DNA of 64,000 nt. Origin: Minisyncoccota bacterium. GTDB taxonomy: Bacteria > Patescibacteriota > Minisyncoccia > Moranbacterales > UBA1568. The stretch is from contig JBPPMJ010000003.1 in assembly GCA_051306005.1 (NCBI GenBank), positions 409,144-473,143 of the forward strand. The letters are read 5' to 3'. Of the stretch, positions 1 through 64,000 are shown piece after piece; within the stretch, counting starts at the first letter, position 1, and every line of letters begins with the position of its first letter. The translations under genes were made by a program, and so were the position numbers. A model generated the notes under the pieces. It saw nothing but the letters and a program-made list of their open reading frames with translations. It was not told the DNA's origin and did no database searches.

Positions 1-565
1 GATTGCGCACCACAAAAACATTCTTTCCTCGTTCTCGCAATTTCTCAGCCAAAAAATTCGTACTCGTCGTGCAAGTAGTCACTACAGGATCAGCCAAAAT
101 TTCCCCCCCTACACCATGCTCATAGAGTTTACGCTCAAAAGTATTCATCGTTTTATAAAAATCCATATATTCTAAATAAACAGGATCATACACCAAATCA
201 TCGGTTTCAAAGATCATCTCTTTTCCCTGCGCCTTGATACGCGTCATCAATACAGCAACGCTTTGTGTATACAAAACCCGATGAAAAACAAAGACGGAAA
301 ATTTATCAGCATAAGAAGTAAGCCATGGGTTATCCTGCAATGTAATAGCAGTACGCACACCCTGTGCTTCCAAGGTTTCTGCGACATAGGTCGTGCGATA
401 ACGCGCACTATCTCCGACACCTCCTGTTATAAAAAGCACATCTCCACTTCCTACCTTCCGAAACATCGCCACAAACGCCTGATAAACACGCTTACCACCG
501 CGTATCATACCATCACGTCTGATGGTATGATACGCCTTTCCAACCTTAATCAAAAAAAGTTTCAT
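1..565 (-). CDS. glycosyltransferase, N-terminal part; 3' end lies outside the window
   Basis: Reverse-strand ATG at 565 overlaps the TGA stop of the upstream gene (ATGA). The translation MKLFLIKVGKAYHTIRRDG...FITGGVGDSARY... runs open to the window edge and looks like an Rossmann-fold glycosyltransferase N-domain. Confidence 0.45.
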   Translation of the reverse strand, partial: MKLFLIKVGKAYHTIRRDGMIRGGKRVYQAFVAMFRKVGSGDVLFITGGVGDSARYRTTYVAETLEAQGVRTAITLQDNPWLTSYADKFSVFVFHRVLYTQSVAVLMTRIKAQGKEMIFETDDLVYDPVYLEYMDFYKTMNTFERKLYEHGVGGEILADPVVTTCTTSTNFLAEKLRERGKNVFVVRN

Positions 566-1779
566 ATTTTTTGCATTGCTTGGAAATATAAATCCTGTAA
601 TTGAAAAGCTGATTGCTCCCAACTAAAGTCTATGGCACGTAGGCGATTCATCTGTCCCTTGGTATCACGTAAAGTTTTCGAATCTATCAAATGGCCGATA
701 GCCTGTGCCAAACCTTCGGCTGTCATCGTCTTCGCATAAACACCGCCTTCACCTAAATATTCACGATTATTCTCTGTTGCAAAACAAGCAATCGGCAGAC
801 CAGCTCCCATATATTGTAACATTTTACCACTTGCTTGACTGGTCGTTGATATTTTTGGATCGACACCAATATCACTTAAACTCAATATTTTCGGTAAATC
901 AAAATAAGAAAGTGGACTAATGATTGTCACGTGTTGTTGAAACACTGCTGTTTCCAAAAATGATGTAATCTGATCAATGGGAAAACCTGCAATAACAAAA
1001 TGCGCTTGCGGATAAAGAGCACAGACAAGTGGTATAGTATCAAACAATAATGGTATACCCTTGTTGGCAATCAAAGCACCTGTATACGTAATAATCACTT
1101 TTTCAGACGGAATAGCAAATGCCTGACGCATCTCTGCAATCACCGTCGGTTCTACATCTGAAACCAGACGTGTTCCATCTAACAGCAACATAGCCGGCTT
1201 CTGTTGCCGATCATGTATATTCATGGCCGTAACATTATCCCAAGAGCTTGCAACGGCAACATCTCCCAAAACATTAATCCGCCTCTCAATCAGTGCAAAT
1301 ACTTTGTGTAAACCAGTAAAGCGTAAATACTGATGAGACACCATTTCTTTGGTCAAGCTGCCATGAAAATCGCCCACAAGCACCATGCGTCGCCAGAACA
1401 AAGCCTTTTGCACCAACCAACCAATAAGTACGCCTTCATGCAGGTGTCCATGTATAATATCTGGACGTTGCGTACGCGCGAGATAAAAAACTTTGCGTAT
1501 CAACATAATATCCAAAACAATTTTCTGCCAATCTGGTCCGGCTTCCAATTTCTTATACCAAAAAAGCCATCGACGTATTCGACGTATTTCTATGGTTGTC
1601 TGAAGATTCTCTGGCAATTCCGCTCCGATATGATACGTGACAATCGTAATCTGGTGCCCCAATTTTTCCAAAGCGAGCGCTTCTTCTAAAATACGAATAT
1701 GTGTTCCGCGATCTGAAAAAAACGGTGTAGGAGCAATAACAAGAATAGTAAGTTTTTTCTTTCCTGATCGCATAAACAC
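562..1779 (-). CDS. glycosyltransferase family 4 (GT-B)
   Basis: 405 aa. The C-terminal half has the GT4-like retaining glycosyltransferase pattern (EGFGLP-type region ...YMGAGLPIAC..., nucleotide-sugar binding fold). It lies in a glycosyltransferase cluster. Confidence 0.7.
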   Translation of the reverse strand: MFMRSGKKKLTILVIAPTPFFSDRGTHIRILEEALALEKLGHQITIVTYHIGAELPENLQTTIEIRRIRRWLFWYKKLEAGPDWQKIVLDIMLIRKVFYLARTQRPDIIHGHLHEGVLIGWLVQKALFWRRMVLVGDFHGSLTKEMVSHQYLRFTGLHKVFALIERRINVLGDVAVASSWDNVTAMNIHDRQQKPAMLLLDGTRLVSDVEPTVIAEMRQAFAIPSEKVIITYTGALIANKGIPLLFDTIPLVCALYPQAHFVIAGFPIDQITSFLETAVFQQHVTIISPLSYFDLPKILSLSDIGVDPKISTTSQASGKMLQYMGAGLPIACFATENNREYLGEGGVYAKTMTAEGLAQAIGHLIDSKTLRDTKGQMNRLRAIDFSWEQSAFQLQDLYFQAMQKI

Positions 1780-1811
1780 TTTTCACACAATAGTAGAATA
1801 CTTCACAGAAC

Positions 1812-4325
1812 CTATAATTCTTCGCCCGAAACCATGAGTGTTTCTCCCTCTTTCAATACACCACTAATAATCTTTTGGACAATCACATCTTCAATGGCGT
1901 TTTCGATGAAGCGGTTGATGGAACGTGCCCCGAAACGCGCGTCAAATCCTTTGTGAATAATCATCTCCACAACATCATCAGCAAAAGTGATGATGATATT
2001 CTTTTCTTTTTTCAAACGATCGGCAAACTGTCGCAGTTTGAGCTGAGTTACTGCCTGTAAATCTGATGGTCGCAATGGTTCAAAGAAAATCAAGCCGTTA
2101 AAACGGTTCAGAAATTCCAAACGAAAAATATTTTGTGTCACAATTTGGTCTAACACTTGTTGACGTATTTCCGGCACCGGCACTTTTTGCTGAAGTAAAG
2201 TCTGAATCAAGGGCGCTCCAGCATTGGAAGTGGCGATAATAATCATGTCGCGAAAACTTACTTTGCTTCCGAAGCCATCCGTAATATACCCTTCATCCAG
2301 AATTTGCAAGAAAAGATCCAAGGCACGCGGATAAGCCTTCTCAATTTCATCCAACAACAGGATAGAAAACGGATGTTCACGGGCTAACGTGATGAGTCGC
2401 CCCTGAATGTTTAAAACACGAGAACCAAGTAATCGGTCAATGGACTCGCTAGTCTGGAATTCACTCATATCCAAACGAATCATTTTTTCTTCACTACCAA
2501 AATAATGTTCCGCAAAGGCTTTGGCCGTTTCCGTTTTTCCGACACCGCTCGGTCCCAGAAAAAGGAAACTACCGATAGGACGATTCGTATTACCAAAACC
2601 GGCGCGCGCTTTGCGCATCACTTCCGCCACTTGAGTTACCGCTTCCTCTTGCCCGATAACACGCTGATGCAAAGTCTCCTCCAAATGCAATAACTTTTCC
2701 CGTTCATTTGCTTGTAAGGCACCACTCGGCATACCTGTTTTGAGCGCCACAAACTGATTGACCGTTTCAGGATCAATGTATGACTCACCAGAGCTTTGCC
2801 AAAATAATACTACCTCTTGTGCTAAATCTATGGCACGCTCCGGGAAAGGAACATCCCAATTATAGCGACTCGCTGCCTGAATCAACGCATCCAAACCGCG
2901 TATGGTAAAAATAACCTGTCCCCTCTCCAAAGAAGCAAAATGCTGTATCAGGACATCAAAGGTTTCTGCAGGATCAGTTTCACGCAAGTATACTGCTTCG
3001 AAAAATTTGAGTACTTTTTCGTCTTCAGAAGCAATCATATGATATTGTCCTGTCGGTGCTAGAGCAATCACACAAAAATTCGGATACGCCAGAAACTCAG
3101 CGAACAATGAGGTCAAGTTTGGGCGAGCACGATCCAAACCCAAATACTGCATCAGATCATCTATTATGAGAATAATGTTACCGGCATAGGTCGCCTCGGT
3201 GAAGAGTGTGCGCAAGAAGTGTTCAACGTCTTCTCCGCGATGTACGGCATCATCAACCGCTCGATATAAATCGAAACGCAACAAACGCACGTCTCCTAAA
3301 TCCCGTCTGGAAAAATTATTCTCACGAATCAAACGTGCCAAGTAATGTGTCAAAGTCTTTTTGCCAACGCCAGGTTCACCTACAAGCATCACACTGTTTT
3401 GTACTGGACGTTTCAGAATCACAGTTATCACCTGAAATTCCTCACGTCTTCCGATGAATTCAGCGTCCCTGTATTCTGTCGGATCATGGCGGGACAAATC
3501 CAGACAATAACGGTCAAGGTGTGGCGTATAGGCATATTGCCATCCTTTTCCCATCGGCATTTTTTTGTACAAATTTTCCCATACCCAAAAGCGTCGACGT
3601 AAGGCATGCTGTTTCGCTATCGTGTATTCTAATTTCACTGCTCGCTCATAGACCGTCCGATCAATATTTCGTGTTTGTAAAAAAGTGAGAAGTGATGCTG
3701 TATCATACAAAAAATCCTCTTTCCATAGACCCGTTGGAAGTCCTAAACGTACCAATATGCGATGAAAATATTTTTTTCGGCGTAATTCCACTATGTCCAG
3801 TGTCAGTACATCCTCCTCGGCCAGCATAAAAAGAGACAAGAGAAACATCCCAAATCCCACCATACCGCAGAATAAAAATACCATTCCCCATGCCGATGTA
3901 GAGGTCAGTACTGTCAATATGCCTATCAATAGTAAGAATGGTGCCCCCAAATATAATAGCATTAACGACAAACCAGTCATCAAGACCAACCACCACACGC
4001 CCATTCCGACAGATAATACAGCTACACGAATAAGTGTTCCAAAAAATCTTGCGATCAAATTATTAAACAGCATTTTCAAAAATAAAAGTGGCCGAAACCC
4101 TCGCCACATATGTGAGGTAATATCCCTTTTCCATGGAGCAAAAAGGGCGCCAAGTAGACGTATAAATGAAAAATAATGCGCCACAAAACGCAAGCTATTC
4201 CAGGTCAATATGGACAGGCTCCGCAAACCGCGTAATGGATACCCCAATAAAAAATATTGATTCATACGACAAAAATTAAATAAGCATAACAATACCACGA
4301 TGTACGGTATCACCATTCTTCTCAT
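1812..4325 (-). CDS. membrane-anchored Clp/Hsp100-like double AAA+ ATPase (ClpA/ClpB-related, no N-domain or M-domain)
   Basis: N-terminal ~200 aa carries 4-5 hydrophobic TM helices. D1 has Walker A GEPGVGKKT and Walker B IILIIDDLMQ (DD rather than DE). D2 has Walker A GPSGVGKTE, Walker B LLLDEIEKA, sensor ATSNAG and an Arg finger. The longest ORF runs to 4418 but that would overlap the divergent gene, so I chose the internal Met (MRRM) at 4325. Confidence 0.7.
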   Translation of the reverse strand: MRRMVIPYIVVLLCLFNFCRMNQYFLLGYPLRGLRSLSILTWNSLRFVAHYFSFIRLLGALFAPWKRDITSHMWRGFRPLLFLKMLFNNLIARFFGTLIRVAVLSVGMGVWWLVLMTGLSLMLLYLGAPFLLLIGILTVLTSTSAWGMVFLFCGMVGFGMFLLSLFMLAEEDVLTLDIVELRRKKYFHRILVRLGLPTGLWKEDFLYDTASLLTFLQTRNIDRTVYERAVKLEYTIAKQHALRRRFWVWENLYKKMPMGKGWQYAYTPHLDRYCLDLSRHDPTEYRDAEFIGRREEFQVITVILKRPVQNSVMLVGEPGVGKKTLTHYLARLIRENNFSRRDLGDVRLLRFDLYRAVDDAVHRGEDVEHFLRTLFTEATYAGNIILIIDDLMQYLGLDRARPNLTSLFAEFLAYPNFCVIALAPTGQYHMIASEDEKVLKFFEAVYLRETDPAETFDVLIQHFASLERGQVIFTIRGLDALIQAASRYNWDVPFPERAIDLAQEVVLFWQSSGESYIDPETVNQFVALKTGMPSGALQANEREKLLHLEETLHQRVIGQEEAVTQVAEVMRKARAGFGNTNRPIGSFLFLGPSGVGKTETAKAFAEHYFGSEEKMIRLDMSEFQTSESIDRLLGSRVLNIQGRLITLAREHPFSILLLDEIEKAYPRALDLFLQILDEGYITDGFGSKVSFRDMIIIATSNAGAPLIQTLLQQKVPVPEIRQQVLDQIVTQNIFRLEFLNRFNGLIFFEPLRPSDLQAVTQLKLRQFADRLKKEKNIIITFADDVVEMIIHKGFDARFGARSINRFIENAIEDVIVQKIISGVLKEGETLMVSGEEL

Positions 4326-4389
4326 TGTAGACACATTCAAAACACTTTGCAACCAAAAGACGGATTTGAAAGAATATGCCTCTATCAGG

Positions 4390-4395
4390 TATAAT
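4390..4395 (+). promoter_or_regulatory. TATAAT -10 box about 10 nt upstream of the ATG at 4405, in the divergent intergenic region
   Basis: Exact tataat at 4390-4395 in the ~80 bp gap between the divergent genes. Confidence 0.3.
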
Positions 4396-4404
4396 GAATC
4401 CATT

Positions 4405-6210
4405 ATGCAATTCCCCATAAATACAATAAATCATACTTCTGTTTTTCTGCTCTTTGGATTGAGTTTTGTCGTCTTTGGCTGTTTCTTGTTTATTCTGTCC
4501 ATAAGTGGATTATTCTTTCTGCCCGCCATTCTTATCGGTGCCATTCTCTGTGGCATTATCACCGTTTTGACTGGCATACAATGGCTCCGCTTCGCTCATA
4601 GAGACCTCCATATCGCTGTAATCGGCATCGCTCTGTTCTCCATATTTATCGGCATGACCACTGATCCAACTATATTTTCTGGTCGTGATCAAGGCTCTCT
4701 TAGTGAAGCAGCTTGGCGACTCTCCACTAATGGTACGCTGGCATTTTCTCAGCCAGCCAGCGATCGTTTTTTTGAAATCCATGGTCCTGGTATCGCACTC
4801 AATTTTCCAGGATTCGCCTATACTGGTACCGGACAACTGATTACTCAGTTTCCTCTGGGTTACATCGCCTGGCTTGCAGGTTTTGTCAGTCTGTTTGGTC
4901 TGTCTGGGTTCACGATTGGTAATACGTTACTCCTTTTTCTTTTTTTAAGCACTCTTTATCAACTCATCCGGCAATACAGCGCATCTTTTTATGCGTTCAC
5001 AGGTGTCCTTTTAACTGCCAGTTCATTTTTACCTATCTGGTTTTCCAAAATAACACTCAGTGAAAATCTGGCTGTTTTTCTCTTTACCTTTCTCGTTTTT
5101 AATATCATGCTGGTCTGGCAAACAAATAATCGATTAGCATATTACACTGCCCTACTGACTGTCATCCTGCTCGCCTTTACTCGTATTGAAGGCTTCGCTT
5201 TTCTTATGATGACTATCATTGTATTTGCCTCGCACAAACCAACCCGTCAACTCTGGAAAACTCACCCTCTGACTCAAATTATTCTGCCTGGTAGTCTCTT
5301 CACACTTTTCTTCTTGCAAGACTTCTTAGTCAATCTTCCTTATTATACAATGATTGGTAAAGCCTTGATCAAGTTTCTTGCTACGCTGAATATCAATGGT
5401 ATAGAAAGTAACCTATCGCCAACCTTCACCTCCTTCACACTCGGTTCCATCTTTTTTTTGTATGGTCTTCTAATAATGTTTCTCTTTGGCTCCTTTGGTA
5501 TTCTTTTTTTTCTCAAAGAAAAAAAATATCTGCTTCTGATCCCGACTCTTATTGCCCTCCCCACCTTTCTTTATTTTTTCAATCCCAATATCTCATCCGA
5601 TCATCCATGGATGTTGCGACGCTACCTCTTTTCTCTTTTTCCAACACTACTCTTTTCTGCGATTATGGGCATCGCACTATTATTAGACAAGAAAAAAACC
5701 CTCCCTATCGTCGCGCCTCATGGCAAACGACTTCTTGTCGCCAGCCTCATTTTTAGCGGATGTTTTATTTTACAGTATCCCGCTTGGAAAATAAGCATTT
5801 TTTCTCCAGACAATGATACCCTTTTCGCACAAATAAAAACATTTTCACAAGATTTTTTGAATACCGATCTCGTGCTGGTGGACCGTCGTGTCACTGGCGA
5901 TGGTTTTACTATGTTAACTGGACCAATGCAATTTCTGTTCGATAAACAGATGGTTTATTTTTTTAACCCAACTGACTTGGAACATTTGGACACCACAACA
6001 TTTTCCCATGTCTATCTCTTAGTGCCCGAAAATGGTCAAGAATACTATACTGCGGTCTTCGGTCCACGCCTCACGTTACAAAAAACCGTTGTCTTTTCCT
6101 TGAAACAATTGGAAATATCCCCCTTCAAAAATACATTCTTTCTGTCACCCCCACACATAACCAATACTTCAACCACAAATCTGCTGTTCAAAATTGATAC
6201 ATTACCCTAA
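4405..6210 (+). CDS. large polytopic membrane protein, possibly a GT-C-type glycosyltransferase / PMT-ArnT-like
   Basis: ~600 aa with more than 12 predicted TM helices and a C-terminal soluble domain. The start was set at the internal Met (MQFPINT) to avoid a 118 bp divergent overlap. Confidence 0.45.
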   Translation: MQFPINTINHTSVFLLFGLSFVVFGCFLFILSISGLFFLPAILIGAILCGIITVLTGIQWLRFAHRDLHIAVIGIALFSIFIGMTTDPTIFSGRDQGSLSEAAWRLSTNGTLAFSQPASDRFFEIHGPGIALNFPGFAYTGTGQLITQFPLGYIAWLAGFVSLFGLSGFTIGNTLLLFLFLSTLYQLIRQYSASFYAFTGVLLTASSFLPIWFSKITLSENLAVFLFTFLVFNIMLVWQTNNRLAYYTALLTVILLAFTRIEGFAFLMMTIIVFASHKPTRQLWKTHPLTQIILPGSLFTLFFLQDFLVNLPYYTMIGKALIKFLATLNINGIESNLSPTFTSFTLGSIFFLYGLLIMFLFGSFGILFFLKEKKYLLLIPTLIALPTFLYFFNPNISSDHPWMLRRYLFSLFPTLLFSAIMGIALLLDKKKTLPIVAPHGKRLLVASLIFSGCFILQYPAWKISIFSPDNDTLFAQIKTFSQDFLNTDLVLVDRRVTGDGFTMLTGPMQFLFDKQMVYFFNPTDLEHLDTTTFSHVYLLVPENGQEYYTAVFGPRLTLQKTVVFSLKQLEISPFKNTFFLSPPHITNTSTTNLLFKIDTLP

Positions 6211-6221
6211 CAAATAACCTT

Positions 6222-7370
6222 ATGTCATGGACAGAACCCGTACTTCCGATTCCATCAGCATGGCGCTACTCTTATTGGCGTTGGCGATTTGTCCTTTACC
6301 TCGCCAGCTTCATTATAACTTTATTTTTTACCCTAAGTTTTCTCTTTCCGTCCTTTACTTTTTTCTTCAATTTTGAAATCCCTGGCTCGAATAAAAATAC
6401 CATCTTAAAACCTCACTCTCCAACTGGTAATGATCAAAGTAATGGGAAAATACAGTCCACAGATTCTCTCATTGGAAATATGAACATAAGCGGTAATTTT
6501 TCTGAAGCTCAGATCAACATTGCTCTGGAACAAAAATCACCCGTACCAAAAACACTGGATGTTTCTCTTCGTAAATCATATTTCGCGTTCCTTTTTCCAG
6601 ATGGTTCACCGGTTACCAGTTTTCCTCAAGCCACACTCTATCGAATAAGTGATACCTACTATGAATTGAGAGATGGCGTCCTCTTTCCATTTATCAGCGA
6701 TGCCGCGTACCTTTCTCGATATCCCGATGCGTACGCCATTCCAACAACGACGGAATTTTTAACGAAATATCCTCTTTCAGAAAACAAGATTGGTTTTCGT
6801 GTCGGTACGTTAATCTCTTTTGCAGATGGTGTTTTCTTGGTCAATAGCGAAACAGAAGTACGTCCTATCGGCAGTGCGGATATTTTTCTTTCTTTTGGAT
6901 ATAGTTTTCAGGACGTCATTGCCGTTCACGAAGAAGAACTGGGCATCTATACACGAGGACGTATCTTTTTGATGCATGATCAGCATTCAGACGGTACCCT
7001 CTTTTTGGATCAAGACACTCACACCTATTATTTGATAGATCAAGGCACCAAACGACCCCTGCTCGACACTTCGTATCTGAATTTTCTTTTAACGACACAC
7101 ACAGCAATTCAAGCTTCACAAAAAACAAGTGAATGTGTCCTGATACCAACATGGTTTAGTAAATCTTTACAATGTTACATGCCCCTCAAAGAAATCCAAA
7201 ACAACCTCGGAAACAATTTTGAAATTACGATTCATGGTGATGCGGACAATAATATTGAACTCAAGTCACTTCGGGTCATATTGATAACCGAAAAAAACAA
7301 ACAAAACACTCTCTTCATTCTCTCGCGCATCAAACAACGTGTTTTGGATCGTTTCGGTCTATCATTATAA
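6222..7370 (+). CDS. hypothetical membrane-anchored or secreted protein
   Basis: 382 aa with an N-terminal TM or signal-anchor (FVLYLASFIITLFFTLSFLF). The rest is probably extracytoplasmic. It lies 12 nt after the previous gene, so it is likely in the same operon. Confidence 0.5.
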   Translation: MSWTEPVLPIPSAWRYSYWRWRFVLYLASFIITLFFTLSFLFPSFTFFFNFEIPGSNKNTILKPHSPTGNDQSNGKIQSTDSLIGNMNISGNFSEAQINIALEQKSPVPKTLDVSLRKSYFAFLFPDGSPVTSFPQATLYRISDTYYELRDGVLFPFISDAAYLSRYPDAYAIPTTTEFLTKYPLSENKIGFRVGTLISFADGVFLVNSETEVRPIGSADIFLSFGYSFQDVIAVHEEELGIYTRGRIFLMHDQHSDGTLFLDQDTHTYYLIDQGTKRPLLDTSYLNFLLTTHTAIQASQKTSECVLIPTWFSKSLQCYMPLKEIQNNLGNNFEITIHGDADNNIELKSLRVILITEKNKQNTLFILSRIKQRVLDRFGLSL

Positions 7371-7398
7371 TAGGCTTTTTATTTCTTATTACTATTCT

Positions 7399-7821
7399 AT
7401 GTCTCTCTCTCAACATCTCTTTACACCTTACATGGATAATCTTAAAAAAAATGGTGGCCTCACAGTATCGTACGCCTTATTAGCAGAAGCACTGATACTC
7501 GGTTATACTGGATTTTTCCTTCTATTAATGTTGGAGATACTCTTTCCAACATTAATCGCTGACCGCATCAACCTCTCACTGGCTTTCGCTATTCTTATGT
7601 TTTTTTCTTTGGTACTTGGAGCACTCGGACAGGCATTAGACGTACACTTTACGCCGACTATCCATAAAAAAAGCCCTCTCCTATGGATCGGACTTTTTTT
7701 GATTTTTAGCGTATCAATGATTTCTTTGTATACGTTTCCGTGGCCAATCATGCTCTTGGTGACTCTCTCACTCTTATGGATAAGTCAACTATTCTGGCGC
7801 ACACTCATCAACCAAAAATAA
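7399..7821 (+). CDS. small integral membrane protein
   Basis: About 140 aa with 4 hydrophobic helices. It is the third gene of the operon. The ORF could extend upstream to 7339. Confidence 0.45.
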   Translation: MSLSQHLFTPYMDNLKKNGGLTVSYALLAEALILGYTGFFLLLMLEILFPTLIADRINLSLAFAILMFFSLVLGALGQALDVHFTPTIHKKSPLLWIGLFLIFSVSMISLYTFPWPIMLLVTLSLLWISQLFWRTLINQK

Positions 7822-7858
7822 CGATTCAGTAAAATTTTCAACAATCAACCAGCATAAA

Positions 7859-9316
7859 TCAACGTAATGTTTCCAAATCAATCACCTCATCAATGCGAAT
7901 TTGTGCCACAAAATCAGGTACATGAGAAACAAGAATCATGGCGCCACGATATTGATCAAGAGCCTTGGCAATGACGGGCAAATGTCTAAAATTGATATGG
8001 TTTGTTGGTTCATCCAAAATCAAAAGGTCGGGTTCTTCCGCATATAAACGGGCAAACATAAGCAAGCCCTTCTGACCTTCGGAGAGACTCGCAATCTTAT
8101 TGCGCAACAAATCAGATGGAATGAGGAATTGAGCGGCAATGCGATACGCCATCTCATTATTTTTTTCCTTCATGACTGCCAACAATGATGCCATGACCGT
8201 ATCTTCAAAGTCCAATGTAGAAAAATCCTGGCGATAATAACCAATTTTCATACCCTCTCCGATAGAGACGCGGTCTGTATCGCCACGCGCAATCGCTTCC
8301 AAAAATGTGCTCTTACCGATACCATTGGGGCCAGAAATAAAGAGATGCGTATTTTTCTTGAGTACCATATCTACTTTTTTGATAGCCGGACCAAGTTCCG
8401 TTAATACAGATACTGTTTTAATATGTACGATAGGTCCGATTGGTTCACGACATGGAATCGTAAAATCCGGCAAAGTCTTATCTTCCTTGCGTACATCTAC
8501 CTTGTTTTCTTCCAATTCAGTGGCCAAATCACGCATACGTTTGGCAACTGCACGCAACTTTCCCCCCTTGTTGGCAAAGACGTTTGCCTGATCTTTCTTC
8601 TCTTGAATCGTACGCTCCAAACGAACATTCTCACTCTGGGCTTTGGCAATACGACGAGAGATCTCTTCGACTACATCGTAATAATTTCCCGTATACTGCT
8701 CAATTTTGTGCGTGAAAACATCCAGATAAAACACGCCTTCCGTAAAAGAATTCAGAAACTCGGCATCATGCGAAATCACGATACACGTTTTTGAATAATG
8801 TATTAAAAATTCGGTCAAGTGTTCAATACCAGCATAGTCCAAATTGTTGGTTGGTTCATCCAATAAAAGAATATCTGGATCTTGAATCAAAGCGGATGCT
8901 AAAAGCAGACGCGCTTGTTGTCCGCCAGAAAAATTACGTATCTTTTTATCCAACGGAGGTAACGGCAGATTGACGATTTCCAAAACTTCCTTGATACGTA
9001 AAGCCAATTCCCATTCTTTACCACGAAAAAACGGCATGAAAAATTCTTCCAACGTCACATCTAATTGATCACGTGGAATAGTCTGACGACCCAGCGCCAC
9101 GACAGAATCCCTCGCAAGAGAAATGCGTCCACTTTGTGGTTTTTCTTCGCCAGTAATCAATTTGAAGAGTGAACTTTTTCCAGCGCCATTCTGTCCCATC
9201 AAAGTAATTTTAGCACCGCGACGCATCGAAAAACTTACCTCATCCAGGATGGGTTTCTTGTGTCCATATTCAAAAGATACGTTATCAAAACGCAATACCA
9301 CGTTATCTTGGGTCAT
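7859..9316 (-). CDS. ABC-F family ATPase with two tandem ABC domains and no TMD (EttA/Uup-like)
   Basis: Two Walker A motifs (GQNGAGKSS and GPNGIGKST), two ABC signatures (SGGQQARL and SEGQKGLL) and two Walker B motifs (ILLLDEPTN and LLILDEPTN), joined by a charged linker. Confidence 0.85.
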   Translation of the reverse strand: MTQDNVVLRFDNVSFEYGHKKPILDEVSFSMRRGAKITLMGQNGAGKSSLFKLITGEEKPQSGRISLARDSVVALGRQTIPRDQLDVTLEEFFMPFFRGKEWELALRIKEVLEIVNLPLPPLDKKIRNFSGGQQARLLLASALIQDPDILLLDEPTNNLDYAGIEHLTEFLIHYSKTCIVISHDAEFLNSFTEGVFYLDVFTHKIEQYTGNYYDVVEEISRRIAKAQSENVRLERTIQEKKDQANVFANKGGKLRAVAKRMRDLATELEENKVDVRKEDKTLPDFTIPCREPIGPIVHIKTVSVLTELGPAIKKVDMVLKKNTHLFISGPNGIGKSTFLEAIARGDTDRVSIGEGMKIGYYRQDFSTLDFEDTVMASLLAVMKEKNNEMAYRIAAQFLIPSDLLRNKIASLSEGQKGLLMFARLYAEEPDLLILDEPTNHINFRHLPVIAKALDQYRGAMILVSHVPDFVAQIRIDEVIDLETLR

Positions 9317-9442
9317 TTATTTTCTCAAAAAACCTTCTATAACACAAGAATTTTAACACAGATATCATATCTTGGCAAGTCTTCGACTGTCCGCATATCC
9401 ATACCATTTTCTTCAATGCATCAGAAAAGCTTCACTCTTAAT

Positions 9443-10558
9443 CTACCTCAAAATAGTCTCAAGCGTTTTTTTGGCACATCTATCCCAGGAAAATTGTTGC
9501 AATTGTGCGTGTCCTCTCTTAGTCAATTCAGTACGCAACTCAGTGTCACTCCACAGGTGCTCCATTTTTTCCGCTATATCTTCCACGGACAAAGCATTGA
9601 CATATAATCCGGCACGTCCGCCTACTTCACGCAAACTGGAATTGCTTGCGAGCAATACCGGCACCGAAGAAGCGAAAGCCTCCAAAACAGGTAGCCCAAA
9701 ACCCTCATACAATGATGGGAACACAAAAAATCTTGCTGCCTGATACAGTACACGCACTGTTTCAAAAGAAACACGTCCAGTCAAAATAATATCATTCGCA
9801 TAAGGACTTTCTTTACAGAGACGAATAATATCACGTGATAACCATGCAGATTCTCCTGCCAATACAAGTTTCATCTCAAACATACTTTGTTTGGCGATAT
9901 GAAATGCCTCGATCAAGCGTATAAGATTTTTTCGTGGTTGCAAAGCACCAACATACAACATGTAAGCATCTGGAGTCAACGCATAAGGAGTCAGTGTCTG
10001 TTGTATCGTTTCAACGGAACAACGTTGTCCGAAAAACTCACCATCAAATCCATGATGAATGACTGTGATACGATTTTCTGGCAGATGTGGAAAAAATGTG
10101 AGCAAATCGTCTTTGGTGGATTGCGAAACAGCAATCAGTTTATCGGCTCGTGCGACCACGGTATTCAGTAAGATATTTAATTTCATTTGATCTTTTGTTG
10201 GAAATGTTTCTGGGTAGTGTTTGAAAGCAAGATCATGAATAGTAGCCGTGACATTGCTATGGCGTGGTATCCAAATCGGCGCTGCCTGAATCGGCAAAAA
10301 AACCCGATCCGGACGATCCCGAAATAATTCTAAGGTAAAACGGGTTTGCATCCAAGCAACAGGAAAAGGACACTGCCTCTCCGTATAATTCGTAAAAATT
10401 GGGGGTGCCAATACAGGATTGAACGTATCACGATGATAAAGAATAAATTGATTCCATGTGTCCAGCACACCAAAATATTTCAGCAATTGTTTTATGTAGA
10501 CACGTGTCCCATCGATACGCTGATGATCCAAATCTGATGCTTGTATGGCGATACGCAT
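9443..10558 (-). CDS. glycosyltransferase family 4
   Basis: 371 aa with the typical C-terminal GT4 motif region ...FVFPSLYEGFGLPVLEAFASSVPVL.... Confidence 0.8.
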   Translation of the reverse strand: MRIAIQASDLDHQRIDGTRVYIKQLLKYFGVLDTWNQFILYHRDTFNPVLAPPIFTNYTERQCPFPVAWMQTRFTLELFRDRPDRVFLPIQAAPIWIPRHSNVTATIHDLAFKHYPETFPTKDQMKLNILLNTVVARADKLIAVSQSTKDDLLTFFPHLPENRITVIHHGFDGEFFGQRCSVETIQQTLTPYALTPDAYMLYVGALQPRKNLIRLIEAFHIAKQSMFEMKLVLAGESAWLSRDIIRLCKESPYANDIILTGRVSFETVRVLYQAARFFVFPSLYEGFGLPVLEAFASSVPVLLASNSSLREVGGRAGLYVNALSVEDIAEKMEHLWSDTELRTELTKRGHAQLQQFSWDRCAKKTLETILR

Positions 10559-10649
10559 AAAATCTTCTTATCAAAAACGAAGTGAGTGATTCGTAGAATA
10601 GCCTATAATACCGGTTGTTTGGTAGCACTTCTCTCGTTTTTTGATATTT

Positions 10650-11351
10650 TCAACAGATAACGGTACCAATAAATGACCGACCGTCCAAATAGCGCCGAAT
10701 GTTTTCCAAATCCGCACCGTTCATGATAGCAACTTCCATTTGTTCCGCTTCTGCCAATTTGGATGCTATCGGATCAAATGGCACACTCATACCAGGACTC
10801 CATTCATTGCCAACAATTTTACGAAATGCCGACCAATTTATTTTTTTTATTTTTTGAGCATCCGCATATTGATGTGGATCTTTATCACACACATAATCGA
10901 TATTAGAAAGATTTATCATCTTTTTCACATCCAAATACTTCCCAAGCAATACAGCATCATAATCTGTGGAACATCCTGGACGCCACCCCGCTGCTACCAA
11001 AATAGGCTCTTTCACATCATAGAAATCCTCTAAATTATGTGGATTGGTATTGATGCGCGGATGTGCATAAGAACGGAAAACTGTGCGGATAAAGTGTGCG
11101 TTCATACGTGTTGCATGAATACCGAGCCAATCACTATCTTCATTCGTGATATTAGCAATCTTGTCAGCTGCTTCGATATATTTTCGTGCCGTTTTGCCAC
11201 CACCAGTCACCAAGATAAAAGAATGCCCCAAACGCACATACTCTAAAATTAATTTTTTAAAATCCTTGACAAATCGCCAATCAATATCATCTGGTACCAA
11301 AAGCGATCCACCAAGAGAAATCAAAATCCTTTCTCGTTTCTGAGGAACCAT
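10650..11351 (-). CDS. pyrH: amino-acid kinase family protein, probably UMP kinase (archaeal-type PyrH)
   Basis: 233 aa. N-terminal ILISLGGSLL and internal VTGGG are hallmarks of the carbamate/uridylate kinase fold. The length fits a short UMP kinase, but an isopentenyl phosphate kinase is not excluded. Confidence 0.5.
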   Translation of the reverse strand: MVPQKRERILISLGGSLLVPDDIDWRFVKDFKKLILEYVRLGHSFILVTGGGKTARKYIEAADKIANITNEDSDWLGIHATRMNAHFIRTVFRSYAHPRINTNPHNLEDFYDVKEPILVAAGWRPGCSTDYDAVLLGKYLDVKKMINLSNIDYVCDKDPHQYADAQKIKKINWSAFRKIVGNEWSPGMSVPFDPIASKLAEAEQMEVAIMNGADLENIRRYLDGRSFIGTVIC

Positions 11352-11357
11352 AAAAAA

Positions 11358-12602
11358 TTATTTTTGAAGAAATGTTACTAACTGATCAAGGGGTATGTCA
11401 GTCACTGTGTCGCTTGTACGTTTTTTGACTTCTGCCGTCCCAGCCATAACTCCGCGCTTTCCTAGCACTATACGATATGGTATACCAAACAAATCACTTT
11501 CGGCGAATTTCTCTCCCGCCCGTATATTACGATCGTCATAGAGCACTTCGATACCGACATCGTGCAAAGCATGATAGATTTCTTCAGCTTTTTCATTGGC
11601 ATCCAAGGAAAGCAAATGCACACGAAACGGCGCCACTTCTTCTGGCCAAACCAGACCTTTGCCATCCGACAATACCTCCGCAATCGTACCCATAGCACGC
11701 GCCGGACCAATACCATAACATCCCATCAACGTAGCATGGGTCATTCCTACCTCATCTTTGAATGTCGCTCCCAAAGATTCCGAAAAACGTGTGCCTAAAT
11801 TAAAAATATTTCCTACTTCGATGGATTTATGTGCAACCAAATTTTCACGTCGTATACCCAAATCCGCCAACACCTCCTCATTCAACACCTCCTCATTCAA
11901 TGCTTTGCCGGTCACTTGATCCACATAGATATTGTCTTCACCCGCTGAACTGATTGTCTGAAACTCCTCGGAATACTGACTAAAAGCGCCTCCAGATGCA
12001 AAAGCTGGATACGTCATGGTACCAATACCCAAGCGCGTAAAAATACGAATATAGGCCTGACGTACCGAAGCATACACGCGTTCATGTTCTTCGGAAGTCC
12101 GTGCAAAGGAATAAAGATCTTTCATAATGAATTCACGCGTGCGCATAATGCCAGATTTAGCACGAGTTTCATTCCGAAACTTGGTCTGAAATTGATAGAG
12201 AAGAACGGGTAAATCGCGATACGAAGTGATATGTTGACTCACAAGACGGGTCATTGGCTCTTCGTGCGACCAGCCCAATCCCACTTCCGTGTCGTTTTTC
12301 AAAACAGTCTTGAACCACACATCTGCCTGGCTATCATCCCAACGATTCGTCTTTTCCCAAAGAGTTTTGTCCTGTAAGGCGGTTAATGAAACTTCTTGTC
12401 CTCCTATCTGATCCATCTCTTGCCGAATGATACGGATGATATTATTCAACACACGCAATCCGAGAGGCAAAAAAGCATACACCCCCGCCATTTCTTTGGA
12501 AACAAAACCGGCTCGCATCAAAAGCTGTGCGTTTTTACTCACTTCATCCTTGGGATCCTCTTTTTTGGTTCGTGTGAACAAACTTGTTTGATACATACAC
12601 AA
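11358..12602 (-). CDS. proS: prolyl-tRNA synthetase, short class II form without an editing domain
   Basis: N-terminal ...SKNAQLLMRAGF..., class II motifs and a C-terminal anticodon-binding region. 414 aa. Confidence 0.8.
   Translation of the reverse strand: MCMYQTSLFTRTKKEDPKDEVSKNAQLLMRAGFVSKEMAGVYAFLPLGLRVLNNIIRIIRQEMDQIGGQEVSLTALQDKTLWEKTNRWDDSQADVWFKTVLKNDTEVGLGWSHEEPMTRLVSQHITSYRDLPVLLYQFQTKFRNETRAKSGIMRTREFIMKDLYSFARTSEEHERVYASVRQAYIRIFTRLGIGTMTYPAFASGGAFSQYSEEFQTISSAGEDNIYVDQVTGKALNEEVLNEEVLADLGIRRENLVAHKSIEVGNIFNLGTRFSESLGATFKDEVGMTHATLMGCYGIGPARAMGTIAEVLSDGKGLVWPEEVAPFRVHLLSLDANEKAEEIYHALHDVGIEVLYDDRNIRAGEKFAESDLFGIPYRIVLGKRGVMAGTAEVKKRTSDTVTDIPLDQLVTFLQK
11871..11900. repeat. perfect 15-bp tandem direct repeat (cacctcctcattcaa x2) inside proS, giving an in-frame EEVLN duplication
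   Basis: Read directly. The protein shows ...ALNEEVLNEEVLADL.... Confidence 0.9.
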
Positions 12603-12619
12603 GCAACAATATCGATAAA

Positions 12620-13858
12620 CTACAATGTCACTATGATTTTTTTCTCCTCGCCGTTTCGCAGAATTTGCAACTCAACCACATCTCCCTGATTAAAACGTGA
12701 CAACACAGCGGAAAGAGGCGTACTGAGATCAATTGCTATATCTGCCACCGCCAGAATGATATCTCCAGCTTGAATCCCCGCTTGCATCGCAGGAGACTGA
12801 GCAATCACAGCAAGTCCCGTCTTGCCTGATGGTGCATAGATAAGTGCGCCACGATCAATCGGTAATGCCTGGCTCACCGCCAAAGACGGAGTAATGGAAA
12901 CATAGTAGGCTCCAAAAATAGCACGTTTATTCAATGTGCCTTGCAGAGCACGATCAAAAGAGGCACGCACGACATTTGCAGGAATCAAAAATGGTTTCAG
13001 TATGCCGTCTAAGGTCACTACACCGATCAAGCCGATCATTTCTCCATTGTAACCAATTACCGGTCCCCCGACAAAATCTTGCTCATTTTGCATATCCGTT
13101 TCCATAACACCCTCCCACTTTTCGGAAGAAGCTACCGTTTTGCCAGATAAATTGAAAGTAGGGTCATAAGCACTGACAATACCTGCTGCCAAACGGCTCT
13201 GATACGATGTAAGCGCACCTGCGATAGCAATGGCTTTTTTGCCCACGCGAGTATCATCAGAATTAGCGAAAGCGATAGCGGGGGTATTCTCAACATCGCG
13301 CAAACGTAAAAAAGTGAGATTTAACAAAACATCATGCCCAACCATATCAGCACTATATTTTCGCGCATCAAAAAGAAACACTGTGTATTCTTTCTCTTCT
13401 ACAGCAGTACTTATAAGAGGGCGTTCATCATAAAAAACGACTAAACCATCATTGGTCAATAACACCCCGTTGCTTATCATGACTGATTTGTTCTCCGTTT
13501 TGTCCTGTGTTGCCGTCTTGGTACGCGACAAAGACACCACTCTCACTACGGCGGTTGCTGGCTGAGAAACGATTTTTTCTATTGAATCATCCTCACGTAT
13601 GACAATTTGCTCAGTTTTATTGATAATAGTTGTCTGTGCGTTCAACTTTTGAAATATCGGAGAACGGTTCAGTGCAGGAATAACAGAAAGATGCGGTATA
13701 GCATACCGATCAAACCATATTCCTCCGAAACCACTGATCAAAACAATAAGAATGCCTAGCAGACTCCAGAAAATCAACTTACGAAACAATGAAAAGTTCA
13801 TATACGAAAGATATACCCTATGAAAAATTGAATAACACGAATACTTGCAGATTAGCAC
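12620..13858 (-). CDS. HtrA/DegP-family homologue with a PDZ domain and a degenerate catalytic triad (pseudo-protease)
   Basis: N-terminal TM anchor, a trypsin-like core and a C-terminal PDZ (GIQAGDIILAV...). The Ser motif is DFVGGPV instead of GNSGGP, and the His position is TNDGLVV instead of TNxHVV. Compare the intact paralogue at 47404-48705. Confidence 0.6.
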   Translation of the reverse strand: MLICKYSCYSIFHRVYLSYMNFSLFRKLIFWSLLGILIVLISGFGGIWFDRYAIPHLSVIPALNRSPIFQKLNAQTTIINKTEQIVIREDDSIEKIVSQPATAVVRVVSLSRTKTATQDKTENKSVMISNGVLLTNDGLVVFYDERPLISTAVEEKEYTVFLFDARKYSADMVGHDVLLNLTFLRLRDVENTPAIAFANSDDTRVGKKAIAIAGALTSYQSRLAAGIVSAYDPTFNLSGKTVASSEKWEGVMETDMQNEQDFVGGPVIGYNGEMIGLIGVVTLDGILKPFLIPANVVRASFDRALQGTLNKRAIFGAYYVSITPSLAVSQALPIDRGALIYAPSGKTGLAVIAQSPAMQAGIQAGDIILAVADIAIDLSTPLSAVLSRFNQGDVVELQILRNGEEKKIIVTL

Positions 13859-14127
13859 ATCTGTCTAATACTGACAACAAGAAATGGTGAATTCTAAGCC
13901 TATTACCAATTTTTTGGCATGAATTACCAGAAGATTGGGGAGGTGGTGAGGAATTTCTGAGAACACCTCTTCTATGGCCTTCCGTTTTCCTAAGAAGAAG
14001 TATTACGAGAGATAATGAAACAGAAAGTGGTTTGCGTGCCGAGACAAAGAAGTTCTTACAGATACCTGCCTCAGAAAGAGGATGGTAAATCTTAAATTTA
14101 CCCAAAATATTTTGTCTATCCCGTTGT

Positions 14128-14895
14128 TCATCTAACCAAATGCCATGGCGTACTGAAGAGCAAGATACCCATCAAACAAAGAAAAAACGATATCTGCCAC
14201 ACCGCTTTACGAAGAGATAATGTTCTATGAAAGGCATCAAATGAAATATCCCAGAGGATAAAAAAGAAAATTAACACAAGTGCTCCCGATGTCAAATATC
14301 CAAAAGGCCAAAAACTCATTATCCAAGCCATCTCTGCCATCAATAACCCTAAGAGGACACTATAAACCCAAAGCCTGGTCTTTTCGATACCAATACGCTC
14401 AATACCGATAAATGTTTCATGACTCGTCAGCATCGTGCCAAAAAAATAAACTAACATCAATCCCCAAAGTGGAAAAGAAAAATTGAGATAAAAACCATAT
14501 ACGCCAGAATAGAAAAAGAATAATCCAGAAACTGCTGAAGTATTCAGAAGCGCTTGCGCTGTTTTGTCTTTAGGCGCATGACGTAAACGATAGGCGCCCA
14601 GCAACGCCGTATAATACATCATGGTACTCAAGACGACGAACATTTGCTGTTTAGTAAACGTATCAATAAGTCCAAACAAAATCGGTACCGCGATTGCGAG
14701 TAATCCCGGCAAAAAAGCATCTGAATATCGCTTGGTCAACTTATGACTTGCTACAAGAGAAATAATTAAGAGAGGTAAGATAGCAAAGAAATACCAGTTC
14801 CATGTTGGTACGACCGGATTGAGAGCCGTCAATTCCAAGCCAACCAAAAAAATGAAACTCCAAAAGAAAATAGTGAAATGGAACAACATAAACAA
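14128..14895 (-). CDS. hypothetical polytopic membrane protein
   Basis: 255 aa with about 8 hydrophobic helices and no recognisable motif. Confidence 0.5.
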   Translation of the reverse strand: MFMLFHFTIFFWSFIFLVGLELTALNPVVPTWNWYFFAILPLLIISLVASHKLTKRYSDAFLPGLLAIAVPILFGLIDTFTKQQMFVVLSTMMYYTALLGAYRLRHAPKDKTAQALLNTSAVSGLFFFYSGVYGFYLNFSFPLWGLMLVYFFGTMLTSHETFIGIERIGIEKTRLWVYSVLLGLLMAEMAWIMSFWPFGYLTSGALVLIFFFILWDISFDAFHRTLSLRKAVWQISFFLCLMGILLFSTPWHLVR

Positions 14896-14942
14896 TGGGC
14901 ATGCCTAAAAAATACCAACCTTTTACATGACGTGTTGTCTGC

Positions 14943-17582
14943 TTACTTCTTTTTTTTGACTGCTTTTTCCGTAAAGGTAATTTTTTCTTTTTTCATATCC
15001 ACTTCAATACTCTCTCCACTGTGCACTTTTTTCTCCAAAATTTCAAGTGCCAAGGGATCAAGAAGCATGTTTTGGATCACTCGACGTAATGGCCGTGCCC
15101 CATAGAGCGGGTCAAATCCGATCTTGGCAAGATGTACACGCAGTGCGTCAGAAAAAATCAATTTTATATCCCGCTCTTGCAGGCGTCTAGCCACCATATC
15201 CAACTGCACATCCACGATTTGTCGCAACATTGCCGGCGACAAAGAATGAAAAAGCACAATTTCATCAATACGGTTTAAAAACTCAGGGCGGAACGTCTCA
15301 CGTAAACTCGTCAAAATACGATCACGAATTTCTTTTTCAGAAACCACACTATCATTTTCTTGCTCTTCTTTGAATCCAAGGGTCTGGGCTCGTACCAAAA
15401 TTTCCGAACCAACATTAGAAGTCAAAATAATGACTGTATTTTTGAAATTCACGGTACGTCCTTTAGCATCCGTCAAACGCCCATCATCAAGAATCTGCAA
15501 CAAAATATTGAACACACTTGGATGTGCCTTCTCAATCTCATCAAACAAAATAACACTATACGGTCGACGACGGATACGTTCGGTTAATTGCCCACCTTCT
15601 TCATAACCAACATAGCCTGGCGGTGAACCAATCAACTTTGCCGTCGAATGGGATTCCATATATTCCGACATATCTATACGAACCAATGCCTTTTCATCAT
15701 CAAACAAAAATTCCGCTAAAACCTTGGCGAGTTCAGTCTTACCTACACCTGTCATCCCGAGAAAAATAAATGATCCGATCGGACGTGTTTCTTCCGCCAG
15801 TCCGGCCCGAGAGCGACGAATGGCGTTGGCAACGGTATTGATTGCTTCATCCTGTCCAATGACTCGTTTTTGAAGCGCTTTTTCCATAGTAATCAACTTC
15901 TCTGACTCCTTTTCCAGCATCTTGGCTACAGGAACACCTGTCGCCCGTGATACTACGAATGCAATATCCTCTTCAGTAATTTCCTCTTTCAAAATAAATC
16001 CGGTTTTCTGTAAATTTTCCAGTTTTTTTTCTTCATCACGGATATGTTTTTCTAGTTCTGGAATCTTTCCATAACGAATTTCCGCCACGCGATCCAACTC
16101 GCCATTCCGCTCTGCCATTTCAGCTTCTGATTTAAGTTTATCTTTTTCCGCCTTATGCTCACGGGATGTCATAATCAATTCACGTTCAGAACGCCACTGC
16201 AAAGACAACTTTTGTGATTGTTCTTTTAGCGTTGCCAATTCCTGATCAATGGTTTCAATTTTCTTTTTGTTCTGCGTATCATTTTCTTTGGATAATGCTC
16301 GTTTTTCAATTTCCAAACGACGAATGCTACGCTCCATCTGATCCAGCTCCGTCGGCATCGAATCAATCTCCATTCTTCGTAAAGAAGCTGCCTCATCCAC
16401 CAAATCAATTGCCTTGTCAGGCAAAAAACGATCATTAATATAACGACAAGAAAGTTTGACCGCGGCAATCAAAGCATCGTCAGTTATTTTGACGCCATGA
16501 TGCAAAGCATACTTTTCCTTGATACCACGCAAAATGGCAATCGCATCTTCTTCCGATGGCTCACTCACATACACCGGCTGAAAACGTCGCTCTAAAGCTG
16601 CGTCCTTTTCAATATATTTTTGATACTCTTTGAGTGTCGTGGCCCCGATGGCACGCAATTTACCTCGTGCTAATGCTGGTTTCAACATATTAGAAGCATC
16701 TAAAGACCCCTCAGTCGCCCCAGCTCCAACCAACGTGTGAAGCTCGTCAATAAACAAAATACAACGATCAGCCGAACGCTCCACTTCTTTCAAAATTGCT
16801 TTCAACCGTTCCTCAAATTCACCACGAAACTTGGCACCGGCTAACAATGAACCAAGATCCAAAGAAATAACCTCTTTGTTTTTCAAATTTTCCGGAACGT
16901 CTCCTGCCACAATACGTTGTGCCAATCCCTCGACGATTGCTGTTTTTCCAGTGCCTGCCTCCCCAATCAAAACAGGATTATTCTTGGTGCGACGAGATAA
17001 GACCTGCATCACACGCCGTATCTCTTCATCTCGCCCGATGACTGGATCCAGCTTGTCTTCACGCGCCAACTGAGTGATATTGATTGCGTATTTTTCCAAC
17101 GCTCGATAGGTCTGTTCTGGTTCCTGGTTTTCCACTTGCTGAGTCCCCCGTACTTGTGACAAAATTTTCAAAACCGCATCATACTGAATACCAGCCTCAT
17201 GCAACAATTTCGTCACTGGATGCGTTATCGTCAAAAGTGCCAAAAGCATATGTTCTGTTGAAACGAAACTGTCACCTATTTTTTGCATTTCCTTTTCCGT
17301 AGTGTTGAACACCTGCACCAAAACAGGAGACACAGAAATTTGTCCCACTGATCCCGTCTCACCCTGCGGCAAATGATCCATTGTATCTGCAACCTTCCCT
17401 TTCAGTTTTTCGATATCAACCTGTAACTTCCCAAGAATGACCGGAATAATGGAATCAGCTTGCATGAGTAACGCATATAGCAGATGCGCGACATCCATTT
17501 GTGAATTGCTTCGTGATAAGGCGATTTCCTGAGCGTTTTTCAACGCTTCCTGACTCTTAAGAGTCAATTTATTAAAATCCAT
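14943..17582 (-). CDS. clpB: ATP-dependent chaperone ClpB
   Basis: N-domain ([14 protein letters not shown]...), D1 ([15 protein letters not shown]), a long coiled-coil M-domain and D2 ([19 protein letters not shown]). The start was set at the Met matching the ClpB N-terminus. Confidence 0.92.
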
Positions 17583-17683
17583 AGAGTTTGTTTGTTCAAC
17601 AAATAAATAAGAGATACCAAACATTATTTCTCATTTTTTGTCTGCTGTTTCTCTTTTGTTAAGAATATCATATATCTAAAAAA

Positions 17684-17710
17684 TTAGCAATCACCATATG
17701 AGAGTGCTAA
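17684..17710. promoter_or_regulatory. CIRCE operator (HrcA binding site) about 100 bp upstream of clpB
   Basis: TTAGCAATC-N9-GAGTGCTAA, one mismatch from the consensus TTAGCACTC-N9-GAGTGCTAA. Confidence 0.75.
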
Positions 17711-17756
17711 TTAAAAATATCTCTATAAAGCCATTTTTTATATTCTTGCTCTTTTT

Positions 17757-18170
17757 TCAAGGCAAGTTATTTTTTCCAGCGACTTGAAAATTAACATAAA
17801 GATTCAGTAGATAATTCCAAAATCCAGTCACCAGGGCGATAAGAATCCTGGAAAACAGATAATGCCAATGCCATACCGTCACCAACAGTGCCATCCCCCC
17901 AATCACCAAACCAAAACCGCACAGGGCGATGAGTAAAAATATCCCATAACTGGAACGGGTCGATTGCACGCTTCCACGAAAAATAAATTTCCGACTGCAG
18001 AAATAATTGATTGACACGGCTGTAGCAAAAGCGATGCCCGAAGCCATAACTGGATGCCAACCAAATACATCTGTCAAGAGAAATAATAGTCCGAGATCAA
18101 AAATAAACGTCGATATTCCAACTACGGAATATCGCATCAACCTCAATATCCCACGTCTATCAATACGCAT
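17757..18170 (-). CDS. GtrA-family small membrane protein (polysaccharide synthesis/translocation associated)
   Basis: 137 aa with 4 TM helices and the GtrA-like signature (RYSVVGISTFIFDLGLLFLL...NYLLNLYVNF). Confidence 0.65.
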   Translation of the reverse strand: MRIDRRGILRLMRYSVVGISTFIFDLGLLFLLTDVFGWHPVMASGIAFATAVSINYFCSRKFIFRGSVQSTRSSYGIFLLIALCGFGLVIGGMALLVTVWHWHYLFSRILIALVTGFWNYLLNLYVNFQVAGKNNLP

Positions 18171-18180
18171 ACAAACTTAA

Positions 18181-18774
18181 TCAATCATGTACCGCTTCTT
18201 CTACTGCAAACCGCGGAAACAACAAGTCATAAAATGCCTGCTTCTCTTCTTCATACAAACGCAAACGATACAATGTTTCCTTGAGATAACCCTTACATCG
18301 AAAGCGTGGATGTTCCACCAGATATAATAATTCGTCAAAATCTATCAGACGTCTCTCTATTTTTTCTCCTGGATCGGGCATACCGTCATGCACCTGTACA
18401 CAATCACGCGCAATAAAAATATGACAAGCCCCCTGAACACTGCCTACGCTTTCAATCGTTTTCCATAAAAAAAGGTCATCTGATCGATGGCCTGTTTCTT
18501 CCAAAAGTTCCCGATGAGCTGCGATCAACGGCTCTTCGTTGGGATCCACCCTTCCTCCGGGAAAAGAAATAAATTTCGGATGTGTGGGTTGTTCCTGTTC
18601 CAGTATTATTACCCGTCCATCTACCATAGCAATCATTTCAACGCTATCGGGATGTACGACTTTCTCAAAAATGGCTGTTGATCCATCATATAGCTCCTGG
18701 TGCCATTGATAAACCCGAAAAACCACTCCCTCAAAAACAAGCTCTGCGGAATCTGGTATGTTTTTTGATTGCAT
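18181..18774 (-). CDS. NUDIX hydrolase
   Basis: Nudix box GGRVDPNEEPLIAAHRELLEETG (GX5EX7REUXEEXGU). Confidence 0.85.
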   Translation of the reverse strand: MQSKNIPDSAELVFEGVVFRVYQWHQELYDGSTAIFEKVVHPDSVEMIAMVDGRVIILEQEQPTHPKFISFPGGRVDPNEEPLIAAHRELLEETGHRSDDLFLWKTIESVGSVQGACHIFIARDCVQVHDGMPDPGEKIERRLIDFDELLYLVEHPRFRCKGYLKETLYRLRLYEEEKQAFYDLLFPRFAVEEAVHD

Positions 18775-19199
18775 ACGCCAGAATATTCCACTATTTAGAC
18801 TGTATCGTGTCTCTATACAAAGTATATCATCAATGGCCGAAAAGAGTATAGGGCTCCTAGATCAATACTACCAAAAACTTCAAGTACCTACAAGTCAACC
18901 TCAGAGCAAGGCATCAGCCACCCCCTTCATCTCCTTCATATTCGGATGCGTGATGTAAATGATGATGAATTTCATAGACTATTACAACTGATTATTTCTC
19001 AAAGTATAGTAGTTTTCTGATTGAGGTAAAAGAAAATCATTTTCAATATCTATCAAAAACTGTTTCAAATGAACATAAGTATCTTTACAAAATAGAACGT
19101 TTATTTCTCCATTCAGTCAACTCCATCGTATCTTCAAGTGCTATTGGTGGGGACTTCTAGCTATTAATTCTAATTTAGAAAAAAATAATAAAAACTCGT

Positions 19200-19240
19200 C
19201 TAAAATAATGTAAGAGCGGAGGGAAAACCCTCCGCTCTTA
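19200..19240 (-). terminator. rho-independent terminator downstream of dnaK
   Basis: Perfect 11-bp stem agagcggaggg / ccctccgctct with an aaaa loop, followed by a T-run on the minus strand. Confidence 0.8.
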
Positions 19241-19248
19241 TTCTACTC

Positions 19249-21183
19249 CTACTTTTTCTCCTCGTCTGTTGACTTGTCGCCTTCAGGCTTTGTTGGCTCT
19301 GTTTCGGCATCCTTCGGTGCTTCAACGGTGCCTTCACCTTCCGACTTAGCTTCACCTGGCTGAGTAGCGGCTTGTGCCTCCTGGGTTGCCTTGTAGAGCT
19401 TCTCACCGATCTTCTGCGCGACTTGGGAGAGAGCTTCGGTCGCCTTCTTGATGGCTTCAAGGTCGTCGCCGTTCTTGACTTTGTTGAGCTCAGTGATAGC
19501 TTCCTCAACAGGCTTCTTTTCATCTTCGGTGAGTTTGTCACCGGCGTCTTTCATCGATTTCTCCGTGGTGTAGGAGAGGCTGTCGGCCATATTGCGTGCC
19601 TCAATGAGTTCTTTCTTGCGCTTGTCTTCTTCAGCGTGCAGTTCGGCGTCCTTGGTCATCCGCTCGATCTCATCCTTGGAAAGTCCGGTGGATGATTCAA
19701 TGCGGATGGACTGGGATTTGTTCGTTGCCTTGTCTTTGGCAGTAACGGACAAGATACCGGAAGCATCGATGTCAAACGTTACTTCGATCTGAGGGACACC
19801 ACGGGGTGCTGGTGGAATACCATCAAGGATGAATTGGCCGAGAGACTTATTATCAGATGCCATCTCACGCTCACCTTGCAAAACATGGATCTGTACGGAT
19901 GGCTGGTTGTCAGCGGCGGTTGAGAATGTCTGCGAACGGGATACCGGAACGGTCGTGTTTCGATCAATGAGCGGAGTTCGCACACCTCCCATCGTCTCGA
20001 TACCAAATGTAAGTGGAGTGACATCCAGCAAGAGTACGTCTTTGACTGATCCTTCGAGCACACCTCCTTGAAGAGCGGCACCGAGTGCGACGACTTCATC
20101 AGGATTGACGGTGATGTTTGGTTTCTTACCGAAGAATTTTTCCACGGATGACAGCACGAGTGGCATACGGGTCATTCCTCCGACGAGTACGACTTCATTG
20201 ATGTCTTTCACTGTAAGCTTGGCATCGGCAAGAGCTTTTTTTACCGGTTCAAATGACGCTTCCACGAGGTCGTGTACGAGCTCTTCAAGTTTGGCACGAG
20301 TCATCTTGAGCAACAAATGCTTCGGGCCGTTGGCATCACTCGTGATGAATGGCTGATTAATCTCAGTGTCATTTGCGGTGGAGAGTTCAATCTTTGCTTT
20401 TTCCGCAGCCTCCTTGATGCGCTGGAGCGAGAGCGGATCTTTGGAAAGATCGATACCTTCCTGTTTCTTGAATTCATCAATAATCCAGTGGATGATGCGC
20501 TGGTCAAAGTCATCACCTCCGAGATGTGTATCGCCGTTCGTGGATTTCACTTCGACTGTGTCTTCGGCGACTTCGAGGATAGAAATATCAAAAGTTCCAC
20601 CACCGAGGTCGTAGACCGCAATCTTCTCATCTTTCTTTTTGTTGAAACCATAGGCAAGGGCGGCGGCGGTCGGCTCGTTGATGATGCGACGAACATTAAA
20701 ACCAGCAATTTCTCCAGCTTCCTTGGTCGCTTTACGCTGAGAATCATCGAAGTACGCCGGTACCGTAATGACGGCATCGGTGATCTTCTCGCCAAGCTTC
20801 TCTTCAGCATCGGCTTTGAGTTTGCTTAAAATCATCGCGCTGACTTCCTGTGGCGTATATTCCTTGCCTCCCATAACAATTTTCACGCCCTCGCCTGCCT
20901 GAATCACTTTATAGGGCAAAGTCTTCATATCACGTTGTACCTCGTCGTCATTGAAATGTCGTCCAATGAGGCGTTTGACAGAAAACAATGTATTTTCTGG
21001 ATTAGTGACACCTTGACGTTTGGCAAGCAACCCAACAAGACGCTCGCCGGTCTTGGATATCGCCACCATCGATGGTGTTGTACGATTTCCTTCCTTGTTT
21101 TCGACGATAGATGGGGCGCCCCCTTCGACAAATGCCATCGCGGAATTTGTTGTTCCCAAATCGATACCCAGTATCTTGCTCAT
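19249..21183 (-). CDS. dnaK: molecular chaperone DnaK (Hsp70)
   Basis: [14 protein letters not shown]..., DLGGGTFD and the full Hsp70 architecture. 644 aa. Confidence 0.97.
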
Positions 21184-21235
21184 ATGTGTATAATATTACG
21201 AATAATGTTTTGTATAAAATTAGAACTCTGTGCTT

Positions 21236-21844
21236 TCAAACAATTTTTCCAGATCTTTCACTCACGATAACCTTGGCTGGTCGAATAACTCTCGTTCCAA
21301 AGCGATAACCTCTCTGTAGGACCTTGGTTACCATATCTTGTGGTTCGGTGATAGCAGATGGTACATGTTCTACCCGTTCACTACTGATTGCCTCATGGAT
21401 ATTCGGATCAAACGCCTCGCCAGGCTGTACTTCTATCGTTTCCACGCCGTGGTCGGTCAAGACAGATTCCAATTGCTTTTCAATATATTGAATACCGATA
21501 ACCCACGGGCTTTCTTTTTGCTCAGCCGGCACGTGCAAGGTCGCGGAACGAAAATTATCCAAAACAGGAACGATATCGAGAACCAATTTCTCTATCAAAT
21601 ATCCTGTCAATTCTTTCTGCGAAACTGCCTGTCGTTTCTTATAATTCTCAAACTCTGCCTGTGTGCGTTTCCAATCTTCCAGATATTCGGTAGCCTTTTC
21701 CTGCCAATCAATCGTAGTCTCTCCAGTGGCTATCGTATTTTCATCGGCACGTAAATCTTCTGTACTCTGCTTTTTGGGACGTGGCATGATTTCCTCATGT
21801 GAAATCTCAAATTCGTCGTCTGGATGATGCTTGTTTTTTGCCAT
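21236..21844 (-). CDS. grpE: nucleotide exchange factor GrpE
   Basis: GrpE coiled-coil plus beta-domain (...FENYKKR..., ...DPNIHEAIS...). It sits between hrcA and dnaK. Confidence 0.85.
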   Translation of the reverse strand: MAKNKHHPDDEFEISHEEIMPRPKKQSTEDLRADENTIATGETTIDWQEKATEYLEDWKRTQAEFENYKKRQAVSQKELTGYLIEKLVLDIVPVLDNFRSATLHVPAEQKESPWVIGIQYIEKQLESVLTDHGVETIEVQPGEAFDPNIHEAISSERVEHVPSAITEPQDMVTKVLQRGYRFGTRVIRPAKVIVSERSGKIV

Positions 21845-21858
21845 ACGCGTTTTGCTTT

Positions 21859-22617
21859 TTAGCGAATTATATATATCATATTACCACCGATAACCACAAC
21901 CATAAACGTAGTGTTCAACAATGACCTCATATATTCTATCAGAGACTTGTTTTTGGCATACTCCATGCGTTTGGGACCGATAATCGCCAATATTCCGCGC
22001 TCTCCTTCCGTATTCTGATAGGGTGCTACCACCATCGCACAGTTTTTGATACCTTCGATTGGATTTTCATCCCCGATAAAAATCTGCGTTTCTTCATTCG
22101 GCAAATTTGCCATCAGGGTCTCCAATTTCTCATCAAGAGAATCTAATGCCTCTACCAGACGACAGAGTTCATCCATTTCTTGAAATTCCGGATTTTCGAT
22201 AAGCTCACGCATCCCGAAATCATAAAACTCCTCCTTGTCCATAAGACCAGATACCGCAAGATTACCAGACAGTGATGCGAGCAGTTTTGCCGTCGTCCGA
22301 CCAAGGCGCATATGCTTGGCGCGCAACATGAGCAATTCTTTCTGCAAACGTTCCTGATCCTGACGGGACAATGTCTCTTCACCCATCATCTCTCGCACAT
22401 ACATCCGATAACCACTATCCGTTGGAATGCGTCCCGCGGAAACATGTGGCTGATAGAGATAACCCTCTTCTTCTAGAATGACCATGTCACTCCGAAGCGT
22501 CGCTGAACTCACCGGAAAACTGAAGCGCTCAAGCAATGCCTGCGAACCGACCGGCTGAGCAGATTCAGTATAGAGTTCTACGATTGCAGACAATACTTTT
22601 TGTTGGCGAGTGTTCAT
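21859..22617 (-). CDS. hrcA: heat-inducible transcription repressor HrcA (short form)
   Basis: N-terminal wHTH (QQKVLSAIVELYTESAQPVGSQAL) typical of HrcA. It is the first gene of hrcA-grpE-dnaK, and CIRCE lies upstream. Confidence 0.8.
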   Translation of the reverse strand: MNTRQQKVLSAIVELYTESAQPVGSQALLERFSFPVSSATLRSDMVILEEEGYLYQPHVSAGRIPTDSGYRMYVREMMGEETLSRQDQERLQKELLMLRAKHMRLGRTTAKLLASLSGNLAVSGLMDKEEFYDFGMRELIENPEFQEMDELCRLVEALDSLDEKLETLMANLPNEETQIFIGDENPIEGIKNCAMVVAPYQNTEGERGILAIIGPKRMEYAKNKSLIEYMRSLLNTTFMVVVIGGNMIYIIR

Positions 22618-22652
22618 AAACTCCTTAATGATATATTTTTTGCAGTAATTTA

Positions 22653-22681
22653 AGTATAAAAAGAAATTAGCACTCTGTCAA
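22653..22681 (-). promoter_or_regulatory. sigma-70-type promoter overlapping CIRCE (TTGACA-N17-TATACT read on the minus strand)
   Basis: The -35 box lies inside the CIRCE spacer and the -10 just downstream, the classic HrcA-repressed promoter layout. Confidence 0.6.
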
Positions 22682-22693
22682 GAAGAGTGCTAA
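22667..22693. promoter_or_regulatory. CIRCE operator, perfect consensus, upstream of hrcA-grpE-dnaK
   Basis: TTAGCACTC-tgtcaagaa-GAGTGCTAA. Confidence 0.9.
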
Positions 22694-22789
22694 ACTGTTT
22701 TTTAAGCAAAGAAAAAGGCTAGTCGAAAATCGCTAGCCTGATGCGAAGAACGTCTTCACAATTGTCACTTTATTTTTATTCACTTCACC

Positions 22790-23044
22790 TCACTCTAAGC
22801 AACTAAATTGACACACCTTACACACCAAGTCATCCTCCTGCAGGTAGTATCTCGCATCAGAGACAGGCAGTTGACCGCTAGTCCCTGCTTGTAAATTTCG
22901 GTGCAATATCGCCTGTTGACAGAAAACAGTGTGTTTTCTGGTTTCGGGATCCAAAGACCATACATCACCCTTAACCTTGATTGATTCTTTGCGTTTATCA
23001 AACATCTCTCTATACTCCTCAAGAAAAAAAGAGAATAGTGCCAA
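22790..23044 (-). CDS. hypothetical small protein (uncertain)
   Basis: 84-aa ORF downstream of yidD on the same strand with protein-like composition. The overlapping alternative-frame ORF 22795-23157 looks spurious. Confidence 0.25.
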   Translation of the reverse strand: MALFSFFLEEYREMFDKRKESIKVKGDVWSLDPETRKHTVFCQQAILHRNLQAGTSGQLPVSDARYYLQEDDLVCKVCQFSCLE

Positions 23045-23068
23045 AAAATAAAGCCACCTCCCTGGTTG

Positions 23069-23302
23069 TTAAAGCACCGGATCATACCCTCCATCATGCC
23101 ACGGATGGCAACGGAGAATACGTTTGATCCCAAGCAAACTGCCATACGAAATACCATACCGTTCTATGGCCGTATACGTATAGGCGCTACATGTGGGATA
23201 AAAACGACAAAAATGAATACCCGTGACTTTTCCAAGCCACCCATGATCAAAGGACAGTGTCCTTTGATACAATGTAATGAAAAATAGAACAGTCATTTTC
23301 AT
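23069..23302 (-). CDS. yidD: membrane protein insertion efficiency factor YidD
   Basis: ...[19 protein letters not shown]...[20 protein letters not shown]..., the canonical YidD signature. Confidence 0.85.
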
Positions 23303-23407
23303 ATTACAGAGCATAGTCTTCCCCTGACACTTTGTCAATCAGCAGTTTCATTGATATACTACAAAAAAGAAAACTGTACAATATTATTCGTATTTTGAGC
23401 AAAGAAT

Positions 23408-24316
23408 ATGAACATTATCGAACACAAAAAAATAACTTGGATTGATTTTGAAAACCCTGGAAAAGACGACATTCTTTATCTACAAGAAAATTTTAATATT
23501 CATCCTTTGGCTATTGAGGAACTCATCACGCCGACCTATCAGCCCAAGGTTGTCCAATATGACAGTTGTCTTTTCCTTTCTATCCATATTCCACTCTTTG
23601 ATGTCGAACACCGCACCACATATCCTGGAGAACTAGATATCATTCTCACTCAAGGCCATCTCATCACAAGTCACCGTACCAATATCTATCAACTCACACA
23701 TTTTTTTGCTGATTTACAAAAAAGTGAGGGGAAGCGCCGTCTTTCCTTAGAGGAAACACCAGCCCACCTACTCTATAATCTACTCGAACTCCTTATCAAT
23801 TCCTGTTTTCCTCGCCTCGATCATATCAATAAAAAACTAGATTTCGTAGAGACGCAGGTATTTGCAGAAAAAGAAAAAGAAATGGTTTTTGAGATTTCCG
23901 TTCTCAAACGTGATATCCTCAATTTTCGTCGTACCCTCAAACCACAACGTTCCATTCTAGAATCTATCATCCAAAAGGATCATCCGTTCATTCCAAAAGA
24001 AACAAAACTCTATTTTCAAGATCTCATTGGTACCAATATCCGCCTCTGGAACATTTTGGAAAGTCAAAAAGAAACTATTGAAGCTCTCGAAGCAACAAAT
24101 AATTCCTTGCTTTCTAACAAACTGGACCTTACTATGAAGGTATTGACTATTTTTTCAGCCGTCCTCTTGCCCATGACTGCGTATTCCAACATGCTTGCCA
24201 TGAGCGCCAGAATTCCTTTTGGTAATAGTCCATACGCTTTTTGGATACACGTCAGTTTGATGTTATTGCTTTCCGTTATCACAATGACAGTTTTCAAAGC
24301 AAAGAAATGGCTCTGA
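23408..24316 (+). CDS. CorA-family divalent cation transporter with a non-canonical signature
   Basis: 302 aa with a cytoplasmic N-domain and two C-terminal TM helices ending ...KAKKWL. The position of the conserved YGMNF reads YSNML. Confidence 0.6.
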   Translation: MNIIEHKKITWIDFENPGKDDILYLQENFNIHPLAIEELITPTYQPKVVQYDSCLFLSIHIPLFDVEHRTTYPGELDIILTQGHLITSHRTNIYQLTHFFADLQKSEGKRRLSLEETPAHLLYNLLELLINSCFPRLDHINKKLDFVETQVFAEKEKEMVFEISVLKRDILNFRRTLKPQRSILESIIQKDHPFIPKETKLYFQDLIGTNIRLWNILESQKETIEALEATNNSLLSNKLDLTMKVLTIFSAVLLPMTAYSNMLAMSARIPFGNSPYAFWIHVSLMLLLSVITMTVFKAKKWL

Positions 24317-24364
24317 AATACTGAACTAAGTATCCATGCTTACCATATCTCTGTCTTTATGTTT

Positions 24365-25774
24365 ATGTATCTCTATAACACACTTACCAAAAACAAAGAA
24401 GAATTCATACCGCTTCATCCAGGGAAAGTGGGCATGTATTCTTGTGGTCCCACCGTCTATAACTATATCCATATTGGTAATATTCGTGCTTTTGTTTTCG
24501 CCGACACTGTCCGACGTACCCTAGAAGATGTCGGGTATGAGGTCCGTTTAATCAAAAACATTACCGATGTCGGACACATGACCGCCGACGATATCGCGCA
24601 GGGAGACGGTGGAGAGGACAAGGTAGCCAAAAAAGCTCGTGAGGAACACAAGACTCCCGAAGAAATTGCGCTTTTTTTTGAAGATTATTTCCATCGAACT
24701 GAAGAAAAGATGAATATTTTGCCGGCACACTATTTCCCTCGGGCAACCGCACATATTCCACAGATGATCAAACTCATCACCGAGCTCATTGCCAAGGGTC
24801 ATGCTTATACGGTCAATGGCAATGTTTTTCTTGATGTCACAACATTTCCTGATTATGGCCGGCTTTCTGGCAACACACTCAAAAAACTCAAAGTGGGTGC
24901 ACGTCTAGAAGAACATCCAGACAAACGCCATCCTTGGGATTTCGCCTTATGGCTCAAAGCGCCAGTGAGTCATTTGATGCACTGGCCATCACCTTGGAGC
25001 GAAGGCTACCCCGGCTGGCATATCGAATGCAGTGCCATGAGTATGGAATATTTGGGTACCACACTCGATATTCATACCGGAGGAGAGGACAATATTTTTC
25101 CCCATCACGAAGCGGAAATCGTCCAATCAGAAGGCGTGACTGAACAGCCATTCACTCACTATTTCTTACACAGTCGACACATGCTGGCAGACGGTATCAA
25201 AATGTCCAAATCAAAAGGCAATTTTTATACATTAGAAAATATTCTGGAACGCGGATTCACAGCCATGGATTTTCGTCTTACTCTTCTAGGCTCTCACTAC
25301 CGCAGTCAAATGAATTTTACTTGGGAAAGTATCGAGCAAGGAAAAAAGAACAAAGAGACATTGCTGAGAACCTACGAACGTATTTCTTTGAACGCTGTTA
25401 ATGATCCAAACGGCTTTGATGGTACCGTCTTTCTTGAACGTATCCGTTCCGCCATTCGTGACGACTTCAACACACCCGAGGCTCTGGCTATCGCACTAGA
25501 ACTTGCTCGTCACAGCAATGTACTCATGGATACACAGACACTCATACAGACAACAGCCCTTCAGAGTATTTTTGAAAAAATATTCTTTCTGCTCGGATTG
25601 GTTACTGATTTTGCTGAGGTCATTCCTGCTGATATAGAAGCATTAGCTCAAGAGAGACACAAGGCCCGTGAAGACAAAAATTTCCAAGAGTCTGATCGTG
25701 TGCGATCCCTTTTGGAAACACGAGGGTACTATATCGAAGATATAACTGACGGCTACCGCGTGCGAAAAATATAG
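24365..25774 (+). CDS. cysS: cysteinyl-tRNA synthetase
   Basis: HIGN class I motif, KMSKSKGN, and Zn-binding Cys (MYSCGPTVY...). Confidence 0.93.
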   Translation: MYLYNTLTKNKEEFIPLHPGKVGMYSCGPTVYNYIHIGNIRAFVFADTVRRTLEDVGYEVRLIKNITDVGHMTADDIAQGDGGEDKVAKKAREEHKTPEEIALFFEDYFHRTEEKMNILPAHYFPRATAHIPQMIKLITELIAKGHAYTVNGNVFLDVTTFPDYGRLSGNTLKKLKVGARLEEHPDKRHPWDFALWLKAPVSHLMHWPSPWSEGYPGWHIECSAMSMEYLGTTLDIHTGGEDNIFPHHEAEIVQSEGVTEQPFTHYFLHSRHMLADGIKMSKSKGNFYTLENILERGFTAMDFRLTLLGSHYRSQMNFTWESIEQGKKNKETLLRTYERISLNAVNDPNGFDGTVFLERIRSAIRDDFNTPEALAIALELARHSNVLMDTQTLIQTTALQSIFEKIFFLLGLVTDFAEVIPADIEALAQERHKAREDKNFQESDRVRSLLETRGYYIEDITDGYRVRKI

Positions 25775-25857
25775 ATTTGGTATTTTTTATTATACCATAT
25801 TTTTGTATTTTGTCTATTATTTGAGTTGTAAGGAAAAAACAGCTATACTACATACCT

Positions 25858-27222
25858 ATGGCATCAAAAACCGAACACCTGCGCATCCCTCCACACAATC
25901 TCGAAGCCGAAACCTCGGTTCTTGGTTCTTTGATGCTGGACAAAGACGCAATCATCAAAGTAGCAGATATTCTCAAGGTTGGTGATTTTTATAAAGATGA
26001 TCACAATCTCATCTATGAGGTTATGCTCACACTCTATGAAGATCGTGAGCCTATAGATGTCTTGTCACTAGCCAATAAACTCGAAGAAAAAGCACAACTA
26101 GAACGAGTGGGTGGATCCAGCTATCTTGCATCTCTCGTCAATTCGGTTCCTTCTGCCACCAACGTGGCACACTATGCCAAAGTTGTTCAAAAGAAAGCCT
26201 TGCTGCGTCGCCTCATTAGTGCGGCAAGTGATATCGTCGAGCTCGGATATGACGCTTCGGAAGATGTTCAGAAATTGCTTGATGAAGCAGAACAAAAGAT
26301 CTTTGCTGTTTCTCAAAAATATATCAAACAGGATTTTGTGCCTATCAAATCAATTCTAGAAACTGCTTTCAACCGCATAGATGAACTCCATAAAAGTGAT
26401 CACACTTTTCGCGGAGTGCAGACATTCTTTCCTGATCTGGATGGGCTGTTAGCTGGTTTACAGAAATCTGATCTTATTATTCTTGCGGCTCGCCCTTCTA
26501 TTGGTAAAACAACATTTGCGCTCGACATCGCGAGACAGGTGGGTATTCATGGAAAAGTGCCAGTCGGTATCTTTTCTCTTGAAATGGGATCAGACCAATT
26601 GGTAGATCGCATGATTGCTTCACAAGCAAGCGTTGATCTCTGGAAGCTCCGCACGGGTAAACTTTCCAGCGAAGGACTAAACAATGACTTCGAACGAATC
26701 TCCGATGCCATGGGAGTGTTATCCGAAGCACCAATTTTCATTGATGATTCCGGATCATTAAACATTATGGAAATGCGTACGATGGCGCGCCGTCTCCAGG
26801 CCGAACATAATCTTGGATTGATCATTGTCGATTATCTTCAATTGATGGAAGGACGCGGTAGCCGATATGGAGGTGATAATCGTGTTCAAGAAATTTCCGA
26901 AATTTCCCGCGGACTCAAACAACTTGCTCGTGAACTCAATATTCCTGTCATCGCACTCTCACAGCTCTCTCGTGCCGTCGAATCCCGCCCTGATCAACTA
27001 CCGAAACTTTCTGATTTGCGTGAATCTGGTTCCATCGAACAAGATGCTGATGTCGTAATGTTTCTCTATCGTGAAGACCGTGTTAAACCAGATACACCCA
27101 ATAAAAATATTGCCGATGTCATTGTAGCCAAACATCGTAACGGACCAGTTGGCAAGATTCAATTGTATTTTGATGAGAACTCAACGACGTTCAAATCGCT
27201 CGAAAAAATCCATAACAATTAG
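25858..27222 (+). CDS. dnaB: replicative DNA helicase DnaB
   Basis: N-terminal DnaB domain (PPHNLEAETSVLGSLM), Walker A ARPSIGKTTFAL, and RecA-like fold motifs. Confidence 0.93.
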   Translation: MASKTEHLRIPPHNLEAETSVLGSLMLDKDAIIKVADILKVGDFYKDDHNLIYEVMLTLYEDREPIDVLSLANKLEEKAQLERVGGSSYLASLVNSVPSATNVAHYAKVVQKKALLRRLISAASDIVELGYDASEDVQKLLDEAEQKIFAVSQKYIKQDFVPIKSILETAFNRIDELHKSDHTFRGVQTFFPDLDGLLAGLQKSDLIILAARPSIGKTTFALDIARQVGIHGKVPVGIFSLEMGSDQLVDRMIASQASVDLWKLRTGKLSSEGLNNDFERISDAMGVLSEAPIFIDDSGSLNIMEMRTMARRLQAEHNLGLIIVDYLQLMEGRGSRYGGDNRVQEISEISRGLKQLARELNIPVIALSQLSRAVESRPDQLPKLSDLRESGSIEQDADVVMFLYREDRVKPDTPNKNIADVIVAKHRNGPVGKIQLYFDENSTTFKSLEKIHNN

Positions 27223-27271
27223 GGTATTTCTGTCACAAAAAAATTGTTGTTTGTCAGAAAGAGAGAAACAT

Positions 27272-27868
27272 ATGCAATATCCGAAAGTATTTCAATCACT
27301 CATCGCTCATTTTTCCGCACTGCCATCAGTAGGACCAAAAATGGCAGAACGCATCGTTCTCTATCTTTTCAAACAAAATCCCGAAGTGCTACAAAGTTTT
27401 GCGGATAGTCTCGAAGAACTTCCACGTCTCAAGAGTTGCCAACGCTGTTTTCATATTGCAGAAGATACGCTGTGTAGTATCTGTCATGAAAATAAACGTA
27501 TCCAGCATACACTTTGTGTTGTCGAGGAACCATTAGATGTCATCGCCATTGAACGGACGCATGCGTATCAAGGACTCTATCATGTCTTGGGAGGACTTCT
27601 CGAAAGTGGAAAAAGTGACAATAGCCAGACACTACATATTACTGAGCTCCTGAAACGTGTCGAAATAGACGCGATACAAGAAGTCATCCTTGCAACCAAT
27701 CCGACTACAGAAGGCGATCTCACTGCTCTCTATCTCAAGAAAAAATTAGAGCCATACTCTATCAAGGTTACGCGCATCGGACGTGGACTCGCAACAGGCG
27801 GAGATATAGAATATGCCGATGATATGACGCTCATCGCTTCATTGACAAATCGCACAGACTTGCTATAA
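27272..27868 (+). CDS. recR: recombination protein RecR
   Basis: HhH (LPSVGPKMAERI), a C4 zinc finger (CQRCFHIAEDTLCSIC), and Toprim. The start is at ATG 27272, 49 nt after the dnaB stop. The ORF-track start at 27149 is an over-extension. Confidence 0.9.
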   Translation: MQYPKVFQSLIAHFSALPSVGPKMAERIVLYLFKQNPEVLQSFADSLEELPRLKSCQRCFHIAEDTLCSICHENKRIQHTLCVVEEPLDVIAIERTHAYQGLYHVLGGLLESGKSDNSQTLHITELLKRVEIDAIQEVILATNPTTEGDLTALYLKKKLEPYSIKVTRIGRGLATGGDIEYADDMTLIASLTNRTDLL

Positions 27869-27869
27869 T
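27842..27869 (+). promoter_or_regulatory. consensus sigma-70 promoter TTGACA-N16-TATAAT with an extended -10 (TGc)
   Basis: ttgaca at 27842-47 and tgcTATAAT at 27861-69. It lies inside the recR 3' end, 40 nt upstream of the small ORF. Confidence 0.65.
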
Positions 27870-27908
27870 ATAAAGGCCGTTACGATACAATCCGAAAAGG
27901 AGGATTTC

Positions 27909-28085
27909 ATGGCTACTTCACAACTTGATGATTTTTCCTGTGCATTTAAAAATCAGGAAGGATATCCTGATTTTGAGAATGATGAAGATCGGGAATGGGA
28001 ATGGCTTGAAAACCATGGGAATCCCTATGCATTGAATACTGATGGAGGCTTTAAAGTCTCCGATATTTTTGAGAAGGATCAGTAG
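27909..28085 (+). CDS. small acidic hypothetical protein (58 aa), below the 60-aa cutoff of the ORF track
   Basis: Perfect SD aaaggagga 4 nt before the ATG. It has its own promoter upstream and a terminator downstream. Translation: MATSQLDDFSCAFKNQEGYPDFENDEDREWEWLENHGNPYALNTDGGFKVSDIFEKDQ. Confidence 0.55.
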   Translation: MATSQLDDFSCAFKNQEGYPDFENDEDREWEWLENHGNPYALNTDGGFKVSDIFEKDQ

Positions 28086-28136
28086 GCACGGTCAATGCGC
28101 AATCTTTATACTCAAACCATATCTTCAGTTCTTCAA

Positions 28137-28172
28137 CCACACAAACGCCAATGGCATTTGTGTGGTTTTCTT
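28137..28172 (+). terminator. rho-independent terminator
   Basis: Stem ccacacaaacgcca / tggcatttgtgtgg followed by ttttcttatttcttttttt. Confidence 0.8.
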
Positions 28173-28264
28173 ATTTCTTTTTTTCTTATCCTATTTATAT
28201 ATTATAAACAAAAATCCCTCTTTTAAGGAGAGATTTTGCTCAAAAAGCCGAAGAGAGGAGGAGG

Positions 28265-28576
28265 TTATTTAACAGCAATTTTCTCAATCTGTACTTCTGT
28301 GTAATGTTGGCGGTGTCCATAGCGCACCAGATAACGCTTCTTGGCCTTGTGTTTGATACCAGAAACCTTTTTGGTACGTTCATGTGCCACAATTTTTCCT
28401 TCTACGAGAGCAGTTTCCAAAACAGGTGTGCCAATATGTACACCCTTTTCATCACCAATAAACAATGTTTCAAAACGCACTACCGTTCCGATTTCATCAG
28501 AAAGCTTCTCTATCTTGATTTTTTGACCCTCGGATACTTTATACTGTTTCCCGCCAGTTTTGATAATTGCAATCAT
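28265..28576 (-). CDS. rplU: 50S ribosomal protein L21
   Basis: MIAIIKTGGKQYKVSEGQKIKIEKL..., the canonical L21 N-terminus. The start was set at the internal Met. Confidence 0.9.
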   Translation of the reverse strand: MIAIIKTGGKQYKVSEGQKIKIEKLSDEIGTVVRFETLFIGDEKGVHIGTPVLETALVEGKIVAHERTKKVSGIKHKAKKRYLVRYGHRQHYTEVQIEKIAVK

Positions 28577-28644
28577 ACGTTCATTCACAGTCCATTTATA
28601 CGTTTCTTTAGTGTAGCGGATGCAGACGATACTGTCAAACGAGC

Positions 28645-30537
28645 TCACCCTTTCTCTGCAACATCAGCCTCTTCCAAAATAGCCTTTATTCTTCTGATAC
28701 CCCCTGATGAAGCTTCCTCTTTAAGGATTCTAAAATGTCCCAAATCACCCGTACTGGTCACATGAGGTCCACCACAAAACTCCAGACTGAATTCACCAAT
28801 CTTATAGACTCGAACACGATCTCCATATTTTTCTTCAAATAATCCAATCGCTCCACGTTTTTCCGCTTCTGCTAATGGAAGATCTATGTAACTCACGGGT
28901 AATTTCTCGGAAATTTTCTGATTCACGAGCGCTTCCACGGCAGATTTTTCCGCGTCAGTCATTTTGGTAGGATGTGAAAAATCAAAACGCAAACGTTCTG
29001 GTGTAATATTGCTCCCTTTTTGAAAAACATGGCTTCCCAATACTGTACGCAATGCTTGTTGCAGAAGATGCGTAGCAGTATGATATTTCACTGACATCGC
29101 ACTTGTATCTGCCAGGCCACCTTTGAACTTACCTTGACTCGCAGTGCGTGATAATGCTTGATGCTTCGTGAATTCCTCTTGAAACACTTGTATGTCAAAT
29201 GATAGTCCTCTTTCTTGTGCGATTTCCTGAGTCATTTCCAGAGGAAATCCATACGTCGTAAACAATTCAAAAGCATCTTTTCCGGAAAAAACTCCAGACA
29301 AACACCGTTTCTCCAATTCTCGCATTCCACGTGTCAATGTTTCACGAAACTTCACTTCTTCAGCATCGATAATTGCGGTAATTTCTGAAACTTTTTCTCC
29401 TAACATAGGGAAAACTCCCCGATATTGCTCCACCACGGCCATCGTCAATACCACCAAAGATCTGGGATCAGTAATCGCTAAAGTGTCGGCAAAACGCACT
29501 GCTCGACGAAGTAAGCGTCGTAATACGTATCCTTGATCAGCATTGCTTGGTCGAACACCATCAGACACCAGAAAAACACCCGCACGTATATGATCCATCA
29601 CCACTCGAAAAGCGTAGGTGTATTGAGGGTTTTCCCCATACCGTTTCCCTGATAATGTCTCAATACTTTGACGTAATTGCATAAAAAGAGGTCCAGAAAA
29701 TATATCTGGATTATCCTGGACAGCAGCCATCATACGCTCCAGACCGCCACCAAAATCGACATTTTTCTGAATCAAACGTTCAAAACCAGCATCGGTTTTA
29801 CGATATTCCATAAACACATTGTTGCCTATTTCCATAAAACGTCCACAATCGCAATTCACATGACACGGACTTTCCCGCCAAACAGAATTTTCATGAAATG
29901 CTCTATCTAAACCAAAATCCCAGAACATTTCTGTATCTGGGCCACCTGGTTCACCTACTGGCATATTGGTAGGAACACCAGATCGACTCCACCAATTTTT
30001 GGATTCAGGATAATAAAAAATATGTTCTTCTGGACGGATACCTTCTTCCAAAGGGTGCAAACCAATCCGTACTTCCATCCCCCGTTTAGCAAATAATGCT
30101 TGCCACAAATCAGCCGACTCAGTATCACGTGGAATATCAAGAAGTTCATTTCCCTGAAAACAGGTAAAATACAAACGATGCGGATCTAGTTTGAGCGTTT
30201 CAGTCAAGAAAGTCCACATCCAAGTTATTTGTTCTTTTTTGAAATAATCTCCAAAGGACCAATTACCAAGCATTTCAAAAAATGTAGTGTGACGATTATC
30301 TCCCACTTCTTCCATATCTTGTGCACGAACACATTTTTGAGTATTCGCAATGCGTGTACCCAACGGATGCGGTGCACCCAAAAGGTACGGGATAATGGGT
30401 TGCATTCCGGAGCCAGTAAAGAGTGTCGTAGGATCATTTTCAGGCACCAAAGAAGCTGAAGGCACTACTATATGCCCTTTTTTTTGAAAAAAATCAAGGT
30501 ATTTCTGTCGCACACTTTGGACTATGTCAGTTCGCAT
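28645..30537 (-). CDS. alaS: alanyl-tRNA synthetase, truncated form (630 aa) lacking the C-terminal C-Ala/oligomerisation region
   Basis: Class II catalytic core and tRNA-recognition regions (...FTGSGMQP..., ...WSFGDYFK...), plus an editing-domain HxxxH-like region. The length is much shorter than the ~870-aa canonical AlaRS. Confidence 0.85.
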   Translation of the reverse strand: MRTDIVQSVRQKYLDFFQKKGHIVVPSASLVPENDPTTLFTGSGMQPIIPYLLGAPHPLGTRIANTQKCVRAQDMEEVGDNRHTTFFEMLGNWSFGDYFKKEQITWMWTFLTETLKLDPHRLYFTCFQGNELLDIPRDTESADLWQALFAKRGMEVRIGLHPLEEGIRPEEHIFYYPESKNWWSRSGVPTNMPVGEPGGPDTEMFWDFGLDRAFHENSVWRESPCHVNCDCGRFMEIGNNVFMEYRKTDAGFERLIQKNVDFGGGLERMMAAVQDNPDIFSGPLFMQLRQSIETLSGKRYGENPQYTYAFRVVMDHIRAGVFLVSDGVRPSNADQGYVLRRLLRRAVRFADTLAITDPRSLVVLTMAVVEQYRGVFPMLGEKVSEITAIIDAEEVKFRETLTRGMRELEKRCLSGVFSGKDAFELFTTYGFPLEMTQEIAQERGLSFDIQVFQEEFTKHQALSRTASQGKFKGGLADTSAMSVKYHTATHLLQQALRTVLGSHVFQKGSNITPERLRFDFSHPTKMTDAEKSAVEALVNQKISEKLPVSYIDLPLAEAEKRGAIGLFEEKYGDRVRVYKIGEFSLEFCGGPHVTSTGDLGHFRILKEEASSGGIRRIKAILEEADVAEKG

Positions 30538-30589
30538 ACTCAGAGAGAGGAATAATACATTAAATGGTTTTGTTGATAATAATGGTTCT

Positions 30590-30862
30590 TTAGAGTGTAT
30601 TCATCGCCTTTTTGGTGTGTGCAATCATCTCATCTAGACGTTCGATCTCTTTGCTCACCTGATGTTCTTCAGTTGTTTTGTCTTCAATGTTCGTTTTGAG
30701 ATGTTCGATTGTTAGGTGAAGGCGTCGTAATTCCGCTATCAAGTCAACTTGTTTGTGCATAAGGCGATTCCTGTCACTTTGCACACTCAAAAGATCCAAT
30801 TGTGCTCGTCGCACTTTTGCTTGATGCAAGGCCTTTTCTTCATTCGTCAACCCATAGTCCAT
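30590..30862 (-). CDS. small coiled-coil protein (ZapB-like?)
   Basis: 90 aa with heptad-rich, all-helical predicted composition. It sits downstream of the ftsA-like cluster. Confidence 0.4.
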   Translation of the reverse strand: MDYGLTNEEKALHQAKVRRAQLDLLSVQSDRNRLMHKQVDLIAELRRLHLTIEHLKTNIEDKTTEEHQVSKEIERLDEMIAHTKKAMNTL

Positions 30863-30919
30863 ACGACTTTATGTCAAAACAATATTCAGAATAACACACT
30901 AATTGGCTACAAGAAAACA

Positions 30920-32878
30920 TTACTCTATCATCTCTCCCGACTCAACAAAAATGACGGTTCGACCAGATGATTTTGGCACACTCCGCATCAACCATTCAGG
31001 ATGAAAAGACACTCTCATTTTTTTCACTGCTGTCAATGTGGGAAGCATATCTTGCAATGCTTGTTCATCTTTCCCAAGTAAGGATTCCTTGATACGCTCA
31101 TTATCAATAACTGATTCCATGGTCACTAGAGCGCGAACTTTTAGCCGAACCGTACCAGTTGTGAAATCAGGCAGAGAATCATCGTAAGCCAAAAGAGAAG
31201 AAACCGGATGAAAAGGTACGCCTTGCAACTCCTTATTCACAACATTTTCAACTTTCTCGTGTATTTGCTCTTCAGGAAAAATAAAAGCCTGAATCTTAAA
31301 CGTATTTTGATACTCAATCATATTGGCAACCATCCCTATCTGTGGACCAGCCACTGGTTGCAGAGCCGTCACATCCATCTGTTCTTCCAATATTTTTTCA
31401 TCCTCTTTAAGTGTACCACGTGCTTCACGTAAAAATTCTTCTTTCGCTTTTTCACGCGCTTCACGTTCCGCAGTTTCCAAATCCACTCTGGCAACAACAG
31501 ATACATCAGATAATCCTTCATTACCACCACCCAGCATCGTCTTTTTTGATTGCACGGTAAAAGCATCATACTTTGGGTTACCTTTAAAACCAGGAATGTG
31601 AAAGGTGGTTGGTTCAATATTATATACTTCACCAGATTGGTCAGCAATCACCTCAGCCTCAATCACTCCCGCGCTAGATCCCGTCATCCCTGGTACTGTC
31701 ACACTTTTGACAAGACGAAAGAGTTTGCCATCAGATGTTTCAAAACGTGTGGTCGCAACAAGCGTTTGCGGTTCAGTACTATAATTATTGGAAATGATTA
31801 CAGTACCACGCGCTTTCTGGTTTACGCTACTAGATTTTCCAGTTGCAGGTACTGCAACTGATATTGGGTACTCGCGTGCAAAAATTCGCACCATTAGCAT
31901 ATCGGCACTGGTCACCGTGCTCCCAGAAGATTGACCATTCAGTGTAATATCAACAGGTTGTGTAATACGATACGGTGTCAGATGTATTTCCGCTTTCGGT
32001 ACAAATAGAAACAATCCGACACCCACCACTGACAACAACGTCGCCGTGCCGAGAATCGCCAAAATAAAATGCATCTTCTTACCAGACCCGGAAACAGCGG
32101 AATTGATTAAAGGTGCAGGTTTCGCAGAAGTTGGTGTAGGTGATATATCCTGATTATTATAAAAATTCTTCAAGCGATTACTTCGAGATATTTCTGTTTC
32201 AGCCACAGTGGGTGTCGGTGGAACAGGAGCCAAGCGATCTCTAGACGCCGGTACAAAAGCCGGAATTCCAGATGAATTTGATACTGGCAACGGAGGGTGT
32301 TTCACATATTCGGACTGAGAACGCAATGAATTCAAGCTAGTCATTTTTTCTGGAGTCATATTACGTACCCGCAATTTTTTTGGATCATCACGCTTCATCA
32401 TCGGTTGTGCCAGGGCCGTCTGTTTGGACAAACGTCTTTCTTGAGTATCGGGCGTCACATAAAAATCTTGGCTACCAATCATATCAACGCGAACGCCAAA
32501 TGGTGAGTGCGGAGTAAAGGCTTCTGGAGGTATCTGTAAGGGCTTCATTTCTTCTGTCGGTATTGTCTCTTCATATACTTCCGTTGCCAAACGTTCATCA
32601 GAGTAATTTTCTGTCGCGATGCCCGCCTTAGTTGCCAACATACGCCCCATATCATCCTGCGTCACAACCATAATGCCTTTGCTCATTTTCTGCGCCTCCC
32701 GTTGCAACAAACGTAAATTAACAATACTTTGCAATACCAAGGCACGCTTAGGAAACACGAATATATTTTCTGTATCGGAAGATTTCCGTAAACGCCCTAT
32801 AACGGAAATGATTTCTTCATCAGAATCGATATAAAAAGTTTTTGCCATAAGGGTAAAATTTTTTTTATTGTTTTTCAA
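30920..32878 (-). CDS. bitopic membrane protein, translationally coupled to the ftsA-like gene
   Basis: 652 aa. It has a cytoplasmic N-domain, a Pro/Ser-rich linker, a single TM (MHFILAILGTATLLSVVGVGLFLFVP) and a ~340-aa extracytoplasmic domain. Its start overlaps the ftsA stop by 14 nt. Confidence 0.55.
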   Translation of the reverse strand: MKNNKKNFTLMAKTFYIDSDEEIISVIGRLRKSSDTENIFVFPKRALVLQSIVNLRLLQREAQKMSKGIMVVTQDDMGRMLATKAGIATENYSDERLATEVYEETIPTEEMKPLQIPPEAFTPHSPFGVRVDMIGSQDFYVTPDTQERRLSKQTALAQPMMKRDDPKKLRVRNMTPEKMTSLNSLRSQSEYVKHPPLPVSNSSGIPAFVPASRDRLAPVPPTPTVAETEISRSNRLKNFYNNQDISPTPTSAKPAPLINSAVSGSGKKMHFILAILGTATLLSVVGVGLFLFVPKAEIHLTPYRITQPVDITLNGQSSGSTVTSADMLMVRIFAREYPISVAVPATGKSSSVNQKARGTVIISNNYSTEPQTLVATTRFETSDGKLFRLVKSVTVPGMTGSSAGVIEAEVIADQSGEVYNIEPTTFHIPGFKGNPKYDAFTVQSKKTMLGGGNEGLSDVSVVARVDLETAEREAREKAKEEFLREARGTLKEDEKILEEQMDVTALQPVAGPQIGMVANMIEYQNTFKIQAFIFPEEQIHEKVENVVNKELQGVPFHPVSSLLAYDDSLPDFTTGTVRLKVRALVTMESVIDNERIKESLLGKDEQALQDMLPTLTAVKKMRVSFHPEWLMRSVPKSSGRTVIFVESGEMIE

Positions 32879-34178
32879 TGGTTTCTAAGCTACGACGTAA
32901 AATTCCTGACAACATTTTTTCTTCATCAACATAATCCAGCAAAGCAAGATTGGCCAAACCAAGTGGAGTAATGTCTTGTGGATTGGTTAGTTCTCCAGTT
33001 ATATCTGTCATACGAGCAATATCTTTTGGTTGTAAAAAACTCACTTGTATTTCCTTGGTAAAAGGCAAGTTGGCACTACGCCATTCCTGAGAAAGCAGAG
33101 ACTGCTTGATACCCGGTAAGGCTGATCCGCCACCGCACAAAAAAATACGGGATGGTAAAATGTCTGTCGCTGCAAATTCCAACAAAGAAAGTTCAACGCC
33201 ACCAAGCCAGATACGACAGTCATCACTATACAGGGCACTGATACGATCTGTTTCTGATTGACTCAAACGCCCATGCGCATAATCTAACTTAAGTTTTTCC
33301 GCCACATCCAAACTGAGTTGCAATTCCTGTGCCAAACGCTTCGTAAAAGCTAGACCCCCCAAAGCGAACATTTTAGTCCCTTCCAGACCACCGTTGCGCA
33401 CCACGGCAATGTCGGTAGTACCGCCTCCAACATCAATAAAAATAGCATTGAAATCCAAAATATCTTCCACCTCAACGGATCGTGCCACAGCATATGGTTC
33501 CGCGGCAATGGAAATCAGATCCAAATCAAGTTCATCTGCGATAGTCTGCAAGGCACCAAGATGAATCATCGGCGCATAAGCATTAAACACGCTCATCGAA
33601 ACGTCTCTACCCTGAAAGTTAATCGGCTTAGAGACATGATATCCATCAATGCGCACATCAACAATAGCTGCATTAATGAGCTTCACATCAATATCATCCT
33701 GCCCTGTTTCCCAAGAAAGTTGATGTTTAATACGTTGATACGCTTTTTCCTGGACTTTTTGAATAATCATTTTTATCTCGGCCAACCCAATACGCACTTC
33801 TGCATTCACCCGCTCATAATGGACAGTGGTCGTAGTTCCTTTGACTAGTTCACCAGCAATACCGATAATACTTTTTTCCACCCGTTTGACACCAGCCTTT
33901 TTCTTCGCAAGCGTAATAGCTTCACGTGCCGACACAATCACACCGCCGATATCAGCGACCGCTCCACTTTGCATATTACCAGTACGCTGTGCCACCCTCC
34001 CCACGCCGATGACGACACCGGTTTTTTGCTCACGATCAACTCGAAAAATCAATGCCTTGACCACTTCAGTACCAATATCCAAAGCGAGCACCAAATCAGT
34101 TTCCCGCCTCCAAAAAAGTTTTGAAAAAAGACCCATAGAAAATAGCTGTTTGTTTTCTTTTACTATTATACTACACAT
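32865..34178 (-). CDS. ftsA: actin-like ATPase, FtsA family (cell division)
   Basis: LALDIGTEVVKALI (phosphate 1), IFIDVGGGTTDIAV (phosphate 2), FLCGGGSALPGI (adenosine motif), and a 1C-like insertion. 437 aa. Confidence 0.7.
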   Translation of the reverse strand: MCSIIVKENKQLFSMGLFSKLFWRRETDLVLALDIGTEVVKALIFRVDREQKTGVVIGVGRVAQRTGNMQSGAVADIGGVIVSAREAITLAKKKAGVKRVEKSIIGIAGELVKGTTTTVHYERVNAEVRIGLAEIKMIIQKVQEKAYQRIKHQLSWETGQDDIDVKLINAAIVDVRIDGYHVSKPINFQGRDVSMSVFNAYAPMIHLGALQTIADELDLDLISIAAEPYAVARSVEVEDILDFNAIFIDVGGGTTDIAVVRNGGLEGTKMFALGGLAFTKRLAQELQLSLDVAEKLKLDYAHGRLSQSETDRISALYSDDCRIWLGGVELSLLEFAATDILPSRIFLCGGGSALPGIKQSLLSQEWRSANLPFTKEIQVSFLQPKDIARMTDITGELTNPQDITPLGLANLALLDYVDEEKMLSGILRRSLETIEKQ

Positions 34179-34180
34179 CC

Positions 34181-35272
34181 TTATTCTTTGGTACGTTCTC
34201 TGTCTTCCACAACCACGAGACGTTGCGGATGAGCATTGAGTATCTGTTGTTGCAACATGTCTTGAAACAAAAGACCGGCAATGGCGCCATACGAACCCAC
34301 TACACTCCCGCTATTGATGATGCCATAACTTAAGGCTTCCTCAATACGTTTTCCTTCTAACAAAGCTGAAAAAAATCCAGACCCAAAAGCATCTCCAGCA
34401 CCAGTGCTGTCTACCACTACTCCGAGAGTATATATGGGACAATGCCAGTATGCTTTGCCGTCGTATCCCCATGCGCCACGCACACCATCCGTCATACCGA
34501 TAGTGCCAGCACCATATTTTTTGAGTACGTTCAAAAGAAATTGCTCATCATCCAAAAGGTGCTTAGGCACATCTGGTTGAATACTCTTAATCAATTCAAT
34601 AGCCTCATCTTTATTTAATAATAAGACCGCTGACTGCCGTATAGCCTCTACTATCAATTCAGGATTTTCCTTAATATTATGTTGCCCAGGATTGAAGGCA
34701 ATTGAAAAACCGTATTGATTTTTTAAACGAAGTATGTGACGCATATTTTTTTGCCAATCACCATTGAGAGAACTCATGAAAACCCACTGTGTGTGTGCAA
34801 ATCGCCTGTCAATAATTTCCAAACGTTCGTTAGCATCACGATTATGAAAAATAGTACGCTCACCATTCCGCGTCAATACAATAATAGCTGATACATCACT
34901 CGCAACATCGGGGTCTGCCGTTAGTAGGTCTGTCGGGATACGCTCTCGCTTAAAAGCATCAAAAATCCACTGCCCAATCATATCCTGACCGCACTTACTG
35001 TAGCAACCGGCGCGGTGCCCCAGGCGTGTGAGCCCATATGTAACATTAGCAGCAACACCGCCAACGGCCTCATAACGGTTTTCTACTCGGTATTTCCCAC
35101 CCAACTCAAAGGCAACTTTTTGCTTGGATGTAATGTCATCCGGCGTATCAATAATCAGTCCTTCGTCAGTAGGGAAAAAAATATCTTGCGACACCGAACC
35201 AACACAGATGACTTCGTATGATGGATGATAAAACGGTATTGAGATTTTCTTGAACAACGTGCATCCGAACAT
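34181..35272 (-). CDS. PfkB-family carbohydrate kinase (ribokinase-like)
   Basis: N-terminal GG motif region and C-terminal DSTGAGDAFGSGF (the PfkB signature). Confidence 0.8.
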   Translation of the reverse strand: MFGCTLFKKISIPFYHPSYEVICVGSVSQDIFFPTDEGLIIDTPDDITSKQKVAFELGGKYRVENRYEAVGGVAANVTYGLTRLGHRAGCYSKCGQDMIGQWIFDAFKRERIPTDLLTADPDVASDVSAIIVLTRNGERTIFHNRDANERLEIIDRRFAHTQWVFMSSLNGDWQKNMRHILRLKNQYGFSIAFNPGQHNIKENPELIVEAIRQSAVLLLNKDEAIELIKSIQPDVPKHLLDDEQFLLNVLKKYGAGTIGMTDGVRGAWGYDGKAYWHCPIYTLGVVVDSTGAGDAFGSGFFSALLEGKRIEEALSYGIINSGSVVGSYGAIAGLLFQDMLQQQILNAHPQRLVVVEDRERTKE

Positions 35273-35296
35273 ATTTCCAATTTTCCGATGAAGGAA

Positions 35297-36589
35297 TTAA
35301 AAGACTTCCTGTACAATCGCCGACAAACGATTGTACTTTGCGATGCGTTCACCTCGAGATAAAGATCCTGTTTTAATGAACTCAGCTCCTGTACCAAAAG
35401 CAAAATCAGCAATGAAATCATCCACGGTTTCACCTGAACGATGCGATACCATTCTCTGCATGCCTGCAGAAGCAGCCAATTCCATACAAGCAATGGTCTC
35501 AGTCACAGTTCCAATTTGATTCAACTTAATCAGTACGGTATTACAGGCCTTTTCTGCGATTGCCTTATGCAGACGTTTCACATTGGTTACCAATAAATCA
35601 TCGCCAATAAACAAAAGCGGTTTACCCCAAGACGCTGTTTCTTTGCCTAACTTTTCCTGCATCAATGCCCATCCCCGCCAATCCTCCTCATGCAGTCCGT
35701 CTTCAATGGAAACCACAAAATATTTTTGAATCCATTCTCGATACACATTCAGCAAACTTTCCCGCGTCAAAGAAACATTTTCTGGTTTCAGTGCATATTG
35801 ATCTTCTTCTATTTCATAAAAAGAATTGGCTGCTACATCTAGACCGATACATACCTCCTTACCCGGCTGATACCCTGCCTCGGTTATTGCTCGAACAATC
35901 ATTTCCAATGCCTGTGTATGGCTCTCCAGACGTGGAGCAAATCCTCCCTCATCTCCAACACCAATCGAAAAGCCCTCTTGTGCTAAAATCTTTTTCAAAG
36001 TGTGAAAAATCTCGCTCCCCGCACGCAATTGCTCAGCATATCCGACAATACCAAAAGGAATAATCTTAAATTCCTGAACGGACAATCCAGAATCGCTATG
36101 TTTACCGCCATTCAAAATATTGAACATCGGCACGGGCATCTTTTTGTTTCGTGACGACATTTGAAGTTGTGGACTCATCAGATCACCAATATGCACATAC
36201 AGCGGAATGGACAAAGAGTGTGCCGCTGCGCGACACACTGCCAATGAAACACCAAGTAAGGCATTCGCTCCTAAACGTGCTTTATTTTCTGTACCATCCA
36301 ACGTGATCAATGCCTGATCAAGGATACTCTGGTGTGAGGCCTCCATCCCGATAACCAACTGCGCAATCTCACCATTCACATTGGCAACGGCTTGTAAAAC
36401 ACCCTGTCCGCCATAACGCTTCATGTCACCATCACGTAATTCTATTGCTTCCAAAGCACCAGTAGAGGCACCTGAAGGTACACCTGCCTGAGCTATAGTA
36501 CCATCTTCAAGCGTTACCCTCACCTCAAGCGTCGGATTACCACGTGAATCCAAAATTTCTCTCCCCTGCACCGCGCTAATCTTTGCCAT
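35297..36589 (-). CDS. eno: enolase
   Basis: MAKISAVQGREILDSRGNPTLEV..., IKLNQIGTVTET and SHRSGETED-type motifs. Confidence 0.97.
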   Translation of the reverse strand: MAKISAVQGREILDSRGNPTLEVRVTLEDGTIAQAGVPSGASTGALEAIELRDGDMKRYGGQGVLQAVANVNGEIAQLVIGMEASHQSILDQALITLDGTENKARLGANALLGVSLAVCRAAAHSLSIPLYVHIGDLMSPQLQMSSRNKKMPVPMFNILNGGKHSDSGLSVQEFKIIPFGIVGYAEQLRAGSEIFHTLKKILAQEGFSIGVGDEGGFAPRLESHTQALEMIVRAITEAGYQPGKEVCIGLDVAANSFYEIEEDQYALKPENVSLTRESLLNVYREWIQKYFVVSIEDGLHEEDWRGWALMQEKLGKETASWGKPLLFIGDDLLVTNVKRLHKAIAEKACNTVLIKLNQIGTVTETIACMELAASAGMQRMVSHRSGETVDDFIADFAFGTGAEFIKTGSLSRGERIAKYNRLSAIVQEVF

Positions 36590-36631
36590 AATAAAATAAT
36601 GTTCAGTATATTTTTTTAGTATATCATATTC

Positions 36632-37714
36632 TTAAACCTTCAACGCCTCTAATCCGGGTAAAATATTTCCGCTCAAATATTCCAGCATGGCTCCACCACC
36701 CGCAGAAACAAAACCAATTTTATTCATCACATTTGCTTTTTCTAAAACTGCCAAAGATTCACCTCCGCCGATAACCACAAAAGCATTTTTATTTTCCAAT
36801 AGAGCGTGTAAGATAGCAAACGTGCCGATATCATAGGGCGTCTCTTCAAATTTTCCCAATGGCCCGTTCCACACGACTGTTTTGGCTAATCGAATGATTT
36901 GCGTATACTGTGCGATAGTGTTCAGACCGATATCCAAACGATTTACTGATGAAAAATCTTGTGGTAAAAACACTTTTTCCGAAAAAATCATTTGTTTATC
37001 AATAGCCTCATTTGCTATTTTTCCACCAACTAAAATAGCGTCATATTTTTTTTCAAAAGCATGGATAAGCGGAAGTTTGGTCTCAATTTTGGCACCTCCA
37101 ATCACAGCAACAGCTGGATGTTCCGGAGAAAAGTGCACCTGATCTAACTTTTCGCATTCTTCCAATAATCGAAACCCAGCCCCAGCAGGTAAAAGCGAGG
37201 GAACCATTACGATAGATGCATGCGCTCGATGACACACGCTAAAAGCTTCATTAACAAACAAGGAAAATGGTTTGGCCAAAGCACTCGCAAACTCTAAGCT
37301 GTTACTTTCTTCTTCAGGATAATAACGCACATTTTCCAACAACAACACAGACCCCTGAGGTAAAGCAAGGAGAGCGTTCTCAACTAATGCACCGACACAA
37401 TCCGTCACGAATACCACTGGGCGCGCAAGTGCATGTTCAACCAAGGGGATGATGTGTTTCACTGAAAACTGTGCTGTTGCTCGTTCTGGACGTCCCAAGT
37501 GTGTCAATAAGGCAATTTTCACACCAGGGAAAGAGGCAATGTAATCAATAGTTTGTTTAACAATACCCAAACGAAAATGTTCCGAATTCTGCGTCATTTC
37601 CTCTAATTCCATATTGAAATCCACACGCACTAAAACACGTTCGTTGGAAAAATTCATTTCTTTAATACTCTTCAAATGCATACCCATAGAGGATGACAAA
37701 AAAAATCGATACAA
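36632..37714 (-). CDS. pgk: phosphoglycerate kinase
   Basis: RVDFNMEL, HLGRP, LLENVRYY, FSVCHRAHAS, VVWNGPLGKFE and IGGGES. The real start may be an internal Met at 37687 or 37681. Confidence 0.9.
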   Translation of the reverse strand: MYRFFLSSSMGMHLKSIKEMNFSNERVLVRVDFNMELEEMTQNSEHFRLGIVKQTIDYIASFPGVKIALLTHLGRPERATAQFSVKHIIPLVEHALARPVVFVTDCVGALVENALLALPQGSVLLLENVRYYPEEESNSLEFASALAKPFSLFVNEAFSVCHRAHASIVMVPSLLPAGAGFRLLEECEKLDQVHFSPEHPAVAVIGGAKIETKLPLIHAFEKKYDAILVGGKIANEAIDKQMIFSEKVFLPQDFSSVNRLDIGLNTIAQYTQIIRLAKTVVWNGPLGKFEETPYDIGTFAILHALLENKNAFVVIGGGESLAVLEKANVMNKIGFVSAGGGAMLEYLSGNILPGLEALKV

Positions 37715-37723
37715 AAATATTCT

Positions 37724-38827
37724 TTAACCAGCACCAAGGATCGCGATGACCACTCCAATCAACGCAGTCAAAGTGGTCACAATCCATGCCCGCATAACAA
37801 TCTTGGGTTCTTGCCACCCCTTAGCTTCGAAATGATGGTGGATAGGTGCGGCCAAGAAAATTTTCCGCTTCCAGAAACGCTTACTTATCAATTGCAACGC
37901 CACGCTTCCAGATTCTATAACATAAATAAAAACAATAATAAACAAAACAAGTGCGGAATTAGTCAACATAGCAACCACGCCTAAGGTAGTACCCAAAGAA
38001 ATGGCCCCTGTGTCCCCCATAAAAAAACGAGCCGGATAAATATTGAACCAGAGGAACGCTAATAGCGCTCCAGATATAGCTGCGCACAGAGCAGACAAAT
38101 CCATCTTATTCTGACTAAAAGCAATAATGGCAAAGGCATTAAAAGCAATCAATAACACTCCTCCATTCAGACCATCTAGTCCATCTGTTTCATTGGAAGA
38201 AATCGCGGTAAATAAAATAACAAAAAGGAACAGTGGCACATACCACAAGCCAATAGAAAAATCTCCAATAGCGGGAATATGAATACGGTCCCAGCCCAAT
38301 TTGTCATAAAACCACCAAGCACCAGACCCTGCAATAACAAACAACCACCAAAAACGCAAAGCGAAACGCATACCACCACCCTTATTGGCACCTTTGCCCC
38401 GAACACTCATATAATCATCAAACAATCCCAATATACCTGCTGTGACCAAGACGAACAACGGCAACCATACTTGAGATCGTTTGAAAAAATCGAGACGGGC
38501 AATGAAGTTGGTATCAGTCCATAACGCGATAAACGGAAACACATAATGAGAGAATAAAACGAGCAGTAATACCGAGACCCAGACGATGACTCCACCCATC
38601 GTCGGAGTTCCAGCCTTGGAAGCATGAAGTGTGTTTACTACTGACAGCTTATCTCCACTAACGGACGTCTGTTTAATTCTGATACCAATGCGATATTGAT
38701 ACAATATATGTGTCCACAATGGCGTCAAAACAAAAGCCAACAAAAACCCAAGAAGTCCCGTTGTTAGAATCTTGAGAACATCAATCACTACTGGCAAACT
38801 CTGTACTTGTGCTATTTGTATTTCCAT
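37724..38827 (-). CDS. mraY: phospho-N-acetylmuramoyl-pentapeptide transferase MraY
   Basis: About 10 TM helices, with ...NAFAIIAFSQN... and the FMGDTGAISLG motif. The start was set at the internal Met to avoid overlapping dacC. Confidence 0.85.
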   Translation of the reverse strand: MEIQIAQVQSLPVVIDVLKILTTGLLGFLLAFVLTPLWTHILYQYRIGIRIKQTSVSGDKLSVVNTLHASKAGTPTMGGVIVWVSVLLLVLFSHYVFPFIALWTDTNFIARLDFFKRSQVWLPLFVLVTAGILGLFDDYMSVRGKGANKGGGMRFALRFWWLFVIAGSGAWWFYDKLGWDRIHIPAIGDFSIGLWYVPLFLFVILFTAISSNETDGLDGLNGGVLLIAFNAFAIIAFSQNKMDLSALCAAISGALLAFLWFNIYPARFFMGDTGAISLGTTLGVVAMLTNSALVLFIIVFIYVIESGSVALQLISKRFWKRKIFLAAPIHHHFEAKGWQEPKIVMRAWIVTTLTALIGVVIAILGAG

Positions 38828-38849
38828 AGAAGAAATGTTCAAAGATAAG

Positions 38850-39875
38850 CTACTGCCAATCAATCGCTTGAAAACTCCAATCCAACATAGACCGGATACT
38901 TTGCCAACGATACGGATCATTCAATAAAACGGCGATGACTCGATGTTGACGTGTGTCATCCGAAGCGACTGCCAAGAGCGAATACCCGGCAAGAGGCGTA
39001 AAGCCGGTCTTGGTACCGAGTAAATTCGGAAATTGCCCTAACAATTCATCGGTGTTAAAAATCTCATGATTATACTTGTTATCGCGTGAAGTAATAAACG
39101 TTTTTTCCATTTGCATTATGTCCCACAAAATTGGATATTGCAACGAATGAGCGGTGAGTATGGCCACATCACGAGCCGAAGAGTAACACTCTGTCTCGCG
39201 CCCATCAGGCTCCAATCCAGAGGGCGTACAAAAATGCGTATTTTGAAGTCCCAATTCTTGTACCCGCTGGTTCATAATTTTTGCGAAACCATCTTGCGTG
39301 CCTCCGATGTGCTTCCCCAGCGCGATAGCGGCGTCATTAGCACTATTCATGAGTGCTGCTTTCAAAAGGTCCCGCACCCGCACCTGCTCACCCATTTTGA
39401 AACGTTCACCATTACAAAATCCAGAACGAGGGCAACCCACTCGGGTTCCAGGCGCATAAATAGCCTCCTCGTCAATCGTCACCCATTCATCCAAATTATG
39501 TACGCGTTCTACAACCAATGTGGCAGTAAACAGTTTAGTCAAGGAAGCAATCTGTCGTTGCATATCAGCATTTTTCTCATACAATACCTTTCCAGAATCA
39601 GCATCCAAAATCAAGGAGGAGTGTGCAGTCATGATACTCAAGGTCGGTGCGTATGGTTTCATGTGTGGCAAGAAACCAGCCGTCAAAGCGCGACTCTCCG
39701 AAACAAAAGGCGCTGTCACGTCAATATCCGATACTCGTAAATCCTCAAAACGTTGTTTCTCTGTCGGAAATAAATTCAATACACTGGCATCGCGCGTTTC
39801 AAAACCACCAGCTTGATTTATAACAAACAAAGAGGTGCTAATAAAAATGCTACTAAAAAATAAAAGTTTGCGCAT
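38850..39875 (-). CDS. D-alanyl-D-alanine carboxypeptidase (peptidase S11, PBP5/6-like)
   Basis: SxxK (ASLTK), SxN (NSAND) and KTG (KTGFT) motifs, and an N-terminal signal/TM. Confidence 0.85.
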   Translation of the reverse strand: MRKLLFFSSIFISTSLFVINQAGGFETRDASVLNLFPTEKQRFEDLRVSDIDVTAPFVSESRALTAGFLPHMKPYAPTLSIMTAHSSLILDADSGKVLYEKNADMQRQIASLTKLFTATLVVERVHNLDEWVTIDEEAIYAPGTRVGCPRSGFCNGERFKMGEQVRVRDLLKAALMNSANDAAIALGKHIGGTQDGFAKIMNQRVQELGLQNTHFCTPSGLEPDGRETECYSSARDVAILTAHSLQYPILWDIMQMEKTFITSRDNKYNHEIFNTDELLGQFPNLLGTKTGFTPLAGYSLLAVASDDTRQHRVIAVLLNDPYRWQSIRSMLDWSFQAIDWQ

Positions 39876-39886
39876 ACTGATATATC

Positions 39887-40486
39887 TTATGCGAGAGAGG
39901 TAGTTGGCTGTTCTTCATCACTGGCTTCTACACGGGTTTCTTCTTCCAAAAGCGCCGTCAAACGATGATCGCGTGATAATACATCATAATCAGGCAAAGC
40001 TCGAATATGCGCTATCCCGATGGACTCCAAAAAATGAAAGGTTGGTCGATACACATATCCACGTACGTCGCCTGGATCGCCAACACGTTCTATCAAGTCA
40101 CGTAATAAAAGATTACGAATAGTGAAACTACAGTTTACGCCCCGAATAGTGTCTATTTCATGGCGCGTGATAGGAGCGCGATAGGCAATAATAGATAACA
40201 CCTCCAACGCCGTTTTGCTCAATTTTTCTTGCAAAGCACTTTTGGTCAACGCCTCCACCCAGGCGGCGTTTTCCGGTTTGGTGGCAAGCTCTATTTTGTT
40301 ATCATTGATGATCACCATCAGTCCAGATTGTGTGTCTGCAAGATATTTTTCACCCAAAGTTTGAGCGGCCTGCACAACCGTATCCACTTCTGTTTCCAAT
40401 ATCTTGGACAAAGCAGTAAACGTCAGGGGCGATCCGCTCATAAATAATAACGATTCCAGTGCCGAGAGTAAAGAAGAAAATGGCAT
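39887..40486 (-). CDS. scpB: segregation and condensation protein B
   Basis: Tandem wHTH (...ALESLLFMSGSPLTF... and ...YRAPITRHEIDTIRGVN...). Confidence 0.8.
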   Translation of the reverse strand: MPFSSLLSALESLLFMSGSPLTFTALSKILETEVDTVVQAAQTLGEKYLADTQSGLMVIINDNKIELATKPENAAWVEALTKSALQEKLSKTALEVLSIIAYRAPITRHEIDTIRGVNCSFTIRNLLLRDLIERVGDPGDVRGYVYRPTFHFLESIGIAHIRALPDYDVLSRDHRLTALLEEETRVEASDEEQPTTSLA

Positions 40487-40493
40487 ACAGTGC

Positions 40494-41195
40494 TTATGAA
40501 TGTTGAATAAAGATATCGCTAAAAAAACGCTCTTGATTGACACATACTATGCGTTGCTTCACCATCTCCAAGACTGCCAAAAAAGAAACGATAACCTCAT
40601 GCCGATAAAGAGCTCCTCGCGTCAACTCCGCAAAGGATGTCTCCACACGCTCTGCCAACGTTTTTTGGAGAGACACAATCATCTCTTCCAAGGATATGAT
40701 TTGGTGTAAAACTTGCTCTGGTAGGGCTTCCATCACTGGAATATCCCCCAGCACATCAACGAAATGTTGGTGTAATTCCGAAACAGTCAATCCCTTGGAT
40801 GGATAAAACGTCACCCGTACACCCAAAAAACTTTCTCGACTCTTGGCAACGTGATGTCGTTCAAAAAGACGTCCCAACACCTCTGATGCTTCACGAAAAC
40901 GCTGATATTCTCTAAGACGCACCTCCAAATCCTCCATCGATTCATTCTCTTCATCGCTAAATTCCAAAACAGGCAACAACGCGCGAGACTTGATCAAAAT
41001 CAGACGAGCAGCAATCATCAAAAAAGACGAGAGATTAGCCAGAGAAATGTTTTTTTCTTGTCGTAGGTATTGCAAATATTGATCGGCAACCTTGGCAAGA
41101 CTCACCTGAGTCACATCCAATTTTTCCTTTTCAATCAAGGAAAGTAATAGGTTCAGTGGTCCCTCAAATTGTTCCAACCGAATATGATATGCCAT
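40494..41195 (-). CDS. scpA: segregation and condensation protein A (kleisin)
   Basis: MAYHIRLEQFEGPLNLLLSLIEKEKLDV..., the ScpA N-terminus. It is immediately upstream of scpB. Confidence 0.85.
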   Translation of the reverse strand: MAYHIRLEQFEGPLNLLLSLIEKEKLDVTQVSLAKVADQYLQYLRQEKNISLANLSSFLMIAARLILIKSRALLPVLEFSDEENESMEDLEVRLREYQRFREASEVLGRLFERHHVAKSRESFLGVRVTFYPSKGLTVSELHQHFVDVLGDIPVMEALPEQVLHQIISLEEMIVSLQKTLAERVETSFAELTRGALYRHEVIVSFLAVLEMVKQRIVCVNQERFFSDIFIQHS

Positions 41196-41297
41196 AAGAA
41201 AAAACATCAAACTTGCCAATCAATTTCTCTCAGAATAGCATTATTTATCCAGCACGACAACTCCTTTCCATTATTCTTTTCTCCCACTCAAACAGTC

Positions 41298-42503
41298 CTA
41301 ATTCGCTTCTTCTCTGACACCCTTCGTATCTTCCAATCGCCAGGCGCTGTACAATGCGAGGCTAAGCACGAGGCCGATGAGCCAAAAAATATTGACTAGC
41401 GGAAAAAACAACAACAGTATAAATGACATCAAGGCTCCGATAATATTGGCAATCGGACGCGTAGTGCGAAAAAAGGCAATCATATCAAAGTGGTTGCCAT
41501 CCACCTGTTTGTAGAAATAGGCATCACGCAAAACTTCAATGCCGGCAACTCCGATACGCGTAACAAAAAGTGCGCCAGCCCATACCCACCAACTTCGCGT
41601 ATCCAAAAGCACCAATGCTACCGTGGAGAACATGGTCAATGCGATACTTCCAAACAACAGTTCTTTTTCTCCCCAACGTTTATCTGCCAACACTCCAAGA
41701 GGATACTGCAACAAAACAAAAGGCAATAACATCACGGTAAACATCAATCCAATTTCATGCCATGTGAAATAGAGGGAACGAAGATAGAGTGGAGTATAGA
41801 CAATCATCATGGCATAAAAAAATTCCAAAGCAAATGATACATGGTAAATGTGAAACAGATTCTTATTCAAAAACATTTGCTGAAATGTATGCCGAATACG
41901 AATTTTTCCCTGGAACACGCCATTGTCATCACGTAGTCCCACTAAAGCCATGAAGAAAACAATACTATAACCAAGAATCAAAACAAAAAAGATGCCTTGA
42001 TATTGGAAGTGATCCAACGTTAGGGTAGATAAAAATGGTGAAAGTAAAAGACCTCCATTCATAATCGTCAAATAAAAGCCACGAATTCGTCCAGATCGCT
42101 GATCTTGAGAAAAGCTCTCCAATAAAATATCCAATATCACCCAGATGACATTGGTGATGACAAGAAATAAGAGAATAATACCTACGGAAAACCAACTGAT
42201 GGGCAAATGCATCAACAAGACACTCGCGATAATCGTCAATAAAAAACCGACGGATAAAGCACGTATTTTGCCCATACTTCGCAATAATGGCTGGAGATAC
42301 AGAAGTGAAATCAGTACGCCACCGAATGCTATCAGATAAAACGGACCAACGTTGTCACTGCCCGTCACCTGCGCAAAGTACGTTGATAAAATATACGTCA
42401 GAAACGCATCCAAAAATCCCATAAAAAAAGAGATGAGGCTGATGAAACGCACTTTGTGACGATCGTATTCTTCGATATGTGACATATTTCTTGAAAAGTT
42501 CAC
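41298..42503 (-). CDS. MFS-type transporter
   Basis: 401 aa with about 12 TM helices and an MFS-like loop motif (LRDDNG...). Confidence 0.6.
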   Translation of the reverse strand: MNFSRNMSHIEEYDRHKVRFISLISFFMGFLDAFLTYILSTYFAQVTGSDNVGPFYLIAFGGVLISLLYLQPLLRSMGKIRALSVGFLLTIIASVLLMHLPISWFSVGIILLFLVITNVIWVILDILLESFSQDQRSGRIRGFYLTIMNGGLLLSPFLSTLTLDHFQYQGIFFVLILGYSIVFFMALVGLRDDNGVFQGKIRIRHTFQQMFLNKNLFHIYHVSFALEFFYAMMIVYTPLYLRSLYFTWHEIGLMFTVMLLPFVLLQYPLGVLADKRWGEKELLFGSIALTMFSTVALVLLDTRSWWVWAGALFVTRIGVAGIEVLRDAYFYKQVDGNHFDMIAFFRTTRPIANIIGALMSFILLLFFPLVNIFWLIGLVLSLALYSAWRLEDTKGVREEAN

Positions 42504-42516
42504 AGCTCCGAATCAG

Positions 42517-43059
42517 TTATTTCATACAGCTGGGTTTGTACCCCCGCTGTTCAGCTTCTTCTTTGGATGCGAAACAAACACGATTTTCTGACTTGATTCT
42601 TTTGGCAACAGCACAAGTCGCCAAGTGATATTTATCGGAATTTCGACTACCGACAAAAGGACATGGTGCGGAGGACGTATTGATAGGCTTATTTGTGGAA
42701 CGGGGTGAAACAGACCCCGTGCTATCGGAAGATGAAGTGATATCCATTGTTGGTACTGGCGCTGAAACACTTTCCTGAACCGCTTCAGGAATAGCAATAA
42801 TGAGGGGTGGCTTATTCATCATTTGTCCGCGTAACCAGCCACTTCCAAACGCCAACCCTCCTACCAATAACATACCTGCTAAAAAGAAAAGTTTTTGTTG
42901 ATTTTTTCCTATCCATGTATACGGATGCCACAACCACTTCGTGATACGAAACAAAAAACGTCTCTGTGTTGGCTCGGCACCTGATGAAATATCCGTATCC
43001 ACCGGTTCCCAATTTTGAGAAAATGCCATAGAAACTGTGCTATTGAGTATCCCAATCAA
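42517..43059 (-). CDS. membrane-anchored protein with a C-terminal Cys/His putative metal-binding motif
   Basis: One TM (LFFLAGMLLVGGLAFGSGWL), a Ser/Thr/Pro-rich linker, and a C-terminus CPFVGSRNSDKYHLATCAVAKRIKSENRVCFASKEEAEQRGYKPSC. Confidence 0.5.
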   Translation of the reverse strand: MIGILNSTVSMAFSQNWEPVDTDISSGAEPTQRRFLFRITKWLWHPYTWIGKNQQKLFFLAGMLLVGGLAFGSGWLRGQMMNKPPLIIAIPEAVQESVSAPVPTMDITSSSDSTGSVSPRSTNKPINTSSAPCPFVGSRNSDKYHLATCAVAKRIKSENRVCFASKEEAEQRGYKPSCMK

Positions 43060-43080
43060 GAAATACTCACATATTAAAGA

Positions 43081-43108
43081 TTGACAGGTCCATGAAATAT
43101 GCTATACT
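43081..43108 (+). promoter_or_regulatory. consensus sigma-70 promoter TTGACA-N16-TGcTATACT upstream of rpmA
   Basis: ttgaca at 43081-86 and tgctatact at 43100-08. Confidence 0.65.
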
Positions 43109-43155
43109 TATCCAGTATACAATAAACATTGGTAATAGGTAAGCTTTCAAGAAAT

Positions 43156-43449
43156 ATGGCAACAAGAAAAGCTGGTGGGTCAACCGCTTTAGGTCGCGAT
43201 TCTATTTCCAAGCGTCTCGGCGTAAAAGTGTACGGCGGTCAGACGGTTGAAATAAGCAACATCATCGTCCGTCAGCGTGGCACCAAATACCACCCAGGAA
43301 AAAACGTCAAGCGCGGTGAGGATGATACGCTCTTTGCCCTCGTTGCTGGTACGGTAGAATTTCAAGCACGCAAAATGAAAGACTTTACTGGAAAATTGGC
43401 ACAGCGAATGTTTGTGAATGTTATTCCGCAAGATACTGCCAAAAAATAA
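43156..43449 (+). CDS. rpmA: 50S ribosomal protein L27 with a C-terminal extension
   Basis: [29 protein letters not shown]...[14 protein letters not shown].... It is monocistronic and not linked to rplU. Confidence 0.9.
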
Positions 43450-43516
43450 TTTCCAGCTTTTTGTGCTCATATACTGGAAAATTAAACTTGATACTCTCTC
43501 AGACTGAATCTTGATG

Positions 43517-45169
43517 CTATGCATCACAGGCCTTCAAAAAGGCGACAAATAATGGGTGAGGATGGAGTAACGATGATTGAAACTCAGGATGAAATTGACT
43601 GGCTACAAAAAATGGATGCTTGTCAATCGGTAATTCTGCTATTTCCATCAACACGCCATCAGGAGAAACAGCAGAAAAAATAAGTCCGGCTTTTTCCAGT
43701 GCAGAGACATACTCTGGGTTGACTTCATAGCGGTGTCGATGACGTTCCAGAATAGTAGATTGTCTATACGCCTTGAACGCAATCGTTCCAGAATGCACTT
43801 TGGCTTCATAGTGCCCAAGACGCATAGTCGCTCCATAAATCTTCTGACGCATGTTTTCTTTCTGAGAAGACATAATATCCACAACTGGATAACTCGCCGA
43901 AGGATACACTTCTGTTGTATGCGCATCTGCCCAACCCAAAACATGGCGCGCATACTCTACCACCATCAACTGCATACCATAGCATAAACCAAAGTACGGA
44001 ATTTTGTTCTCACGACAAAAACGAATAACGGCTATTTTCCCCTCAATACCACGCGCTCCGAAACCACCTGGAACCAATACTCCGTCCAACTGTTTCAATA
44101 CTATTAATTTCTTTGGATCTTCCTCAAAATCAGTACTGTCAAGCCATACTAAAATTGGCTTGCGAGACAGTGATCCTGCAGCGTGTTTCAATGCTTCGAT
44201 GACACTAATGTAAGCGTCGCTCAAAACAAAATCACCAGTCTTGAAGTACTTGCCTACAATGCCGATCCGTATCTCTTGAGAAGCATTTTTTAGGCGTTTG
44301 GTCGCCTTTTCCCATTTCGCTAGTTCATCATTGCGCTTGCGTCCCTTCAACCCAAGTTTTTTCAACACAATATCGCTCAGATGGTCTTTTTCAAAATTCA
44401 ACGGCACATCATAAATACTCTCCACATCTGGCGCACTAATAACATCTTCTTGACGCACACTACAAAAAACAGCTATTTTTTCTTTTCGTTTTTCATCAAC
44501 TCGTTGATCCGCACGTGCCACGATAATATCCGGCTGAATCCCTGTACCATTGAGTGTCCGCACAGCATGTTGCGTTGGCTTAGTTTTCATTTCACCGATT
44601 TTTGAAGGAGTCGGAATATAGCTTACCATCACTGTGATGACGTCTTTCGGCATACGAATCTTCATCATCCGCACTGCTTCCAAAAACAAAATATTTTCAT
44701 ACTCCCCAACTGTACCACCGATTTCAATAATTGCGATTTCTGCCTTATCTTTCTTGACTGCTTTGGTGATACGGTCAATCACTTCCAAAGGAATATGTGG
44801 CACGACTTGCACACATTTCCCCTGATATTCCAGATTACGCTCTTTCTCAATGACAGTTTTGTAGACTAACCCAGTCGTCATATAATTCCGCTGATCCAGC
44901 TCAATACCCAAAAAACGTTCATAATTCCCCATATCCTGATCTGTTTCATAGCCATCCTTCAGAACAAACACTTCGCCGTGCTCGGTCGGATTCATGGTAC
45001 CAGCATCTACATTGATATACGGATCCACCTTCAAAGCAGTCACCGAGAAACCACGCGCTTGGAGAATTTTTCCCAAAGAGGAAGTGGTGATTCCTTTACC
45101 GACTCCACTCATCACTCCACCAACAACAAAAATAAACTTTGTCCGTTTGGTTTTTTTCCGTTTTGTCAT
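43517..45169 (-). CDS. pyrG: CTP synthase
   Basis: FVVGGVMSGVGKGI, and a glutamine amidotransferase domain with GLCYGMQ. Confidence 0.95.
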   Translation of the reverse strand: MTKRKKTKRTKFIFVVGGVMSGVGKGITTSSLGKILQARGFSVTALKVDPYINVDAGTMNPTEHGEVFVLKDGYETDQDMGNYERFLGIELDQRNYMTTGLVYKTVIEKERNLEYQGKCVQVVPHIPLEVIDRITKAVKKDKAEIAIIEIGGTVGEYENILFLEAVRMMKIRMPKDVITVMVSYIPTPSKIGEMKTKPTQHAVRTLNGTGIQPDIIVARADQRVDEKRKEKIAVFCSVRQEDVISAPDVESIYDVPLNFEKDHLSDIVLKKLGLKGRKRNDELAKWEKATKRLKNASQEIRIGIVGKYFKTGDFVLSDAYISVIEALKHAAGSLSRKPILVWLDSTDFEEDPKKLIVLKQLDGVLVPGGFGARGIEGKIAVIRFCRENKIPYFGLCYGMQLMVVEYARHVLGWADAHTTEVYPSASYPVVDIMSSQKENMRQKIYGATMRLGHYEAKVHSGTIAFKAYRQSTILERHRHRYEVNPEYVSALEKAGLIFSAVSPDGVLMEIAELPIDKHPFFVASQFHPEFQSSLLHPHPLFVAFLKACDA

Positions 45170-45211
45170 AGGATAGAAGAAAGACAAAAATCACACATTA
45201 TTTATAGAGAA

Positions 45212-45251
45212 AAAGCCGCTCTTCCGAAAGACCAGGAAAGGCGACTTTTTG
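45212..45251. terminator. probable bidirectional rho-independent terminator between rplI and pyrG
   Basis: Imperfect GC-rich stem (gccgctcttcc...ggaaaggcgac) flanked by A- and T-runs. Confidence 0.45.
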
Positions 45252-45271
45252 TCAAAATACTCTTGAATATA

Positions 45272-45712
45272 CTACTCCGTTTCTATGGAAACCTCCAAAG
45301 AAGTTCGAACACCATTGCCAAAATCTACTGGCACTGCAAACACACCAGTATTTTTGAATGGCTTTTCTAGTATCAACGCATCCCCATCCACCATCACACC
45401 CAAAACCATCAGCGCTTCTATAATTTCTTGACGTCCCACAGAACCAAATAATTTTTCATTTTTTCCCTTGGCTTTAATCATCACTTTTTTACCGGAGAGT
45501 TCATCAATTTTTGCTTTATTCTCAGCAATACGGGATTGCTGTTCAGCACGACGTCTGATCAGTGTCTGCTCAACCTGACGAAGTGCGTGCGGAGTAGCCA
45601 ATTCAGCCAATCCTGCCGGCAAAAGAAAATTGAGCCCGTAACCAGTCTTAACCTCTTTGACCTCTCCTACTCGCCCTAGTTTTTGCACATCCTCCAAAAG
45701 AATCACTTTCAT
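45272..45712 (-). CDS. rplI: 50S ribosomal protein L9
   Basis: MKVILLEDVQKLGRVGEVKEVKTGYGLNFLLP.... Confidence 0.9.
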   Translation of the reverse strand: MKVILLEDVQKLGRVGEVKEVKTGYGLNFLLPAGLAELATPHALRQVEQTLIRRRAEQQSRIAENKAKIDELSGKKVMIKAKGKNEKLFGSVGRQEIIEALMVLGVMVDGDALILEKPFKNTGVFAVPVDFGNGVRTSLEVSIETE

Positions 45713-45892
45713 ATGCTGTATCATGACCAGTAGTTTACTCATTTATGATACCGTGTTCTTTCTCTTTTGACAAGTCAGTCTGAAATATGCTGTACTACAC
45801 CTGCAATCTTAACCTCTCGCTTTCAATCATTATTCATATGAAGGCGGTGGTTTTGATTGATATTTCTTTAACAACAACGTGAGGTACATGTA

Positions 45893-46378
45893 ATGTCAAT
45901 ACGGACTATGACATCCAGTATTCCTACTCATCGAAAATTTCCTGTATCCCTCGCTTTACGACGCACCATTGCTTTACAATTACCGGAACATGAGCAGGAA
46001 ATTCCTCTGAACACTCTTTTGAACATCATGTACAAGACGTTTGCTCAAAAGACTATCAGGGAACAGCGGGGCGTGATCAAATTCATACGCCATCTGTACC
46101 TCCTCTCCATGATGAAACGTCATATCCATCTCGAAGAATCTACGTATCAGGAACAAACAGCACGATCTCTTTTGGCGATGTTGTGTCAACACCTACGACA
46201 CTCCAATCCTACTGCACGACGACAAATCATAAAACAAGCCCGTCTTATGAACAGTACAGTCTTTATTGAGACGGCTATCATGGAAGCGACGTTTGAAAGT
46301 CCCCTTTCATCACCTAAACCGCTGTATTACGATGGCCGTGGTCATGGACGATACAATGCACAATGCATTACCAGATAA
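45893..46378 (+). CDS. hypothetical protein
   Basis: 161-aa basic protein with no recognised motif. It is followed by a strong terminator. Confidence 0.45.
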   Translation: MSIRTMTSSIPTHRKFPVSLALRRTIALQLPEHEQEIPLNTLLNIMYKTFAQKTIREQRGVIKFIRHLYLLSMMKRHIHLEESTYQEQTARSLLAMLCQHLRHSNPTARRQIIKQARLMNSTVFIETAIMEATFESPLSSPKPLYYDGRGHGRYNAQCITR

Positions 46379-46394
46379 AATCTGATAAAAACCA

Positions 46395-46427
46395 CCCCTG
46401 TAAAGCAATGCTTTACAGGGGTTTTAT
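46395..46427 (+). terminator. rho-independent terminator
   Basis: Perfect 13-bp palindrome cccctgtaaagca/tgctttacagggg followed by ttttat. Confidence 0.85.
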
Positions 46428-46486
46428 AGTAAAAAGACTCACTATATCACGCATTGCGCCATATATCGAGTAAACAAACGGAACCC

Positions 46487-46891
46487 TCATGGTGAACCGT
46501 ATTGTAAGACCTCGAGTGACTCTGTTGTTTCCTTTTTTCCCGCCATCCGAAAAACACTTCCATCAGGCAAGGCCAAAAGATCAGATCTATCACTCCAGAT
46601 ATCCACATGCGCTTTATCTGGATCATCGGAAGCGATAACCACCATCGGTTGGTGTCGATACACTGTATGTCGAGTAACAGTATAACGAACAGCGGAATCA
46701 AACAGTTGATCCTTCCATCGTCCTTTATTTATCGAAGAGAAAAGAGTTTTTGGCGGGTCCGTAAAAAGCGCCTTTTCATTCAGTATCTGAATATGCACAT
46801 TTCTCCCGATAACAAACAAGGAAAATAAAATGGATAATATCAATATATTGCGAAACCCATTAGGCAGGGCACACCATATCGGAACCTTCAT
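46487..46891 (-). CDS. hypothetical membrane-anchored protein
   Basis: N-terminal TM (ILILSILFSLFVIG) followed by a soluble domain. Confidence 0.4.
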   Translation of the reverse strand: MKVPIWCALPNGFRNILILSILFSLFVIGRNVHIQILNEKALFTDPPKTLFSSINKGRWKDQLFDSAVRYTVTRHTVYRHQPMVVIASDDPDKAHVDIWSDRSDLLALPDGSVFRMAGKKETTESLEVLQYGSP

Positions 46892-47039
46892 CCTGTACTC
46901 CCTCTTGTGACCAAACAACTACCAAAAATAACCTTAGTTATTTTTGACTCGTTAATAATAGCATTCTTTCGATATCTTAACAAATACAATATTTCTTGAA
47001 AAAATACTATAAGAAGAATTTACCGAACGGAAAGCCGAA

Positions 47040-47396
47040 GTGGAAAATGAACTCATAGCCTCGCGTATTTCGCGAAGTGAAGCTCGGATAGAACAATTCG
47101 ATGCAGAAGCCTCAGTAGCCTATGCAGAACGCTATATAAGCGATTTAGGAAGGCAATGGACGGATTTACCCAAGCATCTGTATCCTCGGTTCCAAAAACT
47201 GGTTTTTCCCGAGGGAATACCCTACACCAAAGGTAAAGGATTTGGAACTGCCAAGTTAGGGCTCATCTTTGAGCTAAACGAGACTATTGGCAATAAAAAA
47301 TCCGATTTGGTGGACCTGGCGAGAATCGGACTCGCGACCCAGCAATGCGAATGCTGTGTAATGCCACTTTACTACAGGCCCCAAAATGAGGAGTAG
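47040..47396 (+). CDS. hypothetical protein (orphan 118-aa ORF)
   Basis: Protein-like composition with a Cys pair (CECC) near the C-terminus and no operon partners. Confidence 0.35.
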   Translation: MENELIASRISRSEARIEQFDAEASVAYAERYISDLGRQWTDLPKHLYPRFQKLVFPEGIPYTKGKGFGTAKLGLIFELNETIGNKKSDLVDLARIGLATQQCECCVMPLYYRPQNEE

Positions 47397-47403
47397 GCAC
47401 ATC

Positions 47404-48705
47404 TCATTGACGTTCTTCCAAAGTCAGATTCACTTCTTTCACCTCACCTTTGTGCCAAACCTTCAGTGTGAGGACAGTACCGACAGTGTATTTATTGATC
47501 AAAGTTATGAGAGGGTGTTTCTCGTCCACTTTCTCTCCGTTGACTTCCAAGATAATGTCATTTTCTCTCAAACCAGCTTTATCAGCAGGAGAGCCAGGAA
47601 GAACAGCTAAGTCTGTTATATTTTGTCCACGGACGATCAATGCGCCATACCCGTTTGGCAGATTGTTTTCTTTTTGAATTTTTTCATCTATCATTACAGA
47701 ACGTACTCCGATATAAGGCGTAGAGAGTTTTCCCGTCGCACTTACCTGTTCCACAATACGCTTGACTTGATTAATAGGCAAAGCGAAACCGATATTTTCC
47801 GCTCCTTGCGCCATCGCGACATTAACACCGATAACTTCTCCCTTGAGATTAAATAATGGTCCCCCCGAGTTACCAGGATTGATAGCAGCATCAATCTGAA
47901 TGATATCAATCAATTGTTCCTCATCACCGGCAAAGCGAGATCCCGCTGACACGTTACGTTGCAGTCCCGACACGATACCGCGTGTTACCGAACCAGAAAA
48001 TTCGCCCAGCGGATTGCCAATGGCAATGATAGTCTGACCTACTTTGAGGGTATCAGAATTACCGAGGTGCAAAACCGGTACTTCTTGTCCATCTACTTTC
48101 AAAATTGCAATGTCATTAATCGGATCACGTGCCAACACCCTTGCTTGATATTCCGTACCATTTTCACTTATCACGGTGTATTCTGCATCCGTATCCGCTA
48201 CCACATGTTTGTTGGTTACTACCAATCCATCCGCTGATACAAAAAATCCTGAGCCACTGCCCACTTGTTGACGTTCCGTTTCTGGTGTTGACATATCCTG
48301 TGGTGTTCCAAATGGACTGAAGAAAAATGGCATACTTCCGCCAAAGGGATTACCAAAAAAAGAACGTGCTTTGGGCATATCCTTGGTAATGACAATACTG
48401 ACCACACCGGCCGCGTTATTATCCACGACCTGCATCACGGATAGCTCTTCTGTGTTGTCATTAGTCAAACCAGTATGAACCGTATCACTGTCTACCTTTT
48501 CAGTTTTCTCCAAACGGAAATGTTCAGCAGAGAACCGTACGATAGAGGGCGCAAACATTCCTCCCAAAAAACCGGACAACACTGCCGTCAACAAAAATAT
48601 TCCTCCCTGTATTACTGAGAGATGGCGAATAGGGTAGCGCGAAGTATCAATACTGGCAGAATGATTTGTAAACGGCTCCGTTCTTTTTTCTTCTTGTTTG
48701 TACAT
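47404..48705 (-). CDS. htrA: HtrA/DegP serine protease with a PDZ domain (intact catalytic triad)
   Basis: TNKHVV (His), DIAILKV (Asp) and GNSGGPLFN (Ser), plus an N-terminal TM and a C-terminal PDZ. Confidence 0.9.
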   Translation of the reverse strand: MYKQEEKRTEPFTNHSASIDTSRYPIRHLSVIQGGIFLLTAVLSGFLGGMFAPSIVRFSAEHFRLEKTEKVDSDTVHTGLTNDNTEELSVMQVVDNNAAGVVSIVITKDMPKARSFFGNPFGGSMPFFFSPFGTPQDMSTPETERQQVGSGSGFFVSADGLVVTNKHVVADTDAEYTVISENGTEYQARVLARDPINDIAILKVDGQEVPVLHLGNSDTLKVGQTIIAIGNPLGEFSGSVTRGIVSGLQRNVSAGSRFAGDEEQLIDIIQIDAAINPGNSGGPLFNLKGEVIGVNVAMAQGAENIGFALPINQVKRIVEQVSATGKLSTPYIGVRSVMIDEKIQKENNLPNGYGALIVRGQNITDLAVLPGSPADKAGLRENDIILEVNGEKVDEKHPLITLINKYTVGTVLTLKVWHKGEVKEVNLTLEERQ

Positions 48706-48732
48706 AATGCTGTGTTTGATTGATTATGGAAA

Positions 48733-49779
48733 TCAAAATAACAGTGAAGCGTCGCCTTCTGTCTGTTCCAACATCTTTTTTTCAAAATCACGCCATGCTG
48801 GTTGTCTAAACTCTACTCGTGCACTTTCACGATCCCATCCATATTCGGGAGACAACACGAAAACAGGCATTTCCCGCATCTGTTCCGCCAGCCAATCGGT
48901 AAAGGTAACTCGGTGAGTCATGATTTGGCTGATACGATAAAAAGATGTGTTGCCTTCTTGTTTCACCTCATCCACACGCACAATATGAAAGCCGAGCTCA
49001 CTCTCGATGACATCTCCTGGCACACCAATTTTTTGTGATGCCACGACATGACGTAGTGCCGGTACCAAATCATTTGGCGCAAACCACCCTAAGGTCCCTC
49101 CTTTTTGCGCGGTTGATCCCTCAGAATACTGTTTGGCAACATCACCAAAATCCTGGCCAGAATGCAAAGCTTCTTGCGCTAAATCTATTTTAGATTTTCC
49201 AGCAGAGACGGTATCTACTTCTTTCAAAAAGCTGGCTTGCAATTTTTCTTGCAAGATTTCTGGTATCACTACTTGCTGAGCAAAGTCATCCAGCGTCCAG
49301 CCATACAATCTATCAAGATCCTGTGTCACTTCAGCCACATTCCCCCGCTCTTCCAGTTTACGCGCGACAATCTGATGTGCTTCTTCATTAGTCACAAAAA
49401 TACCACGTTTTTGCGCCAACAGACGGATCGCATCATCCTCTAGTATCTTGTTTATTACCTCTTTTTCACGTATTTTGAAACGCTTTTTTCCTTCGTCGGT
49501 TGAAAAATCTACACGCAAGCCGACTTTTGAAAAATCCTGCTGTTCGTAAAAACGCCGAATAGATGTCATGTTGGCAGAAAGTGCTGATGTCGTCACGCAC
49601 TGCCTATAGCCAATCACAACCAAAGGATAAGGTATGGTACGCCTGAGGGTTTCCGTGATACGATCAGATCCAGCAAAACCGTATACCAATACCAAGCTTG
49701 TCACTATCATAAACATGATGAGAGACAAAATCGCATATACAATGGTCTGTATTCGTATTTTTCGCATCATCTTTCGCAT
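48733..49779 (-). CDS. membrane-anchored parvulin-type peptidyl-prolyl isomerase (PrsA/SurA-like)
   Basis: N-terminal TM, a chaperone-like helical domain, and a PpiC domain (...GGTLGWFAPNDLVPAL...GFHIVRV). The start was set at an internal Met so that it does not overlap ftsB. Confidence 0.75.
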   Translation of the reverse strand: MRKMMRKIRIQTIVYAILSLIMFMIVTSLVLVYGFAGSDRITETLRRTIPYPLVVIGYRQCVTTSALSANMTSIRRFYEQQDFSKVGLRVDFSTDEGKKRFKIREKEVINKILEDDAIRLLAQKRGIFVTNEEAHQIVARKLEERGNVAEVTQDLDRLYGWTLDDFAQQVVIPEILQEKLQASFLKEVDTVSAGKSKIDLAQEALHSGQDFGDVAKQYSEGSTAQKGGTLGWFAPNDLVPALRHVVASQKIGVPGDVIESELGFHIVRVDEVKQEGNTSFYRISQIMTHRVTFTDWLAEQMREMPVFVLSPEYGWDRESARVEFRQPAWRDFEKKMLEQTEGDASLLF

Positions 49780-49825
49780 AACCTTCTTTACTTTCAAAGT
49801 ATGTTTATCATAGCACAAGGAACAA

Positions 49826-50224
49826 TCACAGAAAAAGCTTGAGCCACTTCTCATAATTTGGAATTTCTCGTACTGGCGAGTTTTCCGTGGAATACATCCG
49901 GCTTGTTGTTGAAGCATCAACCGTGGATTCTGTCGCATATTCAGGTACCGGCCTCAGTGTTACCACTGTTTCTTCCTGCTTTTTCAATCCCAATTTTTTC
50001 TTTGCTTCTTGTTCACGAAAATCCGTCGAAGCGAAATAATGCATTTTCTCCATCAGCGTCGCATTTTCTCTTCTAATTTTTTCTGCTTCCTCTTCTAACG
50101 TCGCAACTTCCTCCTGAATACGTTTATTACGCTCACTTTGTTTGGCAGATACAACCGCCACCCAACCAACTAAAATGAGAGTACAAACAATCAAGAAAAT
50201 GGCGACGATGTTCTTTTTTTTCAT
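49826..50224 (-). CDS. ftsB: septum formation initiator FtsB/DivIC-like
   Basis: N-terminal TM followed by a coiled coil (EEVATLEEEAEKIRRENATLMEKM). Confidence 0.6.
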   Translation of the reverse strand: MKKKNIVAIFLIVCTLILVGWVAVVSAKQSERNKRIQEEVATLEEEAEKIRRENATLMEKMHYFASTDFREQEAKKKLGLKKQEETVVTLRPVPEYATESTVDASTTSRMYSTENSPVREIPNYEKWLKLFL

Positions 50225-50496
50225 AACGTCAATATGGCAACAATCACTACCTGACTCGCTTCAAAATATTTCTACAAAGTCTTCTAATACAAAAACAATG
50301 GCGCCAACAAAAAGACGAGCATAGACACCATAATGATCACAGAAACAACCACCCACACTCTATAAGCATGTTTATGCGTTTTCTTGAAACTCATATCTTT
50401 GATTGATATTATTTTCTTTACTATACCAAAAAACACCGAAAAAACCAAATGAGTTTCCCAAGTATTTGCCACTGCAGAAAAACAAGCTACCATTGT

Positions 50497-52533
50497 CTAC
50501 TCCCGATTTGATTTCGTTTCGTTTAGCAAAGAACGCACTTCGTCAAGGTTGACAGAAGGTCGATGTCTGAGAGTTTTAAATTTTTTTGGTCCGATGTGTT
50601 GTGCGTCTCTCAAAGAAATCGGTTTCTCCGTCATCACGTAGGACTTGGGCGTGGTCAAAGACGCGGGTACAGCAGAAACTGGCGCACTCTGTGTTTGTTT
50701 GACCAGAGGCGCGGATAGAGTATGTTGTGCTGTAACTTCATTACGTGCTTTGGCGACCGACCGCTGATATTCACGCAAACAGTCTTTGCAAAATGTCGGA
50801 CGCTTGGCATCCGGTATGAAGGGTACTTGAATCTCAATGCCACAACTGGCGCATTGAGCTGGATACAATACTTTTTCCGATAATACCGAAGCTGGCGTTG
50901 ACTGCTCAACGGTCTCTGTTGCCTGACGTGCTGGTCGCGTCGCTGGTGATACGGATTGTTGGGGCGACTCTGATACTTCCAAAGAAAGCAATGACGTACG
51001 TTTTGGCGCCAACGGTGGTTCAAATGGTGCCAACAAAGGCACGTCGTCTGATGAGGATACTGGCGCGACAGCAGGAGAAGCTAAACGATGATGAGATGTC
51101 ACAATCCGGTTATTGACATGTGGTGCAACGTCTCGGGCGTGGTGTTCCGCATGTGATGGAATAGATGCGCGTGATATCGGAACGGATTTTTTCATCGGAA
51201 CTTCTGTTTTAGGCACTTGTTCCGCGATTGCTTGACGTTCTTGGGCAGTCAACATTCCACTCCATCGACGAATCTTTTCTTCAACTTCAACACGACTTGA
51301 AGCATAGCGCTCTCGAGAACTTTGAATGATTTTAGCTTCGTTAGCAACCGCTTCCAGGGCAATCGGCGGGAGTGTTGTCGCAGAAAAAGCATCTCCCGCG
51401 ATACCGTCGATCATAAGTTTGAGATAAATCTCATATTTCGGCAAATTGATAATATCATTCATAACGAAAACGGGCGCAAACTCTTTTTCCAAAAATTCCG
51501 CATCAGTCGCGCCAACCCGAAACGAAATAATAGTGCCGGCATTACCAAAAATGGCATCCCGCACCTTCTCATCAATTTGCGTCACGTACTGATTGGCAAG
51601 AATCAAATTGAGATGATACTTACGAGCTTCAGAAAGGATATTCGCAAAAGACTCCGTAGCAAAGTTTTGAAACTCATCGACATACAGATAGAAATCTTTG
51701 CGTTCATCTTCTGGCATATCCACTCGTCCCATCGCCGCGAGTTGAATCTTGGTAATCATCATGGCACCCAACAAAGCACCGTTGTCTTCTCCGATACGTC
51801 CTTTGGCAAGATTGATAATCAAAATCTTTTGTCCATCCATGACGTCACGAATATCAAACGATGAAACTGTCTGACCAACGATATTACGAATCAGGGAACT
51901 TGAAAGAAATTGTCCCACCTTGTTTTGAATCGGTGAAATGACTTCCTGGAGTACACGGTCGTTCCATTGAGAAAATTCATCTATCCAAAAGGCACGCACG
52001 ACAGGGTCGGTCACTTTTTCCACGATACGAGCTCGATAAGCCTTGTCAACCAAAATACGCGTTACACCAAGGAGTGTCGTACCAGGGTATTCCAACAAGG
52101 CGAGCAACGCATTACGTAAAATATATTCCAAACGAGGCCCCCAAGAATCTGCCCAAATTTTCTTGAACACACCGATAAGGCCCGAAGCAACCAGATGCCG
52201 GTATTCCGGATCGACTTTTTCCATGACATTGAATGCGAGAGGGAAGTCTTGATCAGCAGGATTGAGATAAATCACGTCATTGATACGATGGGCAGGAATG
52301 GCTTTGATGAGTTTTTCCGCCGTGTCACCGTGTGGATCAATAAAAGCGATACCATGTCCTTTTTGAATATCCTGAATCGCCAGATTCTCCAGGAGATTGG
52401 TCTTACCCATACCGGTCTTGCCGATAACATACATATGTCGCCGACGATCATCCACTTTGATACCAAACACTTGCTCCTTATTCCGAAAATTTGTTTTGGC
52501 AAAAAAACTGATTTCATCTTGATTGTGCGACAT
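50497..52533 (-). CDS. type IV coupling protein-like ATPase (VirD4/TraD/TrwB family), cytoplasmic, with a C-terminal zinc ribbon
   Basis: Walker A GKTGMGKTN, Walker B LYVDEFQNF, and a TraD/TrwB-like all-alpha insertion. There are no N-terminal TM helices. The C-terminal ~250 aa are low-complexity (S/P/A-rich) and end in CASCGIEIQ...CKDC (CxxC-N17-CxxC). Confidence 0.7.
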   Translation of the reverse strand: MSHNQDEISFFAKTNFRNKEQVFGIKVDDRRRHMYVIGKTGMGKTNLLENLAIQDIQKGHGIAFIDPHGDTAEKLIKAIPAHRINDVIYLNPADQDFPLAFNVMEKVDPEYRHLVASGLIGVFKKIWADSWGPRLEYILRNALLALLEYPGTTLLGVTRILVDKAYRARIVEKVTDPVVRAFWIDEFSQWNDRVLQEVISPIQNKVGQFLSSSLIRNIVGQTVSSFDIRDVMDGQKILIINLAKGRIGEDNGALLGAMMITKIQLAAMGRVDMPEDERKDFYLYVDEFQNFATESFANILSEARKYHLNLILANQYVTQIDEKVRDAIFGNAGTIISFRVGATDAEFLEKEFAPVFVMNDIINLPKYEIYLKLMIDGIAGDAFSATTLPPIALEAVANEAKIIQSSRERYASSRVEVEEKIRRWSGMLTAQERQAIAEQVPKTEVPMKKSVPISRASIPSHAEHHARDVAPHVNNRIVTSHHRLASPAVAPVSSSDDVPLLAPFEPPLAPKRTSLLSLEVSESPQQSVSPATRPARQATETVEQSTPASVLSEKVLYPAQCASCGIEIQVPFIPDAKRPTFCKDCLREYQRSVAKARNEVTAQHTLSAPLVKQTQSAPVSAVPASLTTPKSYVMTEKPISLRDAQHIGPKKFKTLRHRPSVNLDEVRSLLNETKSNRE

Positions 52534-52545
52534 AGTCTCTGTATC

Positions 52546-53847
52546 TTAAAGATTTTGGATTGGTAAATTGGCAGGTGCACTACCACGTTTGGCTGTCACT
52601 CGAGTGAGCGCCGGTGCCGTCACTGACATATCAGGAATATGAAACACGGTCGCCAATTCTTCCGAACTGAGCAAGAAACGAGTATGCTGAGGATCGGTAT
52701 CACGATTGATATATCGACGCAGTATCTGGCGCTGATAAAAACGCAGTCTTTTTTGAACAAAAAGATATTTTGCATCAGTTTTCGTATTATTCAACGGTTT
52801 GAAACCATTGAGATTTTGATCAGAAAACTGCTTCAAACCTCCGACAAAAGCGGAAACGCCCGTCATCTTGTTAAAAATACCCCGTCTTCCAATATAGACA
52901 TAACGCATACGAACCTTGAACATCTGTTTACCAAGATTATTTTCCAAGGCTTTCAAAACATCTTTTTCACCCGGTGTCAGACGAAATTCCACTGGTGCCT
53001 CATCTTTTTTTTCAGCTTTAGCGCCCGTTGAAAATGTGGTTTCCCCTCCCGTCAAGCCACGGCCAATGTTGGCAAAAACATCTATGAAATCCATAAACAA
53101 ACGCATCAAAATTCCCATCTTCTTTTCTTTAACTTTTCCCAAAAAAGTATCGATGGTTCCTCTGCCTGTTTTATACCAATCTTCTTTGACGGGCGTAATG
53201 GTGTACTGTAGCCACAAATGTTGTCCAGGGCCGGCGGTTCCCATAGTCTCAAACAAGCCTGCCAATGGATCTATCATCGTTCCCGTTACCGTTTCTTCAA
53301 AAAATTTGTATGTTTTGATAGGATACAGATCCTCCTTAACCAGTCCAAAGTCCGCACCCCATATATCCCAATCTTTGTTGGGAATCGTTTTCGGTATGTT
53401 CTTCACATAATCTGGCACTTCTACAATTTCCACACCAGGATACTGTGCATAAAAATGCGCTTCCACTAGATTACGAAAACCCGTCTGTGTCCGCACATAC
53501 ATATGCGTCGTTCCATTGGTACTGGCAATTTCCAATGAAAATGAAACTGGTAACTCTCCAATAATCCACTGCTCTGATGTGTTTGGCGATTTCAAAACAC
53601 CAGATAGCCCTGAAAAAATAGATTCCATGGGCTGAGGGCTTTTTTCAATATCCCGCGGAGGGATAATTTCCAACAACACCCACGTTATCTTGGAAGCAAA
53701 TTTTCCTTGAACATGGTCTTCCCAAAGAATTTTGAAGAGAAACAACAGAAAGGGAGGGAGAATAAAAAACCAAAGCACGGAAGCAACGGAAAATACCGTT
53801 GTCATCAGGGAAAAAATGTTGATGAAATCAGCGAAAAGAGTATTCAT
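52546..53847 (-). CDS. membrane protein partner of the T4CP-like ATPase
   Basis: 433 aa with two N-terminal TM helices and a large soluble domain. Its stop is 13 nt from the start of the ATPase gene. Confidence 0.5.
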   Translation of the reverse strand: MNTLFADFINIFSLMTTVFSVASVLWFFILPPFLLFLFKILWEDHVQGKFASKITWVLLEIIPPRDIEKSPQPMESIFSGLSGVLKSPNTSEQWIIGELPVSFSLEIASTNGTTHMYVRTQTGFRNLVEAHFYAQYPGVEIVEVPDYVKNIPKTIPNKDWDIWGADFGLVKEDLYPIKTYKFFEETVTGTMIDPLAGLFETMGTAGPGQHLWLQYTITPVKEDWYKTGRGTIDTFLGKVKEKKMGILMRLFMDFIDVFANIGRGLTGGETTFSTGAKAEKKDEAPVEFRLTPGEKDVLKALENNLGKQMFKVRMRYVYIGRRGIFNKMTGVSAFVGGLKQFSDQNLNGFKPLNNTKTDAKYLFVQKRLRFYQRQILRRYINRDTDPQHTRFLLSSEELATVFHIPDMSVTAPALTRVTAKRGSAPANLPIQNL

Positions 53848-53920
53848 GTCAATGTAAGTATAAGGTTCGTTGACCCTGCAACCAAAAATCTTTTACGCTA
53901 CTTACGTTCCTAATAACCGT

Positions 53921-55012
53921 TTATTTCTTGAGAGTGTAGGTATGCTTGCCCACGCGCTCAAAAAACATGTTCAGATTGATAATAATAGTGGATTGCTTCA
54001 CTTGACGCACTTGCAACACCGCTTGAATCGCTTCATCTCGAGACAGGGGTCTTGTTGATTTTCGAAGTAGCTCGTGCAAAACATCCTTAACGGTGCCTTT
54101 GGAATATCCCCATTCGGACAAAGCATATACTCCGCGTCCCACCAAAACGAAACATTCATCTTTAATCAATTCATTATGTACTGTTTGTGGATGACTCTGG
54201 CGCTTTTTTCCTCGGTGTAATCCATGACTGTCGATTTTTTCTGCGATTTCACGAAAATGCATCGGTGTACCAGACATTTTCAAAACCAAACGCGCTTTCT
54301 CCCGAGTACCACGCGGTTTAATATCACCCCACGCACTGAGACCCCATTGACCAAAAACATTCTGACGAATACCTTTGGCAACCGCCAAAAAATCAAAGAG
54401 TTTTTGGCGATCAGCTGAACCGTGCGTCTCAGTAAAACGTGTGAACAAGGTATCGGCATCTAACGCATGTCCAAACTCTCGCAAAATAAACTCAATATCC
54501 GCAATAACCTTCTGCCATTGCGCAAAGGAAAAATTTGGTGTCGTGTATACTTTCTCACGTTCCGTGGTACCTTTGTGTTCTCGGATAGCAAGAGTACACT
54601 CGACAAAAACAGACAGTGCCCCATGTTCTCGCCCACCTTGTGGTGCAAGAATGTCAAACAACTCTACTGCTTTTATGATACCACTTTTTTTCTCAAGAGT
54701 CGATTGGATACGTGACACAGCGGAAAGGAATGATGGATGTTCACCTTTTTCGCCCAAGGATATCAATGCGCTTCCGATGACCTGGCGCACACGCTCCCGT
54801 GTTACATGATATGTTTGGCCGATTTCTTCCAACGTTTTGGGCATTTCTCCCGTCAAGCCAAAACGCGCCGATACAATTTCACGTGAACGTGGAGAAAGAC
54901 ATACCAAAAACTCCTCCAGGCGCGAGGCAAAGAATGGTTTTTCCGTAACAACGGCGGAACGCTTTTTGGTTGGTGGCAAGTTACGTACGGACATATTATA
55001 CAAATTCAACAA
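53921..55012 (-). CDS. transcription factor with an N-terminal sigma-70 region 4 and a C-terminal HARE-HTH domain
   Basis: Region 4.2-like LSPRSREIVSARFGL...TLEEIGQTYHVTRERVRQV. The C-terminal MHFREIAEKI...LIKDECFVLVGRGVYALSEWGY resembles the RpoE(delta)-type HARE-HTH. There are no sigma regions 1-3. Confidence 0.6.
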   Translation of the reverse strand: MLNLYNMSVRNLPPTKKRSAVVTEKPFFASRLEEFLVCLSPRSREIVSARFGLTGEMPKTLEEIGQTYHVTRERVRQVIGSALISLGEKGEHPSFLSAVSRIQSTLEKKSGIIKAVELFDILAPQGGREHGALSVFVECTLAIREHKGTTEREKVYTTPNFSFAQWQKVIADIEFILREFGHALDADTLFTRFTETHGSADRQKLFDFLAVAKGIRQNVFGQWGLSAWGDIKPRGTREKARLVLKMSGTPMHFREIAEKIDSHGLHRGKKRQSHPQTVHNELIKDECFVLVGRGVYALSEWGYSKGTVKDVLHELLRKSTRPLSRDEAIQAVLQVRQVKQSTIIINLNMFFERVGKHTYTLKK

Positions 55013-55137
55013 TAAATAAAGAGTCTAATATGTAGAATGAAGGGATTTTTTATTCAATGTTCTACAATAGCAATTTATATTACCGCACGTTCTTGTGTTT
55101 TGTCAACCCCCAAGTGAGATCCTCACCACACATTACC

Positions 55138-55165
55138 TTGCTTCACCAAAAAAATATGCTATACT
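55138..55165 (+). promoter_or_regulatory. sigma-70 promoter TTGCTT-N16-TGcTATACT
   Basis: The same extended -10 architecture as the promoters at 27842 and 43081. Confidence 0.5.
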
Positions 55166-55239
55166 ATATTCTGTGTACCGATATACTTTGCAAAAGTTTT
55201 CTACACACTAAAATACCAATACAAATATCAAACATAACT

Positions 55240-55989
55240 ATGTCCAAAAATATTGCTCCACAGGAAAATGAGCACAATGAGCATGATCAAGCGATGAAAA
55301 TCCAGGCACTGCGGGATATGGTTTTGAGCGCTGAAAAAACCATTCAAGGTGCCAAAGCGATGTTGCTCCAACTTGAAGGAAAGAAAAAATCTGGACGACC
55401 GCGGAAACTGGATGCCAATGGCGAAGATGGTACGGTCATCGAAGGGACTTTTGATGGACAAGTAATGATCGGGACAGATGGTAAGCAGTATCCCGTTCCC
55501 GCGAATTACGCCTCCAAGTCCAAACTTGTTGAAGGTGATATTCTCAAACTTACTATCACTTCCAACGGCACTTTTCTCTACAAACAGATTGGTCCGATTG
55601 AACGTCGTCATGCCATCGCCATCGTCACCCAAGATGAAAATGGTAACTATTATGTGCTGGCTGATAGCAAACCCTACCGCGTCCTATTGGCATCCATCAC
55701 TTATTTCAAAGCAATGCCGGGAGACGAAGTCGCCATTGTCATTCCCAATGAACTTCCCGCTACCTGGGCTGCCATTGAAAATGTTCTCCAAAAAGGTATC
55801 CACCCAAGCATGCTATCCACAACCGAAAAATCCAGCACTGATATTGATCATTGGAAACAGGGTATGCAAGAAACACCCTCTACTCCACTCGTCCCACCGT
55901 CCACACCGGCACAAACGACTGTCTTGGATGCCTGGGTGCGCGATATGGAAGCTATAGAAAAAGAAATTAATAATACCGCTTCAGTATAA
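55240..55989 (+). CDS. hypothetical protein
   Basis: About 250 aa, acidic N-terminus. The start was set at MSKNIAPQ, because the longer ORF from 55057 runs through the promoter region. Confidence 0.5.
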   Translation: MSKNIAPQENEHNEHDQAMKIQALRDMVLSAEKTIQGAKAMLLQLEGKKKSGRPRKLDANGEDGTVIEGTFDGQVMIGTDGKQYPVPANYASKSKLVEGDILKLTITSNGTFLYKQIGPIERRHAIAIVTQDENGNYYVLADSKPYRVLLASITYFKAMPGDEVAIVIPNELPATWAAIENVLQKGIHPSMLSTTEKSSTDIDHWKQGMQETPSTPLVPPSTPAQTTVLDAWVRDMEAIEKEINNTASV

Positions 55990-55994
55990 GTCCT

Positions 55995-56600
55995 ATGCGT
56001 TTGACATCACGTGACTTGCTTTTTGCTGGCATAAATGGTGCTTTTATCGGCATCTTGGCGCCATTTATTTTCAGCAACCTCTCCATTGCGCTACCGATGC
56101 CCGAAATATTTTTGGTTCCCTTGCTCGCTTTGCTCTCCGTTCTTGGTATTGCCAGCGGATACATTCTTGCCACATTCATTCGCCCCTTTTTCTTTCAGCT
56201 CGCCAAGTTTGGATTGATCGGAGTCACCAATACGGTGGTAGATCTCGGACTCTACAATCTCTTCATTTTTATGAGCGATATCTCATCAGGATATATGATT
56301 TCTGTCTTCAAAAGTTTTTCCGTCTTGGCAGCCATTCTCAATAGCTACGTGTGGAACAAATTCTGGTCTTTTGAAAGAAAAGAGTCAGAAAATTTTGGTG
56401 AAGAATTTACGCAATTTCTTCTCATCAGTCTTATCGGACTTCTTCTCAATGTCGGCATTACCAGCTTTATCGTCAACGTTATCAGTGTGCCGATGGGTAT
56501 GCCCGACAAAGCATGGGCGAATATTGGCGGGCTCACCGCTTCCGTCCTTGTACTGACCTGGAATTTTGTCGGGTACAAATTTTTTGTGTTCAAGAAATAA
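55995..56600 (+). CDS. GtrA-family membrane protein
   Basis: 201 aa with 4 TM helices and a GtrA-like signature (FGLIGVTNTVVDLGLYNLF...NFVGYKFFVF). Confidence 0.65.
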   Translation: MRLTSRDLLFAGINGAFIGILAPFIFSNLSIALPMPEIFLVPLLALLSVLGIASGYILATFIRPFFFQLAKFGLIGVTNTVVDLGLYNLFIFMSDISSGYMISVFKSFSVLAAILNSYVWNKFWSFERKESENFGEEFTQFLLISLIGLLLNVGITSFIVNVISVPMGMPDKAWANIGGLTASVLVLTWNFVGYKFFVFKK

Positions 56601-56714
56601 CGCACAATACCTTACCGGCAAATGAATGAAAAAGTACACGTATAATGGATACTTTTTTTCTCCCTCAAAACGCTGTATACTGTAAAAAGGTCTCCAATAT
56701 CCTGCTTCATTCCT

Positions 56715-58385
56715 ATGCCCGAATCCACTACCCTCTATCGTAAATATCGTCCACAGATTTTTGCCGATGTTGTAGGCCAACAACCTATCGTCACCACGCT
56801 GACCAACGCTCTCAAGCTTGGACGTGTCGGTCAAGCATATCTCTTGACGGGTCCGCGCGGAACCGGCAAAACAACACTTGCCCGTCTCTTTGCCAAAGCT
56901 ATCAATTGCTCTGCCCGCAAACCAAAAAGTGCAGAACCCTGCAATCAGTGCCAACACTGTCTCTTGATGGCAGAAGGACGATCACTGGACGTGACTGAAA
57001 TTGATGCTGCCTCACATACAGGTGTAGACAATATTCGCACTCTTCGTGAAACCATTCAGCTCCCACCTACCCTCGGCTCTCACAAAATCTATATCATTGA
57101 TGAAGTACATATGCTCTCCCTTGGGGCATTCAATGCGCTCCTCAAAACTCTTGAAGAGCCTCCGGCTCATGTCGTTTTTATTCTCGCTACCACAGCTTTG
57201 CACAAAGTACCGGATACCATCATTTCACGTTGCCAACGTTTTGATTTGATCCGTTTTCCTGTAACTTTGATTACACAAAAACTCAGAAAAATCACCACGC
57301 AAGAAAAACTCCATATTACTGACGGTGCGCTTGAAATGATTGCCCTAACAGCCGAAGGCGGAATGCGTGATGCCGAATCCTTGCTCACACAAATCGCTTC
57401 ACTCGATATTTCTCCGATTACTGAAGACACCATCATTGAGATTTTGGGTACAACAAAACAAGCGAATATCGTTACTCTGCTTCAGCATATCAGCAATCGT
57501 GAACTCTATCCCGGTCTGGCGTATATCCGCCATCTCACCGACGAAGGCATTGATTTTTCGTTATATTGCGGAGCTCTCCTGCGTTATCTGCGTGATGTCC
57601 TCTTGGTTTCTGCGGATATGATCAATGGTCCTGCCCTCTTGACGCACCTCACTCCTGAACAACAAACTACTCTCACTGATCTGGCAAAGCATTTTACACC
57701 AGATGATATCGTGCGGATGCTCGAACACTTTCAGATTGCTTCCGCTGACAGCAAAACATCCGTCATTTCTGAACTTCCATTGGAAATTGCGTTTGTCAAA
57801 ATTCTCGCACCATCCACTCCTCCGGACAGCGCCACAACAACATCTGCACCAATGACTCTGCTACCTACTCCGACAGCCAATAACATTCCCTCAAATGCAG
57901 ATACAACAAAAAAGCCGTCGTCATTTTCAAAGATTCAAACATCCACAATAACAACAACATCAATTCAGTCAACAGATGATGCGAGTGTCGATACCATATC
58001 AGTCGGCACATCCGTCACCCTTGCCACTGTCCATACAAACTGGCAAAAAATACTTGACACAGCCAAAAAACTCAATGCCTCTCTTACTCTCGGGCTCTCC
58101 ACTGCCCGTCCTATCAAAACTCATGGCACGCTCATCACTATTGCTGTTAAATATCCTTTCCACAAAGAACGTCTTGATGAACCTGCTAATCAATTGACAC
58201 TCCAGAGCGCCTTTGATACTATTTTAGGGTTGCAAATTAAAATTGCGATTGTCCTGGAGGACACCCGTGTCCCAGACAACGATGTTCAACAACCAGTCAA
58301 AACCTCTGAAAAAGACTCTGCTTCTGATGTATTGATCAATCAGGCGATGAAACTTTTGGGAGGGACGATGGTCAATGAAGCATAA
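56715..58385 (+). CDS. dnaX: DNA polymerase III subunit gamma/tau
   Basis: YRPQIFADVVGQ, GPRGTGKTT, a zinc module CSARKPKSAEPCNQCQHC, and DEVHML. The C-terminal third is Thr/Ser-rich and low-complexity. Confidence 0.93.
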   Translation: MPESTTLYRKYRPQIFADVVGQQPIVTTLTNALKLGRVGQAYLLTGPRGTGKTTLARLFAKAINCSARKPKSAEPCNQCQHCLLMAEGRSLDVTEIDAASHTGVDNIRTLRETIQLPPTLGSHKIYIIDEVHMLSLGAFNALLKTLEEPPAHVVFILATTALHKVPDTIISRCQRFDLIRFPVTLITQKLRKITTQEKLHITDGALEMIALTAEGGMRDAESLLTQIASLDISPITEDTIIEILGTTKQANIVTLLQHISNRELYPGLAYIRHLTDEGIDFSLYCGALLRYLRDVLLVSADMINGPALLTHLTPEQQTTLTDLAKHFTPDDIVRMLEHFQIASADSKTSVISELPLEIAFVKILAPSTPPDSATTTSAPMTLLPTPTANNIPSNADTTKKPSSFSKIQTSTITTTSIQSTDDASVDTISVGTSVTLATVHTNWQKILDTAKKLNASLTLGLSTARPIKTHGTLITIAVKYPFHKERLDEPANQLTLQSAFDTILGLQIKIAIVLEDTRVPDNDVQQPVKTSEKDSASDVLINQAMKLLGGTMVNEA

Positions 58386-59932
58386 TACGGTTTCATTGAA
58401 AAATATTGTGGGGAGTAGCCAAGCGGTAAGGCAGGGGCCTTTGAAGCCCCCATACGAAGGTTCGATCCCTTCCTCCCCAGCATTTGTGAAAAGTCACCAT
58501 TTTTAGGTGATTTTTTTAGTATCTCAAACGGCATTTTGAAGCTCGATGAAGGCATTTCTTTGTGTTGAATTTCAAGGTTCCAAAGTAGTCTTTCAAGCAT
58601 TTTCGATTTCCTTTCGTTAGGGGCAGTGATAAATTCTTTTTTGGCTCTACTAGCGGTTAAAAAGATCTCTTTAATTTGTTCTAAAGTACTTAGCCCTCCC
58701 TCCGTTTTTGATCCGATTTTTCGCAACTGCGAATTAATCATTTCTCTTTCATTTTGAATTTGCTTCATTTTTGCCTCGTAAGCGTCAGAAGTGATATGTT
58801 CGGCCAGATACACATCCAAGAGCTTTGATTCTCGACCAGCAAGGCTTTCAAGCTTATTTAAGAGCGTTTCCCGAGAGGTTTCTTGGTAAATTTCTGTCTG
58901 CATGCTTTTTTCCTTTCGAGCGAGATAGGCCAATTCGATCAATTCCTCATCAAAATGGATTTCATCAAACAGGGTCGCCACGATAGCTTCAACGCTTTCA
59001 GACCGCATATAGCTTCGGTGTTCCTCACAGCGATTTCTGCCATTTGTGCAGTAGTAATAATCGTGCCCCTTTTGACGGCTGGCAATAAAGGCACAGCCAC
59101 CGCATTTAAGATATCCTCTAAGGGTGAAGACTAACTTCTGCTTCTTGGTATGGATTCGGCGATACAAAACATCTTGTACCTTTTCAAACAATTGCTGGGG
59201 GACCTCCGGTTCGTGGCGACCCTGATACAATTTGCCATTTCGCTCCATGAGCCCGTAATAGAAATGGTTAGAAAGAATTTTATGAATTTTACTTTTGTGT
59301 ACTTTACGATCATTGAGGGTTCGGAAGCCGTCTTCGTATAAAAGAGTGGCGATATCCATAACACTATATCCGCCAGTAGCATACAGTTCAAATGCTTTGA
59401 GAATGTAGGGTGCCCGCTCCTCATCAATGATAATAGTTTTGTTGAGTTTATCATTGAGATACCCAATAGGAGCGACACCAGGCCAGCCACCTTTTTCAAG
59501 TTTTGTTTTATTCCCACGTTTCACATTAACGGAAAGATCATCAGAATATTTTTTACCTACACCAAAGTCAATCGAGAGCATGAACTTGTCGATTGGATTA
59601 TCTACGATGATTTTATCAATCGTCCGAATTTCTTTAATATTTCCATTTTCCAAAAGGTCGATAATCTGAGAGCCGTCAAAAATATTTCGGGTCAATCGAT
59701 CAACCTTCCAAGCAAAAACGATGCAGTCTTTATTCTTGCTGATATATTCAAGCATTTCTTTGAAAACAGGCCGGCCAGGATGTTTGGCTGACATACTTTC
59801 TTTGTATGTTTTATCAATTTTGAACCCAAGCCTGCTAGCCATTTTCAAAAGCTCCGTTTCTTGCGATTCGATAGACATCGCTTGACGATCTTCACTTTCA
59901 GTAGATTTTCTGGCGTAAAGGATATGTTTCAT
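58340..59932 (-). CDS. large serine recombinase (resolvase/integrase family)
   Basis: N-terminal catalytic domain YARKSTESEDRQAMSIESQ (Ser nucleophile in a YxRxS context), a recombinase domain, a Zn ribbon (CGGCAFIASRQKGHDYYYCTNGRNRC) and a C-terminal coiled coil. The ORF reads antisense through tRNA-Gln and 46 nt into dnaX. Confidence 0.85.
   Translation of the reverse strand: MKHILYARKSTESEDRQAMSIESQETELLKMASRLGFKIDKTYKESMSAKHPGRPVFKEMLEYISKNKDCIVFAWKVDRLTRNIFDGSQIIDLLENGNIKEIRTIDKIIVDNPIDKFMLSIDFGVGKKYSDDLSVNVKRGNKTKLEKGGWPGVAPIGYLNDKLNKTIIIDEERAPYILKAFELYATGGYSVMDIATLLYEDGFRTLNDRKVHKSKIHKILSNHFYYGLMERNGKLYQGRHEPEVPQQLFEKVQDVLYRRIHTKKQKLVFTLRGYLKCGGCAFIASRQKGHDYYYCTNGRNRCEEHRSYMRSESVEAIVATLFDEIHFDEELIELAYLARKEKSMQTEIYQETSRETLLNKLESLAGRESKLLDVYLAEHITSDAYEAKMKQIQNEREMINSQLRKIGSKTEGGLSTLEQIKEIFLTASRAKKEFITAPNERKSKMLERLLWNLEIQHKEMPSSSFKMPFEILKKSPKNGDFSQMLGRKGSNLRMGASKAPALPLGYSPQYFSMKPYYASLTIVPPKSFIA
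58409..58480 (+). tRNA. tRNA-Gln (anticodon UUG)
   Basis: Manual cloverleaf. Acceptor TGGGGAG/CTCCCCA with U1:A72 and discriminator G73, both characteristic of bacterial tRNA-Gln. D-arm GCC...GGC, anticodon stem GGGGC/GCCCC with loop CTTTGAA, and T-arm GAAGG-TTCGATC-CCTTC. No CCA is encoded. Confidence 0.85.
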
Positions 59933-60861
59933 ACAGCGTATCTTTCCAAGATATCTACTTTAATTTCTCGTAACAGTTTTGGATGGTCTTTTAGACTACA
60001 GAAATCTACAACTACATGTTTCAGATATTCTTGATCGTACTCATAGGTACTGAGCTTTATCTTATCTTGTTCTAAAACAGTCCGAACAAGATTGACTACC
60101 TCATTAAAACTATGAATAATTGGTTTTTTGAGCCCCTTACTAGCGAAGTAGCTTTTTCTAGCTAGTAATCTACCGTCCTCAACACTTTTGGTCAAATATT
60201 TGCATAGATACTTAATCAGACCAGACTCACTTCTTACCGACTCCACCTGAGCAGTTCCCTCGCCGACACCTTTGCGCCATTCGTCTCGCATTTTGTCATA
60301 GATCCTGTCTATCCAGGGCAGATTGAAGAAAATGACATGGTAATGAATTGCTCCACGATTCTGAAATTCTACGACTGCTAAATATTTCAGAAATGTCATT
60401 TTGCCTCGAATATCGTAGCCCAATCTACGGATGAAATTGGTGAATTCATTGTGAGCGTACGTTAGATCGGTGACATTTTCCCGAAAAGTAAAAGTGATGA
60501 AAATCGGTAGATAGGGTTGGCCACCTCGCTTATACCATTGCCATGCATTACAAAGAATAAGATCTGTAATGGTATTTTTAGCTCGCTTCATACTCTTCAG
60601 ACGTATTTCTTTTGGAGTCAGTTTTTCCTTATCAACTTTTTCGGTATCACCACTTTTTCTAATTCTACTTCGTTTGCCAATCATACGATCACGTTCATAG
60701 TGGGATAGCTCCAAGTAGAAACCACAAAGCTTTACTCGTTGATTAGAAAAATATACGGTCGATTCACAATTATCAAAACTTTGAGGGATGTCCGGATTGA
60801 GCATAAGGAATGAAAGAGTAGCTATCGCATTAAGTGATGCTTTAAATAAATATAACGACAA
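59929..60861 (-). CDS. rolling-circle replication initiator (HUH endonuclease, two-Tyr superfamily)
   Basis: Motif 1 FITFTF, motif 2 HYHVIFF (HUH), and motif 3 KYLCKYLTK (YxxKYxxK). Its stop overlaps the recombinase start (ATGA). The ORF-track start is a TTG at 60861, and the first ATG is at 60804. Confidence 0.75.
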   Translation of the reverse strand: MSLYLFKASLNAIATLSFLMLNPDIPQSFDNCESTVYFSNQRVKLCGFYLELSHYERDRMIGKRSRIRKSGDTEKVDKEKLTPKEIRLKSMKRAKNTITDLILCNAWQWYKRGGQPYLPIFITFTFRENVTDLTYAHNEFTNFIRRLGYDIRGKMTFLKYLAVVEFQNRGAIHYHVIFFNLPWIDRIYDKMRDEWRKGVGEGTAQVESVRSESGLIKYLCKYLTKSVEDGRLLARKSYFASKGLKKPIIHSFNEVVNLVRTVLEQDKIKLSTYEYDQEYLKHVVVDFCSLKDHPKLLREIKVDILERYAV

Positions 60862-60908
60862 GAGGCAGACGTCTACCGCTAAGGCGGTAGCCGATCTGCC
60901 TGCTTGTC
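60857..60908. repeat. imperfect 23-25 bp inverted repeat with a taag loop at the 5' end of rep (candidate dso or recombination site)
   Basis: GACAAGAGGCAGACGTCTACCGC taag GCGGTAGCCGATCTGCCTGCTTGTC, with about 18 of 23 positions paired. Confidence 0.6.
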
Positions 60909-61070
60909 AAAAGCATTTATGAAATCAGCCAAAGAATCTAGATACTCATCGGCTTCATCATCCGAGATAGTCAAAGCACAGCGTTTTTGAAAATACGCTT
61001 TACATCGATCTCTTAATTCTTGGCTGAACCGTTGCTTCATTTCCCAGAGAATAATAATTCTGGGAAACAA
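60879..61070 (-). CDS. small ORF upstream of rep (possible Cop/regulator)
   Basis: 63 aa, at the position of copy-control proteins in RCR replicons. An 8-bp perfect hairpin spans its start. Confidence 0.35.
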   Translation of the reverse strand: MFPRIIILWEMKQRFSQELRDRCKAYFQKRCALTISDDEADEYLDSLADFINAFDKQADRLPP

Positions 61071-61102
61071 AAAAACCGACCATTAAATTGAGTCGGTTTT
61101 TG
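61069..61102. terminator. bidirectional rho-independent terminator
   Basis: aaaaa-aaccgac-(11 nt loop)-gtcggtt-ttt. Confidence 0.65.
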
Positions 61103-61347
61103 GGCATTAAAACCATTTAAGGATACACAAAGAGGACTCAACCTAAATAAGGTTTTCCCAAAGCGCAAAGTGTTGCCTCAAATAATTTCAATTATGATGG
61201 TGACCTCGTAGGGCTCATTTTTCCACCTTTGATCCAGGTCGTTGGCGAGACGATAAATATAATATATGTAAATTTTCGGGATTTACTCGGTTTTTAAGTT
61301 TCCAAAGCAAAACTATACCTATATCCAATTTTTGTCAGGAAGCACCT

Positions 61348-61668
61348 CTAACGGAATGGATCGTACATCTCGTTCGTGTATCTTCCATCGTGACCATCAT
61401 CTGGTGGTGATCCAGCAGGGATAATACCGAAAAAACCCAACCACATAACAATAAATCCAATAACAAATAAGATACCCAAGAGGGTTGTAAAAACTTTCCA
61501 AGGCAGTTTAAGACTACCAAGAATTGAGGCTAGAACCTTATCAAACTTTGATGAAGTTGGAGTTATTCTAATAAGATCGTCGTAATGATACCAAGTAAAC
61601 ACTACAATCAATACTAGTATTATTAAACCCCATTGTTCCAGTCCATTCATATATTCCAAATACCACAC
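61348..61668 (-). CDS. small 2-TM membrane protein (element cargo)
   Basis: 106 aa with two hydrophobic helices and a Gly/Asp-rich C-terminus. Confidence 0.45.
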   Translation of the reverse strand: MWYLEYMNGLEQWGLIILVLIVVFTWYHYDDLIRITPTSSKFDKVLASILGSLKLPWKVFTTLLGILFVIGFIVMWLGFFGIIPAGSPPDDGHDGRYTNEMYDPFR

Positions 61669-61692
61669 ATAGCGAAAACTATGGTTTAGGCC

Positions 61693-61698
61693 TATAAT
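61693..61698 (+). promoter_or_regulatory. TATAAT -10 box upstream of the cargo operon
   Basis: cctataat at 61691-98. Confidence 0.3.
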
Positions 61699-61738
61699 TC
61701 AGTTGTTAATGTTTAGTATATCATGGGGTAGAAATATT

Positions 61739-62329
61739 ATGTTAATAGTATGTAATATAGAAAATCTGATCCAGGCTATTTCGAACATTGTTACAGTTTT
61801 GGCTACAATTGCGGGTATTTTTCTTGCGATAAAGGGGTTTAGCACATGGAAGGACCAGCTAAGAGGCAAGACCGATTACGAACTAGCAAGAAGATATTTA
61901 AGAGCTATCTATAAGGTTCGAGACGCAATAAAATTTGTCAGGAACCCATTTATACCCGTAGAAGAAATGGGTGTGGCACTTAAGCAAAGCGGAAAGACAC
62001 AAGAGGATGATAGCCGAGAAACTACAAGAATGGTTTATAATCTTCGTTGGAAAAAAGTTAATGAAGCCGAATCTGATCTCAGAGTAGAATTATTAGAGGC
62101 AGAAGTTTCTTGGGGCCAAGAAGCATTAGATGTCGAAAAAGATTTTCATGCATGTGTAATTAAAATTTATGTTGCCCTAAAAATGTATCTAGATTTTGAT
62201 AATTCCTCTGAAAGAAGAAAAGAGGATAAGGAATTAATTTACGATCAAGGAGAGAATGACAAGTTCAATAAAGAGCTCGATAGTGCAATCAAAAAAATTG
62301 AGAAGTATCTTGCGCCACATCTAAAATAA
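61739..62329 (+). CDS. hypothetical protein with an N-terminal TM and a helical cytoplasmic domain (cargo gene A)
   Basis: TM IVTVLATIAGIFLAI followed by a charged helical domain. The ATG at 61739 is used. The ORF track starts at a TTG at 61703. Confidence 0.5.
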   Translation: MLIVCNIENLIQAISNIVTVLATIAGIFLAIKGFSTWKDQLRGKTDYELARRYLRAIYKVRDAIKFVRNPFIPVEEMGVALKQSGKTQEDDSRETTRMVYNLRWKKVNEAESDLRVELLEAEVSWGQEALDVEKDFHACVIKIYVALKMYLDFDNSSERRKEDKELIYDQGENDKFNKELDSAIKKIEKYLAPHLK

Positions 62330-62374
62330 ACGAGTGCAATTAGAACAGTTAAAGCTTCTTAGTTTGGAAAATAT

Positions 62375-63154
62375 ATGAGTGAATTTACTAAAAAAACTAC
62401 CCGGGAAGTTATCCAAAGCAATAGAATTGCAATAAAGAGTGATCGACCAAAAAAAGCACTGCAGAACAATCCAAACCTATTAAATGAAGAGCAAAAATAT
62501 GCAGAAGTAGAGATCAATAATATTCTCGTAGATATAACTGGACAATACTCCGAGTTAGTACCTTATATAAAAAGATTAAAAAATTTCGTACCAGATATAA
62601 CAGAAGAGACTCATTATTGTGCGGTTTACTTATTATTTTGCCAATCTGCGACCTACTGGGATTCAATTTTTTTACTAGCCAAAAATGGAAATAGCTCTGC
62701 TATTCAAGTAATCACGAGAACAATAAAAGAAGCTTTTGCACTAACCGAACTGTTTTCTTTGGAATTTTACGAAGGTAAAAATGAACATTTATTAAAATGG
62801 TTTTCTGGTGAAATAATCAGTAACGGTGCCCATCGAAGAGCAATGAATGAATTTTTCGAAAAAACACAAAGTGGCGCTACTATTTTAGAGGAGATGTCGA
62901 GAGATTTATATAGAATGGAATCTCATTCTATACATGTAGCATACACCTCCGTATTGGAATGTATCAGTCCGTTTACAGAAGATTTTGATTTTGAAAAATT
63001 TACCCGATTTAGACGAACGAGCTATAATTTAGGTTATGTGAAGGGTGCTATGGATGGGACAAATATTGCTCTAAAATTTGCATATAAATTTCTACTACGA
63101 GACCTAGAGAGTTACGATCAACTTGAAAAAATACTGATCAAATATGAGAAATAA
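62375..63154 (+). CDS. hypothetical all-helical cytoplasmic protein (cargo gene B)
   Basis: 259 aa with no recognisable catalytic motif. The R/H-containing stretches (GAHRRAMNEF and RDLYRMESHSIH) are at best a weak HEPN/Abi-like hint. Confidence 0.5.
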   Translation: MSEFTKKTTREVIQSNRIAIKSDRPKKALQNNPNLLNEEQKYAEVEINNILVDITGQYSELVPYIKRLKNFVPDITEETHYCAVYLLFCQSATYWDSIFLLAKNGNSSAIQVITRTIKEAFALTELFSLEFYEGKNEHLLKWFSGEIISNGAHRRAMNEFFEKTQSGATILEEMSRDLYRMESHSIHVAYTSVLECISPFTEDFDFEKFTRFRRTSYNLGYVKGAMDGTNIALKFAYKFLLRDLESYDQLEKILIKYEK

Positions 63155-63596
63155 TCAAATAAGTAAGAATGGACTAAGTGAAGGAAATCAAAACTTTATT
63201 GTGATTTTGGTTTTGGTCTTCTTACTAGTCTTTGGACCCATAGAACCATTTGGACTGGCTATTCGATTTGCATATTTGATTATCATTCCAATACTAGCTC
63301 TATTGGTATTGCGACATTTGGGGCAAAAATGCAACATGGATAAGCTATCAAATGATCGATTAAATCGAGCACTTTTGTCTGGGATAGCAGGGGCTCTTTT
63401 AGTCGGCGCATACCTTTCATATACGGCGAGTAGCCATACCGAGTGCGACCAATATGTTCAAACTAGAGAGGGAGAAGAGTGTGTTGGCGACTATATAACA
63501 GTAAAAGGGCCCGACAAAGGGAGTGCATTAATTCAAATCTTGTTCGCTGGAATAGCGATTTGGTACGCTGTTGCAAAGAGACCCGAAAGAGACTAA
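63144..63596 (+). CDS. small polytopic membrane protein (cargo gene C)
   Basis: 150 aa with 3-4 TM helices and a Cys-containing extracytoplasmic tail. It overlaps gene B by 11 nt. Confidence 0.5.
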   Translation: MRNNQISKNGLSEGNQNFIVILVLVFLLVFGPIEPFGLAIRFAYLIIIPILALLVLRHLGQKCNMDKLSNDRLNRALLSGIAGALLVGAYLSYTASSHTECDQYVQTREGEECVGDYITVKGPDKGSALIQILFAGIAIWYAVAKRPERD

Positions 63597-63631
63597 ATAA
63601 GTTCCAGCTTCGTCCCAGAGCCTCAAAACCA

Positions 63632-63666
63632 TAAAAAAGAACCCCAGAATAAAGGGGTTCTTTTTA
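63632..63666. terminator. bidirectional rho-independent terminator
   Basis: aaaaaa-gaacccc-agaataaa-ggggttc-ttttta. Confidence 0.8.
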
Positions 63667-63675
63667 TGTCTGCTG

Positions 63676-64000
63676 TTATCGAAGCTCGTACTTGATTTTC
63701 ATTCCAGCTGTGTCCCAAAAAGATTTCATCTTTCCGAGTTTCGTGGGCGTACCAGCATCATGCATCCAATCAGCAAGTGTTTCTGCGTAAACCTTTGAAA
63801 CTTTCTTGAGAGCATCTTCAGGACTAGCTGTAAACGACGCTTCCGTATCCACTTTGACGTACATTCTCAAAGGGGAAAGCAATGGATAAATAAAGGCTAT
63901 CGGAATCTTATAAGGCACTGACCTTTCAATGAAAGGAAGCTCATCCCCATCCTTTTTTCTGCTCTTCCGGACTGAATCCAGATCTTGTATAGCTTTCACC
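63676..64000 (-). CDS. hypothetical protein, probably 5'-truncated by the window edge
   Basis: ORF open to the edge. The apparent start at 63999 is a GTG. Confidence 0.3.
   Translation of the reverse strand, partial: VKAIQDLDSVRKSRKKDGDELPFIERSVPYKIPIAFIYPLLSPLRMYVKVDTEASFTASPEDALKKVSKVYAETLADWMHDAGTPTKLGKMKSFWDTAGMKIKYELR

Follow-up and report, generated by a model that had tools for sequence, protein, structure and literature searches.

Within the window, the whole 64,000-nucleotide stretch of DNA analyzed here, a gene on the minus strand (1812..4265) encodes a membrane-integral Clp/Hsp100-like double-AAA+ ATPase of 817 amino acids, delimited by its open reading frame, the lengths of its relatives and its Pfam and NCBIfam matches. 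The NCBI record for this protein is MGK2848966.1, where it is named 'AAA family ATPase'. Its start is almost certainly the ATG at 4265, since that record agrees and about 100 relatives measure ~816 amino acids. A preliminary description of the locus had opened the frame at 4418 (868 amino acids), which adds 51 spurious leading codons, including one of its claimed 'TM helices'; it was right about a Clp/Hsp100-like double-AAA+ frame on the minus strand ending at 1812, as matches to Pfam AAA_2 and ClpB_D2-small demonstrate. We also agree with it on three absences. There is no Clp_N domain (no Pfam match; hhalign probability 0.2), the alignment to Thermus thermophilus ClpB skips chain residues 404 to 521 while the query runs unbroken, so that the M-domain is missing, and alignment with Clp proteins reveals no IGF, IGL or VGF of a ClpP-docking loop; the segment after sensor-1 resembles that of ClpB. 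Because the M-domain and the ClpP loop are absent, the sequence supports the view that this ATPase would be neither a ClpB-type cytosolic disaggregase coupled to DnaK nor a protease partner of ClpP.

The first 80 residues (4026..4265, minus strand) form a conserved N-terminal module, recognized by its invariant residues, its charge and its occurrence as a separate gene elsewhere. A helix (residues 4-31) is followed by a basic loop with the motif PWKRD (nucleotides 4122-4136) and then by a helix of the pattern NLIxR..G..xR; in the family alignment P44, W45, R47, G56, N69, R73, G76 and R80 are invariant or nearly so. Between residues 44 and 80 lysine and arginine outnumber aspartate and glutamate by 7 to 1, and for this reason the module is predicted to be cytoplasmic. 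Searches of Pfam, PDB folds and hhalign returned no relatives of it. The preliminary description treated the N-terminus as a plain anchor and missed both that it is a conserved module and that other lineages encode it as a gene of its own. Residues 81-148 (3822..4025, minus strand; Kyte-Doolittle scan, charge count and AlphaFold) comprise 68 residues without a single charge and with an invariant P109, and AlphaFold models two long helices here, 59-121 and 125-148, at a pLDDT of ~90. This bears out the claim that the Hsp100 homologue is anchored in the membrane; the count of 4-5 TM helices is too high for 68 hydrophobic residues modeled as two long helices, and we predict 2-4 spans per subunit. 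A cytoplasmic helical linker (residues 149-262; 3480..3821, minus strand), assigned by alignment and by the undetectable Clp_N, leads to the ATPase modules and ends in YTPHLDRYCLDLS, which may be equivalent to the TPxLDxxxxDLT motif found ahead of D1 in ClpC/ClpB.

The first AAA+ module, D1 (2751..3479, minus strand; alignments to ClpB and the family), is degenerate. On the same strand its Walker A reads GEPGVGKK (3357-3380), its pore loop AVHRGED (3228-3248) lacks the tyrosine, its Walker B IILIIDDL (3153-3176) aligns with ILFIDELH of ClpB, and the Arg-finger position is occupied by VLKFFE (2997-3014). The alignment confirms that D1 carries DD instead of DE, and the earlier suggestion that D1 would bind ATP and hydrolyze it poorly fits a site in which Walker A is retained and both the catalytic glutamate and the Arg finger are gone. 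What does not hold is the weight placed on the E-to-D change, which is simply one variant of a generally decayed site: among 239 family members the Walker B pair is EN in 90, ED in 22, DE in 21 and DD in 18, with others besides. The decay is family-wide: few members have the canonical DE, and both the Arg finger and the pore tyrosine are lost. Aligned with KYRGEFE of ClpB, the D1 loop does retain the RGE(D)xE scaffold.

The second module, D2, with its D2-small domain (1830..2708, minus strand; Pfam AAA_2 at 1.3e-39, ClpB_D2-small, and alignments) is catalytically complete, with Walker A GPSGVGKTE (2529-2555), Walker B ILLLDEIEKA (2334-2363), sensor-1 IIATSNAG (2217-2240), Arg finger EFLNRFN (2097-2117) and sensor-2 FGARS (1920-1934), all on the minus strand. 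That D2 'looks intact', as was said of it before, is true of these catalytic motifs and false of its pore-1 loop, GSRVLNIQGR (2397-2426, minus strand), which is four residues shorter than its Clp counterpart and contains no aromatic. Across the family the loop has 6 residues in 211 of 239 members versus 10 in ClpB, it varies in sequence, and the aromatic is absent from 223 of 239 (a Tyr or Phe is present in the other 16). In ClpB/Hsp104 and other AAA+ translocases the pore-1 aromatic, as in the pore-loop Tyr/Ar-Phi motifs, provides the grip on substrate; in ClpB itself pore-loop residues touch the substrate, and the Y653A variant has a severe defect (PMC6546751). Because the D2 loop is short and non-aromatic in so many relatives, the label 'unfoldase' becomes doubtful. 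Of the role first proposed, the part that set aside cytosolic disaggregation stands, given the absent M-domain, and extraction by classical threading is not supported, since neither pore-1 loop keeps the gripping aromatic, family-wide. This argument is one from an absent motif, and substrate might yet be held by aliphatic residues, by the D2' loop or by the membrane module.

The ATPase is separated from a divergent gene by an intergenic region of 139 bp (4266..4404), whose best sigma-70-like site lies on the plus strand (4366-4395, TTGAAA-18-TATAAT, 11/12) and a weaker one on the minus strand (4352-4324); the number of such sites in the region does not exceed the shuffled expectation, so both are weak candidates. 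As previously reported, three membrane-protein genes follow on the plus strand (4405-7821). The first (4405..6210) encodes a polytopic glycosyltransferase-like protein of 601 amino acids, assigned the GT-C fold from AlphaFold, Foldseek and its invariant columns. Its NCBI record, MGK2848967.1, begins at 4300; the start is most likely 4405, because 601 residues is the family length. The AlphaFold model (pLDDT 87) matches ALG12 (9e-8), PglB, ArnT, ALG9, STT3, AftA and Pmt4 in Foldseek, NCBIfam LA_3751/LA_3752 is hit at 2.3e-6, under its cut-off, and weak PMT_2 matches occur in only 2 of 29 relatives. An invariant GRDQG (4681-4695) opens the first predicted external loop. ORF3 (6222..7370, 382 amino acids) has an N-terminal TM helix and a predicted extracytoplasmic domain of ~330 residues with conserved Cys305 and Cys318, and ORF4 (7399..7821, 140 amino acids) is a small polytopic membrane protein in which a Kyte-Doolittle scan marks several hydrophobic segments. 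Both are co-conserved with the GT-C-like gene, and family searches matched neither to a known family; ORF4 shows no detectable likeness to GtrA.

On the ATPase's own strand, 32 bp downstream, lies a GT4 glycosyltransferase of GT-B fold (562..1779, minus strand; Pfam Glyco_trans_1_4, Glycos_transf_1 and Glyco_transf_4), and the two genes probably share one operon. A third operon gene is cut by the window edge, leaving its start (1..565, minus strand, from the translation); it begins with an ATG at 565-563 that overlaps the stop codon of the GT4 gene, and by position it matches the second glycosyltransferase-like gene of the related locus L001. Further downstream in related loci are an epimerase, an acetyltransferase and a methyltransferase.

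How is this ATPase distributed? In other Patescibacteria the N-module is a separate gene (~125 amino acids; range ~120-147) directly upstream of a membrane-anchored Clp-like ATPase, and the window ATPase is therefore a fusion. In the 12 loci with this split arrangement the N-module gene abuts a Clp-like ATPase of ~845 amino acids with an N-terminal hydrophobic hairpin of its own, and these relatives show the same D1 and pore-loop losses as the fused family. A profile search with the N-module returned 1,885 clusters (50% identity) at E<=1e-3 and 1,203 at E<=1e-10, nearly all of the long matches being ~800-900 amino acids, that is, fused to the ATPase. The family is apparently large and restricted to Patescibacteria, and our literature search found no work on a membrane-integral Clp-like ATPase family. 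Since the loops used to pull on proteins are lost across it, the family probably represents an uncharacterized motor of the cell envelope and not a standard unfoldase.

The proposed link to envelope genes is real and conserved: of 67 evaluable fused loci, 51 have the GT-C-like gene next to the ATPase in divergent orientation, the full GT-C/ORF3/ORF4 triad occurs in 45 of 59, the divergent-promoter arrangement persists down to 43% ATPase identity, and in at least 34 of 62 related loci the gene directly following the ATPase is a GT4 homologue. The GT-C link is missing from 16 of the 67 fused loci and from every split-type locus. It is thus clade-specific and cannot represent the family's ancestral role, and adjacency may reflect co-regulated envelope genes instead of physical partnership. 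A Woesebacteria relative (32% identity) has an unrelated PMT_2-type GT-C directly upstream on the same strand, and six split-type loci have mraZ-rsmH directly downstream. In the window, the dcw-type genes (mraY and an ftsA-like gene) are more than 25 kb from the ATPase, and HtrA, ClpB and hrcA-grpE-dnaK are within 20 kb; the separate ClpB is bona fide, as claimed (14943-17582/17624; TIGR03346 at 1251 bits against a cut-off of 1232).

With a little less than even confidence, we favor a D2-driven, membrane-integral remodeler of the envelope tied to surface glycosylation. The protein would have arisen by a fusion that joined the PWKRD module and its hydrophobic hairpin, together a small conserved membrane protein, to a membrane-anchored ClpA/ClpB-like ATPase. 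The ATPase would form a hexamer with its D1 face against the inner membrane face, under a ring of its own helices, D1 serving as a static ATP-bound assembly ring and D2 as the sole motor. Because aromatic pore loops are absent, the ATP cycle would probably run without processive polypeptide threading; the linker and membrane module would instead relay it to envelope machinery embedded in the membrane, which would thereby be remodeled, assembled or released. The ATPase's likely client or partner, here and in most of its Moranbacteria-like relatives, would be the divergently encoded GT-C glycosyltransferase along with the two small membrane proteins, and these would make a surface glycoconjugate together with the co-operonic GT4 enzymes.

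The preliminary description instead pointed to membrane-protein quality control or extraction. In such a reading a hexamer would draw damaged or mislocalized membrane proteins from the bilayer through its central channel, like Msp1 or the FtsH AAA ring, and hand them to other proteases or chaperones. The N-terminal anchor would indeed set the D1 entry face at the membrane, in FtsH/Msp1 geometry (PMC7018516), and the complete ClpB-type D2 motor, the preserved D1 loop scaffold and the proteostasis genes nearby all agree with it. We nevertheless consider it unlikely: both pore-1 loops are non-aromatic, the D2 loop being also variable and shortened, at residues whose counterparts in ClpB contact substrate and fail as Y653A (PMC6546751), the protein has neither protease domain nor ClpP loop, and the conserved neighbors are genes of glycan synthesis or division, not proteases. 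Somewhat less likely again is a housekeeping regulator of division or cell-wall synthesis common to all Patescibacteria, with the GT-C synteny secondary and lineage-specific. The family is very widespread, the triad is absent from a quarter of fused loci, and in six split-type loci the pair is directly followed by mraZ-rsmH, with which the dcw cluster begins; however, those six loci are closely related (MraZ 77-86% identical) and count as one evolutionary observation, the window's own mraY and ftsA-like gene are distant, and the divergent GT-C arrangement is retained to 43% identity.

We give still less credence to an energizer, in which the membrane module, driven by D2 hydrolysis, would flip or export a lipid-linked glycan, or in which that hydrolysis would power the extracytoplasmic GT-C reaction by mechanotransmission. 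The ATPase gene sits within a glycan cluster (GT4s, epimerase, GT-C and two unknown membrane proteins) that has no recognizable flippase or exporter, the protein-gripping loops are lost, and conservation in the N-module is strongest at W/K/R/R, residues predicted to lie at the membrane interface and presumably with the composition of a phosphate or lipid head-group site. We know of no AAA+ protein that transports lipids or glycans, though, and the glycan context is missing from family members that fall outside the Moranbacteria-like clade, while 2-4 helices per subunit make a small membrane region with no polar lining residues. An anti-phage ATPase such as Dodola DolB is hardly credible, since the PADLOC DolB match (4.9e-33) is confined to a generic ClpB-type D2 and falls far short of the matches to ClpB, no defense partner gene is present, and the neighborhood is stable, syntenic and biosynthetic over dozens of genomes.

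Known systems resemble parts of this locus. The GT-C-like neighbor matches ALG12/PglB/ArnT with Foldseek probability 1.0 and TM-scores of 0.43-0.50, and like GT-C enzymes its first external loop holds an invariant Asp-containing motif, but unlike the known families (ALG12/ALG9, PglB/STT3, ArnT, PMT, AftA) it has no Pfam match at threshold. For the ATPase the best sequence match is T. thermophilus ClpB (1qvr, 5e-93), with D2 aligned end to end and Walker A/B, sensor-1, Arg finger, sensor-2 and D2-small domain all shared. Unlike ClpB, it lacks Clp_N and the M-domain, and hence DnaK coupling, has lost the KYR and GYVG pore loops, is membrane-integral and has a D1 predicted to be catalytically dead. 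The NCBIfam ClpA and ClpB models score it far under their cut-offs: 361 bits against 1232 for the ClpB equivalog and 319 against 993 for ClpA (TIGR02639), the latter aligning over D1-D2 in one stretch. With ClpA/ClpC/ClpE it shares two AAA+ modules and no long M-domain; unlike them it lacks the IGL/VGF ClpP-docking tripeptide, the N-domain and the pore tyrosine. FtsH and Msp1/ATAD1 are similarly anchored in the membrane at the N-terminus, ahead of an AAA ring with its entry face towards the membrane (PMC7018516 for Msp1), but as classical AAA proteins they have one ring and aromatic pore loops, and FtsH has an M41 protease, whereas the window protein is a two-ring Clp-type ATPase with neither aromatic pore loops nor protease. 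Torsins, AAA+ proteins of the ER and nuclear envelope in the ClpB D2 class, are likewise membrane-associated, Hsp100-related and without a pore-loop consensus, on which ground threading was judged unlikely (PMC4999309). Torsins are single-ring proteins without an Arg finger of their own and require LAP1/LULL1, whereas the window D2 supplies its Arg finger itself and is accompanied by a second, degenerate ring. In the PTEX of Plasmodium, the class-I Hsp100 HSP101 docks on a membrane pore as part of a translocation assembly; it is soluble, recruited by partner proteins and retains its pore-loop tyrosines, whereas in the window family the membrane part is covalently fused to the ATPase or encoded by the adjacent gene.

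The ATPase, a membrane Clp/Hsp100-like protein, occupies positions 1812-4265 of the reverse strand and almost certainly starts at the ATG at 4265 with a length of 817 aa, because the NCBI record of the identical protein (MGK2848966.1, 'AAA family ATPase', Minisyncoccota) and roughly 100 full-length relatives all measure 816-820 aa. Minisyncoccota is the NCBI name for Patescibacteria. We reject as spurious the 868-aa reading frame from the ATG at 4418, since the NCBI record and the relatives fit 817 aa; its 51 extra codons overlap the upstream region of the divergent GT-C-like neighbour. Residue numbers follow the 817-aa numbering throughout. NCBI starts the neighbour (4405-6210, forward strand) at 4300 (636 aa); the lengths of its relatives, which cluster at 596-603 aa, favour a start at 4405 and a product of 601 aa. 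Between the two genes lie 139 bp, so the divergent region is as short as the preliminary description had it; as to a promoter there, our scan of this intergenic region returns a suggestive best sigma-70-like match (4366-4395, 11/12) directly before the ATG at 4405, and a total number of sigma-70-like sites that is not above shuffled expectation. The GT-C-like gene is followed on its own strand by ORF3 (6222-7370, 382 aa) and ORF4 (7399-7821, 140 aa), and we refer to the three as the GT-C triad. On the other side, a GT4 glycosyltransferase (562-1779, reverse strand, assigned by Pfam) lies 32 bp 3' of the ATPase on the same strand. The third gene of this operon (1-565, reverse strand, incomplete at the window edge) overlaps the GT4 stop with its ATG (565-563), and its position matches that of a second glycosyltransferase-like gene in L001, one of the loci fetched for their ATPase relatives.

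By sequence, the ATPase is a class-I Clp/Hsp100 protein, in agreement with its first description as a two-ring Hsp100 homologue. It has two tandem AAA+ modules, D1 and D2, of which the second belongs to the AAA_2 type and precedes ClpB_D2-small, the arrangement that defines class I; Pfam places AAA_2 (1.3e-39) and ClpB_D2-small (3.7e-18) in the C-terminal half and matches D1 with generic P-loop models alone, with no AAA_lid_9. The nearest solved relative is T. thermophilus ClpB, of which chain residues 152-404 align with D1 (query 249-503) and 521-837 with D2 (query 497-812). Two absences claimed in the preliminary description hold up in these comparisons: the M-domain has no counterpart, the query being continuous where about 120 residues (~404-521) of T. 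thermophilus ClpB are skipped, and the Pfam search finds no Clp_N (PF02861). A remnant Clp_N in the linker is likewise rejected: aligned by hhalign to the N-domain of ClpB, the N-terminus of the family gives a probability of 0.2. The NCBIfam models for ClpB, ClpA, ClpV, ClpK and ClpG all match the ATPase, every one far under its cut-off, with 361.6 bits against 1232 for TIGR03346 (ClpB) and 319.2 bits against 993 for TIGR02639 (ClpA). TIGR03346 gives 1251 bits to the genuine ClpB of the window (14943-17582, reverse strand), which is indeed a separate gene.

The two modules differ in their catalytic motifs. D1 keeps its Walker A (GEPGVGKK), as does ClpB. Its Walker B reads IILIIDDL where ClpB has ILFIDELH, and VLKFFE stands at the Arg-finger position where ClpB has ERRFQ, so that neither the hhhhDE Walker B nor the trans-acting Arg finger of an active AAA+ module is there. 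D2 carries all its catalytic motifs, invariant or nearly so across the family and kept relative to ClpB: Walker A GPSGVGKTE, Walker B ILLLDEIEKA, sensor-1 ATSN, Arg finger EFLNRF and sensor-2 FGARS. Judged by these motifs, D1 has retained its P-loop and lost the catalytic Glu and the Arg finger, and D2 is catalytically complete. The E-to-D change to which the preliminary description drew attention is therefore real in the window, where the canonical Glu is missing from the alignment, but it is not a specific feature. Because the D1 Walker B dipeptides vary among the collected family members (EN 90, ED 22, DE 21, DD 18, DN 15, EH 12, RD 12 and others), the DD of the window is best seen as one state of a generally decayed site.

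What both modules lack is the aromatic pore-1 loop, KYR in D1 and GYVG in D2. The D1 loop reads AVHRGED (AKYRGEFE in E. coli ClpB, AKFRGEFE in the window's own ClpB), and the D2 loop, GSRVLNIQGR, is four residues shorter than that of ClpB and has no aromatic residue, which qualifies the earlier view of D2 as intact. The D2 loop could be scored in 239 of the 283 family members collected; it is 6 residues long in 211/239, against 10 in ClpB, and free of aromatic residues in 223/239. Loss of both aromatic pore loops is, on these alignments, a hallmark of the family. In the other 16/239 members the shortened D2 loop contains Tyr or Phe (e.g. REKGIY, REKNVY), often as [IV]Y right before the conserved Gly, perhaps a grip residue that was kept or that evolved anew. 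That no ClpP-docking loop could be recognised at first sight is borne out: the segment after D2 sensor-1, NAGAPLIQTLLQQKVPVPEIRQQV, aligns gap-free to GSPLILEGLQKGWPYERIRDEV of T. thermophilus ClpB and contains no IGF, IGL or VGF tripeptide, and across 30 relatives no [ILV]-G-[FL] is conserved there. One distant relative (P0088 of L004, 870 aa) has an insertion of ~37 residues after D2 sensor-1 (aa ~700-740), where ClpA/C carry their ClpP-docking loops; its locus is rich in toxin-antitoxin genes (AbiEii, HicA).

Class-I Clp/Hsp100 ATPases are the textbook soluble threading machines, and we know of no earlier description of an integral membrane protein among them. The window ATPase is clearly membrane-embedded: residues 81-148 form a run of 68 consecutive uncharged residues with an invariant P109, Kyte-Doolittle peaks in the N-terminus reach 2.4, and the AlphaFold model of the N-terminal part (pLDDT 81.6) has helices at 4-31, 59-121 and 125-148, then a small helical linker, with a pLDDT of about 90 in the membrane helices. 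Of the 4-5 TM helices originally proposed, the membrane location stands and the number does not; one 'helix' came from the 51 spurious codons, and we can only say that each chain has 2-4 spans. Ahead of the uncharged stretch lies a conserved module (the N-module, aa 1-80) that bears a PWKRD motif and in which F32, P44, W45, R47, G56, N69, R73, G76 and R80 are invariant or near-invariant. Its loop at aa 44-80 holds seven K+R against one D+E, an excess from which we predict that the loop is cytoplasmic. Homology with the split-gene forms described below likewise argues for hairpins with a cytoplasmic N-module; the third hydrophobic segment of the window clade (aa 125-148) is at odds with a simple even-span model. 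The linker, within the N-terminal 262 residues, ends in YTPHLDRYCLDLS, which we take to resemble the TPxLDxxxxDLT motif preceding D1 in ClpC/ClpB.

The architecture is widely distributed among relatives. A profile of the N-terminal 262 residues, searched against 1.84 billion cluster representatives, matches 1,885 proteins at E<=1e-3, of which 1,203 reach E<=1e-10, and the long hits are nearly all 800-900 aa, a length that implies an N-module fused to an ATPase. The named source groups are Moranbacteria, Woesebacteria, Portnoybacteria, Paceibacterota, Saccharibacteria and 'Patescibacteria group'. Databases label the family only 'AAA family ATPase' or 'ClpA/ClpC', and our full-text literature searches, which included the Saccharibacteria Tn-seq paper PMC10633639, did not find it. 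In 12 loci (L071, L073-L076, L078-L081, L083-L085) from Saccharibacteria, Paceibacterota, Portnoybacteria and others, the N-module and a hydrophobic hairpin form a separate gene of 119-147 aa that abuts, sometimes overlaps, or sits close upstream of a Clp-like ATPase of ~810-860 aa (e.g. L079:1792-2169 and L079:2171-4708). These split-type ATPases bear an N-terminal hydrophobic hairpin of their own, and they too have the D2 loop deletion and no D1 Tyr, D1 Arg finger or IGF loop. Several of them still have DE in the D1 Walker B. Repeated losses of D1 hydrolysis have occurred within the family. Because the two parts are separate genes in these 12 loci, we infer that the window protein is the fused form of a two-component system made up of a small PWKRD membrane protein and a membrane Clp-like ATPase.

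Now we consider the divergent neighbours. The AlphaFold model of the 601-aa protein (pLDDT 87) has the polytopic N-terminal module and long first external loop of a GT-C fold, and Foldseek matches it to ALG12 (8.9e-8), PglB (4e-6) and ArnT (2e-5) as well as ALG9, STT3, AftA, Pmt4 and DPY19, which vindicates its initial designation as GT-C-like. The first external loop, which comes after the early TM helices, bears an invariant GRDQG (G93-R94-D95-Q96-G97) that is compatible with supplying the catalytic acidic residue of that loop. Pfam assigns no family to the window protein (PMT_2 is weak in 2/29 relatives), and NF047440 (LA_3751/LA_3752) gives 26.7 bits against a cut-off of 200. ORF3 consists of one TM helix and an external domain in which two Cys are conserved, and is without a match in Pfam (14 members searched), NCBIfam or PDB sequences. 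ORF4 is small and polytopic and matches no known family; a GtrA-like flippase is rejected by comparison with the window's own GtrA (hhalign probability 0.2).

We searched the 85 fetched loci, with genes called as longest ORFs, using HMMs for the three triad proteins. In 51/67 evaluable loci the gene next to the fused ATPase, in divergent orientation, is the GT-C-like one, and the whole triad is present in 45/59 loci with >4 kb of upstream sequence, counts that are slightly redundant (L001 and L014 are the same contig) and come from a set biased towards Moranbacteria-like genomes, the locus search pattern having been built from 7 closer sequences. At least 34 of 62 loci have a GT4 homologue 3' of the ATPase and in the same orientation. 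Beyond it come another glycosyltransferase and an NAD-dependent epimerase, joined in some loci by genes for an acetyltransferase and a methyltransferase. In a Woesebacteria relative of only 32% identity, the gene immediately upstream of the ATPase, in the same orientation, encodes an unrelated GT-C that scores 27.5 bits with PMT_2 (cut-off 26.1). No substitute GT-C emerged in the triad-less fused loci, where NrdR and ComEC (Competence and metallo-beta-lactamase domains) are found instead; the two adjoin the ATPase in L025, L027, L029 and L072. The neighbours in L006 (522 aa and 1060 aa) have no family match. Taken together, the association of the ATPase with envelope genes recurs, and the partnership with this GT-C in particular characterises the Moranbacteria-like clade that includes the window.

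Convergent to ORF4 is the gene of an ABC-F protein (7859-9316, reverse strand), which stays below the cut-off of a ribosomal-protection-like NCBIfam model, and after it comes another GT4 (9443-10558, reverse strand); the pair also flanks the triad in L001 and several other loci. The reverse strand from 12620 to 22617 is dense in proteostasis and envelope genes: an HtrA-like protease with PDZ (12620-13858), a DUF5656 protein (14128-14895), the genuine ClpB, GtrA (17757-18170), a NUDIX protein (18181-18774) and hrcA-grpE-dnaK (19249-22617).

How might such an ATPase work? Gripping of the substrate in ClpB is the task of Y251 and Y653/V654, and the Y653A mutant has a severe defect (PMC6546751); torsins have no pore-loop consensus, and threading by them is judged unlikely (PMC4999309). 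Because the grip residues of ClpB are missing, and by analogy with torsins, we consider processive polypeptide threading by the window ATPase unlikely. We tentatively favour, at a little under even confidence, a remodelling or coupling role on envelope machinery. The protein would form a hexamer. Its D1 ring, on the membrane side, would bind nucleotide and serve as a static assembly platform, D2 would be the sole motor, and the hexamer would act via the linker and membrane module on that machinery, here the GT-C/ORF3/ORF4 set. A classical extractase would need to grip by aliphatic loop residues or the membrane module in place of the missing aromatics, and we regard it as unlikely, if worth keeping in view. 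More doubtful is a mechanotransducer without any threading, in which D2 hydrolysis, via a ring of membrane helices fused to the ATPase or supplied by the dedicated small membrane protein, would drive an extracytoplasmic or intramembrane envelope step, such as presenting or releasing the acceptor or lipid-linked donor of the GT-C glycosyltransferase. If true, this would be a new functional class of AAA+ machine, and the envelope system would be a defining trait of the Patescibacteria lineage.

Equally doubtful, in our view, is a general regulator of division or the cell wall, for which the GT-C link would be secondary. mraZ-rsmH (mraW), the start of the division/cell-wall cluster, lies directly 3' of the split-type ATPase in six loci (L076, L078, L079, L080, L083 and L084; e.g. 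L079:5042-6362), and these six are closely related, with MraZ 77-86% identical. In the window, a 652-aa ORF (30920-32878, reverse strand) with no NCBIfam match at E <= 1e-10 adjoins a weak FtsA-like gene (32865-34178), and mraY is at 37724-38920. That the ATPase energises glycan or lipid-linked export seems to us improbable. A defence ATPase of the Dodola DolB type is hardly credible, as the PADLOC DolB match is generic and confined to D2 (aa 518-681), with no full-length DolB match, no DolA partner and no defence hits among the neighbours.

The family, which is widespread, structurally unexpected for an Hsp100 and directly testable, is of interest in several ways. Two-ring and membrane-integral, with ~1,900 clusters at 50% identity, one dead ring and no aromatic pore loops, it tests the reach of the threading paradigm. 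It also opens a way into the envelope biogenesis of Patescibacteria, about whose surface glycans and host-attachment structures almost nothing is known, and its association with a GT-C glycosyltransferase points to a definite candidate client. The fused and split forms define a two-component system that can be tested directly in genetically tractable Saccharibacteria.

Compared with known systems, the window ATPase resembles ClpB in its D2 and departs from it in the M-domain, N-domain, pore loops and equivalog score. Its domain plan, with no M-domain, is that of ClpA, but the ClpP loop of ClpA, ClpC and ClpE is missing. FtsH combines a single AAA module with an M41 protease domain, whereas the window ATPase has two Clp-type modules and no protease (Pfam finds no Peptidase_M41). 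Its geometry is nevertheless similar to that of FtsH and Msp1, both N-terminally anchored AAA extractases, and, like the torsins, it has lost the pore-loop motif at a membrane.

Follow-up and report, generated by a model that had tools for sequence, protein, structure and literature searches.

A gene for an FtsA-like ATPase that is followed not by ftsZ but by the gene of a large membrane protein raises the question of whether its product is the FtsA of the division apparatus or the actin-like half of some other envelope system. The gene was found in a 64-kb stretch of DNA (the window) from a Minisyncoccota/Moranbacteria MAG, an ultra-small CPR bacterium. Three co-directional ORFs are present on the minus strand where a preliminary description had placed them, encoding an FtsA-family actin-like ATPase of 423 aa (32865..34136 including the stop codon; P0121), a bitopic membrane protein of 642 aa (30920..32848 including the stop codon; P0001, ACSLEX_02895, annotated 'hypothetical protein') and a soluble coiled-coil protein of 90 aa (30590..30862). 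Both larger proteins are shorter than first reported. The actin-like protein starts at ATG 34136 (MGLFSKL...) rather than at 34178, reducing it from 437 to 423 aa, while the membrane protein starts at ATG 32848 in the NCBI record (P0001, 642 aa) and in all homologues, which share N-termini of the form M-x-Q-T-F-Y-I; these N-termini and the NCBI record rule out the overlapping start at TTG 32878, a mechanical call that had given a 652-aa ORF. As the stop codon of the actin-like gene occupies 32865-32867, a 16-nt gap precedes the ATG of the membrane protein gene, and the translational coupling originally described is unsupported, the stop/start overlap it was attributed to being absent here and in all of 73 related loci, where the gap ranged from 1 to 173 nt (median about 20 nt). 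No terminator-like sites were detected in the short gaps between the three genes, all matches in the span lying within coding sequence, although counts in the promoter and terminator scan were near shuffled expectation and the scan is thus uninformative.

Our searches confirmed an FtsA-family actin fold for the first protein (Pfam FtsA PF14450, 5.8e-15; TIGR01174, 96.5 bits) and supported the view that it is not a textbook FtsA, since the TIGR01174 score missed the equivalog cut-off of 175.85 bits and ftsZ adjoined the gene in none of about 90 loci. The TIGR01174 match extended over model positions 2-260 of 371 only (protein aa 30-307), while the pilM model TIGR01175 gave 15 bits against a cut-off of 133 and Pfam PilM_2 gave 20.2 bits against a cut-off of 27. 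The best Foldseek match of the AF2 model (pLDDT 79 overall, with both termini of low confidence) was FtsA (7q6i, 5.5e-26), and FtsA structures aligned near full-length (TM 0.67-0.77 over 395-425 alignment columns), with PilM second by fold (5eox, 7.7e-21; 2ych, 1.7e-19) and MreB structures at about 1e-9 compared with about 1e-25 for FtsA, which places the protein in the FtsA class. The PDB sequence search returned FtsA at 2.4e-9 and Myxococcus xanthus PilM at 2e-8. The actin fold has subdomain 1C in place of 1B; this 1C-type (SHS2-like) subdomain (aa 88-190; 33567..33875, minus strand) has the order beta-beta-alpha-beta-beta and falls within the TIGR01174 match. A homology search from the most divergent member (54% identity) gave no matches outside the actin-like family. 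Public annotation of the family is inconsistent, varying by source between 'FtsA', 'PilM', 'rod shape-determining protein' and 'hypothetical': P0121 itself is a 'cell division FtsA domain-containing protein' at NCBI, where some other members are named 'pilus assembly protein PilM', and members are called 'cell division protein FtsA' in JGI/Prokka-style annotation. Gene-content surveys that count 'ftsA' in CPR bacteria may therefore be counting this actin-like gene.

The ATP-binding motifs are invariant in the family, namely phosphate-1 (D20-G22-T23), phosphate-2 (D235-G237-G238-G239-T240-D242) and the adenosine motif (G335-G336-G337-S338). Median identity of the protein to its relatives was 74–77%, the level of MraY (about 75%) and above that of enolase, PGK, AlaRS and L21. 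Conservation is unevenly spread, 1C being among the most conserved parts (46 of 103 columns invariant, mean major-residue frequency 0.87) and 2B the least conserved folded region (14 of 65 columns invariant, 0.73). In canonical FtsA, 2B is the subdomain that binds FtsZ (structure 4A2A). The protein ends in an amphipathic helix, EEKMLSGILRRSLETIEKQ (32868..32927, minus strand; modelled as helix 407-422 with low pLDDT), a motif kept in 66 loci, which is a candidate for membrane targeting or partner binding; contact with a protein could just as well explain why its sequence is so unusually well conserved.

The four-part layout initially proposed for the membrane protein was borne out, with a conserved N-terminal domain, a Pro/Ser-rich segment, a single hydrophobic helix and a C-terminal domain of roughly 355 aa, all encoded on the minus strand. 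The predicted cytoplasmic N-terminal alpha/beta domain (aa 1-87; 32588..32848) has a (beta-alpha)4, STAS/receiver-like fold and is the best-conserved part of the protein; the disordered Pro/Ser-rich linker (aa 88-255; 32084..32587) has pLDDT below 50 and 14% Pro (the Pro/Ser-rich segment itself being aa 96-260); and the single TM helix (aa 257-281; 32006..32080) is given by a Kyte-Doolittle peak of 2.33 together with a helix in the model. The extracytoplasmic domain (aa 285-642; 30923..31996), with a conserved beta-barrel core (aa 337-441; 31526-31840), is akin in fold to phage baseplate wedge proteins (Baseplate_J, gp6/gp47) and to the GlxA barrel, at scores below the Pfam gathering thresholds of both Baseplate_J and GlxA. 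No Pfam match above threshold was obtained for the window's protein, a weak GlxA match was seen in 11 of 40 family members, and the family profile had no matches among PDB sequences. The family itself is large: 6224 cluster representatives match at E≤1e-3, of which 771 do so at E≤1e-30. Mean pairwise identity was 0.60 for the cytoplasmic domain compared with 0.39 for the ectodomain and 0.22 for the linker, and contact with the highly conserved actin-like protein in the cytoplasm would predict high conservation of the N-domain. Pairwise identities of the actin-like protein and its partner were correlated (rho 0.85–0.87), but as the N-domain did not outperform the ectodomain, these correlations reflect shared phylogeny only.

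In about 85 loci, 80 of them from one-per-species GTDB genomes, the actin-like gene lay directly upstream of the partner gene wherever enough upstream sequence had been fetched, and no insertion occurred between the two. The downstream neighbour of the pair changed at least four times (coiled coil/AlaRS, EF-Tu, infA, NusG). On the other side, PGK, enolase and PfkB are as syntenic as the pair itself and clearly metabolic. Membership of PfkB in the module was considered and rejected, as it is a generic ribokinase-family enzyme beside PGK and enolase that insertions in some loci split from its upstream neighbours, enolase included, which leaves conserved synteny only; in one locus (L091) T4SS-type pilin genes are inserted between enolase and PfkB. 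Often mraY, a DacA-like PBP and scpA/scpB are found a few genes upstream. Genes for PilB, PilC, PilN, PilO and type IV pilus pilins were absent from the five Pfam-annotated neighbourhoods, and no tail, sheath, spike or other baseplate genes lay near the pair in any locus examined, the neighbours being housekeeping genes throughout. With E. coli FtsA and FtsZ as tblastn queries against the window and about 90 loci, the FtsA-like gene was the only hit; no ftsZ was found in the window by tblastn or Pfam scans, nor within 10 kb in about 90 related loci by tblastn.

We consider it somewhat probable, by analogy with known actin-partner systems, that an FtsA-class ATPase docks here on a bitopic partner, the two genes forming a module that is conserved in Moranbacteria/Paceibacteria-type CPR and that a third gene joins in part of the clade. 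The strict adjacency of the pair while its downstream neighbours vary, the short gaps free of terminator-like sites, the FtsA-FtsN peptide complex 7q6i as best structural match, the invariant ATP-binding motifs, the MraY-level conservation with 1C high and 2B least conserved, and the recurrence of mraY, the DacA-like PBP and scpA/scpB upstream all support it. The original characterisation of the locus as a non-canonical cytoskeletal or divisome module is accordingly a fair one for a conserved unit that includes a bitopic membrane protein and stands beside ftsZ in none of about 90 loci. The actin-like protein may instead be the sole FtsA of these cells, tethering FtsZ, with its gene moved away from ftsZ and the downstream protein either a lineage-specific late-divisome partner (FtsN/FtsQ-type) or a mere neighbour, which we judge possible but rather unlikely. 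FtsA is the best match by HMM (96.5 bits vs 15 for pilM), by PDB sequence search and by fold, the conserved C-terminal helix resembles the FtsA membrane-targeting sequence, the JGI/Prokka-style name agrees, very high conservation fits an essential function, and the genes of the dcw cluster are visibly scattered in this genome region, with mraY isolated beside PGK 3.5 kb upstream of the actin-like gene. However, the protein falls well under the FtsA equivalog cut-off, its HMM match ends at model position 260 of 371, and the FtsZ-binding subdomain 2B is the least conserved folded part whereas 1C is among the most conserved. Moreover, a survey of ftsZ neighbourhoods found FtsA, FtsW and FtsQ generally kept beside ftsZ in CPR (PMC9871819), and the lack of any ftsZ within 10 kb in about 90 loci is thus a hint of a second, canonical ftsA elsewhere.

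Two further explanations appear much less credible. One sees in the pair the PilM-like platform of a type IV pilus, or of a related fibre machine, in which the membrane protein takes the place of PilN/PilO; it draws on the strong second rank of PilM structures, on a PDB sequence score for M. xanthus PilM near that of FtsA and on the naming of some members as PilM by NCBI. PilM also binds its bitopic partner at the cytoplasmic N-terminus. Yet both PilM models remain short of their cut-offs (TIGR01175 15 vs 133 bits; PilM_2 20 vs 27 bits), type IV pilus genes are missing from the five annotated neighbourhoods, and the partner is built differently, its N-domain being a folded 87 aa where PilN offers a short peptide and its ectodomain resembling a baseplate wedge where PilN/PilO have ferredoxin-like domains; the PilM/PilN alternative raised at the outset is on these grounds very unlikely. 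Gene order in compact CPR genomes can be retained among genes with unconnected functions, and the adjacency might have no functional meaning, the pair being two unrelated conserved genes held in frozen synteny; PGK, enolase and PfkB keep their place beside the pair just as faithfully, with no evident link to it. We regard this as, if anything, even more improbable, because the pair stays intact while its downstream neighbour changes at least four times, and insertions part PfkB from enolase but never the pair (about 85 loci, gaps of 173 nt or less).

For the two-gene module we sketch a conditional mechanism. The ATP-binding actin-fold protein of the FtsA/PilM class, with its 1C-type subdomain and conserved amphipathic termini, would sit at the inner membrane face and dock, probably through the very conserved 1C surface, on the STAS/receiver-like N-domain of its partner, which would be joined to the baseplate-wedge-like extracellular domain by the single TM helix and a lengthy, disordered tether rich in Pro. 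ATP-dependent oligomerisation of the actin-like protein could then cluster or position the extracellular domains, following the logic of FtsA-FtsN, PilM-PilN and MreB-RodZ, with the coiled-coil protein possibly acting as a bridge or bundling factor on the cytoplasmic side. The pair would thus probably connect the cell surface with a filament or oligomer in the cytoplasm. Division or cell-envelope organisation is the most likely cellular role, division being suggested only by family resemblance and the loose neighbourhood.

The module shares with FtsA-FtsN (PDB 7q6i) an actin fold with a 1C-type subdomain, the best structural and HMM match, a C-terminal amphipathic helix, and the combination of a cytoplasmic actin-like protein with a single-pass membrane protein bearing a large external domain. 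It differs in that its actin-like protein is under the FtsA threshold, is encoded away from ftsZ and has 1C far more conserved than 2B, and in that its partner offers a folded STAS-like domain instead of a short peptide and a baseplate-wedge-like ectodomain instead of a SPOR domain. PilM-PilN (PDB 2ych, 5eou) is alike in actin subclass and in having the partner gene immediately downstream, and the binding of a bitopic partner by its cytoplasmic N-terminus is what we propose, by analogy, for the module; unlike that system, the module has no pilus genes in its annotated neighbourhoods and scores far under the PilM HMM cut-off, and its partner is about three times larger, with other folds on both sides of the membrane. 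In MreB-RodZ the partner likewise consists of a folded cytoplasmic N-domain, a disordered linker, one TM helix and an extracytoplasmic domain, although the module's actin-like protein is FtsA-class and its partner's N-domain is (beta-alpha)4 rather than helix-turn-helix. In RodZ, this layout is what attaches an actin-like filament to the envelope. Compared with the baseplate wedge proteins (Baseplate_J, T4 gp6, Mu gp47) and the GlxA beta-barrel, the partner is a cellular, membrane-anchored protein encoded among housekeeping genes, and in all loci examined it lies outside any contractile tail or injection gene cluster, in contrast to phage and contractile-injection-system baseplates. More speculatively, and in our estimate distinctly unlikely, the pair could be an undescribed CPR-specific trans-envelope machine in which a paralogous FtsA-class filament, not FtsZ's FtsA, organises an extracellular array of domesticated baseplate wedges, which might serve surface attachment or contact in episymbiosis, or act as a new division or envelope scaffold.

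No description, name or function of the actin-like/partner pair was found in the literature sources searched. Almost nothing is known of the cell biology of CPR/Patescibacteria, and within a very large CPR clade few non-metabolic gene pairs are as conserved as this one. If the actin-like protein were the sole FtsA, these bacteria would divide with an FtsA that is encoded apart from ftsZ and linked to a new partner; as a paralogue, it would represent a new actin-based envelope system. The partner would also exemplify the recruitment of a phage baseplate fold by a cellular membrane protein. In both cases, two proteins and one predicted interface provide a concrete point of entry for testing.

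The third gene is lineage-specific. Its 90-aa product, at first called a ZapB-like coiled coil, is a coiled coil by its continuous heptad pattern and has no TM segment, but the ZapB identity was rejected, as no ZapB family match was found in Pfam or NCBIfam (E≤0.1) and it is a generic coiled coil only. It is confined to the closer Moranbacteria, distant loci having infA, EF-Tu or NusG in its place, and in 38 other loci the ORF downstream of the pair aligns with the core of the 90-aa protein almost free of gaps.

The window belongs to a MAG of the Minisyncoccota (CPR/Patescibacteria, Moranbacteria-type). Its minus strand carries, in order, MFS transporter, ScpA, ScpB, DacA-like PBP, MraY, PGK, enolase, PfkB kinase, FtsA-like protein (32865-34136), large membrane protein (30920-32848), 90-aa protein (30590-30862), AlaRS and L21. 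The mechanical ORF list gave products of 437 aa and 652 aa for the FtsA-like and membrane-protein genes, with a 14-nt overlap. Database entries and all homologues place the starts at ATG 34136 (MGLFSKL..., 423 aa) and ATG 32848 (MAKTFYIDSDEEI..., 642 aa), which leaves 16 nt between the genes. The latter product has the same sequence as the NCBI entry 'hypothetical protein ACSLEX_02895 [Minisyncoccota bacterium]', encoded on a 494-kb contig. Across 73 related loci the spacing was 1-173 nt (median ~20 nt), with no overlap in any; the stop/start coupling proposed in the preliminary description is not supported, and the gene lengths given there are wrong. The two genes are tightly linked and co-directional.

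When one genome per GTDB species was scanned with a single N-terminal peptide pattern, 211 loci were recovered, the best 80 of which were in MAGs of Moraniibacteriota, Paceibacteria and the Parcubacteria-group. Many TPA records among these 80 were mislabelled 'Bdellovibrionales': five of the fetched loci (L008, L020-L023) and many others carry the title 'uncultured Bdellovibrionales bacterium', yet are clearly Moranbacteria-type CPR GTDB representative MAGs, which looks like a taxonomic mislabel. The FtsA-like gene was directly upstream of the membrane-protein gene in every locus with sufficient upstream sequence, including loci reached via distant family members. In one complete Moraniibacteriota genome (CP064994.1; L076, 8718-9979) the FtsA-like gene was recovered as two adjoining tblastn pieces (8718-9140 and 9143-9979), a frameshift that is possibly a sequencing error and otherwise marks a pseudogene.

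The actin-like protein matched Pfam FtsA (PF14450) at 5.8e-15, with PilM_2 at 20 bits (cut-off 27). Against NCBIfam it scored 96.5 bits with TIGR01174 (ftsA equivalog), short of the 175.85 cut-off and aligned over positions 2-260 of the 371 in the model, and 15 bits with TIGR01175 (pilM; cut-off 133); by these cut-offs it falls outside both curated definitions. PDB sequence searches gave Vibrio FtsA (2.4e-9) and Myxococcus PilM (2e-8). When its AF2 model (pLDDT 79, pTM 0.74) was submitted to Foldseek, the 16 best-ranked chains were all FtsA (5.5e-26 to ~5e-21, TM 0.60-0.77), followed mainly by PilM (7.7e-21 to 1.4e-17), then EutJ and MreB (1e-13 to 1e-9). On these results the protein belongs to the FtsA/PilM class and is closer to FtsA.

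Hydropathy and an AF2 model (pLDDT 74 overall, >85 in folded parts) divide the membrane protein into four parts: aa 1-87 form a folded (beta-alpha)4 domain, aa 88-255 are disordered and Pro/Ser-rich, aa 257-281 make up a single TM helix, and aa 285-642 a large beta-rich domain. Since a signal peptide is absent and the N-domain is folded, the natural reading would be an N-in/C-out topology. The PHROG profile phrog_6 'baseplate wedge subunit' matched the conserved core (aa 344-416, 4.1e-7) and precomputed Pfam annotation assigns Baseplate_J to four homologues; the window's own protein had no above-threshold Pfam match, and no sequence relatives were found in the PDB. At E<=1e-3 the family comprises 6224 representatives (50% clusters), of which 771 remain at E<=1e-30.

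No TM segment is present in the 90-aa protein. In 38 other loci the downstream ORF aligns to its core with hardly a gap; the heptad pattern is regular and a KKxMNxL end is conserved, so the ORF is, judged from its alignment, a real gene. It is limited to closer Moranbacteria; in distant carriers of the pair infA, EF-Tu or NusG takes its place. Searches of Pfam and NCBIfam returned neither ZapB nor any other family, and the ZapB label is dropped. What was first noticed largely stands in substance. The two- or three-gene module is real, widely conserved and unannotated, and no description of the pair was found in the literature.

Median identity of the actin-like protein to its relatives was 74-77%, equalled by MraY (77%) and above enolase (67%), L21 (68%), PGK (60%) and AlaRS (55%) at the same loci. 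Its nucleotide-binding motifs are invariant, and so are 46 of the 103 columns in the 1C subdomain (1C-type insert, aa 88-190) and 14 of 65 in the 2B region, which in canonical FtsA binds FtsZ (structure 4A2A). Short motifs are also conserved at both termini, MGxFSKL at the N-terminus and, at the C-terminus, the amphipathic helix EEEKMLSxILRRSMESIEK; their roles are putative. In the membrane protein, mean pairwise identity was 0.60 for the N-domain, 0.39 for the ectodomain, 0.32 for the TM and 0.22 for the linker.

The predicted anatomy of the pair fits a design that recurs in bacteria, seen in FtsA-FtsN, PilM-PilN and MreB-RodZ, whereby a bitopic protein is held at its cytoplasmic end by a membrane-sited actin-fold protein. 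The actin-like protein would then contact its partner's cytoplasmic domain directly. We regard such contact as the best-supported explanation, slightly favoured overall, because the 1C surface and the partner's cytoplasmic domain are unusually conserved, the partner carries a long flexible tether, and the adjacency is unbroken while flanking genes vary. The module is best classed as a variation on the 'actin-like ATPase plus bitopic partner' design; what is novel is that the partner combines a STAS-like domain in the cytoplasm with a baseplate-wedge ectodomain. Resemblance to FtsA, together with mraY, dacA-like and scpAB genes a few genes upstream, weakly suggests that the module acts in division or in organising the envelope.

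No ftsZ was found in the window or any related locus by tblastn with E. coli FtsZ, the five Pfam-annotated neighbourhoods of the pair contained no pilus genes, and a further homology search returned matches only inside the actin-like protein's family. CPR ftsZ neighbourhoods generally retain FtsA, FtsW and FtsQ (PMC9871819, a survey statement not specific to Moranbacteria), which points to paralogy. We moderately favour the reading that this module is paralogous and that a canonical FtsA is encoded elsewhere; that the actin-like protein is the only FtsA seems rather doubtful.

Other features of the window were recorded. At 37724-41219, a bona fide mraY (TIGR00445, 201.8 bits, cut-off 192) stands alone, flanked by the genes for the DacA-like D-Ala-D-Ala carboxypeptidase and for PGK; scpB and scpA lie upstream, and ~50 related loci conserve this arrangement. 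In this lineage the dcw cluster is scattered. In one related locus (L091) five T4SS-pilin genes are inserted between enolase and PfkB. The alanyl-tRNA synthetase (28645-30537) has only 630 aa, with catalytic and second-additional domains present and no C-terminal (DHHA1-type) domain found by Pfam. Genes for a serine recombinase (58340-59932) and a Rep protein (REP_ORF2-G2P/RepSA, 59929-60861) lie beside tRNA-Gln (58409-58481), and small ORFs that match no family come next; GC falls from ~0.43 to 0.365-0.38, and the stretch 58340-64000 is probably an integrated mobile element. Conjugation/T4SS-type genes are present in this CPR genome at 50497-53847, where a 678-aa VirD4/TrwB-like coupling ATPase that carries a treble-clef zinc finger adjoins a 433-aa ORF for which no family match was found. 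Two ClpB/Clp-type double-AAA+ genes (1812-4418 and 14943-17624) lie <=15 kb apart; the first, 868 aa as a mechanical ORF, lacks Clp_N and AAA_lid_9 matches, and its true start probably differs, since the exact product is absent from the records. A 363-aa protein (53921-55012) unites sigma-70 region 4 and HARE-HTH domains, an unusual combination.

Follow-up and report, generated by a model that had tools for sequence, protein, structure and literature searches.

Two adjacent genes in the window (the whole 64-kb stretch of DNA analysed) encode a VirD4-like ATPase and a membrane protein, and their neighbours include genes for DivIC, a PpiC-type rotamase and HtrA. The question raised by this locus is whether the two products are parts of one type IV coupling protein (T4CP) and, if so, which type IV secretion system (T4SS) they would serve. 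The first-pass annotation had proposed such a split coupling protein, with the partner of the ATPase acting as a mere membrane anchor.

Organization of the gene pair

The features of the locus, with positions in the window, are as follows.
50284..50493 (-): 69-aa ORF, 3 nt downstream of the ATPase gene, with a C-terminal hydrophobic helix
50497-52533 (-): ATPase gene, ORF of 678 aa
50497..50769 (-): C-terminal tail of the ATPase, running from the ribbon through the stop codon (residues 589-678) and containing a conserved basic motif
50770..50868 (-): CxxC-x17-CxxC zinc ribbon of the ATPase (zf_Tbcl_2 / TIGR04272), residues 556-588
50869..51213 (-): S/P/A/V-rich low-complexity linker of the ATPase, residues 441-555, assigned by composition
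51214..52533 (-): VirD4/TrwB-like P-loop motor domain, ATPase residues 1-440, assigned by Pfam and PDB sequence matches
51673-51690 (-): Walker B, YLYVDE, ATPase residues 282-287
52399-52422 (-): Walker A, GKTGMGKT, ATPase residues 38-45
52534..52545 (-): 12-nt spacer between the partner stop codon and the ATPase start codon, read from the sequence
52546..53847 (-): DUF8128 (PF26449) partner gene, ORF of 433 aa, predicted membrane anchor and cytoplasmic VirB4-N-terminal-domain-like domain
52630..52662 (-): C-terminal motif of the partner, EELATVFHIPD
53722..53778 (-): single conserved transmembrane (TM) helix of the partner, residues ~24-42
53921..55012 (-): sigma-region-4/HARE-HTH gene, 363 aa, conserved upstream neighbour of the pair

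The two genes of the pair are genuine and not chance ORFs, because each has thousands of homologues: 4668 of the 8000 candidates scored matched the partner (1702 clusters at 50% identity), and the ATPase has at least 8000 homologues, all 8000 candidates scored having matched. The 12-nt spacer suggests an operon-like junction. Whether the 69-aa ORF is part of the module is uncertain; it is annotated as a gene in L001 and L002 (L numbers denote the loci retrieved for comparison), and its tblastn matches are restricted to the nearest relatives (100% in L001-L003, 60% in L010).

The ATPase resembles type IV coupling proteins

Judged by sequence comparison, the ATPase is T4CP-like and not FtsK-like. 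It matched the Pfam families TrwB_AAD_bind (38.3 bits, cut-off 20.5; residues 27-336), TraG-D_C (27.4 bits, cut-off 22; residues 282-349) and DUF87 (26.0 bits, above the cut-off; residues 31-75). The TrwB_AAD_bind alignment was uninterrupted, and Walker A and Walker B are spaced ~240 residues apart. In T4CPs, these two motifs flank an inserted all-alpha domain, of which the ATPase may have a counterpart. The best PDB sequence matches were TrwB (1e9r; 7e-8) and DotL (2e-5), and TraD was also among the best profile and PDB matches. Scores were far under the equivalog or subfamily cut-offs of NCBIfam (SXT_TraD, 51.2 bits against 366; the VirD4-like CD1115, 32.4 against 250). The VirB4 model TIGR00929 reached 15.7 bits against 643, and no VirB4 chain was found in the PDB at E ≤ 1. 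There was no FtsK_SpoIIIE (PF01580) match at E ≤ 0.01 and no FtsK model among the NCBIfam and PDB matches.

These data agree with the first-pass annotation, which had called the protein a VirD4/TraD-type ATPase and had named an FtsK/SpoIIIE profile match as the result that would speak against this. Its account of a soluble protein ending in an S/P/A-rich linker and a CxxC-N17-CxxC ribbon was equally accurate. The ATPase has no TM helix, no hydrophobic window exceeding KD 1.27. Residues 431-555 of the linker region include 18 S, 16 P, 15 A and 14 V among 125 residues, or 50% S/P/A/V, and align poorly among homologues. The ribbon contains four correctly spaced cysteines (C561/C564 and C582/C585, the pairs separated by 17 residues) and scored 44.5 bits with TIGR04272 (cut-off 36) and 41 bits with zf_Tbcl_2 (PF23477; cut-off 27). 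Zinc binding has been demonstrated by experiment for members of the zinc-ribbon family in Methanosarcina (PMC12704099). Among complete Moranbacteria orthologues, 72 of 73 keep the ribbon, as do 28 of 41 diverse ones; orthologues that lack it end in K/R-rich tails instead. In the tail beyond the ribbon, the alignment consensus of the conserved basic motif is PKKFK..L..RP.

The partner combines a membrane helix with a VirB4-like domain

The identical 433-aa protein of L001 has a precomputed PF26449 match, as do all of the homologues listed. According to the sequence and the structural model, the partner is composed of one TM helix and a ~380-residue domain resembling the N-terminal domain of VirB4. 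The helix (VLWFFILPPFLLFLFKILW; KD maximum 2.23) is preceded by an N-terminal stretch that is weakly hydrophobic or amphipathic, and residues 2-53 form one unbroken helix in the AF2 model. The two TM helices originally attributed to the partner thus reduce to one: among 99 family members, there is a single strongly hydrophobic 19-residue window (median KD 1.87), and a second, non-overlapping window with KD ≥ 1.6 occurs in only 2. The count of K+R residues is 0.53 in the N-side flank of the helix and 2.47 in the C-side flank; by the positive-inside rule, this indicates an N-out/C-in topology.

The modelled domain has the VirB4 N-terminal domain fold. As no P-loop ATPase was among the fold matches, the match is to the non-ATPase N-domain. 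No sequence-level similarity was detectable between DUF8128 and VirB4 N-domains, which are linked by fold only. With this domain the partner is half of a protein, and the notion of a mere anchor did not hold. The C-terminal motif (family consensus EELATxxHFP) varies little or not at all among family members: A399 and H403 are invariant, and E396, E397 and P405 are near-invariant.

Single-chain relatives span both proteins

Monoderm and archaeal plasmids encode single-chain T4CP-like proteins whose N-terminal half corresponds to the partner. A single 824-position profile, phrog_5156, spans the partner (74-360) and the ATPase (408-813, E 5e-60). In hhalign comparisons with DUF8128, N-domains were matched in an 886-aa protein of the B. 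subtilis plasmid NZ_CP032854 (98.6%), in gp156 of phage G (825 aa, 98.5%), in a 1193-aa protein of a plasmid of the haloarchaeon Haladaptatus (90%) and in an 812-aa protein of the plasmid NZ_CP108778 of the actinomycete Embleya (88%). A counterpart of the EELAT motif was aligned right before the ATPase domain of these plasmid and phage proteins. For SPO1 gp27.4 (906 aa), the comparison covered the ATPase domain, which is located in the C-terminal half. The ATPase domains of the fused relatives are 22-33% identical to that described here, with E-values of 4e-64 to 2e-11 (4e-47 for phage G by tblastn). In databases, the B. subtilis protein is named 'DUF87 domain-containing protein' and that of Embleya 'type IV secretory system conjugative DNA transfer family protein'. 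A fused paralogue is also present on the metagenome contig L139, which has a DUF8128 gene as well.

Of the five fused forms whose surroundings were inspected, those of Embleya, B. subtilis and SPO1 are each followed immediately by a gene of the Replic_Relax family, whose name refers to plasmid replication and DNA relaxation. Three of the five also have a VirB4-like gene beside or near them: it adjoins the fused form in Embleya and phage G, and in B. subtilis it belongs to the same transfer cluster and lies ~3 kb downstream. Overall, the sequence comparisons support the view that the pair represents the two halves of a T4CP that Gram-positive and archaeal plasmids, as well as some Bacillus phages, encode as one polypeptide. 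The proposal of a split coupling protein was thus borne out by the shared profile, the single-chain homologues and the L139 paralogue.

The pair is conserved in the chromosomes of Patescibacteria

The pair consists of conserved, near-universal, vertically inherited chromosomal core genes of ultrasmall Patescibacteria. The ATPase gene follows that of DUF8128 in every Moranbacteria species locus whose contig continues (L004-L083), such that the synteny of the pair is constant across 80 species, and in 51 of 74 diverse loci. The remaining 23 have no ATPase gene in the 600 nt downstream of DUF8128: in 4 it is located further away, and in 19 the flank does not contain it. Identity in nearly all diverse loci is 57-69% for the ATPase, compared with 29-39% for the partner, and the ATPase is subject to strong purifying selection.

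Housekeeping genes surround the pair in relatives. The division-gene context noted initially is correct for this locus and is a feature of Moranbacteria: DivIC is downstream in many of their loci, and this synteny is absent in more distant relatives. The 363-aa gene precedes the pair, in the same orientation, in all Moranbacteria loci that reach far enough upstream and in 39 of the 67 diverse metagenome loci with room for it. Its product matched Sigma70_r4 (48.7 bits, residues 36-83) and HARE-HTH (42 bits, residues 238-301) in Pfam and has no sigma region 2; in NCBIfam, it matched only the region-4 ends of RpoD-type models and TIGR04567 (RNAP delta). It is possibly a DNA-binding accessory factor, linked to the pair by synteny only. 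A promoter-like site occurs at 55106-55077(-), although the number of such sites does not exceed the shuffled expectation. An integrated element occupies 58.3-64 kb of the window, ~4.5 kb beyond the partner gene and past dnaX and tRNA-Gln.

T4SS genes occur elsewhere in related genomes

No Pfam match to VirB4, VirB6, pilin or relaxase families was found among 44 scanned ORFs of the 64-kb window (DivIC and the ORFs of 150 aa or more other than the pair, CTP synthase, L9 and shadow ORFs). Similarly, neither T4SS genes nor a relaxase lay within 7-8 kb of the pair in 166 loci (1.94 Mb; flanks reaching up to 10 kb for L001-L003 and L084-L086), and no VirB3-like gene adjoined the pair. A functional link to a T4SS is therefore without support from synteny.

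The description of the pair as an orphan is accurate for the window and for these loci, but not for whole genomes: all six related Moranbacteria genomes from which this locus was retrieved are VirB4-positive (PMC12102498, Table S1), and for GCA_000990585.1, VirB3, VirB4 and TrsD are listed elsewhere in the genome together with two distant T4CPs (PMC12102498). A complete conjugative T4SS elsewhere, with this ATPase as its standard coupling protein, had been named as grounds for abandoning the orphan reading. The VirB4-positive relatives go part of the way; however, the T4SS of Patescibacteria usually lacks a relaxase and is thus not a standard conjugation system.

Quinonero-Coronel et al. (2025) reported 5713 T4CP homologues in 2918 of 3035 genomes (~96%); only 148 of these Patescibacteria homologues were near virB4, and exaptation was raised (PMC12102498). 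The orphan placement of these homologues was thus already published in 2025, and the ATPase described here probably belongs to the same genes, presumably their 't4cp1'. Their account covers neither the DUF8128 partner and its VirB4-like fold nor the fused relatives or the zinc-ribbon tail. Two published observations count against a coupling role with the T4SS: in Tn-seq of Ca. Southlakia epibionticum, the T4CP homologue was dispensable and the T4SS essential (PMC12102498), and Wang et al. reported no recognisable coupling protein in the T4SS cluster.

Proposed function and alternatives

We consider it fairly probable that the two genes specify one T4CP in two pieces, which docks a motor to a T4SS encoded elsewhere. 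DUF8128 would be inserted into the membrane by its single N-terminal helix, N-out/C-in, placing the VirB4-N-terminal-domain fold in the cytoplasm and tethering the motor to the membrane. The VirD4/TrwB-type motor may form a hexamer, by analogy with TrwB. The VirB4-like domain would dock this motor on a chromosomal, MPF-FATA-derived T4SS (VirB3/TrsD/VirB4), where the motor would either deliver a nucleic-acid or nucleoprotein substrate to the channel or pull substrate from it. The flexible linker and zinc-ribbon tail, K/R-rich in other lineages, most plausibly grip the substrate or an adaptor. With Replic_Relax and VirB4-like neighbours, the single-chain versions in monoderm and archaeal conjugation-type loci occupy the expected position of a coupling protein; in Patescibacteria, the protein would have turned into a vertically inherited chromosomal pair, apart from the T4SS locus.

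The pair might instead be an autonomous, T4SS-independent, membrane-anchored translocase that imports or exports DNA or RNA, for example in nucleotide scavenging, either alone or with ComEC and type IV pili. The absence of T4SS genes near the pair in any locus is consistent with this, as is the greater spread of T4CP homologues (2918 genomes) than of VirB4 (2417 of 3035 Patescibacteria genomes; PMC12102498). Zinc-ribbon or K/R-rich tails would suit nucleic-acid binding, a cultivated Patescibacterium imports host RNA and, in L159 and L160, the genes immediately after DUF8128 encode ComEC, its MBL domain and PilM. However, this adjacency was found in just 2 of 166 loci, which are closely related; fused homologues with informative neighbourhoods are all beside VirB4-like and/or Replic_Relax genes; and, with only one TM helix per subunit, there is no obvious channel. 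Moreover, some VirB4-negative genomes have TrsD, so VirB4 may have been missed there and not be absent. We regard an autonomous translocase as possible, though unlikely. Quite unlikely, in our view, is that the pair is a motor pulling host nucleic acid (RNA or DNA) in through the chromosomal T4SS, with the tail gripping the polymer and DUF8128 in a VirB4-type position. If true, a conjugation coupling protein would have been reversed and domesticated for parasitic feeding.

The VirB4 N-domain fold of the partner, followed by an ATPase as in VirB4, could also suggest a split VirB4 paralogue, that is, a second ATPase that assembles or energises the T4SS and is no substrate receptor. In Patescibacteria, VirB4 too seems to be divided between the N-domain-like TrsD and a VirB4 match covering 53-58% of the profile. 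By contrast, the ATPase matched T4CP profiles, TrwB and DotL and scored poorly with TIGR00929, no VirB3-like gene is adjacent, a separate VirB4 coexists with the fused form in plasmids and phage G, and the Replic_Relax genes adjoining the fused form in Embleya, B. subtilis and SPO1 mark a coupling-protein position. These observations make a VirB4 paralogue very unlikely.

T4CPs are members of the FtsK-HerA superfamily, and the DivIC gene downstream in many Moranbacteria loci could point to an FtsK-like translocase for chromosome segregation or division. The protein has neither a gamma domain nor a multi-TM N-terminus, the FtsK profiles did not match it, and the DivIC synteny is missing outside Moranbacteria, rendering this reading highly improbable. 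A component of anti-phage defence, such as a HerA-like or MADS mad8-like ATPase, is more improbable still: the ATPase matched mad8 of PADLOC (62.8 bits, E 9e-18) and, weakly, HerA, and the upstream 363-aa gene matched MzaA via its sigma region 4, but these matches reflect generic P-loop or HTH similarity, the partner has no PADLOC match, and the near-universal, vertically inherited pair in its housekeeping context is unlike patchy defence islands. Finally, the remnant of an integrated conjugative element or prophage, to which the fused relatives on plasmids and in phages and the integrated element nearby might point, is scarcely credible given a GC content of 0.42-0.44 similar to the remainder of the window, the same synteny across 80 species, the purifying selection on the ATPase and the separateness of that element, which lies beyond dnaX and tRNA-Gln.

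Comparison with known coupling systems

Read as a T4CP in two pieces, the pair most closely parallels the single-chain class in its parts: a DUF8128-like N-domain ending in EELAxxHxP is followed, in the same order, by a T4CP-like ATPase. Those proteins are single polypeptides of mobile elements, whereas here the ATPase is a separate gene 12 nt downstream, the two genes are chromosomal and vertically inherited, and the ATPase has an additional linker and zinc-ribbon tail. Linkage to relaxase or T4SS genes, which characterizes T4CPs and is seen for the fused plasmid homologues, is lacking here.

With TrwB of R388, VirD4 and TraD, the ATPase shares the P-loop motor, the Walker spacing and the TrwB_AAD_bind and TraG-D_C matches. 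These canonical T4CPs differ from the pair in having their own two-helix TM domain (TMD), no VirB4-like N-domain, and relaxosome or T4SS genes alongside. Compared with VirB4/TrwK and the TrsD and VirB4 of Patescibacteria, the ATPase is VirD4-like by sequence, and the pair is not beside VirB3 or VirB6.

In the TraJ/TraI system of pIP501 and in TraG-TraJ pairs, the product of a neighbouring gene brings a soluble coupling ATPase to the membrane (PMC7434980, PMC12857230). As described, pIP501 TraJ/TraI and the present pair both combine a TM-less T4CP with a separate membrane partner. TraI is small, with two predicted TM helices, whereas DUF8128 has 433 aa, one TM helix and a large VirB4-N-domain-like domain. 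Lacking an N-terminal TMD of its own and probably anchored in trans by DUF8128, the ATPase thus resembles the recognised subclass of 'T4CP lacking TMD'.

The pair encodes a predicted coupling-protein motor and a VirB4 N-domain-like partner

The two genes under study encode a DUF8128 protein and an ATPase resembling type IV coupling proteins (T4CPs). The first-pass annotation had placed both ORFs exactly; they are listed here with a small ORF beyond the ATPase:

52546-53847, - strand: DUF8128 partner ORF, 433 aa, 12 nt from the ATPase ORF
50497-52533, - strand: ATPase ORF, 678 aa, 12 nt from the partner ORF
50284-50493, - strand: 69-aa ORF with a hydrophobic helix at its C-terminus, 3 nt downstream of the ATPase

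The 69-aa ORF is called by gene finders in identical contigs and is conserved in the nearest relatives only.

The ATPase has a Walker A motif, GKTGMGKT (residues 38-45), and a Walker B motif, YLYVDE (residues 282-287). No hydrophobic segment was found in its sequence. S/P/A/V make up 50% of residues 431-555, and the cysteines of a zinc ribbon are arranged as C561-x2-C564-x17-C582-x2-C585. Sequence, Pfam and NCBIfam thus bore out the earlier description of a soluble ATPase with an S/P/A-rich linker and a CxxC-N17-CxxC ribbon, the protein scoring above the cut-offs for TrwB_AAD_bind, TraG-D_C, DUF87 and the CxxC-x17-CxxC ribbon. According to sequence searches, TrwB and DotL, both of them coupling proteins, are its best relatives of solved structure, and neither an FtsK chain nor a VirB4 chain was among the matches; the profiles therefore did not point to FtsK/SpoIIIE, the outcome that the first-pass annotation had named as refuting its reading. 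These sequence data identify the ATPase as a predicted T4CP-type motor.

The partner was assigned to DUF8128 (PF26449) from the precomputed annotation of an identical protein; our local copy of Pfam yielded no match. No mention of the name DUF8128 was found in the literature searched. The family comprises 1702 clusters at 50% identity using E ≤ 0.001, and 650 using E ≤ 1e-30; its named members (Moran-, Nomura-, Komeili-, Uhr- and Kerfeldbacteria and the 'Parcubacteria group') are all from Parcubacteria-type lineages. In some public gene calls the partner begins at Met15 and has 419 aa. Because the first 14 residues are kept in relatives (MDILFSSFADIFSM-type), we favour the 433-aa form.

The partner had been described as supplying two transmembrane (TM) helices. 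In 99 diverse members of the family, we found one strongly hydrophobic window, with a second in only 2 of the 99. Lys+Arg around this window was 0.53 before and 2.47 after it in the same members, an asymmetry that indicates one TM helix rather than the two described, with a short N-terminus outside the membrane and the body of the protein in the cytoplasm. An AlphaFold2 model calculated from the 99 diverse sequences was confident (pLDDT 91.2, pTM 0.86) and superseded an unusable one calculated with 20 close homologues (pLDDT 51). In Foldseek searches of the PDB, the top 13 matches to the model were all TrwK chains. In BFVD, the model matched gp156 of Bacillus phage G (E 1.3e-18) and the VirB4-like gp155 of the same phage (E 2.7e-6). 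No P-loop ATPase was among the matches in either database, indicating that the partner resembles the non-ATPase N-terminal domain of VirB4. The predicted likeness is at the level of the fold only: nothing was found in an hhalign profile comparison of DUF8128 with two VirB4 proteins or in a DUF8128 profile search of PDB sequences. Overall, these analyses show the partner as a membrane-anchored protein with a predicted VirB4 N-domain fold.

Conservation of the pair and its genomic setting

The closest relatives are from Moranbacteria, at about 70% identity. The Moranbacteria locus set was retrieved with lineage-specific search patterns and hence covers this lineage only. In its 80 species loci, the order sigma-r4/HARE-HTH gene, DUF8128, ATPase was invariant wherever the contig was long enough, with DivIC often further downstream. 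In a diverse sample of 80 metagenome loci, 74 had enough flanking sequence. The ATPase was within 600 nt downstream of DUF8128 in 51 of these, further off in 4 and missing from the flank in 19. The sigma-r4/HARE-HTH gene was upstream of DUF8128 in 39 of 67 diverse loci, and the genes flanking the pair were housekeeping genes that varied by lineage. The ATPase domain was 57-69% identical in nearly all diverse loci in which the partner was 29-39% identical. The zinc ribbon occurred in 72/73 Moranbacteria orthologues and 28/41 diverse ones, the remainder having K/R-rich tails. This pattern of conservation and synteny indicates a vertically inherited core gene pair and not a mobile element.

In two related metagenome loci, DNA-uptake/pilus genes stand where the ATPase would follow DUF8128, an adjacency absent from all other fetched loci:

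L159 3987-9115: DUF8128, then ComEC, ComEC metallo-beta-lactamase domain, PilM
L160 1539-6846: the same order

The window itself reads as a segment of a Patescibacteria (CPR) chromosome. Up to 58 kb it has a GC content of 0.41-0.45, and its housekeeping genes encode ClpB, DnaK/GrpE/HrcA, DnaB, RecR, aminoacyl-tRNA synthetases, an FtsA-like protein, enolase, PGK, ScpA/B, CTP synthase and DnaX. Promoter and terminator scans gave counts no higher than the shuffled expectation. Other features of the window were as follows:

58340-64000: probable integrated element, adjoining tRNA-Gln (58409-58481)
58340-59932, - strand: large serine recombinase of the integrated element
59929-60861, - strand: rolling-circle Rep of the integrated element (REP_ORF2-G2P, phrog_3419)
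1812-4418 and 14943-17624, both - strand: ClpB-like AAA+ proteins
12620-13858 and 47404-48705, both - strand: HtrA-like trypsin-PDZ proteases
4300-6210, + strand: 636-aa ORF, no Pfam family match
6222-7370, + strand: 382-aa ORF, no Pfam family match
30920-32878, - strand: 652-aa ORF, no Pfam family match
55057-55989, + strand: 310-aa ORF, no Pfam family match

In the integrated element, GC content falls to 0.365-0.38, the recombinase ORF overlaps tRNA-Gln and the 3' end of dnaX, and the ORFs after Rep have no confident family assignment. The 652-aa ORF is directly upstream of the FtsA-like gene (32865-34178), which it overlaps by 14 nt. Both the ClpB-like and the HtrA-like genes are doubled within 64 kb of a reduced genome, and one of the two ClpB-like proteins has no Clp_N or AAA_lid_9 match.

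T4SS genes in related genomes

Neither tblastn nor phmmer detected a VirB4 or Replic_Relax homologue in the window and 1.94 Mb of related loci. Quinonero-Coronel et al. (2025) searched 3035 Patescibacteria genomes and found VirB4 in 2417 of them. T4CP homologues, 5713 proteins in all, came from 2918 genomes; no more than 148 of their genes were near virB4, only 109 relaxases were found, and exaptation of the T4CPs was raised as a possibility (PMC12102498). All six Moranbacteria assemblies that yielded the present locus are VirB4-positive (Table S1, PMC12102498). For one assembly, GCA_000990585.1, the entries are VirB3, a VirB4 next to TrsD and, at a distance, two 't4cp1' matches (Table S3, PMC12102498). 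A type IV secretion system (T4SS) is thus encoded elsewhere in related genomes, and the pair is an orphan by location only. The earlier claim of an orphan without a T4SS accordingly holds for the locus but not for related genomes, as had partly been anticipated in print.

The Patescibacteria VirB4 matches span just 53-58% of the virb4 profile (e.g. GCA_000990585.1, GCA_000990565.1), and the TrsD beside them is an N-domain-like protein, PF11130 (Table S3, PMC12102498). Judging from the partial coverage and the adjoining TrsD in this table, the VirB4 of the lineage likewise appears to be split into an N-domain gene and an ATPase gene, in parallel with DUF8128 and its ATPase. In the essential T4SS cluster of S. 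epibionticum, Wang et al. (2023) recognised neither a coupling protein nor a relaxase. The distant t4cp homologue of this species, which may or may not belong to the DUF8128-paired family, is stated to be non-essential (PMC12102498).

The lack of T4SS neighbours and a distribution wider than that of VirB4 would fit an autonomous translocase that operates independently of a T4SS. However, such a translocase would have no channel, and the adjacency to ComEC/PilM is confined to two related loci. We consider this reading unlikely.

The two halves are fused in plasmid and phage relatives

One PHROG family, phrog_5156 (824 positions, function unknown), spans both proteins: its positions 74-360 match the partner and its positions 408-813 match the ATPase, with an E-value of 5e-60 for the ATPase. 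Using the ATPase domain, tblastn retrieved single chains of 800-1200 aa from Bacillus phages (G gp156, SPO1 gp27.4, CP-51, JL and TP-84) and from plasmids of Bacillus, Streptomycetaceae and haloarchaea. Using the partner, tblastn found nothing in the INPHARED phages; the partner's link to phages rests on the PHROG profile and the BFVD folds. The DUF8128 profile aligned with the N-terminal half of all four single chains compared, including EELAxxHxP, the conserved motif that closes DUF8128.

Table. Alignment of DUF8128 with the N-terminal halves of single-chain proteins (hhalign probability)
B. subtilis plasmid protein: 98.6%
Phage G gp156: 98.5%
Haladaptatus plasmid protein: 90%
Embleya plasmid protein: 88%

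The neighbourhoods of the fused forms are of the conjugation type where informative:

Embleya: PrgI-family protein, VirB4-like ATPase, fused protein, Replic_Relax, NlpC/P60
B. subtilis plasmid: fused protein, Replic_Relax, TcpE, VirB4 (AAA_10)
SPO1 (L087): gp27.4, then gp27.3 (Replic_Relax)
Phage G (L088): VirB4-like gp155, then gp156

These contexts place the fused protein in the position of a coupling protein, beside a Replic_Relax gene and distinct from VirB4.

A fused form also occurs on a metagenome contig:

L139 13012-15246, - strand: TM-less fusion of DUF8128 and a T4CP-like ATPase, 744 aa

The ATPase of this paralogue is 43% identical and lacks the zinc ribbon. Its gene adjoins dnaX, and the contig also holds a stand-alone DUF8128 gene with no adjacent ATPase. 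The closest plasmid or phage homologue found was an ATPase-only protein of 395 aa on Sulfitobacter mediterraneus plasmid NZ_CP081110 (L169 7001-8188; 40.7% identical, E 1e-97). No DUF8128 partner accompanies it, and as its neighbours are transposases and a recombinase, it may have been acquired horizontally.

The fold of the partner might also suggest a split VirB4 paralogue. This is very improbable: the ATPase sequence is of the T4CP type, and a separate VirB4 coexists with the fused protein on plasmids. Readings of the pair as FtsK-like, as a defence system (PADLOC mad8, HerA) or as a mobile-element remnant are weakly supported and rank low. The proposal of a split coupling protein is supported by the fused homologues and the shared phrog_5156, and is sharpened in that the partner is the N-terminal half of the protein and no simple anchor.

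Implications and proposed mechanism

The original observation was largely correct. As T4CP homologues away from virB4 in Patescibacteria had already been published, the present result is a refinement. The new results are a predicted structural identity for DUF8128, as that half of a coupling protein which resembles the VirB4 N-domain, a class of fused relatives on plasmids of monoderms and archaea and in Bacillus phages, and the conserved sigma-r4/HARE-HTH neighbour. One whole class of T4CP-like proteins, from monoderms, archaea and phages, carries a VirB4-type N-domain, which bears on the divergence of VirD4 and VirB4 and on the docking of coupling proteins on the channel. The T4SS of Patescibacteria has been tested in one species, where it is essential, and no substrate of it is known (PMC11665869, PMC10633639). 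Conserved, of the T4CP type and with a tail that putatively binds nucleic acid, the motor is an obvious candidate component, and its pairing with DUF8128 provides a defined two-protein target.

We propose that DUF8128 tethers a presumably hexameric motor to the membrane and that its VirB4-like domain may dock this motor on the inner-membrane platform of the T4SS. The flexible tail, whether zinc ribbon or basic stretch, could recruit a nucleic-acid or nucleoprotein substrate, and the neighbouring protein, which has two HTH domains, might act as an adaptor. This scheme would allow either export or import. Since the phylum has hardly any relaxases, a relaxase-piloted plasmid strand is an unlikely substrate. 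According to a 2026 preprint, a cultivated member of the phylum takes up host RNA by an unresolved route; a putative role in import is therefore worth testing.

The T4CPs of solved systems are located between subunits of VirB4, and the two have been proposed to form hetero-oligomers (PMC7434980). For a TM-less T4CP with a separate membrane partner, TraJ/TraI of pIP501 provide a precedent (PMC7434980, PMC12857230).
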